A stretch of DNA of 64,000 nucleotides from Auanema rhodensis. Lineage: Eukaryota > Animalia > Nematoda. The stretch is from NCBI GenBank assembly GCA_964057225.1, contig OZ059896.1:20274001-20338000 (forward strand). The letters are read 5' to 3'. The notes below the pieces were generated by a model. It had not been told where the DNA came from, did not search any database, and saw nothing but the letters and a program-made list of their open reading frames with translations. A program made the translations under genes and the position numbers. The stretch's first letter is position 1, and every line of letters begins with the position of its first letter. Shown here in pieces: positions 1 to 64,000 of this stretch.

Positions 1-131
1 TTTAAGCTAGCGCAAATCTGATAACACAGATCGACGCAGCTTAAAAATCCGCATCGAATGCACTATACTACATTGAGAAACGCTTAATACAAAAATTAGT
101 TATGATCGTTTGAAAAATGATGCATTAGTGT

Positions 132-159
132 ATGTTGAGTTTCCATGTACACTCAACAT
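132..159. other. Monomer dyad 2: 9-bp perfect inverted repeat with 10-nt spacer
   Basis: atgttgagt-ttccatgtac-actcaacat. Confidence 0.92.
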
Positions 160-166
160 TGCTTCC

Positions 167-232
167 AAAAACATTTTGACAAAAATTTTTTCGAAAAATT
201 TCAAAATAATTTAGCAAAAAGTAGATGTTTTT
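167..232. other. Monomer dyad 3: imperfect A/T-tract dyad with nested palindromes
   Basis: aaaaacat (167-174) pairs with atgttttt (225-232). Nested palindromes are aaaaattttt (181-190), tttttcgaaaaa (187-198) and, in G203 monomers, atttcgaaat (198-207). Confidence 0.8.
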
Positions 233-309
233 AGATTCCTTTATTCAAGGCAAAGACGATGGACAATGTTATTCAACAAAAAAATTAATTCTTCAGGGTG
301 AAAATCGAG

Positions 310-331
310 GATATAAGTGTGAACTTATATC
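310..331. other. Monomer dyad 4: 9-bp stem with GTGA tetraloop
   Basis: gatataagt-gtga-acttatatc, overlapping a second short dyad atatca-gt-tgatat. Confidence 0.92.
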
Positions 332-345
332 AGTTGATATCTCGG

Positions 346-404
346 TGCATTTTTAAGCTAGCGCAAATCTGATAACACAGATCGACGCAGCTTAAAAATC
401 CGCA
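346..404. other. Monomer dyad 1: long hairpin, present in each monomer
   Basis: atttttaagct (349-359) pairs with agcttaaaaat (389-399), 11 bp perfect. Inside it gcg/cgc and atctg/cagat close a 6-nt loop 'ataaca'; tgc/gca lies outside. Confidence 0.9.
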
Positions 405-1053
405 TCGAATGCACTATACTACATTGAGAAACGCTTAATACAAAAATTAGTTATGATCGTTTGAAAAATGATGCATTAGTGTATGTTGAGTTTCCATGTA
501 CACTCAACATTGCTTCCAAAAACATTTTGACAAAAATTTTTTCGAAAAATTTCAAAATAATTTAGCAAAAAGTAGATGTTTTTAGATTCCATTTTTCAAG
601 GCAAAGACGATGGACAGTGTTATTCAACGAAAAAATTAATTCTTCAGGGTGAAAATCGAGGATATAAGTGTGAACTTATATCAGTTGATATCTCGGTGCA
701 TTTTTAAGCTAGCGCAAATCTGATAACACAGATCGACGCAGCTTAAAAATCCGCATTGAATGCACTATACTACATTGAGAAACGCTTAATACAAAAATTA
801 GTTGTGATCGTTTGAAAAATGATGCATTAGTGTATGTTGAGTTTCCATGTACACTCAACATTGCTTCCAAAAACATTTTGACAAAAATTTTTTCGAAAAA
901 TTTCGAAATAATTTAGCAAAAAGTAGATGTTTTTAAATTCCTTTATTCAAGGCAAAGACGATGGACAATGTTATTCAACGAAAAAATTAATTCTTTAGGG
1001 TGAAAATCGAGGATATAAGTGTGAACTTATATCAGTTGATATCTTGTTGCATT

Positions 1054-4000
1054 TTTAAGCTAGCGCAAATCTGATAACACAGATCGACGCAGCTTAAAAA
1101 TCCGCATCGAATGCACTATACTACATTGAAAAACGCTTAATACAAAAATTAGTTATGATCGTTTGAAAAATGATGCATTAGTGTATGTTGAGTTTCCATG
1201 TACACTCAACATTGCTTCCAAAAACATTTTGACAAAAATTTTTTCGAAAAATTTCAAAATAATTTAGCAAAAAGTAGATGTTTTTAGATTCCATTTTTCA
1301 AGGCAAAGACGATGGACAGTGTTATTCAACGAAAAAATTAATTCTTCAGGGTGAAAATCGAGGATATAAGTGTGAACTTATATCAGTTGATATCTCGGTG
1401 CATTTTTAAGCTAGCGCAAATCTGATAACACAGATCGACGCAGCTTAAAAATCCGCATTGAATGCACTATACTACATTGAGAAACGCTTAATACAAAAAT
1501 TAGTTATGATCGTTTGAAAAATGATGCATTAGTGTATGTTGAGTTTCCATGTACACTCAACATTGCTTCCAAAAACATTTTGACAAAAATTTTTTCGAAA
1601 AATTTCGAAATAATTTAGCAAAAAGTAGATGTTTTTAGATTCCTTTATTCAAGGCAAAGACGATGGACAATGTTATTCAACGAAAAAATTAATTCTTTAG
1701 GGTGAAAATCGAGGATATAAGTGTGAACTTATATCAGTTGATATCTTGGTGCATTTTTAAGCTAGCGCAAATCTGATAACACAGATCGACGCAGCTTAAA
1801 AATCCGCATCGAATGCACTATACTACATTGAGAAACGCTTAATACAAAAATTAGTTATGATCGTTTGAAAAATGATGCATTAGTGTATGTTGAGTTTCCA
1901 TGTACACTCAACATTGCTTCCAAAAACATTTTGACAAAAATTTTTTCGAAAAATTTCGAAATAATTTAGCAAAAAGTAGATGTTTTTAAATTCCTTTATT
2001 CAAGGCAAAGACGATGGACAATGTTATTCAACGAAAAAATTAATTCTTTAGGGTGAAAATCGAGGATATAAGTGTGAACTTATATCAGTTGATATCTTGG
2101 TGCATTTTTAAGCTAGCGCAAATCTGATAACACAGATCGACGCAGCTTAAAAATCCGCATCGAATGCACTATACTACATTGAAAAACGCTTAATACAAAA
2201 ATTAGTTATGATCGTTTGAAAAATGATGCATTAGTGTATGTTGAGTTTCCATGTACACTCAACATTGCTTCCAAAAACATTTTGACAAAAATTTTTTCGA
2301 AAAATTTCAAAATAATTTAGCAAAAAGTAGATGTTTTTAGATTCCATTTTTCAAGGCAAAGACGATGGACAGTGTTATTCAACGAAAAAATTAATTCTTC
2401 AGGGTGAAAATCGAGGATATAAGTGTGAACTTATATCAGTTGATATCTCGGTGCATTTTTAAGCTAGCGCAAATCTGATAACACAGATCGACGCAGCTTA
2501 AAAATCCGCATTGAATGCACTATACTACATTGAGAAACGCTTAATACAAAAATTAGTTATGATCGTTTGAAAAATGATGCATTAGTGTATGTTGAGTTTC
2601 CATGTACACTCAACATTGCTTCCAAAAACATTTTGACAAAAATTTTTTCGAAAAATTTCGAAATAATTTAGCAAAAAGTAGATGTTTTTAGATTCCTTTA
2701 TTCAAGGCAAAGACGATGGACAATGTTATTCAACGAAAAAATTAATTCTTTAGGGTGAAAATCGAGGATATAAGTGTGAACTTATATCAGTTGATATCTT
2801 GGTGCATTTTTAAGCTAGCGCAAATCTGATAACACAGATCGACGCAGCTTAAAAATCCGCATCGAATGCACTATACTACATTGAGAAACGCTTAATACAA
2901 AAATTAGTTATGATCGTTTGAAAAATGATGCATTAGTGTATGTTGAGTTTCCATGTACACTCAACATTGCTTCCAAAAACATTTTGACAAAAATTTTTTC
3001 GAAAAATTTCGAAATAATTTAGCAAAAAGTAGATGTTTTTAAATTCCTTTATTCAAGGCAAAGACGATGGACAATGTTATTCAACGAAAAAATTAATTCT
3101 TTAGGGTGAAAATCGAGGATATAAGTGTGAACTTATATCAGTTGATATCTTGGTGCATTTTTAAGCTAGCGCAAATCTGATAACACAGATCGACGCAGCT
3201 TAAAAATCCGCATCGAATGCACTATACTACATTGAAAAACGCTTAATACAAAAATTAGTTATGATCGTTTGAAAAATGATGCATTAGTGTATGTTGAGTT
3301 TCCATGTACACTCAACATTGCTTCCAAAAACATTTTGACAAAAATTTTTTCGAAAAATTTCAAAATAATTTAGCAAAAAGTAGATGTTTTTAGATTCCAT
3401 TTTTCAAGGCAAAGACGATGGACAGTGTTATTCAACGAAAAAATTAATTCTTCAGGGTGAAAATCGAGGATATAAGTGTGAACTTATATCAGTTGATATC
3501 TCGGTGCATTTTTAAGCTAGCGCAAATCTGATAACACAGATCGACGCAGCTTAAAAATCCGCATTGAATGCACTATACTACATTGAGAAACGCTTAATAC
3601 AAAAATTAGTTATGATCGTTTGAAAAATGATGCATTAGTGTATGTTGAGTTTCCATGTACACTCAACATTGCTTCCAAAAACATTTTGACAAAAATTTTT
3701 TCGAAAAATTTCGAAATAATTTAGCAAAAAGTAGATGTTTTTAGATTCCTTTATTCAAGGCAAAGACGATGGACAATGTTATTCAACGAAAAAATTAATT
3801 CTTTAGGGTGAAAATCGAGGATATAAGTGTGAACTTATATCAGTTGATATCTTGGTGCATTTTTAAGCTAGCGCAAATCTGATAACACAGATCGACGCAG
3901 CTTAAAAATCCGCATCGAATGCACTATACTACATTGAGAAACGCTTAATACAAAAATTAGTTATGATCGTTTGAAAAATGATGCATTAGTGTATGTTGAG

Positions 4001-4914
4001 TTTCCATGTACACTCAACATTGCTTCCAAAAACATTTTGACAAAAATTTTTTCGAAAAATTTCGAAATAATTTAGCAAAAAGTAGATGTTTTTAAATTCC
4101 TTTATTCAAGGCAAAGACGATGGACAATGTTATTCAACGAAAAAATTAATTCTTTAGGGTGAAAATCGAGGATATAAGTGTGAACTTATATCAGTTGATA
4201 TCTTGGTGCATTTTTAAGCTAGCGCAAATCTGATAACACAGATCGACGCAGCTTAAAAATCCGCATCGAATGCACTATACTACATTGAAAAACGCTTAAT
4301 ACAAAAATTAGTTATGATCGTTTGAAAAATGATGCATTAGTGTATGTTGAGTTTCCATGTACACTCAACATTGCTTCCAAAAACATTTTGACAAAAATTT
4401 TTTCGAAAAATTTCAAAATAATTTAGCAAAAAGTAGATGTTTTTAGATTCCATTTTTCAAGGCAAAGACGATGGACAGTGTTATTCAACGAAAAAATTAA
4501 TTCTTCAGGGTGAAAATCGAGGATATAAGTGTGAACTTATATCAGTTGATATCTCGGTGCATTTTTAAGCTAGCGCAAATCTGATAACACAGATCGACGC
4601 AGCTTAAAAATCCGCATTGAATGCACTATACTACATTGAGAAACGCTTAATACAAAAATTAGTTATGATCGTTTGAAAAATGATGCATTAGTGTATGTTG
4701 AGTTTCCATGTACACTCAACATTGCTTCCAAAAACATTTTGACAAAAATTTTTTCGAAAAATTTCGAAATAATTTAGCAAAAAGTAGATGTTTTTAGATT
4801 CCTTTATTCAAGGCAAAGACGATGGACAATGTTATTCAACGAAAAAATTAATTCTTTAGGGTGAAAATCGAGGATATAAGTGTGAACTTATATCAGTTGA
4901 TATCTTGGTGCATT
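1054..4914 (+). repeat. 3-mer higher-order repeat (1053 bp): (X-Y-Z)x3 plus X-Y
   Basis: X = gaaaaacg/ccatttttc/cagtg/cttca/ctcgg (starts 1054, 2107, 3160, 4213); Y = gcattg/cttta/cttgg; Z = aaattcc/cttta/cttgg. Confidence 0.88.
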
Positions 4915-7371
4915 TTTAAGCTAGCGCAAATCTGATAACACAGATCGACGCAGCTTAAAAATCCGCATCGAATGCACTATACTACATTGAAAAACGCTTA
5001 ATACAAAAATTAGTTATGATCGTTTGAAAAATGATGCATTAGTGTATGTTGAGTTTCCATGTACACTCAACATTGCTTCCAAAAACATTTTGACAAAAAT
5101 TTTTTCGAAAAATTTCAAAATAATTTAGCAAAAAGTAGATGTTTTTAGATTCCTTTTTTCAAGGCAAAGACGATGGACAATGTTATTCAACGAAAAAATT
5201 ATTCCTTCAGGGTGAAAATCGAGGATATAAGTGTGAACTTATATCAGTTGATATCTCGGTGCATTTTTAAGCTAGCGCAAATCTGATAACACAGATCGAC
5301 GCAGCTTAAAAATCCGCATTGAATGCACTATACTACATTGAGAAACGCTTAATACAAAAATTAGTTATGATCGTTTGAAAAATGATGCATTAGTGTATGT
5401 TGAGTTTCCATGTACACTCAACATTGCTTCCAAAAACATTTTGACAAAAATTTTTTCGAAAAATTTCGAAATAATTTAGCAAAAAGTAGATGTTTTTAGA
5501 TTCCTTTATTCAAGGCAAAGACGATGGACAATGTTATTCAACGAAAAAATTAATTCTTTAGGGTGAAAATCGAGGATATAAGTGTGAACTTATATCAGTT
5601 GATATCTTGGTGCATTTTTAAGCTAGCGCAAATCTGATAACACAGATCGACGCAGCTTAAAAATCCGCATCGAATGCATTATACTACATTGAGAAACGCT
5701 TAATACAAAAATTAGTTATGATCGTTTGAAAAATGATGCATTAGTGTATGTTGAGTTTCCATGTACACTCAACATTGCTTCCAAAAACATTTTGACAAAA
5801 ATTTTTTCGAAAAATTTCGAAATAATTTAGCAAAAAGTAGATGTTTTTAAATTCCTTTATTCAAGGCAAAGACGATGGACAATGTTATTCAACGAAAAAA
5901 TTAATTCTTTAGGGTGAAAATCGAGGATATAAGTGTGAACTTATATCAGTTGATATCTTGGTGCATTTTTAAGCTAGCGCAAATCTGATAACACAGATCG
6001 ACGCAGCTTAAAAATCCGCATCGAATGCACTATACTACATTGAGAAACGCTTAATACAAAAATTAGTTATGATCGTTTGAAAAATGATGCATTAGTGTAT
6101 GTTGAGTTTCCATGTACACTCAACATTGCTTCCAAAAACATTTTGACAAAAATTTTTTCGAAAAATTTCGAAATAATTTAGCAAAAAGTAGATGTTTTTA
6201 AATTCCTTTATTCAAGGCAAAGACGATGGACAATGTTATTCAACGAAAAAATTAATTCTTCAGGGTGAAAATCGAGGATATAAGTGTGAACTTATATCAG
6301 TTGATATCTCGGTGCATTTTTAAGCTAGCGCAAATCTGATAACACAGATCGACGCAGCTTAAAAATCCGCATTGAATGCACTATACTACATTGAGAAACG
6401 CTTAATACAAAAATTAGTTATGATCGTTTGAAAAATGATGCATTAGTGTATGTTGAGTTTCCATGTACACTCAACATTGCTTCCAAAAACATTTTGACAA
6501 AAATTTTTTCGAAAAATTTCGAAATAATTTAGCAAAAAGTAGATGTTTTTAGATTCCTTTATTCAAGGCAAAGACGATGGACAATGTTATTCAACGAAAA
6601 AATTAATTCTTTAGGGTGAAAATCGAGGATATAAGTGTGAACTTATATCAGTTGATATCTTGGTGCATTTTTAAGCTAGCGCAAATCTGATAACACAGAT
6701 CGACGCAGCTTAAAAATCCGCATCGAATGCATTATACTACATTGAGAAACGCTTAATACAAAAATTAGTTATGATCGTTTGAAAAATGATGCATTAGTGT
6801 ATGTTGAGTTTCCATGTACACTCAACATTGCTTCCAAAAACATTTTGACAAAAATTTTTTCGAAAAATTTCGAAATAATTTAGCAAAAAGTAGATGTTTT
6901 TAAATTCCTTTATTCAAGGCAAAGACGATGGACAATGTTATTCAACGAAAAAATTAATTCTTTAGGGTGAAAATCGAGGATATAAGTGTGAACTTATATC
7001 AGTTGATATCTTGGTGCATTTTTAAGCTAGCGCAAATCTGATAACACAGATCGACGCAGCTTAAAAATCCGCATCGAATGCACTATACTACATTGAAAAA
7101 CGCTTAATACAAAAATTAGTTATGATCGTTTGAAAAATGATGCATTAGTGTATGTTGAGTTTCCATGTACACTCAACATTGCTTCCAAAAACATTTTGAC
7201 AAAAATTTTTTCGAAAAATTTCAAAATAATTTAGCAAAAAGTAGATGTTTTTAGATTCCATTTTTCAAGGCAAAGACGATGGACAGTGTTATTCAACGAA
7301 AAAATTAATTCTTCAGGGTGAAAATCGAGGATATAAGTGTGAACTTATATCAGTTGATATCTCGGTGCATT

Positions 7372-10179
7372 TTTAAGCTAGCGCAAATCTGATAACACAG
7401 ATCGACGCAGCTTAAAAATCCGCATTGAATGCACTATACTACATTGAGAAACGCTTAATACAAAAATTAGTTATGATCGTTTGAAAAATGATGCATTAGT
7501 GTATGTTGAGTTTCCATGTACACTCAACATTGCTTCCAAAAACATTTTGACAAAAATTTTTTCGAAAAATTTCAAAATAATTTAGCAAAAAGTAGATGTT
7601 TTTAGATTCCTTCATTCAAGGCAAAGACGATGGACAATGTTATTCAACGAAAAAATTAATTCTTCAGGGTGAAAATCGAGGATATAAGTGTGAACTTATA
7701 TCAGTTGATATCTCGGTGCATTTTTAAGCTAGCGCAAATCTGATAACACAGATCGACGCAGCTTAAAAATCCGCATCGAATGCACTATACTACATTGAGA
7801 AACGCTTAATACAAAAATTAGTTATGATCGTTTGAAAAATGATGCATTAGTGTATGTTGAGTTTCCATGTACACTCAACATTGCTTCCAAAAACATTTTG
7901 ACAAAAATTTTTTCCAAAAATTTCAAAATAATTTAGCAAAAAGTAGATGTTTTTAGATTCCTTTATTCAAGGCAAAGACGATGGACAATGTTATTCAACG
8001 AAAAAATTAATTCTTCAGGGTGAAAATCGAGGATATAAGTGTGAACTTATATCAGTTGATATCTCGGTGCATTTTTAAGCTAGCGCAAATCTGATAACAC
8101 AGATCGACGCAGCTTAAAAATCCGCATCGAATGCACTATACTACATTGAGAAACGCTTAATACAAAAATTAGTTATGATCGTTTGAAAAATGATGCATTA
8201 GTGTATGTTGAGTTTCCATGTACACTCAACATTGCTTCCAAAAACATTTTGACAAAAATTTTTTCGAAAAATTTCAAAATAATTTAGCAAAAAGTAGATG
8301 TTTTTAGATTCCATTTTTCAAGGCAAAGACGATGGACAGTGTTATTCAACGAAAAAATTAATTCTTCAGGGTGAAAATCGAGGATATAAGTGTGAACTTA
8401 TATCAGTTGATATCTCGGTGCATTTTTAAGCTAGCGCAAATCTGATAACACAGATCGACGCAGCTTAAAAATCCGCATCGAATGCACTATACTACATTGA
8501 GAAACGCTTAATACAAAAATTAGTTATGATCGTTTGAAAAATGATGCATTAGTGTATGTTGAGTTTCCATGTACACTCAACATTGCTTCCAAAAACATTT
8601 TGACAAAAATTTTTTCGAAAAATTTCGAAATAATTTAGCAAAAAGTAGATGTTTTTAAATTCCTTTATTCAAGGCAAAGACGATGGACAATGTTATTCAA
8701 CGAAAAAATTAATTCTTTAGGGTGAAAATCGAGGATATAAGTGTGAACTTATATCAGTTGATATCTCGGTGCATTTTTAAGCTAGCGCAAATCTGATAAC
8801 AGAGATCGACGCAGCTTAAAAATCCGCATCGAATGCACTATACTACATTGAGAAACGCTTAATACAAAAATTAGTTATGATCGTTTGAAAAATGATGCAT
8901 TAGTGTATGTTGAGTTTCCATGTACACTCAACATTGCTTCCAAAAACATTTTGACAAAAATTTTTTCGAAAAATTTCAAAATAATTTAGCAAAAAGTAGA
9001 TGTTTTTAGATTCCTTCATTCAAGGCAAAGACGATGGACAATGTTATTCAACGAAAAAATTAATTCTTCAGGGTGAAAATCGAGGATATAAGTGTGAACT
9101 TATATCAGTTGATATCTCGGTGCATTTTTAAGCTAGCGCAAATCTGATAACACAGATCGACGCAGCTTAAAAATCCGCATCGAATGCACTATACTACATT
9201 GAGAAACGCTTAATACAAAAATTAGTTATGATCGTTTGAAAAATGATGCATTAGTGTATGTTGAGTTTCCATGTACACTCAACATTGCTTCCAAAAACAT
9301 TTTGACAAAAATTTTTTCCAAAAATTTCAAAATAATTTAGCAAAAAGTAGATGTTTTTAGATTCCTTTATTCAAGGCAAAGACGATGGACAATGTTATTC
9401 AACGAAAAAATTAATTCTTCAGGGTGAAAATCGAGGATATAAGTGTGAACTTATATCAGTTGATATCTCGGTGCATTTTTAAGCTAGCGCAAATCTGATA
9501 ACACAGATCGACGCAGCTTAAAAATCCGCATCGAATGCACTATACTACATTGAGAAACGCTTAATACAAAAATTAGTTATGATCGTTTGAAAAATGATGC
9601 ATTAGTGTATGTTGAGTTTCCATGTACACTCAACATTGCTTCCAAAAACATTTTGACAAAAATTTTTTCGAAAAATTTCAAAATAATTTAGCAAAAAGTA
9701 GATGTTTTTAGATTCCATTTTTCAAGGCAAAGACGATGGACAGTGTTATTCAACGAAAAAATTAATTCTTCAGGGTGAAAATCGAGGATATAAGTGTGAA
9801 CTTATATCAGTTGATATCTCGGTGCATTTTTAAGCTAGCGCAAATCTGATAACACAGATCGACGCAGCTTAAAAATCCGCATCGAATGCACTATACTACA
9901 TTGAGAAACGCTTAATACAAAAATTAGTTATGATCGTTTGAAAAATGATGCATTAGTGTATGTTGAGTTTCCATGTACACTCAACATTGCTTCCAAAAAC
10001 ATTTTGACAAAAATTTTTTCGAAAAATTTCGAAATAATTTAGCAAAAAGTAGATGTTTTTAAATTCCTTTATTCAAGGCAAAGACGATGGACAATGTTAT
10101 TCAACGAAAAAATTAATTCTTTATGGTGAAAATCGAGGATATAAGTGTGAACTTATATCAGTTGATATCTCGGTGCATT
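7372..10179 (+). repeat. 4-mer tandem duplication (1404 bp x2)
   Basis: Rare 'ccttcattc' at 7613 and 9017, each followed one monomer later by 'ttttccaaaaa' (~7915, ~9319). Confidence 0.82.
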
Positions 10180-13100
10180 TTTAAGCTAGCGCAAATCTGA
10201 TAACACAGATCGACGCAGCTTAAAAATCCGCATCGAATGCACTATACTACATTGAGAAACGCTTAATACAAAAATTAGTTATGATCGTTTGAAAAATGAT
10301 GCATTAGTGTATGTTGAGTTTCCATGTACACTCAACATTGCTTCCAAAAACATTTTGACAAAAATTTTTTCCAAAAATTTCAAAATAATTTAGCAAAAAG
10401 TAGATGTTTTTAGATTCCTTTATTCAAGGCAAAGACGATGGACAATGTTATTCAACGAAAAAATTAATTCTTCAGGGTGAAAATCGAGGATATAAGTGTG
10501 AACTTATATCAGTTGATATCTCGGTGCATTTTTAAGCTAGCGCAAATCTGATAACACAGATCGACGCAGCTTAAAAATCCGCATCGAATGCACTATACTA
10601 CATTGAGAAACGCTTAATACAAAAATTAGTTATGATCGTTTGAAAAATGATGCATTAGTGTATGTTGAGTTTCCATGTACACTCAACATTGCTTCCAAAA
10701 ACATTTTGACAAAAATTTTTTCGAAAAATTTCGAAATAATTTAGCAAAAAGTAGATGTTTTTAAATTCCTTTATTCAAGGCAAAGACGATGGACAATGTT
10801 ATTCAACGAAAAAATTAATTCTTTAGGGTGAAAATCGAGGATATAAGTGTGAACTTATATCAGTTGATATCTTGGTGCATTTTTAAGCTAGCGCAAATCT
10901 GATAACACAGATCGACGCAGCTTAAAAATCCGCATCGAATGCACTATACTACATTGAAAAACGCTTAATACAAAAATTAGTTATGATCGTTTGAAAAATG
11001 ATGCATTAGTGTATGTTGAGTTTCCATGTACACTCAACATTGCTTCCAAAAACATTTTGACAAAAATTTTTTCGAAAAATTTCAAAATAATTTAGCAAAA
11101 AGTAGATGTTTTTAGATTCCATTTTTCAAGGCAAAGACGATGGACAGTGTTATTCAACGAAAAAATTAATTCTTCAGGGTGAAAATCGAGGATATAAGTG
11201 TGATCTTATATCAGTTGATATCTCGGTGCATTTTTAAGCTAGCGCAAATTTGATAACACAGATCGACGCAGCTTAAAAATCCGCATTGAATGCACTATAC
11301 TACATTGAGAAACGCTTAATACAAAAATTAGTTATGATCGTTTGAAAAATGATGCATTAGTGTATGTTGAGTTTCCATGTACACTCAACATTGCTTCCAA
11401 AAACATTTTGACAAAAATTTTTTCGAAAAATTTCGAAATAATTTAGCAAAAAGTAGATGTTTTTAGATTCCTTTATTCAAGGCAAAGACGATGGACAATG
11501 TTATTCAACGAAAAAATTAATTCTTTAGGGTGAAAATCGAGGATATAAGTGTGAACTTATATCAGTTGATATCTTGGTGCATTTTTAAGCTAGCGCAAAT
11601 CTGATAACACAGATCGACGCAGCTTAAAAATCCGCATCGAATGCACTATACTACATTGAGAAACGCTTAATACAAAAATTAGTTATGATCGTTTGAAAAA
11701 TGATGCATTAGTGTATGTTGAGTTTCCATGTACACTCAACATTGCTTCCAAAAACATTTTGACAAAAATTTTTTCGAAAAATTTCGAAATAATTTAGCAA
11801 AAAGTAGATGTTTTTAGATTCCTTTATTCAAGGCAAAGACGATGGACAATGTTATTCAACGAAAAAATTAATTCTTTAGGGTGAAAATCGAGGATATAAG
11901 TGTGAACTTATATCAGTTGATATCTTGGTGCATTTTTAAGCTAGCGCAAATCTGATAACACAGATCGACGCAGCTTAAAAATCCGCATCGAATGCACTAT
12001 ACTACATTGAAAAACGCTTAATACAAAAATTAGTTATGATCGTTTGAAAAATGATGCATTAGTGTATGTTGAGTTTCCATGTACACTCAACATTGCTTCC
12101 AAAAACATTTTGACAAAAATTTTTTCGAAAAATTTCAAAATAATTTAGCAAAAAGTAGATGTTTTTAGATTCCTTTTTTCAAGGCAAAGACGATGGACAA
12201 TGTTATTCAACGAAAAAATTATTCCTTCAGGGTGAAAATCGAGGATATAAGTGTGAACTTATATCAGTTGATATCTCGGTGCATTTTTAAGCTAGCGCAA
12301 ATCTGATAACAGAGATCGACGCAGCTTAAAAATCCGCATCGAATGCACTATACTACATTGAGAAACGCTTAATACAAAAATTAGTTATGATCGTTTGAAA
12401 AATGATGCATTAGTGTATGTTGAGTTTCCATGTACACTCAACATTGCTTCCAAAAACATTTTGACAAAAATTTTTTCGAAAAATTTCGAAATAATTTAGC
12501 AAAAAGTAGATGTTTTTAGATTCCTTTATTCAAGGCAAAGACGATGGACAATGTTATTCAACGAAAAAATTAATTCTTTAGGGTGAAAATCGAGGATATA
12601 AGTGTGAACTTATATCAGTTGATATCTTGGTGCATTTTTAAGCTAGCGCAAATCTGATAACACAGATCGACGCAGCTTAAAAATCCGCATCGAATGCACT
12701 ATACTACATTGAAAAACGCTTAATACAAAAATTAGTTATGATCGTTTGAAAAATGATGCATTAGTGTATGTTGAGTTTCCATGTACACTCAACATTGCTT
12801 CCAAAAACATTTTGACAAAAATTTTTTCGAAAAATTTCAAAATAATTTAGCAAAAAGTAGATGTTTTTAGATTCCTTTTTTCAAGGCAAAGACGATGGAC
12901 AATGTTATTCAACGAAAAAATTATTCCTTCAGGGTGAAAATCGAGGATATAAGTGTGAACTTATATCAGTTGATATCTCGGTGCATTTTTAAGCTAGCGC
13001 AAATCTGATAACAGAGATCGACGCAGCTTAAAAATCCGCATCGAATGCACTATACTACATTGAGAAACGCTTAATACAAAAATTAGTTATGATCGTTTGA

Positions 13101-13338
13101 AAAATGATGCATTAGTGTATGTTGAGTTTCCATGTACACTCAACATTGCTTCCAAAAACATTTTGACAAAAATTTTTTCGAAAAATTTCGAAATAATTTA
13201 GCAAAAAGTAGATGTTTTTAGATTCCTTTATTCAAGGCAAAGACGATGGACAATGTTATTCAACGAAAAAATTAATTCTTTAGGGTGAAAATCGAGGATA
13301 TAAGTGTGAACTTATATCAGTTGATATCTTGGTGCATT

Positions 13339-16300
13339 TTTAAGCTAGCGCAAATCTGATAACACAGATCGACGCAGCTTAAAAATCCGCATCGAATGCA
13401 CTATACTACATTGAGAAACGCTTAATACAAAAATTAGTTATGATCGTTTGAAAAATGATGCATTAGTGTATGTTGAGTTTCCATGTACACTCAACATTGC
13501 TTCCAAAAACATTTTGACAAAAATTTTTTCGAAAAATTTCGAAATAATTTAGCAAAAAGTAGATGTTTTTAAATTCCTTTATTCAAGGCAGAGACGATGG
13601 ACAATGTTATTCAACGAAAAAATTAATTCTTTAGGGTGAAAATCGAGGATATAAGTGTGAACTTATATCAGTTGATATCTTGGTGCATTTTTAAGCTAGC
13701 GCAAATCTGATAACACAGATCGACGCAGCTTAAAAATCCGCATCGAATGCACTATACTACATTGAAAAACGCTTAATACAAAAATTAGTTATGATCGTTT
13801 GAAAAATGATGCATTAGTGTATGTTGAGTTTCCATGTACACTCAACATTGCTTCCAAAAACATTTTGACAAAAATTTTTTCGAAAAATTTCAAAATAATT
13901 TAGCAAAAAGTAGATGTTTTTAGATTCCATTTTTCAAGGCAAAGACGATGGAGAGTGTTATTCAACGAAAAAATTAATTCTTCAGGGTGAAAATCGAGGA
14001 TATAAGTGTGAACTTATATCAGTTGATATCTCGGTGCATTTTTAAGCTAGCGCAAATCTGATAACACAGATCGACGCAGCTTAAAAATCCGCATTGAATG
14101 CACTATACTACATTGAGAAACGCTTAATACAAAAATTAGTTATGATCGTTTGAAAAATGATGCATTAGTGTATGTTGAGTTTCCATGTACACTCAACATT
14201 GCTTCCAAAAACATTTTGACAAAAATTTTTTCGAAAAATTTCGAAATAATTTAGCAAAAAGTAGATGTTTTTAGATTCCTTTATTCAAGGCAAAGACGAT
14301 GGACAATGTTATTCAACGAAAAAATTAATTCTTTAGGGTGAAAATCGAGGATATAAGTGTGAACTTATATCAGTTGATATCTTGGTGCATTTTTAAGCTA
14401 GCGCAAATCTGATAACACAGATCGACGCAGCTTAAAAATCCGCATCGAATGCACTATACTACATTGAGAAACGCTTAATACAAAAATTAGTTATGATCGT
14501 TTGAAAAATGATGCATTAGTGTATGTTGAGTTTCCATGTACACTCAACATTGCTTCCAAAAACATTTTGACAAAAATTTTTTCGAAAAATTTCGAAATAA
14601 TTTAGCAAAAAGTAGATGTTTTTAAATTCCTTTATTCAAGGCAAAGACGATGGACAATGTTATTCAACGAAAAAATTAATTCTTTAGGGTGAAAATCGAG
14701 GATATAAGTGTGAACTTATATCAGTTGATATCTTGGTGCATTTTTAAGCTAGCGCAAATCTGATAACACAGATCGACGCAGCTTAAAAATCCGCATCGAA
14801 TGCACTATACTACATTGAAAAACGCTTAATACAAAAATTAGTTATGATCGTTTGAAAAATGATGCATTAGTGTATGTTGAGTTTCCATGTACACTCAACA
14901 TTGCTTCCAAAAACATTTTGACAAAAATTTTTTCGAAAAATTTCAAAATAATTTAGCAAAAAGTAGATGTTTTTAGATTCCATTTTTCAAGGCAAAGACG
15001 ATGGACAGTGTTATTCAACGAAAAAATTAATTCTTTAGGGTGAAAATCGAGGATATAAGTGTGAACTTATATCAGTTGATATCTTGGTGCATTTTTAAGC
15101 TAGCGCAAATCTGATAACACAGATCGACGCAGCTTAAAAATCCGCATCGAATGCACTATACTACATTGAAAAACGCTTAATACAAAAATTAGTTATGATC
15201 GTTTGAAAAATGATGCATTAGTGTATGTTGAGTTTCCATGTACACTCAACATTGCTTCCAAAAACATTTTGACAAAAATTTTTTCGAAAAATTTCGAAAT
15301 AATTTAGCAAAAAGTAGATGTTTTTAAATTCCTTTATTCAAGGCAGAGACGATGGACAATGTTATTCAACGAAAAAATTAATTCTTTAGGGTGAAAATCG
15401 AGGATATAAGTGTGAACTTATATCAGTTGATATCTTGGTGCATTTTTAAGCTAGCGCAAATCTGATAACACAGATCGACGCAGCTTAAAAATCCGCATCG
15501 AATGCACTATACTACATTGAAAAACGCTTAATACAAAAATTAGTTATGATCGTTTGAAAAATGATGCATTAGTGTATGTTGAGTTTCCATGTACACTCAA
15601 CATTGCTTCCAAAAACATTTTGACAAAAATTTTTTCGAAAAATTTCAAAATAATTTAGCAAAAAGTAGATGTTTTTAGATTCCATTTTTCAAGGCAAAGA
15701 CGATGGAGAGTGTTATTCAACGAAAAAATTAATTCTTCAGGGTGAAAATCGAGGATATAAGTGTGAACTTATATCAGTTGATATCTCGGTGCATTTTTAA
15801 GCTAGCGCAAATCTGATAACACAGATCGACGCAGCTTAAAAATCCGCATTGAATGCACTATACTACATTGAGAAACGCTTAATACAAAAATTAGTTATGA
15901 TCGTTTGAAAAATGATGCATTAGTGTATGTTGAGTTTCCATGTACACTCAACATTGCTTCCAAAAACATTTTGACAAAAATTTTTTCGAAAAATTTCGAA
16001 ATAATTTAGCAAAAAGTAGATGTTTTTAGATTCCTTTATTCAAGGCAAAGACGATGGACAATGTTATTCAACGAAAAAATTAATTCTTTAGGGTGAAAAT
16101 CGAGGATATAAGTGTGAACTTCTATCAGTTGATATCTTGGTGCATTTTTAAGCTAGCGCAAATCTGATAACACAGATCGACGCAGCTTAAAAATCCGCAT
16201 CGAATGCACTATACTACATTGAGAAACGCTTAATACAAAAATTAGTTATGATCGTTTGAAAAATGATGCATTAGTGTATGTTGAGTTTCCATGTACACTC

Positions 16301-19300
16301 AACATTGCTTCCAAAAACATTTTGACAAAAATTTTTTCGAAAAATTTCGAAATAATTTAGCAAAAAGTAGATGTTTTTAAATTCCTTTATTCAAGGCAAA
16401 GACGATGGACAATGTTATTCAACGAAAAAATTAATTCTTTAGGGTGAAAATCGAGGATATAAGTGTGAACTTATATCAGTTGATATCTTGGTGCATTTTT
16501 AAGCTAGCGCAAATCTGATAACACAGATCGACGCAGCTTAAAAATCCGCATCGAATGCACTATACTACATTGAAAAACGCTTAATACAAAAATTAGTTAT
16601 GATCGTTTGAAAAATGATGCATTAGTGTATGTTGAGTTTCCATGTACACTCAACATTGCTTCCAAAAACATTTTGACAAAAATTTTTTCGAAAAATTTCA
16701 AAATAATTTAGCAAAAAGTAGATGTTTTTAGATTCCATTTTTCAAGGCAAAGACGATGGACAGTGTTATTCAACGAAAAAATTAATTCTTTAGGGTGAAA
16801 ATCGAGGATATAAGTGTGAACTTATATCAGTTGATATCTTGGTGCATTTTTAAGCTAGCGCAAATCTGATAACACAGATCGACGCAGCTTAAAAATCCGC
16901 ATCGAATGCACTATACTACATTGAAAAACGCTTAATACAAAAATTAGTTATGATCGTTTGAAAAATGATGCATTAGTGTATGTTGAGTTTCCATGTACAC
17001 TCAACATTGCTTCCAAAAACATTTTGACAAAAATTTTTTCGAAAAATTTCGAAATAATTTAGCAAAAAGTAGATGTTTTTAAATTCCTTTATTCAAGGCA
17101 GAGACGATGGACAATGTTATTCAACGAAAAAATTAATTCTTTAGGGTGAAAATCGAGGATATAAGTGTGAACTTATATCAGTTGATATCTTGGTGCATTT
17201 TTAAGCTAGCGCAAATCTGATAACACAGATCGACGCAGCTTAAAAATCCGCATCGAATGCACTATACTACATTGAGAAACGCTTAATACAAAAATTAGTT
17301 ATGATCGTTTGAAAAATGATGCATTAGTGTATGTTGAGTTTCCATGTACACTCAACATTGCTTCCAAAAACATTTTGACAAAAATTTTTTCGAAAAATTT
17401 CGAAATAATTTAGCAAAAAGTAGATGTTTTTAAATTCCTTTATTCAAGGCAAAGACGATGGACAATGTTATTCAACGAAAAAATTAATTCTTTAGGGTGA
17501 AAATCGAGGATATAAGTGTGAACTTCTATCAGTTGATATCTTGGTGCATTTTTAAGCTAGCGCAAATCTGATAACACAGATCGACGCAGCTTAAAAATCC
17601 GCATCGAATGCACTATACTACATTGAGAAACGCTTAATACAAAAATTAGTTATGATCGTTTGAAAAATGATGCATTAGTGTATGTTGAGTTTCCATGTAC
17701 ACTCAACATTGCTTCCAAAAACATTTTGACAAAAATTTTTTCGAAAAATTTCGAAATAATTTAGCAAAAAGTAGATGTTTTTAAATTCCTTTATTCAAGG
17801 CAAAGACGATGGACAATGTTATTCAACGAAAAAATTAATTCTTTAGGGTGAAAATCGAGGATATAAGTGTGAACTTATATCAGTTGATATCTTGGTGCAT
17901 TTTTAAGCTAGCGCAAATCTGATAACACAGATCGACGCAGCTTAAAAATCCGCATCGAATGCACTATACTACATTGAGAAACGCTTAATACAAAAATTAG
18001 TTATGATCGTTTGAAAAATGATGCATTAGTGTATGTTGAGTTTCCATGTACACTCAACATTGCTTCCAAAAACATTTTGACAAAAATTTTTTCGAAAAAT
18101 TTCGAAATAATTTAGCAAAAAGTAGATGTTTTTAAATTCCTTTATTCAAGGCAGAGACGATGGACAATGTTATTCAACGAAAAAATTAATTCTTTAGGGT
18201 GAAAATCGAGGATATAAGTGTGAACTTATATCAGTTGATATCTTGGTGCATTTTTAAGCTAGCGCAAATCTGATAACACAGATCGACGCAGCTTAAAAAT
18301 CCGCATCGAATGCACTATACTACATTGAAAAACGCTTAATACAAAAATTAGTTATGATCGTTTGAAAAATGATGCATTAGTGTATGTTGAGTTTCCATGT
18401 ACACTCAACATTGCTTCCAAAAACATTTTGACAAAAATTTTTTCGAAAAATTTCAAAATAATTTAGCAAAAAGTAGATGTTTTTAGATTCCATTTTTCAA
18501 GGCAAAGACGATGGAGAGTGTTATTCAACGAAAAAATTAATTCTTCAGGGTGAAAATCGAGGATATAAGTGTGAACTTATATCAGTTGATATCTCGGTGC
18601 ATTTTTAAGCTAGCGCAAATCTGATAACACAGATCGACGCAGCTTAAAAATCCGCATTGAATGCACTATACTACATTGAGAAACGCTTAATACAAAAATT
18701 AGTTATGATCGTTTGAAAAATGATGCATTAGTGTATGTTGAGTTTCCATGTACACTCAACATTGCTTCCAAAAACATTTTGACAAAAATTTTTTCGAAAA
18801 ATTTCGAAATAATTTAGCAAAAAGTAGATGTTTTTAGATTCCTTTATTCAAGGCAAAGACGATGGACAATGTTATTCAACGAAAAAATTAATTCTTTAGG
18901 GTGAAAATCGAGGATATAAGTGTGAACTTCTATCAGTTGATATCTTGGTGCATTTTTAAGCTAGCGCAAATCTGATAACACAGATCGACGCAGCTTAAAA
19001 ATCCGCATCGAATGCACTATACTACATTGAGAAACGCTTAATACAAAAATTAGTTATGATCGTTTGAAAAATGATGCATTAGTGTATGTTGAGTTTCCAT
19101 GTACACTCAACATTGCTTCCAAAAACATTTTGACAAAAATTTTTTCGAAAAATTTCGAAATAATTTAGCAAAAAGTAGATGTTTTTAAATTCCTTTATTC
19201 AAGGCAAAGACGATGGACAATGTTATTCAACGAAAAAATTAATTCTTTAGGGTGAAAATCGAGGATATAAGTGTGAACTTATATCAGTTGATATCTTGGT

Positions 19301-20709
19301 GCATTTTTAAGCTAGCGCAAATCTGATAACACAGATCGACGCAGCTTAAAAATCCGCATCGAATGCACTATACTACATTGAAAAACGCTTAATACAAAAA
19401 TTAGTTATGATCGTTTGAAAAATGATGCATTAGTGTATGTTGAGTTTCCATGTACACTCAACATTGCTTCCAAAAACATTTTGACAAAAATTTTTTCGAA
19501 AAATTTCAAAATAATTTAGCAAAAAGTAGATGTTTTTAGATTCCATTTTTCAAGGCAAAGACGATGGACAGTGTTATTCAACGAAAAAATTAATTCTTTA
19601 GGGTGAAAATCGAGGATATAAGTGTGAACTTATATCAGTTGATATCTTGGTGCATTTTTAAGCTAGCGCAAATCTGATAACACAGATCGACGCAGCTTAA
19701 AAATCCGCATCGAATGCACTATACTACATTGAAAAACGCTTAATACAAAAATTAGTTATGATCGTTTGAAAAATGATGCATTAGTGTATGTTGAGTTTCC
19801 ATGTACACTCAACATTGCTTCCAAAAACATTTTGACAAAAATTTTTTCGAAAAATTTCGAAATAATTTAGCAAAAAGTAGATGTTTTTAAATTCCTTTAT
19901 TCAAGGCAGAGACGATGGACAATGTTATTCAACGAAAAAATTAATTCTTTAGGGTGAAAATCGAGGATATAAGTGTGAACTTATATCAGTTGATATCTTG
20001 GTGCATTTTTAAGCTAGCGCAAATCTGATAACACAGATCGACGCAGCTTAAAAATCCGCATCGAATGCACTATACTACATTGAGAAACGCTTAATACAAA
20101 AATTAGTTATGATCGTTTGAAAAATGATGCATTAGTGTATGTTGAGTTTCCATGTACACTCAACATTGCTTCCAAAAACATTTTGACAAAAATTTTTTCG
20201 AAAAATTTCGAAATAATTTAGCAAAAAGTAGATGTTTTTAGATTCCTTTATTCAAGGCAAAGACGATGGACAATGTTATTCAACGAAAAAATTAATTCTT
20301 TAGGGTGAAAATCGAGGATATAAGTGTGAACTTCTATCAGTTGATATCTTGGTGCATTTTTAAGCTAGCGCAAATCTGATAACACAGATCGACGCAGCTT
20401 AAAAATCCGCATCGAATGCACTATACTACATTGAGAAACGCTTAATACAAAAATTAGTTATGATCGTTTGAAAAATGATGCATTAGTGTATGTTGAGTTT
20501 CCATGTACACTCAACATTGCTTCCAAAAACATTTTGACAAAAATTTTTTCGAAAAATTTCGAAATAATTTAGCAAAAAGTAGATGTTTTTAAATTCCTTT
20601 ATTCAAGGCAAAGACGATGGACAATGTTATTCAACGAAAAAATTAATTCTTTAGGGTGAAAATCGAGGATATAAGTGTGAACTTATATCAGTTGATATCT
20701 TGGTGCATT
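13339..20709 (+). repeat. Nested 5-mer (1755 bp) and 8-mer (2808 bp) higher-order duplications; boundaries approximate
   Basis: gcaGagac at 13591, 15346, 17101, 18154, 19909; ggaGagtg at 13953, 15708, 18516; cttCtatc at 16122, 17526, 18930, 20334. Confidence 0.85.
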
Positions 20710-23700
20710 TTTAAGCTAGCGCAAATCTGATAACACAGATCGACGCAGCTTAAAAATCCGCATCGAATGCACTATACTACATTGAAAAACGCTTAATACA
20801 AAAATTAGTTATGATCGTTTGAAAAATGATGCATTAGTGTATGTTGAGTTTCCATGTACACTCAACATTGCTTCCAAAAACATTTTGACAAAAATTTTTT
20901 CGAAAAATTTCAAAATAATTTAGCAAAAAGTAGATGTTTTTAGATTCCATTTTTCAAGGCAAAGACGATGGACAGTGTTATTCAACGAAAAAATCAATTC
21001 TTCAGGGTGAAAATCGAGGATATAAGTGTGAACTTATATCAGTTGATATCTCGGTGCATTTTTAAGCTAGCGCAAATCTGATAACACAGATCGACGCAGC
21101 TTAAAAATCCGCATTGAATGCACTATACTACATTGAAAAACGCTTAATACAAAAATTAGTTATGATCGTTTGAAAAATGATGCATTAGTGTATGTTGAGT
21201 TTCCATGTACACTCAACATTGCTTCCAAAAACATTTTGACAAAAATTTTTTCGAAAAATTTCAAAATAATTTAGCAAAAAGTAGATGTTTTTAGATTCCA
21301 TTATTCAAGGCAAAGACGATGGACAATGTTATTCAACGAAAAAATTAATTCTTTAGGGTGAAAATCGAGGATATAAGTGTGAACTTCTATCAGTTGATAT
21401 CTTGGTGCATTTTTAAGCTAGCGCAAATCTGATAACACAGATCGACGCAGCTTAAAAATCCGCATCGAATGCACTATACTACATTGAGAAACGCTTAATA
21501 CAAAAATTAGTTATGATCGTTTGAAAAATGATGCATTAGTGTATGTTGAGTTTCCATGTACACTCAACATTGCTTCCAAAAACATTTTGACAAAAATTTT
21601 TTCGAAAAATTTCGAAATAATTTAGCAAAAAGTAGATGTTTTTAAATTCCTTTATTCAAGGCAAAGACGATGGACAATGTTATTCAACGAAAAAATTAAT
21701 TCTTTAGGGTGAAAATCGAGGATATAAGTGTGAACTTATATCAGTTGATATCTTGGTGCATTTTTAAGCTAGCGCAAATCTGATAACACAGATCGACGCA
21801 GCTTAAAAATCCGCATCGAATGCACTATACTACATTGAAAAACGCTTAATACAAAAATTAGTTATGATCGTTTGAAAAATGATGCATTAGTGTATGTTGA
21901 GTTTCCATGTACACTCAACATTGCTTCCAAAAACATTTTGACAAAAATTTTTTCGAAAAATTTCAAAATAATTTAGCAAAAAGTAGATGTTTTTAGATTC
22001 CATTTTTCAAGGCAAAGACGATGGACAGTGTTATTCAACGAAAAAATCAATTCTTCAGGGTGAAAATCGAGGATATAAGTGTGAACTTATATCAGTTGAT
22101 ATCTCGGTGCATTTTTAAGCTAGCGCAAATCTGATAACACAGATCGACGCAGCTTAAAAATCCGCATTGAATGCACTATACTACATTGAGAAACGCTTAA
22201 TACAAAAATTAGTTATGATCGTTTGAAAAATGATGCATTAGTGTATGTTGAGTTTCCATGTACACTCAACATTGCTTCCAAAAACATTTTGACAAAAATT
22301 TTTTCGAAAAATTTCAAAATAATTTAGCAAAAAGTAGATGTTTTTAGATTCCTTCATTCAAGGCAAAGACGATGGACAATGTTATTCAACGAAAAAATTA
22401 ATTCTTCAGGGTGAAAATCGAGGATATAAGTGTGAACTTATATCAGTTGATATCTCGGTGCATTTTTAAGCTAGCGCAAATCTGATAACACAGATCGACG
22501 CAGCTTAAAAATCCGCATCGAATGCACTATACTACATTGAGAAACGCTTAATACAAAAATTAGTTATGATCGTTTGAAAAATGATGCATTAGTGTATGTT
22601 GAGTTTCCATGTACACTCAACATTGCTTCCAAAAACATTTTGACAAAAATTTTTTCCAAAAATTTCAAAATAATTTAGCAAAAAGTAGATGTTTTTAGAT
22701 TCCTTTATTCAAGGCAAAGACGATGGACAATGTTATTCAACGAAAAAATTAATTCTTCAGGGTGAAAATCGAGGATATAAGTGTGAACTTATATCAGTTG
22801 ATATCTCGGTGCATTTTTAAGCTAGCGCAAATCTGATAACACAGATCGACGCAGCTTAACAATCCGCATCGAATGCACTATACTACATTGAGAAACGCTT
22901 AATACAAAAATTAGTTATGATCGTTTGAAAAATGATGCATTAGTGTATGTTGAGTTTCCATGTACACTCAACATTGCTTCCAAAAACATTTTGACAAAAA
23001 TTTTTTCGAAAAATTTCAAAATAATTTAGCAAAAAGTAGATGTTTTTAGATTCCATTTTTCAAGGCAAAGACGATGGACAGTGTTATTCAACGAAAAAAT
23101 TAATTCTTCAGGGTGAAAATCGAGGATATAAGTGTGAACTTATATCAGTTGATATCTCGGTGCATTTTTAAGCTAGCGCAAATCTGATAACACAGATCGA
23201 CGCAGCTTAAAAATCCGCATTGAATGCACTATACTACATTGAGAAACGCTTAATACAAAAATTAGTTGTGATCGTTTGAAAAATGATGCATTAGTGTATG
23301 TTGAGTTTCCATGTACACTCAACATTGCTTCCAAAAACATTTTGACAAAAATTTTTTCGAAAAATTTCGAAATAATTTAGCAAAAAGTAGATGTTTTTAA
23401 ATTCCTTTATTCAAGGCAAAGACGATGGACAATGTTATTCAACGAAAAAATTAATTCTTTAGGGTGAAAATCGAGGATATAAGTGTGAACTTATATCAGT
23501 TGATATCTTGTTGCATTTTTAAGCTAGCGCAAATCTGATAACACAGATCGACGCAGCTTAAAAATCCGCATCGAATGCACTATACTACATTGAAAAACGC
23601 TTAATACAAAAATTAGTTATGATCGTTTGAAAAATGATGCATTAGTGTATGTTCAGTTTCCATGTACACTCAACATTGCTTCCAAAAACATTTTGACAAA

Positions 23701-26700
23701 AATTTTTTCGAAAAATTTCAAAATAATTTAGCAAAAAGTAGATGTTTTTAGATTCCATTTTTCAAGGCAAAGACGATGGACAGTGTTATTCAACGAAAAA
23801 ATTAATTCTTCAGGGTGAAAATCGAGGATGTAAGTGTGAACTTATATCAGTTGATATCTCGGTGCATTTTTAAGCTAGCGCAAATCTGATAACACAGATC
23901 GACGCAGCTTAAAAATCCGCATTGAATGCACTATACTACATTGAGAAACGCTTAATACAAAAATTAGTTATGATCGTTTGAAAAATGATGCATTAGTGTA
24001 TGTTGAGTTTCCATGTACACTCAACATTGCTTCCAAAAACATTTTGACAAAAATTTTTTCGAAAAATTTCGAAATAATTTAGCAAAAAGTAGATGTTTTT
24101 AGATTCCTTTATTCAAGGCAAAGACGATGGACAATGTTATTCAACGAAAAAATTAATTCTTTAGGGTGAAAATCGAGGATATAAGTGTGAACTTATATCA
24201 GTTGATATCTTGGTGCATTTTTAAGCTAGCGCAAATCTGATAACACAGATCGACGCAGCTTAAAAATCCGCATCGAATGCACTATACTACATTAAAAAAC
24301 GCTTAATACAAAAATTAGTTATGATCGTTTGAAAAATGATGCATTAGTGTATGTTGAGTTTCCATGTACACTCAACATTGCTTTCAAAAACATTTTGACA
24401 AAAATTTTTTCGAAAAATTTCAAAATAATTTAGCAAAAAGTAGATGTTTTTAGATTCCATTTTTCAAGGCAAAGACGATGGACAGTGTTATTCAACGAAA
24501 AAATTAATTCTTCAGGGTGAAAATCGAGGATGTAAGTGTGAACTTATATCAGTTGATATCTCGGTGCATTTTTAAGCTAGCGCAAATCTGATAACACAGA
24601 TCGACGCAGCTTAAAAATCCGCATTGAATGCACTATACTACATTGAGAAACGCTTAATACAAAAATTAGTTATGATCGTTTGAAAAATGATGCATTAGTG
24701 TATGTTGAGTTTCCATGTACACTCAACATTGCTTCCAAAAACATTTTGACAAAAATTTTTTCGAAAAATTTCGAAATAATTTAGCAAAAAGTAGATGTTT
24801 TTAGATTCCTTTATTCAAGGCAAAGACGATGGACAATGTTATTCAACGAAAAAATTAATTCTTTAGGGTGAAAATCGAGGATATAAGTGTGAACTTATAT
24901 CAGTTGATATCTTGGTGCATTTTTAAGCTAGCGCAAATCTGATAACACAGATCGACGCAGCTTAAAAATCCGCATCGAATGCACTATACTACATTGAGAA
25001 ACGCTTAATACAAAAATTAGTTATGATCGTTTGAAAAATGATGCATTAGTGTATGTTGAGTTTCCATGTACACTCAACATTGCTTCCAAAAACATTTTGA
25101 CAAAAATTTTTTCGAAAAATTTCGAAATAATTTAGCAAAAAGTAGATGTTTTTAAATTCCTTTATTCAAGGCAAAGACGATGGACAATGTTATTCAACGA
25201 AAAAATTAATTCTTTAGGGTGAAAATCGAGGATATAAGTGTGAACTTATATCAGTTGATATCTTGGTGCATTTTTAAGCTAGCGCAAATCTGATAACACA
25301 GATCGACGCAGCTTAAAAATCCGCATCGAATGCACTATACTACATTGAGAAACGCTTAATACAAAAATTAGTTATGATCGTTTGAAAAATGATGCATTAG
25401 TGTATGTTGAGTTTCCATGTACACTCAACATTGCTTCCAAAAACATTTTGACAAAAATTTTTTCGAAAAATTTCGAAATAATTTAGCAAAAAGTAGATGT
25501 TTTTAAATTCCTTTATTCAAGGCAAAGACGATGGACAATGTTATTCAACGAAAAAATTATTCCTTCAGGGTGAAAATCGAGGATATAAGTGTGAACTTAT
25601 ATCAGTTGATATCTCGGTGCATTTTTAAGCTAGCGCAAATCTGATAACAGAGATCGACGCAGCTTAAAAATCCGCATCGAATGCACTATACTACATTGAG
25701 AAACGCTTAATACAAAAATTAGTTATGATCGTTTGAAAAATGATGCATTAGTGTATGTTGAGTTTCCATGTACACTCAACATTGCTTCCAAAAACATTTT
25801 GACAAAATTTTTTCGAAAAATTTCGAAATAATTTAGCAAAAAGTAGATGTTTTTAGATTCCTTTATTCAAGGCAAAGACGATGGACAATGTTATTCAACG
25901 AAAAAATTAATTCTTTAGGGTGAAAATCGAGGATATAAGTGTGAACTTATATCAGTTGATATCTTGGTGCATTTTTAAGCTAGCGCAAATCTGATAACAC
26001 AGATCGACGCAGCTTAAAAATCCGCATCGAATGCACTATACTACATTGAAAAACGCTTAATACAAAAATTAGTTATGATCGTTTGAAAAATGATGCATTA
26101 GTGTATGTTGAGTTTCCATGTACACTCAACATTGCTTCCAAAAACATTTTGACAAAAATTTTTTCGAAAAATTTCAAAATAATTTAGCAAAAAGTAGATG
26201 TTTTTAGATTCCTTTTTTCAAGGCAAAGACGATGGACAATGTTATTCAACGAAAAAATTATTCCTTCAGGGTGAAAATCGAGGATATAAGTGTGAACTTA
26301 TATCAGTTGATATCTCGGTGCATTTTTAAGCTAGCGCAAATCTGATAACAGAGATCGACGCAGCTTAAAAATCCGCATCGAATGCACTATACTACATTGA
26401 GAAACGCTTAATACAAAAATTAGTTATGATCGTTTGAAAAATGATGCATTAGTGTATGTTGAGTTTCCATGTACACTCAACATTGCTTCCAAAAACATTT
26501 TGACAAAAATTTTTTCGAAAAATTTCAAAATAATTTAGCAAAAAGTAGATGTTTTTAGATTCCTTTATTCAAGGCAAAGACGATGGACAATGTTATTCAA
26601 CGAAAAAATTAATTCTTTAGGGTGAAAATCGAGGATATAAGTGTGAACTTATATCAGTTGATATCTTGGTGCATTTTTAAGCTAGCGCAAATCTGATAAC

Positions 26701-29700
26701 ACAGATCGACGCAGCTTAAAAATCCGCATCGAATGCACTATACTACATTGAAAAACGCTTAATACAAAAATTAGTTATGATCGTTTGAAAAATGATGCAT
26801 TAGTGTATGTTGAGTTTCCATGTACACTCAACATTGCTTCCAAAAACATTTTGACAAAAATTTTTTCGAAAAATTTCAAAATAATTTAGCAAAAAGTAGA
26901 TGTTTTTAGATTCCATTTTTCAAGGCAAAGACGATGGACAGTGGTATTCAACGAAAAAATTAATTCTTCAGGGTGAAAATCGAGGATATAAGTGTGAACT
27001 TATATCAGTTGATATCTCGGTGCATTTTTAAGCTAGCGCAAATCTGATAACAGAGATCGACGCAGCTTAAAAATCCGCATCGAATGCACTATACTACATT
27101 GAGAAACGCTTAATACAAAAATTAGTTATGATCGTTTGATAAATGATGCATTAGTGTATGTTGAGTTTCCATGTACACTCAACATTGCTTCCAAAAACAT
27201 TTTGACAAAAATTTTTTCGAAAAATTTCGAAATAATTTAGCAAAAAGTAGATGTTTTTAGATTCCTTTATTCAAGGCAAAGACGATGGACAATGTTATTC
27301 AACGAAAAAATTAATTCTTTAGGGTGAAAATCGAGGATATAAGTGTGAACTTATATCAGTTGATATCTTGGTGCATTTTTAAGCTAGCGCAAATCTGATA
27401 ACACAGATCGACGCAGCTTAAAAATCCGCATCGAATGCACTATACTACATTGAAAAACGCTTAATACAAAAATTAGTTATGATCGTTTGAAAAATGATGC
27501 ATTAGTGTATGTTGAGTTTCCATGTACACTCAACATTGCTTCCAAAAACATTTTGACAAAAATTTTTTCGAAAAATTTCGAAATAATTTAGCAAAAAGTA
27601 GATGTTTTTAAATTCCTTTATTCAAGGCAAAGACGATGGACAATGTTATTCAACGAAAAAATTAATTCTTTAGGGTGAAAATCGAGGATATAAGTGTGAA
27701 CTTATATCAGTTGATATCTTGGTGCATTTTTAAGCTAGCGCAAATCTGATAACACAGATCGACGCAGCTTAAAAATCCGCATCGAATGCACTATACTACA
27801 TTGAAAAACGCTTAATACAAAAATTAGTTATGATCGTTTGAAAAATGATGCATTAGTGTATGTTGAGTTTCCATGTACACTCAACATTGCTTCCAAAAAC
27901 ATTTTGACAAAAATTTTTTCGAAAAATTTCAAAATAATTTAGCAAAAAGTAGATGTTTTTAGATTCCATTTTTCAAGGCAAAGACGATGGAGAGTGTTAT
28001 TCAACGAAAAAATTAATTCTTCAGGGTGAAAATCGAGGATATAAGTGTGAACTTATATCAGTTGATATCTCGGTGCATTTTTAAGCTAGCGCAAATCTGA
28101 TAACACAGATCGACGCAGCTTAAAAATCCGCATTGAATGCACTATACTACATTGAGAAACGCTTTATACAAAAATTAGTTATGATCGTTTGAAAAATGAT
28201 GCATTAGTGTATGTTGAGTTTCCATGTACACTCAACATTGCTTCCAAAAACATTTTGACAAAAATTTTTTCGAAAAATTTCGAAATAATTTAGCAAAAAG
28301 TAGATGTTTTTAGATTCCTTTATTCAAGGCAAAGACGATGGACAATGTTATTCAACGAAAAAATTAATTCTTTAGGGTGAAAATCGAGGATATAAGTGTG
28401 AACTTATATCAGTTGATATCTTGGTGCATTTTTAAGCTAGCGCAAATCTGATAACACAGATCGACGCAGCTTAAAAATCCGCATCGAATGCACTATACTA
28501 CATTGAAAAACGCTTAATACAAAAATTAGTTATGATCGTTTGAAAAATGATGCATTAGTGTATGTTGAGTTTCCATGTACACTCAACATTGCTTCCAAAA
28601 ACATTTTGACAAAAATTTTTTCGAAAAATTTCAAAATAATTTAGCAAAAAGTAGATGTTTTTAGATTCCATTTTTCAAGGCAAAGACGATGGACAGTGTT
28701 ATTCAACGAAAAAATTAATTCTTCAGGGTGAAAATCGAGGATATAAGTGTGAACTTATATCAGTTGATATCTCGGTGCATTTTTAAGCTAGCGCAAATCT
28801 GATAACACAGATCGACGCAGCTTAAAAATCCGCATTGAATGCACTATACTACATTGAGAAACGCTTGATACAAAAATTAGTTATGATCGTTTGAAAAATG
28901 ATGCATTAGTGTATGTTGAGTTTCCATGTACACTCAACATTGCTTCCAAAAACATTTTGACAAAAATTTTTTCGAAAAATTTCAAAATAATTTAGCAAAA
29001 AGTAGATGTTTTTAGATTCCTTCATTCAAGGCAAAGACGATGGACAATGTTATTCAACGAAAAAATTAATTCTTCAGGGTGAAAATCGAGGATATAAGTG
29101 TGAACTTATATCAGTTGATATCTCGGTGCATTTTTAAGCTAGCGCAAATCTGATAACACAGATCGACGCAGCTTAAAAATCCGCATCGAATGCACTATAC
29201 TACATTGAGAAACGCTTAATACAAAAATTAGTTATGATCGTTTGAAAAATGATGCATTAGTGTATGTTGAGTTTCCATGTACACTCAACATTGCTTCCAA
29301 AAACATTTTGACAAAAATTTTTTCCAAAAATTTCAAAATAATTTAGCAAAAAGTAGATGTTTTTAGATTCCTTTATTCAAGGCAAAGACGATGGACAATG
29401 TTATTCAACGAAAAAATTAATTCTTCAGGGTGAAAATCGAGGATATAAGTGTGAACTTATATCAGTTGATATCTCGGTGCATTTTTAAGCTAGCGCAAAT
29501 CTGATAACACAGATCGACGCAGCTTAACAATCCGCATCGAATGCACTATACTACATTGAGAAACGCTTAATACAAAAATTAGTTATGATCGTTTGAAAAA
29601 TGATGCATTAGTGTATGTTGAGTTTCCATGTACACTCAACATTGCTTCCAAAAACATTTTGACAAAAATTTTTTCGAAAAATTTCAAAATAATTTAGCAA

Positions 29701-32700
29701 AAAGTAGATGTTTTTAAATTCCATTTTTCAAGGCAAAGACGATGGACAGTGTTATTCAACGAAAAAATTAATTCTTCAGGGTGAAAATCGAGGATATAAG
29801 TGTGAACTTATATCAGTTGATATCTCGGTGCATTTTTAAGCTAGCGCAAATCTGATAACACAGATCGACGCAGCTTAAAAATCCGCATTGAATGCACTAT
29901 ACTACATTGAGAAACGCTTAATACAAAAATTAGTTGTGATCGTTTGAAAAATGATGCATTAGTGTATGTTGAGTTTCCATGTACACTCAACATTGCTTCC
30001 AAAAACATTTTGACAAAAATTTTTTCGAAAAATTTCGAAATAATTTAGCAAAAAGTAGATGTTTTTAAATTCCTTTATTCAAGGCAAAGACGATGGACAA
30101 TGTTATTCAACGAAAAAATTAATTCTTTAGGGTGAAAATCGAGGATATAAGTGTGAACTTATATCAGTTGATATCTTGTTGCATTTTTAAGCTAGCGCAA
30201 ATCTGATAACACAGATCGACGCAGCTTAAAAATCCGCATCGAATGCACTATACTACATTGAAAAACGCTTAATACAAAAATTAGTTATGATCGTTTGAAA
30301 AATGATGCATTAGTGTATGTTGAGTTTCCATGTACACTCAACATTGCTTCCAAAAACATTTTGACAAAAATTTTTTCGAAAAATTTCAAAATAATTTAGC
30401 AAAAAGTAGATGTTTTTAGATTCCATTTTTCAAGGCAAAGACGATGGACAGTGTTATTCAACGAAAAAATTAATTCTTCAGGGTGAAAATCGAGGATGTA
30501 AGTGTGAACTTATATCAGTTGATATCTCGGTGCATTTTTAAGCTAGCGCAAATCTGATAACACAGATCGACGCAGCTTAAAAATCCGCATTGAATGCACT
30601 ATACTACATTGAGAAACGCTTAATACAAAAATTAGTTATGATCGTTTGAAAAATGATGCATTAGTGTATGTTGAGTTTCCATGTACACTCAACATTGCTT
30701 CCAAAAACATTTTGACAAAAATTTTTTCGAAAAATTTCGAAATAATTTAGCAAAAAGTAGATGTTTTTAGATTCCTTTATTCAAGGCAAAGACGATGGAC
30801 AATGTTATTCAACGAAAAAATTAATTCTTTAGGGTGAAAATCGAGGATATAAGTGTGAACTTATATCAGTTGATATCTTGGTGCATTTTTAAGCTAGCGC
30901 AAATCTGATAACACAGATCGACGCAGCTTAAAAATCCGCATCGAATGCACTATACTACATTGAGAAACGCTTAATACAAAAATTAGTTATGATCGTTTGA
31001 AAAATGATGCATTAGTGTATGTTGAGTTTCCATGTACACTCAACATTGCTTCCAAAAACATTTTGACAAAAATTTTTTCGAAAAATTTCGAAATAATTTA
31101 GCAAAAAGTAGATGTTTTTAAATTCCTTTATTCAAGGCAAAGACGATGGACAATGTTATTCAACGAAAAAATTAATTCTTTAGGGTGAAAATCGAGGATA
31201 TAAGTGTGAACTTATATCAGTTGATATCTTGGTGCATTTTTAAGCTAGCGCAAATCTGATAACACAGATCGACGCAGCTTAAAAATCCGCATCGAATGCA
31301 CTATACTACATTGAAAAACGCTTATACAAAAATTAGTTATGATCGTTTGAAAAATGATGCATTAGTGTATGTTGAGTTTCCATGTACACTCAACATTGCT
31401 TCCAAAAACATTTTGACAAAAATTTTTTCGAAAAATTTCAAAATAATTTAGCAAAAAGTAGATGTTTTTAGATTCCATTTTTCAAGGCAAAGACGATGGA
31501 CAGTGTTATTCAACGAAAAAATTAATTCTTCAGGGTGAAAATCGAGGATATAAGTGTGAACTTATATCAGTTGATATCTCGGTGCATTTTTAAGCTAGCG
31601 CAAATCTGATAACACAGATCGACGCAGCTTAAAAATCCGCATTGAATGCACTATACTACATTGAGAAACGCTTAATACAAAAATTAGTTATGATCGTTTG
31701 AAAAATGATGCATTAGTGTATGTTGAGTTTCCATGTACACTCAACATTGCTTCCAAAAACATTTTGACAAAAATTTTTTCGAAAAATTTCGAAATAATTT
31801 AGCAAAAAGTAGATGTTTTTAGATTCCTTTATTCAAGGCAAAGACGATGGACAATGTTATTCAACGAAAAAATTAATTCTTTAGGGTGAAAATCGAGGAT
31901 ATAAGTGTGAACTTATATCAGTTGATATCTTGGTGCATTTTTAAGCTAGCGCAAATCTGATAACACAGATCGACGCAGCTTAAAAATCCGCATCGAATGC
32001 ACTATACTACATTGAGAAACGCTTAATACAAAAATTAGTTATGATCGTTTGAAAAATGATGCATTAGTGTATGTTGAGTTTCCATGTACACTCAACATTG
32101 CTTCCAAAAACATTTTGACAAAAATTTTTTCGAAAAATTTCAAAATAATTTAGCAAAAAGTAGATGTTTTTAGATTCCATTTTTCAAGGCAAAGACGATG
32201 GACAGTGTTATTCAACGAAAAAATTAATTCTTCAGGGTGAAAATCGAGGATATAAGTGTGAACTTATATCAGTTGATATCTCGGTGCATTTTTAAGCTAG
32301 CGCAAATCTGATAACACAGATCGACGCAGCTTAAAAATCCGCATTGAATGCACTATACTACATTAAGAAACGCTTAATACAAAAATTAGTTGTGATCGTT
32401 TGAAAAATGATGCATTAGTGTATGTTGAGTTTCCATGTACACTCAACATTGCTTCCAAAAACATTTTGACAAAAATTTTTTCGAAAAATTTCGAAATAAT
32501 TTAGCAAAAAGTAGATGTTTTTAAATTCCTTTATTCAAGGCAAAGACGATGGACAATGTTATTCAACGAAAAAATTAATTCTTTAGGGTGAAAATCGAGG
32601 ATATAAGTGTGAACTTATATCAGTTGATATCTTGTTGCATTTTTAAGCTAGCGCAAATCTGATAACACAGATCGACGCAGCTTAAAAATCCGCATCGAAT

Positions 32701-35700
32701 GCACTATACTACATTGAAAAACGCTTAATACAAAAATTAGTTATGATCGTTTGAAAAATGATGCATTAGTGTATGTTGAGTTTCCATGTACACTCAACAT
32801 TGCTTCCAAAAACATTTTGACAAAAATTTTTTCGAAAAATTTCAAAATAATTTAGCAAAAAGTAGATGTTTTTAGATTCCATTTTTCAAGGCAAAGACGA
32901 TGGACAGTGTTATTCAACGAAAAAATTAATTCTTCAGGGTGAAAATCGAGGATGTAAGTGTGAACTTATATCAGTTGATATCTCGGTGCATTTTTAAGCT
33001 AGCGCAAATCTGATAACACAGATCGACGCAGCTTAAAAATCCGCATTGAATGCACTATACTACATTGAGAAACGCTTAATACAAAAATTAGTTATGATCG
33101 TTTGAAAAATGATGCATTAGTGTATGTTGAGTTTCCATGTACACTCAACATTGCTTCCAAAAACATTTTGACAAAAATTTTTTCGAAAAATTTCGAAATA
33201 ATTTAGCAAAAAGTAGATGTTTTTAGATTCCTTTATTCAAGGCAAAGACGATGGACAATGTTATTCAACGAAAAAATTAATTCTTTAGGGTGAAAATCGA
33301 GGATATAAGTGTGAACTTATATCAGTTGATATCTTGGTGCATTTTTAAGCTAGCGCAAATCTGATAACACAGATCGACGCAGCTTAAAAATCCGCATCGA
33401 ATGCACTATACTACATTGAGAAACGCTTAATACAAAAATTAGTTATGATCGTTTGAAAAATGATGCATTAGTGTATGTTGAGTTTCCATGTACACTCAAC
33501 ATTGCTTCCAAAAACATTTTGACAAAAATTTTTTCGAAAAATTTCGAAATAATTTAGCAAAAAGTAGATGTTTTTAAATTCCTTTATTCAAGGCAAAGAC
33601 GATGGACAATGTTATTCAACGAAAAAATTAATTCTTTAGGGTGAAAATCGAGGATATAAGTGTGAACTTATATCAGTTGATATCTTGGTGCATTTTTAAG
33701 CTAGCGCAAATCTGATAACACAGATCGACGCAGCTTAAAAATCCGCATCGAATGCACTATACTACATTGAAAAACGCTTAATACAAAAATTAGTTATGAT
33801 CGTTTGAAAAATGATGCATTAGTGTATGTTGAGTTTCCATGTACACTCAACATTGCTTCCAAAAACATTTTGACAAAAATTTTTTCGAAAAATTTCAAAA
33901 TAATTTAGCAAAAAGTAGATGTTTTTAGATTCCATTTTTCAAGGCAAAGACGATGGACAGTGTTATTCAACGAAAAAATTAATTCTTCAGGGTGAAAATC
34001 GAGGATATAAGTGTGAACTTATATCAGTTGATATCTCGGTGCATTTTTAAGCTAGCGCAAATCTGATAACACAGATCGACGCAGCTTAAAAATCCGCATT
34101 GAATGCACTATACTACATTGAGAAACGCTTAATACAAAAATTAGTTATGATCGTTTGAAAAATGATGCATTAGTGTATGTTGAGTTTCCATGTACACTCA
34201 ACATTGCTTCCAAAAACATTTTGACAAAAATTTTTTCGAAAAATTTCGAAATAATTTAGCAAAAAGTAGATGTTTTTAGATTCCTTTATTCAAGGCAAAG
34301 ACGATGGACAATGTTATTCAACGAAAAAATTAATTCTTTAGGGTGAAAATCGAGGATATAAGTGTGAACTTATATCAGTTGATATCTTGGTGCATTTTTA
34401 AGCTAGCGCAAATCTGATAACACAGATCGACGCAGCTTAAAAATCCGCATCGAATGCACTATACTACATTGAGAAACGCTTAATACAAAAATTAGTTATG
34501 ATCGTTTGAAAAATGATGCATTAGTGTATGTTGAGTTTCCATGTACACTCAACATTGCTTCCAAAAACATTTTGACAAAAATTTTTTCGAAAAATTTCGA
34601 AATAATTTAGCAAAAAGTAGATGTTTTTAGATTCCTTTATTCAAGGCAAAGACGATGGACAATGTTATTCAACGAAAAAATTAATTCTTTAGGGTGAAAA
34701 TCGAGGATATAAGTGTGAACTTATATCAGTTGATATCTTGGTGCATTTTTAAGCTAGCGCAAATCTGATAACACAGATCGACGCAGCTTAAAAATCCGCA
34801 TCGAATGCACTATACTACATTGAGAAACGCTTAATACAAAAATTAGTTATGATCGTTTGAAAAATGATGCATTAGTGTATGTTGAGTTTCCATGTACACT
34901 CAACATTGCTTCCAAAAACATTTTGACAAAAATTTTTTCGAAAAATTTCGAAATAATTTAGCAAAAAGTAGATGTTTTTAAATTCCTTTATTCAAGGCAA
35001 AGACGATGGACAATGTTATTCAACGAAAAAATTATTCCTTCAGGGTGAAAATCGAGGATATAAGTGTGAACTTATATCAGTTGATATCTCGGTGCATTTT
35101 TAAGCTAGCGCAAATCTGATAACAGAGATCGACGCAGCTTAAAAATCCGCATCGAATGCACTATACTACATTGAGAAACGCTTAATACAAAAATTAGTTA
35201 TGATCGTTTGAAAAATGATGCATTAGTGTATGTTGAGTTTCCATGTACACTCAACATTGCTTCCAAAAACATTTTGACAAAAATTTTTTCGAAAAATTTC
35301 GAAATAATTTAGCAAAAAGTAGATGTTTTTAGATTCCTTTATTCAAGGCAAAGACGATGGACAATGTTATTCAACGAAAAAATTAATTCTTTAGGGTGAA
35401 AATCGAGGATATAAGTGTGAACTTATATCAGTTGATATCTTGGTGCATTTTTAAGCTAGCGCAAATCTGATAACACAGATCGACGCAGCTTAAAAATCCG
35501 CATCGAATGCACTATACTACATTGAAAAACGCTTAATACAAAAATTAGTTATGATCGTTTGAAAAATGATGCATTAGTGTATGTTGAGTTTCCATGTACA
35601 CTCAACATTGCTTCCAAAAACATTTTGACAAAAATTTTTTCGAAAAATTTCAAAATAATTTAGCAAAAAGTAGATGTTTTTAGATTCCTTTTTTCAAGGC

Positions 35701-38700
35701 AAAGACGATGGACAATGTTATTCAACGAAAAAATTATTCCTTCAGGGTGAAAATCGAGGATATAAGTGTGAACTTATATCAGTTGATATCTCGGTGCATT
35801 TTTAAGCTAGCGCAAATCTGATAACAGAGATCGACGCAGCTTAAAAATCCGCATCGAATGCACTATACTACATTGAGAAACGCTTAATACAAAAATTAGT
35901 TATGATCGTTTGAAAAATGATGCATTAGTGTATGTTGAGTTTCCATGTACACTCAACATTGCTTCCAAAAACATTTTGACAAAAATTTTTTCGAAAAATT
36001 TCGAAATAATTTAGCAAAAAGTAGATGTTTTTAGATTCCTTTATTCAAGGCAAAGACGATGGACAATGTTATTCAACGAAAAAATTAATTCTTTAGGGTG
36101 AAAATCGAGGATATAAGTGTGAACTTATATCAGTTGATATCTTGGTGCATTTTTAAGCTAGCGCAAATCTGATAACACAGATCGACGCAGCTTAAAAATC
36201 CGCATCGAATGCACTATACTACATTGAGAAACGCTTAATACAAAAATTAGTTATGATCGTTTGAAAAATGATGCATTAGTGTATGTTGAGTTTCCATGTA
36301 CACTCAACATTGCTTCCAAAAACATTTTGACAAAAATTTTTTCGAAAAATTTCGAAATAATTTAGCAAAAAGTAGATGTTTTTAAATTCCTTTATTCAAG
36401 GCAAAGACGATGGACAATGTTATTCAACGAAAAAATTATTCCTTCAGGGTGAAAATCGAGGATATAAGTGTGAACTTATATCAGTTGATATCTCGGTGCA
36501 TTTTTAAGCTAGCGCAAATCTGATAACAGAGATCGACGCAGCTTAAAAATCCGCATCGAATGCACTATACTACATTGAGAAACGCTTAATACAAAAATTA
36601 GTTATGATCGTTTGAAAAATGATGCATTAGTGTATGTTGAGTTTCCATGTACACTCAACATTGCTTCCAAAAACATTTTGACAAAAATTTTTTCGAAAAA
36701 TTTCAAAATAATTTAGCAAAAAGTAGATGTTTTTAGATTCCATTTTTCAAGGCAAAGACGATGGACAGTGTTATTCAACGAAAAAATTAATTCTTCAGGG
36801 TGAAAATCGAGGATATAAGTGTGAACTTATATCAGTTGATATCTCGGTGCATTTTTAAGCTAGCGCAAATCTGATAACACAGATCGACGCAGCTTAAAAA
36901 TCCGCATTGAATGCACTATACTACATTGAGAAACGCTTAATACAAAAATTAGTTATGATCGTTTGAAAAATGATGCATTAGTGTATGTTGAGTTTCCATG
37001 TACACTCAACATTGCTTCCAAAAACATTTTGACAAAAATTTTTTCGAAAAATTTCGAAATAATTTAGCAAAAAGTAGATGTTTTTAGATTCCTTTATTCA
37101 AGGCAAAGACGATGAACAATGTTATTCAACGAAAAAATTAATTCTTTAGGGTGAAAATCGAGGATATAAGTGTGAACTTATATCAGTTGATATCTTGGTG
37201 CATTTTTAAGCTAGCGCAAATCTGATAACACAGATCGACGCAGCTTAAAAATCCGCATCGAATGCACTATACTACATTGAAAAACGCTTAATACAAAAAT
37301 TAGTTATGATCGTTTGAAAAATGATGCATTAGTGTATGTTGAGTTTCCATGTACACTCAACATTGCTTCCAAAAACATTTTGACAAAAATTTTTTCGAAA
37401 AATTTCAAAATAATTTAGCAAAAAGTAGATGTTTTTAGATTCCTTTTTTCAAGGCAAAGACGATGGACAATGTTATTCAACGAAAAAATTATTCCTTCAG
37501 GGTGAAAATCGAGGATATAAGTGTGAACTTATATCAGTTGATATCTCGGTGCATTTTTAAGCTAGCGCAAATCTGATAACAGAGATCGACGCAGCTTAAA
37601 AATCCGCATCGAATGCACTATACTACATTGAGAAACGCTTAATACAAAAATTAGTTATGATCGTTTGAAAAATGATGCATTAGTGTATGTTGAGTTTCCA
37701 TGTACACTCAACATTGCTTCCAAAAACATTTTGACAAAAATTTTTTCGAAAAATTTCGAAATAATTTAGCAAAAAGTAGATGTTTTTAGATTCCTTTATT
37801 CAAGGCAAAGACGATGGACAATGTTATTCAACGAAAAAATTAATTCTTTAGGGTGAAAATCGAGGATATAAGTGTGAACTTATATCAGTTGATATCTTGG
37901 TGCATTTTTAAGCTAGCGCAAATCTGATAACACAGATCGACGCAGCTTAAAAATCCGCAACGAATGCACTATACTACATTGAGAAACGCTTAATACAAAA
38001 ATTAGTTATGATCGTTTGAAAAATGATGCATTAGTGTATGTTGAGTTTCCATGTACACTCAACATTGCTTCCAAAAACATTTTGACAAAAATTTTTTCGA
38101 AAAATTTCGAAATAATTTAGCAAAAAGTAGATGTTTTTAAATTCCTTTATTCAAGGCAAAGACGATGGACAATGTTATTCAACGAAAAAATTAATTCTTT
38201 AGGGTGAAAATCGAGGATATAAGTGTGAACTTATATCAGTTGATATCTTGGTGCATTTTTAAGCTAGCGCAAATCTGATAACACAGATCGACGCAGCTTA
38301 AAAATCCGCATCGAATGCACTATACTACATTGAGAAACGCTTAATACAAAAATTAGTTATGATCGTTTGAAAAATGATGCATTAGTGTATGTTGAGTTTC
38401 CATGTACACTCAACATTGCTTCCAAAAACATTTTGACAAAAATTTTTTCGAAAAATTTCGAAATAATTTAGCAAAAAGTAGATGTTTTTAAATTCCTTTA
38501 TTCAAGGCAAAGACGATGGACAATGTTATTCAACGAAAAAATTATTCCTTCAGGGTGAAAATCGAGGATATAAGTGTGAACTTATATCAGTTGATATCTC
38601 GGTGCATTTTTAAGCTAGCGCAAATCTGATAACACAGATCGACGCAGCTTAAAAATCCGCATTGAATGCACTATACTACATTGAGAAACGCTTAATACAA

Positions 38701-38851
38701 AAATTAGTTATGATCGTTTGAAAAATGATGCATTAGTGTATGTTGAGTTTCCATGTACACTCAACATTGCTTCCAAAAACATTTTGACAAAAATTTTTTC
38801 GAAAAATTTCGAAATAATTTAGCAAAAAGTAGATGTTTTTAAATTCCTTTA

Positions 38852-40314
38852 TTCAAGGCAAAGACGATGGACAGTGTTATTCAACGAAAAAATTAATTCT
38901 TCAGGGTGAAAATCGAGGATATAAGTGTGAACTTATATCAGTTGATATCTCGGTGCATTTTTAAGCTAGCGCAAATCTGATAACACAGATCGACGCAGCT
39001 TAAAAATCCGCATTGAATGCACTATACTACATTGAGAAACGCTTAATACAAAAATTAGTTATGATCGTTTGAAAAATGATGCATTAGTGTATGTTGAGTT
39101 TCCATGTACACTCAACATTGCTTCCAAAGACATTTTGACAAAAATTTTTTCGAAAAATTTCGAAATAATTTAGCAAAAAGTAGATGTTTTTAGATTCCTT
39201 TATTCAAGGCAAAGACGATGGACAATGTTATTCAACGAAAAAATTAATTCTTTAGGGTGAAAATCGAGGATATAAGTGTAAACTTATATCAGTTGATATC
39301 TTGGTGCATTTTTAAGCTAGCGCAAATCTGATAACACAGATCGACGCAGCTTAAAAATCCGCATCGAATGCACTATACTACATTGAGAAACGCTTAATAC
39401 AAAAATTAGTTATGATCGTTTGAAAAATGATGCATTAGTGTATGTTGAGTTTCCATGTACACTCAACATTGCTTCCAAAAACATTTTGACAAAAATTTTT
39501 TCGAAAAATTTCAAAATAATTTAGCAAAAAGTAGATGTTTTTAGATTCCTTTTTTCAAGGCAAAGACGATGGACAATGTTATTCAACGAAAAAATTATTC
39601 CTTCAGGGTGAAAATCGAGGATATAAGTGTGAACTTATATCAGTTGATATCTCGGTGCATTTTTAAGCTAGCGCAAATCTGATAACAGAGATCGACGCAG
39701 CTTAAAAATCCGCATCGAATGCACTATACTACATTGAGAAACGCTTAATACAAAAATTAGTTATGATCGTTTGAAAAATGATGCATTAGTGTATGTTGAG
39801 TTTCCATGTACACTCAACATTGCTTCCAAAAACATTTTGACAAAAATTTTTTCGAAAAATTTCAAAATAATTTAGCAAAAAGTAGATGTTTTTAGATTCC
39901 ATTTTTCAAGGCAAAGACGATGGACAATGTTATTCAACGGAAAAATTATTTCTTCAGGGTGAAAATCGAGGATATAAGTGTGAACTTATATCAGTTGATA
40001 TCTCGGTGCATTTTTAAGCTAGCGCAAATCTGATAACACAGATCGACGCAGCTTAAAAATCCGCATCGAATGCACTATACTACATTGAGAAACGCTTAAT
40101 ACAAAAATTAGTTATGATCGTTTGAAAAATGATGCATTAGTGTATGTTGAGTTTCCATGTACACTCAACATTGCTTCCAAAAATTTTTTCGAAAAATTTC
40201 AAAATAATTTAGCAAAAAGTAGATGTTTTTAGATTCCATTTTTCAAAGCAAAGACGATGGACAGTGTTATTCAACGAAAAAATTAATTCTTCAGGGTGAA
40301 AATCGAGGATATAA
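38852..40314 (+). repeat. Left arm of a ~1.46-kb haplotype-matched inverted repeat (partner 43730-45192)
   Basis: Ordered rare variants ccaaaGac, gtgtAaac, attaTtCc, acaGag, caacgGaaaaattaTttc, 14-bp deletion, caaAgca; mirrored coordinates sum to 84044. Confidence 0.88.
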
Positions 40315-40330
40315 TTTAAAAACATCTACT
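40301..40330. other. Tail-to-tail orientation-switch (inversion) junction with 2-bp AA microhomology at 40313-40314
   Basis: 'aatcgaggatat-AA-tttaaaaacatctact': the forward monomer would continue 'ataagtgtg' and the reverse monomer would be preceded by 'ggaattt'. AA is shared and no bases are inserted. Confidence 0.96.
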
Positions 40331-43300
40331 TTTTGCTAAATTATTTCGAAATTTTTCGAAAAAATTTTTGTCAAAATGTTTTTGGAAGCAATGTTGAGTG
40401 TACATGGAAACTCAACATACACTAATGCATCATTTTTCAAACGATCATAACTAATTTTTGTATTAAGCGTTTCTCAATGTAGTATAGTGCATTCAATGCG
40501 GATTTTTAAGCTGCGTCGATCTGCGTTATCAGATTTGCGCTAGCTTAAAAATGCACTGAGATATCAACTGATATAAGTTCACACTTATATCCTCGATTTT
40601 CACCCTGAAGAATTAATTTTTTCGTTGAATAACACTGTCCATCGTCTTTGCTTTGAAAAATGGAATCTAAAAACATCTACTTTTTGCTAAATTATTTTGA
40701 AATTTTTCGAAAAAATTTTTGGAAGCAATGTTGAGTGTACATGGAAACTCAACATACACTAATGCATCATTTTTCAAACGATCATAACTAATTTTTGTAT
40801 TAAGCGTTTCTCAATGTAGTATAGTGCATTCGATGCGGATTTTTAAGCTGCGTCGATCTCTGTTATCAGATTTGCGCTAGCTTAAAAATGCACCGAGATA
40901 TCAACTGATATAAGTTCACACTTATATCCTCGATTTTCACCCTGAAGGAATAATTTTTTCGTTGAATAACATTGTCCATCGTCTTTGCCTTGAAAAAAGG
41001 AATCTAAAAACATCTACTTTTTGCTAAATTATTTTGAAATTTTTCGAAAAAATTTTTGTCAAAATGTTTTTGGAAGCAATGTTGAGTGTACATGGAAACT
41101 CAACATACACTAATGCATCATTTTTCAAACGATCATAACTAATTTTTGTATCAAGCGTTTCTCAATGTAGTATAGTGCATTCGATGCGGATTTTTAAGCT
41201 GCGTCGATCTGTGTTATCATATTTGCGCTAGCTTAAAAATGCACCGAGATATCAACTGATATAAGTTCACACTTATATCCTCGATTTTCACCCTGAAGAA
41301 TTAATTTTTTCGTTGAATAACATTGTCCATCGTCTTTGCCTTGAATAAAGGAATCTAAAAACATCTACTTTTTGCTAAATTATTTTGAAATTTTTCGAAA
41401 AAATTTTTGTCAAAATGTTTTTGGAAGCAATGTTGAGTGTACATGGAAACTCAACATACACTAATGCATCATTTTTCAAACGATCATAACTAATTTTTGT
41501 ATTAAGCGTTTTTCAATGTAGTATAGTGCATTCGATGCGGATTTTTAAGCTGCGTCGATCTGTGTTATCAGATTTGCGCTAGCTTAAAAATGCACCAAGA
41601 TATCAACTGATATAAGTTCACACTTATATCCTCGATTTTCACCCTAAAGAATTAATTTTTTCGTTGAATAACATTGTCCATCGTCTTTGCCTTGAATAAA
41701 GGAATCTAAAAACATCTACTTTTTGCTAAATTATTTCGAAATTTTTCGAAAAAATTTTTGTCAAAATGTTTTTGGAAGCAATGTTGAGTGTACATGGAAA
41801 CTCAACATACACTAATGCATCATTTTTCAAACGATCATAACTAATTTTTGTATTAAGCGTTTCTCAATGTAATATAGTGCATTCAATGCGGATTTTTAAG
41901 CTGCGTCGATCTGTGTTATCAGATTTGCGCTAGCTTAAAAATGCACCGAGATATCAACTGATATAAGTTCACACTTATATCCTCGATTTTCACCCTGAAG
42001 AATTAATTTTTTCGTTGAATAACACTGTCCATCGTCTTTGCCTTGAAAAATGGAATCTAAAAACATCTACTTTTTGCTAAATTATTTTGAAATTTTTCGA
42101 AAAAATTTTTGTCAAAATGTTTTTGGAAGCAATGTTGAGTGTACATGGAAACTCAACATACACTAATGCATCATTTTTCAAACGATCATAACTAATTTTT
42201 GTATTAAGCGTTTTTCAATGTAGTATAGTGCATTCGATGCGGATTTTTAAGCTGCGTCGATCTGTGTTATCAGATTTGCGCTAGCTTAAAAATGCACCAA
42301 GATATCAACTGATATAAGTTCACACTTATATCCTCGATTTTTACCCTAAAGAATTAATTTTTTCGTTGAATAACATTGTCCATCGTCTTTGCCTTGAAAA
42401 CTGGAATCTAAAAACATCTACTTTTTGCTAAATTATTTCGAAATTTTTCGAAAAAATTTTTGTCAAAATGTTTTTGGAAGCAATGTTGAGTGTACATGGA
42501 AACTCAACATACACTAATGCATCATTTTTCAAACGATCATAACTAATTTTTGTATTAAGCGTTTTTCAATGTAGTATAGTGCATTCGATGCGGATTTTTA
42601 AGCTGCGTCGATCTGTGTTATCAGATTTGCGCTAGCTTAAAAATGCACCAAGATATCAACTGATATAAGTTCACACTTATATCCTCGATTTTCACCCTAA
42701 AGAATTAATTTTTTCGTTGAATAACATTGTCCATCGTCTTTGCCTTGAATAAAGGAATCTAAAAACATCTACTTTTTGCTAAATTATTTTGAAATTTTTC
42801 GAAAAAATTTTTGTCAAAATGTTTTTGGAAGCAATGTTGAGTGTACATGGAAACTCAACATACACTAATGCATCATTTTTCAAACGATCATAACTAATTT
42901 TTGTATTAAGCGTTTTTCAATGTAGTATAGTGCATTCGATGCGGATTTTTAAGCTGCGTCGATCTGTGTTATCAGATTTGCGCTAGCTTAAAAATGCACC
43001 AAGATATCAACTGATATAAGTTCACACTTATATCCTCGATTTTCACCCTAAAGAATTAATTTTTTCGTTGAATAACATTGTCCATCGTCTTTGCCTTGAA
43101 AACTGGAATCTAAAAACATCTACTTTTTGCTAAATTATTTCGAAATTTTTCGAAAAAATTTTTGTCAAAATGTTTTTGGAAGCAATGTTGAGTGTACATG
43201 GAAACTCAACATACACTAATGCATCATTTTTCAAACGATCATAACTAATTTTTGTATTAAGCGTTTTTCAATGTAGTATAGTGCATTCGATGCGGATTTT

Positions 43301-43729
43301 TAAGCTGCGTCGATCTGTGTTATCAGATTTGCGCTAGCTTAAAAATGCACCAAGATATCAACTGATATAAGTTCACACTTATATCCTCGATTTTCACCCT
43401 AAAGAATTAATTTTTTCGTTGAATAACATTGTCCATCGTCTTTGCCTTGAATAAAGGAATTTAAAAACATCTAAATTTTGCTAAATTATTCCGAAATTTT
43501 TCGAAAAAATTTTTGTCAAAATGTTTTTGGAAGCAATGTTGAGTGTACATGGAAACTCAACATACACTAATGCATCATTTTTCAAACGATCATAACTAAT
43601 TTTTGTATTAAGCGTTTCTCAATGTAGTATAGTGCATTCAATGCGGATTTTTAAGCTGCGTCGATCTGCGTTATCAGATTTGCGCTAGCTTAAAAATGCA
43701 CCGAGATATCAACTGATATAAGTTCACAC

Positions 43730-45192
43730 TTATATCCTCGATTTTCACCCTGAAGAATTAATTTTTTCGTTGAATAACACTGTCCATCGTCTTTGCTTTG
43801 AAAAATGGAATCTAAAAACATCTACTTTTTGCTAAATTATTTTGAAATTTTTCGAAAAAATTTTTGGAAGCAATGTTGAGTGTACATGGAAACTCAACAT
43901 ACACTAATGCATCATTTTTCAAACGATCATAACTAATTTTTGTATTAAGCGTTTCTCAATGTAGTATAGTGCATTCGATGCGGATTTTTAAGCTGCGTCG
44001 ATCTGTGTTATCAGATTTGCGCTAGCTTAAAAATGCACCGAGATATCAACTGATATAAGTTCACACTTATATCCTCGATTTTCACCCTGAAGAAATAATT
44101 TTTCCGTTGAATAACATTGTCCATCGTCTTTGCCTTGAAAAATGGAATCTAAAAACATCTACTTTTTGCTAAATTATTTTGAAATTTTTCGAAAAAAGTT
44201 TTGTCAAAATGTTTTTGGAAGCAATGTTGAGTGTACATGGAAACTCAACATACACTAATGCATCATTTTTCAAACGATCATAACTAATTTTTGTATTAAG
44301 CGTTTCTCAATGTAGTATAGTGCATTCGATGCGGATTTTTAAGCTGCGTCGATCTCTGTTATCAGATTTGCGCTAGCTTAAAAATGCACCGAGATATCAA
44401 CTGATATAAGTTCACACTTATATCCTCGATTTTCACCCTGAAGGAATAATTTTTTCGTTGAATAACATTGTCCATCGTCTTTGCCTTGAAAAAAGGAATC
44501 TAAAAACATCTACTTTTTGCTAAATTATTTTGAAATTTTTCGAAAAAATTTTTGTCAAAATGTTTTTGGAAGCAATGTTGAGTGTACATGGAAACTCAAC
44601 ATACACTAATGCATCATTTTTCAAACGATCATAACTAATTTTTGTATTAAGCGTTTCTCAATGTAGTATAGTGCATTCGATGCGGATTTTTAAGCTGCGT
44701 CGATCTGTGTTATCAGATTTGCGCTAGCTTAAAAATGCACCAAGATATCAACTGATATAAGTTTACACTTATATCCTCGATTTTCACCCTAAAGAATTAA
44801 TTTTTTCGTTGAATAACATTGTCCATCGTCTTTGCCTTGAATAAAGGAATCTAAAAACATCTACTTTTTGCTAAATTATTTCGAAATTTTTCGAAAAAAT
44901 TTTTGTCAAAATGTCTTTGGAAGCAATGTTGAGTGTACATGGAAACTCAACATACACTAATGCATCATTTTTCAAACGATCATAACTAATTTTTGTATTA
45001 AGCGTTTCTCAATGTAGTATAGTGCATTCAATGCGGATTTTTAAGCTGCGTCGATCTGTGTTATCAGATTTGCGCTAGCTTAAAAATGCACCGAGATATC
45101 AACTGATATAAGTTCACACTTATATCCTCGATTTTCACCCTGAAGAATTAATTTTTTCGTTGAATAACACTGTCCATCGTCTTTGCCTTGAA
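43730..45192 (-). repeat. Right arm of the ~1.46-kb haplotype-matched inverted repeat
   Basis: Same variants in reverse order; only one mismatch noticed (g at 44198). Confidence 0.88.
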
Positions 45193-48100
45193 AAATGGAA
45201 TCTAAAAACATCTACTTTTTGCTAAATTATTTTGAAATTTTTCGAAAAAATTTTTGTCAAAATGTTTTTGGAAGCAATGTTGAGTGTACATGGAAACTCA
45301 ACATACACTAATGCATCATTTTTCAAACGATCATAACTAATTTTTGTATTAAGCGTTTTTCAATGTAGTATAGTGCATTCGATGCGGATTTTTAAGCTGC
45401 GTCGATCTGTGTTATCAGATTTGCGCTAGCTTAAAAATGCACCAAGATATCAACTGATATAAGTTCACACTTATATCCTCGATTTTCACCCTAAAGAATT
45501 AATTTTTTCGTTGAATAACATTGTCCATCGTCTTTGCCTTGAATAAAGGAATTTAAAAACATCTACTTTTTGCTAAATTATTTCGAAATTTTTCGAAAAA
45601 ATTTTTGTCAAAATGTTTTTGGAAGCAATGTTGAGTGTACATGGAAACTCAACATACACTAATGCATCATTTTTCAAACGATCATAACTAATTTTTGTAT
45701 TAAGCGTTTCTCAATGTAGTATAGTGCATTCGATGCGGATTTTTAAGCTGCGTCGATCTGTGTTATCAGATTTGCGCTAGCTTAAAAATGCACCAAGATA
45801 TCAACTGATATAAGTTCACACTTATATCCTCGATTTTCACCCTAAAGAATTAATTTTTTCGTTGAATAACATTGTCCATCGTCTTTGCCTTGAATAAAGG
45901 AATTTAAAAACATCTACTTTTTGCTAAATTATTTCGAAATTTTTCGAAAAAATTTTTGTCAAAATGTTTTTGGAAGCAATGTTGAGTGTACATGGAAACT
46001 CAACATACACTAATGCATCATTTTTCAAACGATCATAACTAATTTTTGTATTAAGCGTTTCTCAATGTAGTATAGTGCATTCGATGCGGATTTTTAAGCT
46101 GCGTCGATCTGTGTTATCAGATTTGCGCTAGCTTAAAAATGCACCAAGATATCAACTGATATAAGTTCACACTTATATCCTCGATTTTCACCCTAAAGAA
46201 TTAATTTTTTCGTTGAATAACATTGTCCATCGTCTTTGCCTTGAATAAAGGAATCTAAAAACATCTACTTTTTGCTAAATTATTTCGAAATTTTTCGAAA
46301 AAATTTTTGTCAAAATGTTTTTGGAAGCAATGTTGAGTGTACATGGAAACTCAACATACACTAATGCATCATTTTTCAAACGATCATAACTAATTTTTGT
46401 ATTAAGCGTTTCTCAATGTAGTATAGTGCATTCGATGCGGATTTTTAAGCTGCGTCGATCTCTGTTATCAGATTTGCGCTAGCTTAAAAATGCACCGAGA
46501 TATCAACTGATATAAGTTCACACTTATATCCTCGATTTTCACCCTGAAGGAATAATTTTTTCGTTGAATAACATTGTCCATCGTCTTTGCCTTGAAAAAA
46601 GGAATCTAAAAACATCTACTTTTTGCTAAATTATTTTGAAATTTTTCGAAAAAATTTTTGTCAAAATGTTTTTGGAAGCAATGTTGAGTGTACATGGAAA
46701 CTCAACATACACTAATGCATCATTTTTCAAACGATCATAACTAATTTTTGTATTAAGCGTTTTTCAATGTAGTATAGTGCATTTGATGCGGATTTTTAAG
46801 CTGCGTCGATCTGTGTTATCAGATTTGCGCTAGCTTAAAAATGCACCAAGATATCAACTGATATAAGTTCACACTTATATCCTCGATTTTCACCCTAAAG
46901 AATTAATTTTTTCGTTGAATAACATTGTCCATCGTCTTTGCCTTGAATAAAGGAATTTAAAAACATCTACTTTTTGCTAAATTATTTCGAAATTTTTCGA
47001 AAAAATTTTTGTCAAAATGTTTTTGGAAGCAATGTTGAGTGTACATGGAAACTCAACATACACTAATGCATCATTTTTCAAACGATCATAACTAATTTTT
47101 GTATTAAGCGTTTCTCAATGTAGTATAGTGCATTCGATGCGGATTTTTAAGCTGCGTCGATCTGTGTTATCAGATTTGCGCTAGCTTAAAAATGCACCAA
47201 GATATCAACTGATATAAGTTCACACTTATATCCTCGATTTTCACCCTAAAGAATTAATTTTTTCGTTGAATAACATTGTCCATCGTCTTTGCCTTGAATA
47301 AAGGAATTTAAAAACATCTACTTTTTGCTAAATTATTTCGAAATTTTTCGAAAAAATTTTTGTCAAAATGTTTTTGGAAGCAATGTTGAGTGTACATGGA
47401 AACTCAACATACACTAATGCATCATTTTTCAAACGATCATAACTAATTTTTGTATTAAGCGTTTCTCAATGTAGTATAGTGCATTCGATGCGGATTTTTA
47501 AGCTGCGTCGATCTGTGTTATCAGATTTGCGCTAGCTTAAAAATGCACCAAGATATCAACTGATATAAGTTCACACTTATATCCTCGATTTTCACCCTAA
47601 AGAATTAATTTTTTCGTTGAATAACATTGTCCATCGTCTTTGCCTTGAATAAAGGAATCTAAAAACATCTACTTTTTGCTAAATTATTTCGAAATTTTTC
47701 GAAAAAATTTTTGTCAAAATGTTTTTGGAAGCAATGTTGAGTGTACATGGAAACTCAACATACACTAATGCATCATTTTTCAAACGATCATAACTAATTT
47801 TTGTATTAAGCGTTTCTCAATGTAGTATAGTGCATTCGATGCGGATTTTTAAGCTGCGTCGATCTCTGTTATCAGATTTGCGCTAGCTTAAAAATGCACC
47901 GAGATATCAACTGATATAAGTTCACACTTATATCCTCGATTTTCACCCTGAAGGAATAATTTTTTCGTTGAATAACATTGTCCATCGTCTTTGCCTTGAA
48001 AAAAGGAATCTAAAAACATCTACTTTTTGCTAAATTATTTTGAAATTTTTCGAAAAAATTTTTGTCAAAATGTTTTTGGAAGCAATGTTGAGTGTACATG

Positions 48101-48999
48101 GAAACTCAACATACACTAATGCATCATTTTTCAAACGATCATAACTAATTTTTGTATTAAGCGTTTTTCAATGTAGTATAGTGCATTTGATGCGGATTTT
48201 TAAGCTGCGTCGATCTGTGTTATCAGATTTGCGCTAGCTTAAAAATGCACCAAGATATCAACTGATATAAGTTCACACTTATATCCTCGATTTTCACCCT
48301 AAAGAATTAATTTTTTCGTTGAATAACATTGTCCATCGTCTTTGCCTTGAATAAAGGAATTTAAAAACATCTACTTTTTGCTAAATTATTTTGAAATTTT
48401 TCGAAAAAATTTTTGTCAAAATGTTTTTGGAAGCAATGTTGAGTGTACATGGAAACTCAACATACACTAATGCATCATTTTTCAAACGATCATAACTAAT
48501 TTTTGTATTAAGCGTTTTTCAATGTAGTATAGTGCATTCGATGCGGATTTTTAAGCTGCGTCGATCTCTGTTATCAGATTTGCGCTAGCTTAAAAATGCA
48601 CCGAGATATCAACTGATATAAGTTCACACTTATATCCTCGATTTTCACCCTGAAGGAATAATTTTTTCGTTGAATAACATTGTCCATCGTCTTTGCCTTG
48701 AAAAAAGGAATCTAAAAACATCTACTTTTTGCTAAATTATTTTGAAATTTTTCGAAAAAATTTTTGTCAAAATGTTTTTGGAAGCAATGTTGAGTGTACA
48801 TGGAAACTCAACATACACTAATGCATCATTTTTCAAACGATCATAACTAATTTTTGTATTAAGCGTTTTTCAATGTAGTATAGTGCATTCGATGCGGATT
48901 TTTAAGCTGCGTCGATCTGTGTTATCAGATTTGCGCTAGCTTAAAAATGCACCAAGATATCAACTGATATAAGTTCACACTTATATCCTCGATTTTCAC

Positions 49000-51900
49000 C
49001 CTAAAGAATTAATTTTTTCGTTGAATAACATTGTCCATCGTCTTTGCCTTGAATAAAGGAATCTAAAAACATCTACTTTTTGCTAAATTATTTCGAAATT
49101 TTTCGAAAAAATTTTTGTCAAAATGTTTTTGGAAGCAATGTTGAGTGTACATGGAAACTCAACATACACTAATGCATCATTTTTCAAACGATCATAACTA
49201 ATTTTTGTATTAAGCGTTTCTCAATGTAGTATAGTGCATTCAATGCGGATTTTTAAGCTGCGTCGATCTGTGTTATCAGATTTGCGCTAGCTTAAAAATG
49301 CACCGAGATATCAACTGATATAAGTTCACACTTATATCCTCGATTTTCACCCTGAAGAATTAATTTTTTCGTTGAATAACACTGTCCATCGTCTTTGCCT
49401 TGAAAAATGGAATCTAAAAACATCTACTTTTTGCTAAATTATTTTGAAATTTTTCGAAAAAATTTTTGTCAAAATGTTTTTGGAAGCAATGTTGAGTGTA
49501 CATGGAAACTCAACATACACTAATGCATCATTTTTCAAACGATCATAACTAATTTTTGTATTAAGCGTTTCTCAATGTAGTATAGTGCATTCGATGCGGA
49601 TTTTTAAGCTGCGTCGATCTGTGTTATCAGATTTGCGCTAGCTTAAAAATGCACCAAGATATCAACTGATATAAGTTCACACTTATATCCTCGATTTTCA
49701 CCCTGAAGAATTAATTTTTTCGTTGAATAACACTGTCCATCGTCTTTGCCTTGAAAAATGGAATCTAAAAACATCTACTTTTTGCTAAATTATTTTGAAA
49801 TTTTTCGAAAAAATTTTTGTCAAAATGTTTTTGGAAGCAATGTTGAGTGTACATGGAAACTCAACATACACTAATGCATCATTTTTCAAACGATCATAAC
49901 TAATTTTTGTATTAAGCGTTTTTCAATGTAGTATAGTGCATTCGATGCGGATTTTTAAGCTGCGTCGATCTGTGTTATCAGATTTGCGCTAGCTTAAAAA
50001 TGCACCAAGATATCAACTGATATAAGTTCACACTTATATCCTCGATTTTCACCCTAAAGAATTAATTTTTTCGTTGAATAACATTGTCCATCGTCTTTGC
50101 CTTGAAAACTGGAATCTAAAAACATCTACTTTTTGCTAAATTATTTCGAAATTTTTCGAAAAAATTTTTGTCAAAATGTTTTTGGAAGCAATGTTGAGTG
50201 TACATGGAAACTCAACATACACTAATGCATCATTTTTCAAACGATCATAACTAATTTTTGTATTAAGCGTTTTTCAATGTAGTATAGTGCATTCGATGCG
50301 GATTTTTAAGCTGCGTCGATCTGTGTTATCAGATTTGCGCTAGCTTAAAAATGCACCAAGATATCAACTGATATAAGTTCACACTTATATCCTCGATTTT
50401 CACCCTAAAGAATTAATTTTTTCGTTGAATAACATTGTCCATCGTCTTTGCCTTGAATAAAGGAATCTAAAAACATCTACTTTTTGCTAAATTATTTCGA
50501 AATTTTTCGAAAAAATTTTTGTCAAAATGTTTTTGGAAGCAATGTTGAGTGTACATGGAAACTCAACATACACTAATGCATCATTTTTCAAACGATCATA
50601 ACTAATTTTTGTATTAAGCGTTTCTCAATGTAGTATAGTGCATTCAATGCGGATTTTTAAGCTGCGTCGATCTGTGTTATCAGATTTGCGCTAGCTTAAA
50701 AATGCACCGAGATATCAACTGATATAAGTTCACACTTATATCCTCGATTTTCACCCTGAAGAATTAATTTTTTCGTTGAATAACACTGTCCATCGTCTTT
50801 GCCTTGAAAAATGGAATCTAAAAACATCTACTTTTTGCTAAATTATTTTGAAATTTTTCGAAAAAATTTTTGTCAAAATGTTTTTGGAAGCAATGTTGAG
50901 TGTACATGGAAACTCAACATACACTAATGCATCATTTTTCAAACGATCATAACTAATTTTTGTATTAAGCGTTTCTCAATGTAGTATAGTGCATTCGATG
51001 CGGATTTTTAAGCTGCGTCGATCTGTGTTATCAGATTTGCGCTAGCTTAAAAATGCACCAAGATATCAACTGATATAAGTTCACACTTATATCCTCGATT
51101 TTCACCCTGAAGAATTAATTTTTTCGTTGAATAACACTGTCCATCGTCTTTGCCTTGAAAAATGGAATCTAAAAACATCTACTTTTTGCTAAATTATTTT
51201 GAAATTTTTCGAAAAAATTTTTGTCAAAATGTTTTTGGAAGCAATGTTGAGTGTACATGGAAACTCAACATACACTAATGCATCATTTTTCAAACGATCA
51301 TAACTAATTTTTGTATTAAGCGTTTTTCAATGTAGTATAGTGCATTCGATGCGGATTTTTAAGCTGCGTCGATCTGTGTTATCAGATTTGCGCTAGCTTA
51401 AAAATGCACCAAGATATCAACTGATATAAGTTCACACTTATATCCTCGATTTTCACCCTAAAGAATTAATTTTTTCGTTGAATAACATTGTCCATCGTCT
51501 TTGCCTTGAAAACTGGAATCTAAAAACATCTACTTTTTGCTAAATTATTTCGAAATTTTTCGAAAAAATTTTTGTCAAAATGTTTTTGGAAGCAATGTTG
51601 AGTGTACATGGAAACTCAACATACACTAATGCATCATTTTTCAAACGATCATAACTAATTTTTGTATTAAGCGTTTTTCAATGTAGTATAGTGCATTCGA
51701 TGCGGATTTTTAAGCTGCGTCGATCTGTGTTATCAGATTTGCGCTAGCTTAAAAATGCACCAAGATATCAACTGATATAAGTTCACACTTATATCCTCGA
51801 TTTTCACCCTAAAGAATTAATTTTTTCGTTGAATAACATTGTCCATCGTCTTTGCCTTGAATAAAGGAATTTAAAAACATCTACTTTTTGCTAAATTATT

Positions 51901-54900
51901 TCGAAATTTTTCGAAAAAATTTTTGTCAAAATGTTTTTGGAAGCAATGTTGAGTGTACATGGAAACTCAACATACACTAATGCATCATTTTTCAAACGAT
52001 CATAACTAATTTTTGTATTAAGCGTTTTTCAATGTAGTATAGTGCATTCGATGCGGATTTTTAAGCTGCGTCGATCTGTGTTATCAGATTTGCGCTAGCT
52101 TAAAAATGCACCAAGATATCAACTGATATAAGTTCACACTTATATCCTCGATTTTCACCCTAAAGAATTAATTTTTTCGTTGAATAACATTGTCCATCGT
52201 CTTTGCCTTGAATAAAGGAATCTAAAAACATCTACTTTTTGCTAAATTATTTCGAAATTTTTCGAAAAAATTTTTGTCAAAATGTTTTTGGAAGCAATGT
52301 TGAGTGTACATGGAAACTCAACATACACTAATGCATCATTTTTCAAACGATCATAACTAATTTTTGTATTAAGCGTTTCTCAATGTAGTATAGTGCATTC
52401 AATGCGGATTTTTAAGCTGCGTCGATCTGTGTTATCAGATTTGCGCTAGCTTAAAAATGCACCGAGATATCAACTGATATAAGTTCACACTTATATCCTC
52501 GATTTTCACCCTGAAGAATTAATTTTTTCGTTGAATAACACTGTCCATCGTCTTTGCCTTGAAAAATGGAATCTAAAAACATCTACTTTTTGCTAAATTA
52601 TTTTGAAATTTTTCGAAAAAATTTTTGTCAAAATGTTTTTGGAAGCAATGTTGAGTGTACATGGAAACTCAACATACACTAATGCATCATTTTTCAAACG
52701 ATCATAACTAATTTTTGTATTAAGCGTTTCTCAATGTAGTATAGTGCATTCGATGCGGATTTTTAAGCTGCGTCGATCTGTGTTATCAGATTTGCGCTAG
52801 CTTAAAAATGCACCAAGATATCAACTGATATAAGTTCACACTTATATCCTCGATTTTCACCCTGAAGAATTAATTTTTTCGTTGAATAACACTGTCCATC
52901 GTCTTTGCCTTGAAAAATGGAATCTAAAAACATCTACTTTTTGCTAAATTATTTTGAAATTTTTCGAAAAAATTTTTGTCAAAATGTTTTTGGAAGCAAT
53001 GTTGAGTGTACATGGAAACTCAACATACACTAATGCATCATTTTTCAAACGATCATAACTAATTTTTGTATTAAGCGTTTTTCAATGTAGTATAGTGCAT
53101 TCGATGCGGATTTTTAAGCTGCGTCGATCTGTGTTATCAGATTTGCGCTAGCTTAAAAATGCACCAAGATATCAACTGATATAAGTTCACACTTATATCC
53201 TCGATTTTCACCCTAAAGAATTAATTTTTTCGTTGAATAACATTGTCCATCGTCTTTGCCTTGAAAACTGGAATCTAAAAACATCTACTTTTTGCTAAAT
53301 TATTTCGAAATTTTTCGAAAAAATTTTTGTCAAAATGTTTTTGGAAGCAATGTTGAGTGTACATGGAAACTCAACATACACTAATGCATCATTTTTCAAA
53401 CGATCATAACTAATTTTTGTATTAAGCGTTTTTCAATGTAGTATAGTGCATTCGATGCGGATTTTTGAGCTGCGTCGATCTGTGTTATCAGATTTGCGCT
53501 AGCTTAAAAATGCACCAAGATATCAACTGATATAAGTTCACACTTATATCCTCGATTTTCACCCTAAAGAATTAATTTTTTCGTTGAATAACATTGTCCA
53601 TCGTCTTTGCCTTGAATAAAGGAATCTAAAAACATCTACTTTTTGCTAAATTATTTCGAAATTTTTCGAAAAAATTTTTGTCAAAATGTTTTTGGAAGCA
53701 ATGTTGAGTGTACATGGAAACTCAACATACACTAATGCATCATTTTTCAAACGATCATAACTAATTTTTGTATTAAGCGTTTCTCAATGTAGTATAGTGC
53801 ATTCAATGCGGATTTTTAAGCTGCGTCGATCTGTGTTATCAGATTTGCGCTAGCTTAAAAATGCACCGAGATATCAACTGATATAAGTTCACACTTATAT
53901 CCTCGATTTTCACCCTGAAGAATTAATTTTTTCGTTGAATAACACTGTCCATCGTCTTTGCCTTGAAAAATGGAATCTAAAAACATCTACTTTTTGCTAA
54001 ATTATTTTGAAATTTTTCGAAAAAATTTTTGTCAAAATGTTTTTGGAAGCAATGTTGAGTGTACATGGAAACTCAACATACACTAATGCATCATTTTTCA
54101 AACGATCATAACTAATTTTTGTATTAAGCGTTTCTCAATGTAGTATAGTGCATTCGATGCGGATTTTTAAGCTGCGTCGATCTGTGTTATCAGATTTGCG
54201 CTAGCTTAAAAATGCACCAAGATATCAACTGATATAAGTTCACACTTATATCCTCGATTTTCACCCTGAAGAATTAATTTTTTCGTTGAATAACACTGTC
54301 CATCGTCTTTGCCTTGAAAAATGGAATCTAAAAACATCTACTTTTTGCTAAATTATTTTGAAATTTTTCGAAAAAATTTTTGTCAAAATGTTTTTGGAAG
54401 CAATGTTGAGTGTACATGGAAACTCAACATACACTAATGCATCATTTTTCAAACGATCATAACTAATTTTTGTATTAAGCGTTTTTCAATGTAGTATAGT
54501 GCATTCGATGCGGATTTTTAAGCTGCGTCGATCTGTGTTATCAGATTTGCGCTAGCTTAAAAATGCACCAAGATATCAACTGATATAAGTTCACACTTAT
54601 ATCCTCGATTTTCACCCTAAAGAATTAATTTTTTCGTTGAATAACATTGTCCATCGTCTTTGCCTTGAAAACTGGAATCTAAAAACATCTACTTTTTGCT
54701 AAATTATTTCGAAATTTTTCGAAAAAATTTTTGTCAAAATGTTTTTGGAAGCAATGTTGAGTGTACATGGAAACTCAACATACACTAATGCATCATTTTT
54801 CAAACGATCATAACTAATTTTTGTATTAAGCGTTTTTCAATGTAGTATAGTGCATTCGATGCGGATTTTTAAGCTGCGTCGATCTGTGTTATCAGATTTG

Positions 54901-55000
54901 CGCTAGCTTAAAAATGCACCAAGATATCAACTGATATAAGTTCACACTTATATCCTCGATTTTCACCCTAAAGAATTAATTTTTTCGTTGAATAACATTG
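49000..55000 (-). repeat. 4-mer/9-mer higher-order duplication marked by 'gaaaaCtgg'; boundaries approximate
   Basis: Variant at 50109, 51513, 53268, 54672; spacings 1404, 1755, 1404; pairs offset by 3159 = 9x351. Confidence 0.78.
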
Positions 55001-57706
55001 TCCATCGTCTTTGCCTTGAATAAAGGAATTTAAAAACATCTACTTTTTGCTAAATTATTTCGAAATTTTTCGAAAAAATTTTTGTCAAAATGTTTTTGGA
55101 AGCAATGTTGAGTGTACATGGAAACTCAACATACACTAATGCATCATTTTTCAAACGATCATAACTAATTTTTGTATTAAGCGTTTCTCAATGTAGTATA
55201 GTGCATTCAATGCGGATTTTTAAGCTGCGTCGATCTGCGTTATCAGATTTGCGCTAGCTTAAAAATGCACCGAGATATCAACTGATATAAGTTCACACTT
55301 ATATCCTCGATTTTCACCCTGAAGAATTAATTTTTTCGTTGAATAACACTGTCCATCGTCTTTGCTTTGAAAAATGGAATCTAAAAACATCTACTTTTTG
55401 CTAAATTATTTTGAAATTTTTCGAAAAAATTTTTGTCAAAATGTTTTTGGAAGCAATGTTGAGTGTACATGGAAACTCAACATACACTAATGCATCATTT
55501 TTCAAACGATCATAACTAATTTTTGTATTAAGCGTTTTTCAATGTAGTATAGTGCATTCGATGCGGATTTTTAAGCTGCGTCGATCTGTGTTATCAGATT
55601 TGCGCTAGCTTAAAAATGCACCAAGATATCAACTGATATAAGTTCACACTTATATCCTCGATTTTCACCCTAAAGAATTAATTTTTTCGTTGAATAACAT
55701 TGTCCATCGTCTTTGCCTTGAATAAAGGAATTTAAAAACATCTACTTTTTGCTAAATTATTTCGAAATTTTTCGAAAAAATTTTTGTCAAAATGTTTTTG
55801 GAAGCAATGTTGAGTGTACATGGAAACTCAACATACACTAATGCATCATTTTTCAAACGATCATAACTAATTTTTGTATTAAGCGTTTCTCAATGTAGTA
55901 TAGTGCATTCGATGCGGATTTTTAAGCTGCGTCGATCTGTGTTATCAGATTTGCGCTAGCTTAAAAATGCACCAAGATATCAACTGATATAAGTTCACAC
56001 TTATATCCTCGATTTTCACCCTAAAGAATTAATTTTTTCGTTGAATAACATTGTCCATCGTCTTTGCCTTGAATAAAGGAATCTAAAAACATCTACTTTT
56101 TGCTAAATTATTTCGAAATTTTTCGAAAAAATTTTTGTCAAAATGTTTTTGGAAGCAATGTTGAGTGTACATGGAAACTCAACATACACTAATGCATCAT
56201 TTTTCAAACGATCATAACTAATTTTTGTATTAAGCGTTTCTCAATGTAGTATAGTGCATTCGATGCGGATTTTTAAGCTGCGTCGATCTCTGTTATCAGA
56301 TTTGCGCTAGCTTAAAAATGCACCGAGATATCAACTGATATAAGTTCACACTTATATCCTCGATTTTCACCCTGAAGGAATAATTTTTTCGTTGAATAAC
56401 ATTGTCCATCGTCTTTGCCTTGAAAAAAGGAATCTAAAAACATCTACTTTTTGCTAAATTATTTTGAAATTTTTCGAAAAAATTTTTGTCAAAATGTTTT
56501 TGGAAGCAATGTTGAGTGTACATGGAAACTCAACATACACTAATGCATCATTTTTCAAACGATCATAACTAATTTTTGTATTAAGCGTTTTTCAATGTAG
56601 TATAGTGCATTCGATGCGGATTTTTAAGCTGCGTCGATCTGTGTTATCAGATTTGCGCTAGCTTAAAAATGCACCAAGATATCAACTGATATAAGTTCAC
56701 ACTTATATCCTCGATTTTCACCCTAAAGAATTAATTTTTTCGTTGAATAACATTGTCCATCGTCTTTGCCTTAAAAACTGGAATCTAAAAACATCTACTT
56801 TTTGCTAAATTATTTCGAAATTTTTCGAAAAAATTTTTGTCAAAATGTTTTTGGAAGCAATGTTGAGTGTACATGGAAACTCAACATACACTAATGCATC
56901 ATTTTTCAAACGATCATAACTAATTTTTGTATTAAGCGTTTTTCAATGTAGTATAGTGCATTCGATGCGGATTTTTAAGCTGCGTCGATCTGTGTTATCA
57001 GATTTGCGCTAGCTTAAAAATGCACCAAGATATCAACTGATATAAGTTCACACTTATATCCTCGATTTTCACCCTAAAGAATCAATTTTTTCGTTGAATA
57101 ACATTGTCCATCGTCTTTGCCTTGAATAAAGGAATTTAAAAACATCTACTTTTTGCTAAATTATTTCGAAATTTTTCGAAAAAATTTTTGTCAAAATGTT
57201 TTTGGAAGCAATGTTGAGTGTACATGGAAACTCAACATACACTAATGCATCATTTTTCAAACGATCATAACTAATTTTTGTATTAAGCGTTTCTCAATGT
57301 AGTATAGTGCATTCAATGAGGATTTTTAAGCTGCGTCGATCTGCGTTATCAGATTTGCGCTAGCTTAAAAATGCACCGAGATATCAACTGATATAAGTTC
57401 ACACTTATATCCTCGATTTTCACCCTGAAGAATTAATTTTTTCGTTGAATAACACTGTCCATCGTCTTTGCTTTGAAAAATGGAATCTAAAAACATCTAC
57501 TTTTTGCTAAATTATTTTGAAATTTTTCGAAAAAATTTTTGGAAGCAATGTTGAGTGTACATGGAAACTCAACATACACTAATGCATCATTTTTCAAACG
57601 ATCATAACTAATTTTTGTATTAAGCGTTTCTCAATGTAGTATAGTGCATTCGATGCGGATTTTTAAGCTGCGTCGATCTGTGTTATCAGATTTGCGCTAG
57701 CTTAAA

Positions 57707-60700
57707 AATGCACCGAGATATCAACTGATATAAGTTTACACTTATATCCTCGATTTTCACCCTGAAGAAATAATTTTTCCGTTGAATAACATTGTCCATC
57801 GTCTTTGCCTTGAAAAATGGAATCTAAAAACATCTACTTTTTGCTAAATTATTTTGAAATTTTTCGAAAAAATTTTTGTCAAAATGTTTTTGGAAGCAAT
57901 GTTGAGTGTACATGGAAACTCAACATACACTAATGCATCATTTTTCAAACGATCATAACTAATTTTTGTATTAAGCGTTTCTCAATGTAGTATGGTGCAT
58001 TCGATGCGGATTTTTAAGCTGCGTCGATCTCTGTTATCAGATTTGCGCTAGCTTAAAAATGCACCGAGATATCAACTGATATAAGTTCACACTTATATCC
58101 TCGATTTTCACCCTGAAGGAATAATTTTTTCGTTGAATAACATTGTCCATCGTCTTTGCCTTGAAAAAAGGAATCTAAAAACATCTACTTTTTGCTAAAT
58201 TATTTTGAAATTTTTCGAAAAAATTTTTGTCAAAATGTTTTTGGAAGCAATGTTGAGTGTACATGGAAACTCAACATACACTAATGCATCATTTTTCAAA
58301 CGATCATAACTAATTTTTGTATTAAGCGTTTCTCAATGTAGTATAGTGCATTCGATGCGGATTTTTAAGCTGCGTCGATCTGTGTTATCAGATTTGCGCT
58401 AGCTTAAAAATGCACCAAGATATCAACTGATATAAGTTTACACTTATATCCTCGATTTTCACCCTAAAGAATTAATTTTTTCGTTGAATAACATTGTCCA
58501 TCGTCTTTGCCTTGAATAAAGGAATCTAAAAACATCTACTTTTTGCTAAATTATTTCGAAATTTTTCGAAAAAATTTTTGTCAAAATGTCTTTGGAAGCA
58601 ATGTTGAGTGTACATGGAAACTCAACATACACTAATGCATCATTTTTCAAACGATCATAACTAATTTTTGTATTAAGCGTTTTTCAATGTAGTATAGTGC
58701 ATTCGATGCGGATTTTTAAGCTGCGTCGATCTGTGTTATCAGATTTGCGCTAGCTTAAAAATGCACCGAGATATCAACTGATATAAGTTTACACTTATAT
58801 CCTCGATTTTCACCCTGAAGAAATAATTTTTCCGTTGAATAACATTGTCCATCGTCTTTGCCTTGAAAAATGGAATCTAAAAACATCTACTTTTTGCTAA
58901 ATTATTTTGAAATTTTTCGAAAAAATTTTTGTCAAAATGTTTTTGGAAGCAATGTTGAGTGTACATGGAAACTCAACATACACTAATGCATCATTTTTCA
59001 AACGATCATAACTAATTTTTGTATTAAGCGTTTCTCAATGTAGTATAGTGCATTCGATGCGGATTTTTAAGCTGCGTCGATCTCTGTTATCAGATTTGCG
59101 CTAGATTAAAAATGCACCGAGATATCAACTGATATAAGTTCACACTTATATCCTCGATTTTCACCCTGAAGGAATAATTTTTTCGTTGAATAACATTGTC
59201 CATCGTCTTTGCCTTGAAAAAAGGAATCTAAAAACATCTACTTTTTGCTAAATTATTTTGAAATTTTTCGAAAAAATTTTTGTCAAAATGTTTTTGGAAG
59301 CAATGTTGAGTGTACATGGAAACTCAACATACACTAATGCATCATTTTTCAAACGATCATAACTAATTTTTGTATTAAGCGTTTCTCAATGTAGTATAGT
59401 GCATTCGATGCGGATTTTTAAGCTGCGTCGATCTGTGTTATCAGATTTGCGCTAGCTTAAAAATGCACCAAGATATCAACTGATATAAGTTTACACTTAT
59501 ATCCTCGATTTTCACCCTAAAGAATTAATTTTTTCGTTGAATAACATTGTCCATCGTCTTTGCCTTGAATAAAGGAATCTAAAAACATCTACTTTTTGCT
59601 AAATTATTTCGAAATTTTTCGAAAAAATTTTTGTCAAAATGTCTTTGGAAGCAATGTTGAGTGTACATGGAAACTCAACATACACTAATGCATCATTTTT
59701 CAAACGATCATAACTAATTTTTGTATTAAGCGTTTTTCAATGTAGTATAGTGCATTCGATGCGGATTTTTAAGCTGCGTCGATCTGTGTTATCAGATTTG
59801 CGCTAGCTTAAAAATGCACCGAGATATCAACTGATATAAGTTTACACTTATATCCTCGATTTTCACCCTGAAGAAATAATTTTTCCGTTGAATAACATTG
59901 TCCATCGTCTTTGCCTTGAAAAATGGAATCTAAAAACATCTACTTTTTGCTAAATTATTTTGAAATTTTTCGAAAAAATTTTTGTCAAAATGTTTTTGGA
60001 AGCAATGTTGAGTGTACATGGAAACTCAACATACACTAATGCATCATTTTTCAAACGATCATAACTAATTTTTGTATTAAGCGTTTCTCAATGTAGTATA
60101 GTGCATTCGATGCGGATTTTTAAGCTGCGTCGATCTCTGTTATCAGATTTGCGCTAGCTTAAAAATGCACCGAGATATCAACTGATATAAGTTCACACTT
60201 ATATCCTCGATTTTCACCCTGAAGGAATAATTTTTTCGTTGAATAACATTGTCCATCGTCTTTGCCTTGAAAAAAGGAATCTAAAAACATCTACTTTTTG
60301 CTAAATTATTTTGAAATTTTTCGAAAAAATTTTTGTCAAAATGTTTTTGGAAGCAATGTTGAGTGTACATGGAAACTCAACATACACTAATGCATCATTT
60401 TTCAAACGATCATAACTAATTTTTGTATTAAGCGTTTCTCAATGTAGTATAGTGCATTCGATGCGGATTTTTAAGCTGCGTCGATCTGTGTTATCAGATT
60501 TGCGCTAGCTTAAAAATGCACCAAGATATCAACTGATATAAGTTTACACTTATATCCTCGATTTTCACCCTAAAGAATTAATTTTTTCGTTGAATAACAT
60601 TGTCCATCGTCTTTGCCTTGAATAAAGGAATCTAAAAACATCTACTTTTTGCTAAATTATTTCGAAATTTTTCGAAAAAATTTTTGTCAAAATGTCTTTG

Positions 60701-60865
60701 GAAGCAATGTTGAGTGTACATGGAAACTCAACATACACTAATGCATCATTTTTCAAACGATCATAACTAATTTTTGTATTAAGCGTTTCTCAATGTAGTA
60801 TAGTGCATTCAATGCGGATTTTTAAGCTGCGTCGATCTGTGTTATCAGATTTGCGCTAGCTTAAA
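57707..60865 (-). repeat. 3-mer higher-order repeat (C-B-A)x3 in the inverted block
   Basis: 'tttCcgttg' at 57779, 58832, 59885 and 'atgtCtttgg' at 58590, 59643, 60696, each spaced exactly 1053 bp. Confidence 0.88.
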
Positions 60866-63800
60866 AATGCACCGAGATATCAACTGATATAAGTTCACAC
60901 TTATATCCTCGATTTTCACCCTAAAGAATTAATTTTTTCGTTGAATAACATTGTCCATCGTCTTTGCCTTGAAAAAAGGAATCTAAAAACATCTACTTTT
61001 TGCTAAATTATTTTGAAATTTTTCGAAAAAATTTTTGTCAAAATGTTTTTGGAAGCAATGTTGAGTGTACATGGAAACTCAACATACACTAATGCATCAT
61101 TTTTCAAACGATCATAACTAATTTTTGTATTAAGCGTTTCTCAATGTAGTATAGTGCATTCGATGCGGATTTTTAAGCTGCGTCGATCTGTGTTATCAGA
61201 TTTGCGCTAGCTTAAAAATGCACCAAGATATCAACTGATATAAGTTTACACTTATATCCTCGATTTTCACCCTAAAGAATTAATTTTTTCGTTGAATAAC
61301 ATTGTCCATCGTCTTTGCCTTGAATAAAGGAATCTAAAAACATCTACTTTTTGCTAAATTATTTCGAAATTTTTCGAAAAAATTTTTGTCAAAATGTCTT
61401 TGGAAGCAATGTTGAGTGTACATGGAAACTCAACATACACTAATGCATCATTTTTCAAACGATCATAACTAATTTTTGTATTAAGCGTTTCTCAATGTAG
61501 TATAGTGCATTCAATGCGGATTTTTAAGCTGCGTCGATCTGTGTTATCAGATTTGCGCTAGCTTAAAAATGCACCGAGATATCAACTGATATAAGTTCAC
61601 ACTTATATCCTCGATTTTCACCCTAAAGAATTAATTTTTTCGTTGAATAACATTGTCCATCGTCTTTGCCTTGAATAAAGGAATTTAAAAACATCTACTT
61701 TTTGCTAAATTATTCCGAAATTTTTCGAAAAAATTTTTGTCAAAATGTTTTTGGAAGCAATGTTGAGTGTACATGGAAACTCAACATACACTAATGCATC
61801 ATTTTTCAAACGATCATAACTAATTTTTGTATTAAGCGTTTCTCAATGTAGTATAGTGCATTCAATGCGGATTTTTAAGCTGCGTCGATCTGCGTTATCA
61901 GATTTGCGCTAGCTTAAAAATGCACCGAGATATCAACTGATATAAGTTCACACTTATATCCTCGATTTTCACCCTGAAGAATTAATTTTTTCGTTGAATA
62001 ACACTGTCCATCGTCTTTGCTTTGAAAAATGGAATCTAAAAACATCTACTTTTTGCTAAATTATTTTGAAATTTTTCGAAAAAATTTTTGGAAGCAATGT
62101 TGAGTGTACATGGAAACTCAACATACACTAATGCATCATTTTTCAAACGATCATAACTAATTTTTGTATTAAGCGTTTCTCAATGTAGTATAGTGCATTC
62201 GATGCGGATTTTTAAGCTGCGTCGATCTGTGTTATCAGATTTGCGCTAGCTTAAAAATGCACCGAGATATCAACTGATATAAGTTCACACTTATATCCTC
62301 GATTTTCACCCTGAAGAAATAATTTTTCCGTTGAATAACATTGTCCATCGTCTTTGCCTTGAAAAATGGAATCTAAAAACATCTACTTTTTGCTAAATTA
62401 TTTCGAAATTTTTCGAAAAAATTTTTGTCAAAATGTTTTTGGAAGCAATGTTGAGTGTACATGGAAACTCAACATACACTAATGCATCATTTTTCAAACG
62501 ATCATAACTAATTTTTGTATTAAGCGTTTCTCAATGTAGTATAGTGCATTCGATGCGGATTTTTAAGCTGCGTCGATCTGTGTTATCAGATTTGCGCTAG
62601 CTTAAAAATGCACCGAGATATCAACTGATATAAGTTCACACTTATATCCTCGATTTTCACCCTGAAGAATTAATTTTTTCGTTGAATAACACTGTCCATC
62701 GTCTTTGCCTTGAAAAATGGAATCTAAAAACATCTACTTTTTGCTAAATTATTTTGAAATTTTTCGAAAAAATTTTTGTCAAAATGTTTTTGGAAGCAAT
62801 GTTGAGTGTACATGGAAACTCAACATACACTAATGCATCATTTTTCAAACGATCATAACTAATTTTTGTATTAAGCGTTTTTCAATGTAGTATAGTGCAT
62901 TCGATGCGGATTTTTAAGCTGCGTCGATCTGTGTTATCAGATTTGCGCTAGCTTAAAAATGCACCAAGATATCAACTGATATAAGTTCACACTTATATCC
63001 TCGATTTTCACCCTAAAGAATTAATTTTTTCGTTGAATAACATTGTCCATCGTCTTTGCCTTGAATAAAGGAATCTAAAAACATCTACTTTTTGCTAAAT
63101 TATTTCGAAATTTTTCGAAAAAATTTTTGTCAAAATGTTTTTGGAAGCAATGTTGAGTGTACATGGAAACTCAACATACACTAATGCATCATTTTTCAAA
63201 CGATCATAACTAATTTTTGTATTAAGCGTTTCTCAATGTAGTATAGTGCATTCGATGCGGATTTTTAAGCTGCGTCGATCTCTGTTATCAGATTTGCGCT
63301 AGCTTAAAAATGCACCGAGATATCAACTGATATAAGTTCACACTTATATCCTCGATTTTCACCCTGAAGAATTAATTTTTTCGTTGAATAACATTGTCCA
63401 TCGTCTTTGCCTTGAAAAAAGGAATCTAAAAACATCTACTTTTTGCTAAATTATTTTGAAATTTTTCGAAAAAATTTTTGGAAGCAATGTTGAGTGTACA
63501 TGGAAACTCAACATACACTAATGCATCATTTTTCAAACGATCATAACTAATTTTTGTATTAAGCGTTTCTCAATGTAGTATAGTGCATTCGATGCGGATT
63601 TTTAAGCTGCGTCGATCTGTGTTATCAGATTTGCGCTAGCTTAAAAATGCACCGAGATATCAACTGATATAAGTTCACACTTATATCCTCGATTTTCACC
63701 CTGAAGAAATAATTTTTCCGTTGAATAACATTGTCCATCGTCTTTGCCTTGAAAAATGGAATCTAAAAACATCTACTTTTTGCTAAATTATTTCGAAATT

Positions 63801-64000
63801 TTTCGAAAAAATTTTTGTCAAAATGTTTTTGGAAGCAATGTTGAGTGTACATGGAAACTCAACATACACTAATGCATCATTTTTCAAACGATCATAACTA
63901 ATTTTTGTATTAAGCGTTTCTCAATGTAGTATAGTGCATTCGATGCGGATTTTTAAGCTGCGTCGATCTGTGTTATCAGATTTGCGCTAGCTTAAAAATG

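Follow-up and report, generated by a model that had tools for sequence, protein, structure and literature searches.

A satellite orientation switch in Auanema rhodensis as the probable scar of a fold-back-type inverted duplication

Rearrangements that join neighbouring sequences head to head, with homology at the breakpoint short or absent, are known from tumours as fold-back inversions and breakage-fusion-bridge (BFB) signatures, and from fission and budding yeast as U-turn template exchange at inverted repeats. Such joins are thought to arise when a 3' end primes on a strand of the same polarity. In human constitutional fold-back duplications, the spacers range from 766 to 70,466 bp with a median of 3,428 bp, and 2 bp is the commonest length of microhomology (Hermetz et al. 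2014, PMC3907307). Satellite DNA is affected as well, and a report on human alpha-satellite arrays describes inversions and inverted duplications that are polymorphic and tolerated (10.64898/2025.12.09.693231). Joins of this shape also form in vitro, since more than 85% of MDA chimeras are inverted joins, with priming on 2-21 nt (Lasken and Stockwell 2007, PMC1855051).

The window analysed here, a 64000-bp stretch of A. rhodensis DNA, consists of a single 351-bp satellite that runs in the + and then in the - orientation. TRF reported the 351-bp repeat at 1-40314 and, in reverse complement, at 40313-64000; both the GC skew and the AT skew reverse their sign at the switch. The monomers were cut out by anchor-based splitting. 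The + block (1-40314, + strand), as defined by TRF, anchor spacing and the monomer table, holds 115 monomers, numbered P001-P115; the - block (40315-64000, - strand), as defined by TRF and the skew reversal, holds 68, numbered M001-M068, and continues past the end of the window. According to the monomer table the order of monomers is not the same in the two blocks. Since simple mirroring of the - block does not yield the + order, a read error that flips orientation was rejected as an explanation. The satellite array is non-coding: no ORF of at least 90 aa was present in the window, no Rfam family was found in 38800-45300, and there is no coding or RNA content at the junction. Four 20-25-mers of the monomer had no match in the literature searched.

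The original prediction placed the switch at a join between position 316 of a monomer type called D and the inverted position 237 of a type called E, with two shared bases. This join is present between 40314 and 40315 (40313-40316) with zero inserted bases, and the AA at 40313-40314 is compatible with both source monomers as 2-bp microhomology. When joins of this AT-rich repeat were simulated, 21% had microhomology of at least 2 bp (P=0.21). The shared AA is without statistical weight in such a repeat and uninformative on mechanism, and was discarded as evidence for one. A 22-mer that spans the junction occurs once, in a count that covers the window only.

The monomers on both sides of the join are also as had been described. 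P115 (40013-40314, + strand) is a D monomer truncated to positions 1-316 and the sole D among the 115 + monomers. It carries the 14-bp deletion, which removes consensus positions 166-179 at 40177/40178 and has a CAAAAA direct repeat on its flanks, together with 249A ('caaAgca'). Across the junction lies M001 (40315-40549, - strand), a truncated and undeleted E monomer (26G, 55T, 234A) that comprises positions 1-235, or 237 when the microhomology is included. It is adjoined by M002 (40550-40886, - strand), a reverse D monomer with the P115-type deletion and 249A as well as a private 344A. M002 is a hybrid in which 27G, as found in '.G'/P114-type monomers, is combined with a D body. D accounts for 5 of the 68 - monomers and for none of the 114 other + monomers, and its copies differ from one another at 0-1 sites. 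D adjoins E at three more sites in the - block, the dimers 43344-44031, 57019-57706 and 61568-62255, as had been noted; an additional dimer at 54913-55614 contains an undeleted 249A monomer. The D monomers that flank the junction had been expected to cluster. By variant-sharing and distance tables, P115 groups with M011, M050 and M063 first and then with M002, being identical to these three other D copies and different from M002 at position 27.

The break in D falls within a dyad. In an intact monomer this dyad has a 9-bp stem and a 4-nt loop (39971-39992, + strand; consensus positions about 309-330), as located by DNA folding and motif positions. The junction cuts into its 5' arm, of which 7 of 9 bases are left, and the cut arm remains within GGATATAA at 40307-40314. 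Since local hairpins cover about a quarter of the monomer by a rough count, the position of the dyad at the D breakpoint is only suggestive.

Inverted matches between the two blocks were found by exact diagonal scans. The mirror named in the original prediction, with its left arm at 40040-40314 (+ strand) and its right arm at 40585-40859 (- strand), shows 0 mismatches in 275 bp around a spacer of 270 bp (40315-40584) and ends at the mismatch 40039/40860. The + and - blocks share 143 exact inverted matches of at least 500 bp, the longest being 1094 bp, and an exact 275-bp mirror is unremarkable, that is, not beyond chance in this window. With exact inverted matches of up to 1094 bp so common, the perfection of the 275-bp mirror was rejected as a sign of recency. 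Along this adjacent axis the differences per monomer are 1 in D and then 6, 4, 3 and 6, which equals background past D.

A different axis, through the D monomer M011, gives a mirror that extends over several monomers. Its inner left arm (38852-40314, + strand) runs from the 3' end of P111 through P115 and its inner right arm (43730-45192, - strand) from position 316 of M011 through the 3' end of M015. The two differ by 1 mismatch in 1463 bp, located at 39846/44198 on the axis p+q=84044. The spacer (40315-43729, - strand) is 3,415 bp long and comprises M001-M010 and the last 35 bp of M011; it is itself satellite, and "single copy" only in a positional sense. Outside the inner arms is a 307-bp patch (38545-38851, + strand; partner 45193-45499) with 10 mismatches on the mirror axis. 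Its + side carries + block haplotypes, with P110 identical to P073, P100 and P104, and from its sequence the patch looks like a conversion or crossover tract. It is followed by a possible outer left arm (37116-38544, + strand; partner 45500-46928) with 2 mismatches in 1429 bp, beyond which divergence is again at background, about 8 per monomer. This outer arm carries less weight because 46904-48187 matches it equally well; its monomers are of common types, and it has about equally good matches at two other sites of the - block.

The differences per monomer along the M011 axis are 0, 1, 0, 0, then 6, 4, 1, 0, 1. The axis gives both the best 4-monomer mirror (sum 1) among 7168 placements in the window and the best 9-monomer mirror (sum 13) among 6313. 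In addition, the mirror terminates exactly at the junction, and such a score occurs at 1 of the ~110 possible end points. Since other 1.1-1.4 kb mirrors with at most 1 mismatch exist, which join distant parts of the blocks, near-identity alone is no proof of direct descent.

These two mirrors correspond to two possible loop sizes. Taken together, a fold-back of either loop size is the probable origin of the switch; we tentatively favor the version with a loop of 3.4 kb, in which a fold-back-type inverted duplication within the satellite left the switch as its scar. The original prediction preferred a loop of ~270 nt: a strand reading D (M002) and then E (M001) would have stopped at E237 and used position 316 of its own D as the priming site. 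We regard this as the closest alternative, although a doubtful one. It would account automatically for D on both sides of the junction when D makes up so few of the - monomers, and it comes with a perfect mirror around a 270-bp spacer. M002 looks like a crossover hybrid, which implies an exchange at that very place, and past D the mirror would have been destroyed by unequal crossovers or conversions that affected the - arm later. M011-M015 would then be a paralogue of the lost partner, for which an older 9-monomer duplication is a possible source, as suggested by the weak similarity of M001-M009 to M010-M018 (summed differences of 33 against about 57 expected). The prediction of this loop rests, however, on 275 bp of one D, which M011, M050 and M063 match as well or better. 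The return to background past D remains when a one-monomer deletion is allowed (differences of 2, 7 and 5), at least two further rearrangements are required, and the best mirror match of the window would have to be a paralogue by coincidence. The mismatch of P115 with M002 at position 27 likewise counts against the short loop.

The lineage of the last + monomers was compared with that of the two blocks. The inner left arm carries variants that are otherwise private to the - block, namely 170G/321A, 279G, the deletion and 249A. In the + block, P112, P114 and P115 are the sole monomers with variants enriched in the - block (the deletion of 166-179, 249A, 279G and 321A), and eight private + variants, each in at least four + monomers, have 0 occurrences in the - block. 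P112 and P113 have identical twins solely in the - block, which is true of only 3 of the 114 full-length + monomers. The + block ends in a D monomer together with two other types otherwise seen only in the - block, and this combination is a non-random feature of the junction. Since the last four + monomers have variants found elsewhere only in the - block, the inverted duplication abuts the switch. With an inverted duplication beside the switch, fold-back or template switching fits better than a plain two-break inversion, in agreement with the original prediction that the switch is not a random inversion. The original proposal of a fold-back or template-switch origin is upheld as far as the inverted duplication flanking the junction is concerned; as to which of the two processes named was at work, BFB and template switching are inseparable on the sequence of this window.

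A balanced two-break inversion would have turned a segment of at least 23.7 kb in a formerly uniform array, with its left break 1.4 kb inside a D-E domain. The unit that contains D-E recurs in the - block (M014-M010, M053-M049 and M064-M062), making a leftover + copy conceivable, and large inversions are described in human centromere satellite arrays (10.64898/2025.12.09.693231). Such an inversion would nevertheless have to break in a D monomer, at a frequency of 3-7%, and to do so at most 1.4 kb from the domain edge; the window's best mirror would also have to stop at the junction, as it does for about 1 in 110 end points. Moreover, the duplicated arms adjoin the junction. A reciprocal second junction would lie outside the window. 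We consider this the least likely of the explanations, and very improbable.

Large palindromes undergo conversion between their arms. An older orientation switch could likewise have had its + side overwritten up to the junction with sequence from M011-M015, and perhaps as far as M019, through gene conversion between the arms or through break-induced copying. The near-identical tract ends at the homology edge, which is the junction, and in register inside P111. The two blocks otherwise hold distinct private variants, and short tracts of exchange do occur, as seen in the 307-bp patch. On the other hand, this explanation adds an event and leaves the junction itself unexplained, it needs the same coincidence of D beside E as the 3.4-kb loop, and its tract of at least 1.2 kb, and possibly 3.2 kb, is long. 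It is quite unlikely in our estimate, if slightly less so than the inversion.

The switch could also be an artefact of the library or the assembly, either a chimeric molecule or an erroneous connection made where the satellite tangles the assembly graph. Chimeras that form by strand displacement or by polymerase template switching are inverted, span short intervening distances and have a few complementary bases. MDA chimeras have the same geometry, with over 85% inverted joins, intervening deletions and 2-21 nt of complementarity (PMC1855051). The transition from the - to the + lineage in P111 is in register, as in a false overlap of satellite. All 17 sequencing runs found consist of short contigs; over 40013-40860, the contigs of four runs (three organism labels, three studies), 60-90 nt long, were examined. 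They showed very high satellite depth, and none of the contigs listed bridges 40314/40315. The depth at the junction pools millions of satellite copies, and dips in it are uninterpretable because the identical arms split the placement of contigs. The shorter arm of a fold-back read should be identical throughout, but here the 307-bp patch and one point mismatch interrupt it, and the arms fall to background after at most 3.2 kb. The types of P112-P115 are absent elsewhere in the + block, and the assembly path consequently needs real + oriented reads that contain them. Singleton chimeras are, besides, seldom kept by assemblers. An artefact is unlikely on balance, a little less so than conversion.

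We propose that, in the 3.4-kb fold-back, a 3' end from either a resected break or a nascent strand at a stalled fork lay at E237 in M001 and may have annealed by two bases to a D monomer (position 315-316) on the same-polarity strand. Extension of this end would have made a reverse copy of that D and of the monomers beyond it, giving the + run P115, P114, P113 and P112, which probably continued to about P107. The likeliest template is the D at M011, in the complete D-E dimer M011-M010 (43344-44031, - strand), the likely source copy of P115; this gives a loop of 3,415 nt, against 270 nt for the D of the adjacent M002. A later in-register exchange with + satellite could then have produced the 307-bp patch and the background divergence beyond about 37116, erasing the mirror farther out. 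The clean junction, single in the window and free of filler, supports this proposal. Against it, with M011 as template, a departing D combined with a landing on a D beside E is a coincidence of roughly 0.1. The arms can be traced for 1.5-3.2 kb only, and the far ends of both blocks lie beyond the window, within which the + side shows only an in-register transition at about 38852 (or about 37116) and no return or healing junction.

How this locus compares with the systems described above can now be specified. Like tumour and yeast fold-backs, it is a head-to-head join of nearby sequence with little homology, but there was no long inverted repeat at the join beforehand, just the 9-bp dyad at the D breakpoint. 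With human fold-backs it shares inverted and non-inverted copies around a short spacer; their joins have a few bases of inverted microhomology (PMC3907307), beside which stand the 2 bp here, a length expected often by chance. The 3,415-bp spacer of the preferred geometry stands beside their median of 3,428 bp, whereas the alternative of 270 bp is shorter than their reported range of 766-70,466 bp (PMC3907307). The human events are, however, megabase duplications beside terminal deletions in unique DNA (PMC3907307), while the junction here lies wholly inside a tandem repeat, with no terminal deletion or telomere healing visible in the window. Human alpha-satellite is alike in having polarity switches and inverted duplications in otherwise homogeneous arrays; as described in that report, these are on a scale of hundreds of kilobases and belong to another satellite, monomer length and organism (10.64898/2025.12.09.693231). 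MDA chimeras resemble the locus in their inverted join, short intervening distance and short priming complementarity, but they are single molecules made in vitro, and the sequence here is an assembled consensus whose arms have diverged in the 307-bp patch (PMC1855051).

The class of event, fold-back inverted duplication, is already known, and the switch is a single well-described example of it. To our knowledge, polarity switches in satellites are seldom resolved to the base because their flanks are usually homogenised. The duplicated arm can be traced here because both blocks carry private variants, and this makes a fold-back separable from a balanced inversion; the junction region also shows later in-register exchange eroding the palindrome. 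It is a speculative idea, which we hold to be rather unlikely, that fold-back or U-turn switching, perhaps favored by short dyads within the monomers, is a recurrent mutational mode of the satellites of this genome that repeatedly makes polarity switches and kilobase palindromes. If it were, later amplification could turn these into higher-order repeats of mixed orientation, they could serve as sources of hairpin RNA or as fragile cruciform sites, and the junction would be a young, nearly unmodified example for measuring how often such events happen and which loop length they prefer. Should reads bear out the junction, and should other switches in this genome share its anatomy, they would offer a small natural data set on the loop length, microhomology and decay of fold-backs in heterochromatin.

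Tandem Repeats Finder detected one 351-bp repeat over the whole window, with a satellite block on the + strand at 1–40314 (114.9 copies, 98% matches) and its reverse-complement block on the − strand at 40313–64000 (67.7 copies, 97%). The GC content was flat throughout at ~31%, and the signs of both the GC skew and the AT skew reversed at 40 kb. The array was split with a 25-nt anchor into 115 + monomers (P001–P115) and 68 − monomers (M001–M068), pairs of which diverge on average at ~6 of 351 sites (1.7%). Anchor spacings in the + block were 351 bp in 112 cases and 350 bp in two; P074 (25624–25973) and P090 (31239–31588) are each 350 bp through single-base deletions, and no other of the 114 complete + monomers varies in length. 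The − block holds five monomers of 337 bp. Local higher-order periodicities were seen at 352–4914 (three monomers, P002–P014), 49297–54912 (four monomers, M027–M042, where lag 4 gave the minimum mean distance) and 57707–60865 (three monomers, M051–M059). No ORF of at least 90 aa was present in the whole window and no Rfam family was found near the junction; the array is plain non-coding satellite.

The orientation of the satellite flips at 40314|40315. The last + monomer, P115 (40013–40314), is of the D type: it lacks consensus positions 166–179, carries 249A and ends at position 316. It is followed on the − strand by M001 (40315–40549), an undeleted E-type monomer (26G, 55T, 234A) that runs from position 235 back to 1, and by M002 (40550–40886), a reverse-oriented D monomer. 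Every junction element listed in the original prediction was found in the window. The join has a 2-bp microhomology, with AA at 40313–40314 matching both D 315–316 and inverted E 237–236, and contains no filler bases. The segment 40040–40314 is the exact reverse complement of 40585–40859 (275 bp, no mismatches), with a 270-bp spacer and an outer limit set by the mismatch at 40039/40860. A 22-mer spanning the junction occurs once within the window. The predicted further D–E dimers are likewise present (M011/M010, M050/M049 and M063/M062). M044/M043 is an additional dimer whose 249A monomer is without the deletion, and a 249A monomer precedes E in all five cases.

The 14-bp deletion that defines D (40171–40184 in P115; also in M002, M011, M050, M063 and M067) is flanked in P115 by two CAAAAA direct repeats. 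The change is from CCAAAAA-CATTTTGACAAAAA-TTTTTT to CCAAAAATTTTTT, and its exact position is ambiguous inside the direct repeat. Deletion between short direct repeats is a classic footprint of replication slippage, and the CAAAAA repeats suggest such an origin here. M044 (55264–55614), with 249A and an E monomer next to it, may represent the pre-deletion state of D. M067 (63309–63645) carries the deletion but has none of 240A, 249A and 266G, and the monomer after it is of the '.G' type instead of E; its pattern resembles that of a recombinant or of a monomer that acquired the deletion through conversion.

Taken alone, an exact mirror of 275 bp is unremarkable here: the two blocks share 143 exact inverted matches of at least 500 bp, the longest being 1094 bp. 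Microhomology of at least 2 bp was also found in 21% of simulated random joins of the repeat with its own reverse complement. The non-random signal is monomer lineage. Eight variants are private to the + block, each in four or five + monomers and none in the − block. Four of the six variants enriched in the − block occur exactly once each in the + block, namely 321A in P112, 279G in P114, and the deletion and 249A in P115. P112 also has 170G, elsewhere seen in − block monomers only, and identical twins of P112 and P113 exist in the − block only, which is true of 3 of the 114 full-length + monomers. These variants and twins therefore place the lineage boundary ~1.4 kb left of the orientation boundary, and an inverted copy of − block sequence adjoins the switch.

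We examined which − block copy is mirrored. P115 shows no difference from M011, M050 or M063 over all 302 aligned positions but differs at position 27 from the adjacent M002, a hybrid that combines 27G, as in '.G' and P114-type monomers, with a D body and has 344A as a private variant. The original prediction placed the mirror axis between P115 and M002, with a loop of ~270 nt. This axis fitted less well than one through M011: the differences per monomer were 1, 6, 4, 3, 6 and 10, which is background immediately past D, and were 2, 7 and 5 when M002 was taken as a one-monomer deletion hybrid. When P115 was paired with M011 and onward, they were 0, 1, 0, 0, 6, 4, 1, 0, 1 and 3, then background. 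On this axis there is one mismatch (39846/44198) at 0–1462 nt from the junction (38852–40314 and 43730–45192), ten in a contiguous 307-bp patch at 1463–1769 nt (38545–38851 and 45193–45499) and two at 1770–3198 nt (37116–38544 and 45500–46928). Beyond 3198 nt (left of 37116, right of 46928), there are ~8 mismatches per monomer, as in the background. No inverted match in the window with at most one mismatch is longer than the 1463-bp stretch; the four-monomer mirror on the M011 axis (sum 1) was top of 7168 placements and the nine-monomer mirror (sum 13) top of 6313. Only 1463 bp are secure as the arm, because other mirrors of 1.1–1.4 kb exist elsewhere in the window and the outer segment (37116–38544), composed of common monomer types, is matched about equally by two other places in the − block; 3.2 kb is the probable extent. 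On its + side the 307-bp patch has + block haplotypes, P110 matching P073, P100 and P104 exactly. Both the patch and the outer loss of the mirror are in register and resemble the outcome of subsequent conversion by, or unequal exchange with, + oriented satellite.

The best-scoring mirror terminates exactly at the junction. A balanced two-break inversion would leave this ending to chance, and would also require that the DNA broke inside a monomer of a rare type and no more than 1.4 kb from the D–E domain's edge; we consider it very improbable. An older junction with arm-to-arm conversion afterwards is consistent with the tract boundaries but leaves the junction itself unexplained, and is quite unlikely.

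In a fold-back, a 3′ end reading E...TT would pair with the AA at D 315–316 of a same-polarity strand and be extended from there, which would yield both the join of D316 to inverted E237 and an inverted copy of the monomers behind a D. The partner may have been the 3′ end's own strand, folded back once resected, or the opposing template at a replication fork. As to the trigger, the sequence does not discriminate between a replication U-turn and a break with subsequent breakage-fusion-bridge. Since the arms match on the M011 axis, we tentatively favor M011 as the template, with a loop of 3,415 nt (M001–M010 and the last 35 nt of M011). M002 as the template, with a 270-nt loop, is a more doubtful possibility; it fits the presence of a D beside the landing E, a coincidence that costs a factor of ~0.1 under M011. 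M001–M009 and M010–M018 (40315–46488) show 33 summed differences versus ~57 expected (3, 2, 7, 4, 3, 0, 6, 3 and 5 by pair, ~6.4 expected for each). This suggests an older nine-monomer segmental duplication next to the junction, by which a second D–E dimer would have come to stand beside it. In sequenced human fold-back duplications, spacers span 766–70,466 bp (median 3,428 bp) and the microhomology is most often 2 bp long (PMC3907307); the 3.4-kb spacer proposed here would be typical of them.

Every monomer carries a hairpin (9-bp stem, 4-nt loop), and the D breakpoint interrupts its 5′ arm; this predicted hairpin could be a polymerase stall site. As about one quarter of the monomer is in local hairpins by a rough count, the position is only suggestive. 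Three local dyads were seen per monomer, at positions 1–45, ~133–158 and ~309–330 (for example 39662–39706 and 39971–39992): a long one at the monomer start, TTTAAGCT...AGCTTAAA, and further ones, ATGTTGAGT...ACTCAACAT and GATATAAGT-GTGA-ACTTATATC. Folding of the D–E dimer as single-stranded DNA gave a z-score of −5.1.

Seventeen public sequencing runs were found under six organism labels, all stored as contigs, and four runs from three labels and three studies were placed on 40013–40860. The satellite was present at very high word depth in all four. With no fewer than three labels and three studies represented, the satellite is abundant and common to related taxa or strains. Contigs of three runs showed a joint that 'goes back' with the same 11 inserted letters at 40165–40230 and its mirror 40318–40397, two runs being placed on one arm and one on the mirror arm; this indicates a longer monomer variant (internal duplication of ~66 bp plus 11 nt) elsewhere in the genomes of these runs and absent from the window. 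Among the contigs listed, which leave more than 75,000 further pieces, none bridges 40314/40315; the pieces are 60–90 nt and the identical arms compete for them. The placements speak neither for nor against the junction. Strand-displacement chimeras, more than 85% of which are inverted and which prime on 2–21 nt, share exactly its geometry (PMC1855051). An artefact is nevertheless unlikely: a divergent patch interrupts the arms, and no other part of the + block contains P112–P115 types from which a false overlap could have drawn them.

Fold-back inverted duplications and polarity switches within satellite arrays are already established, and large inversions and inverted duplications are among the features described for human alpha-satellite arrays (10.64898/2025.12.09.693231). 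Its duplicated arms in inverted orientation, the short spacer between them and the clean join give the locus, as known from the assembled sequence, the anatomy of a fold-back inverted duplication.
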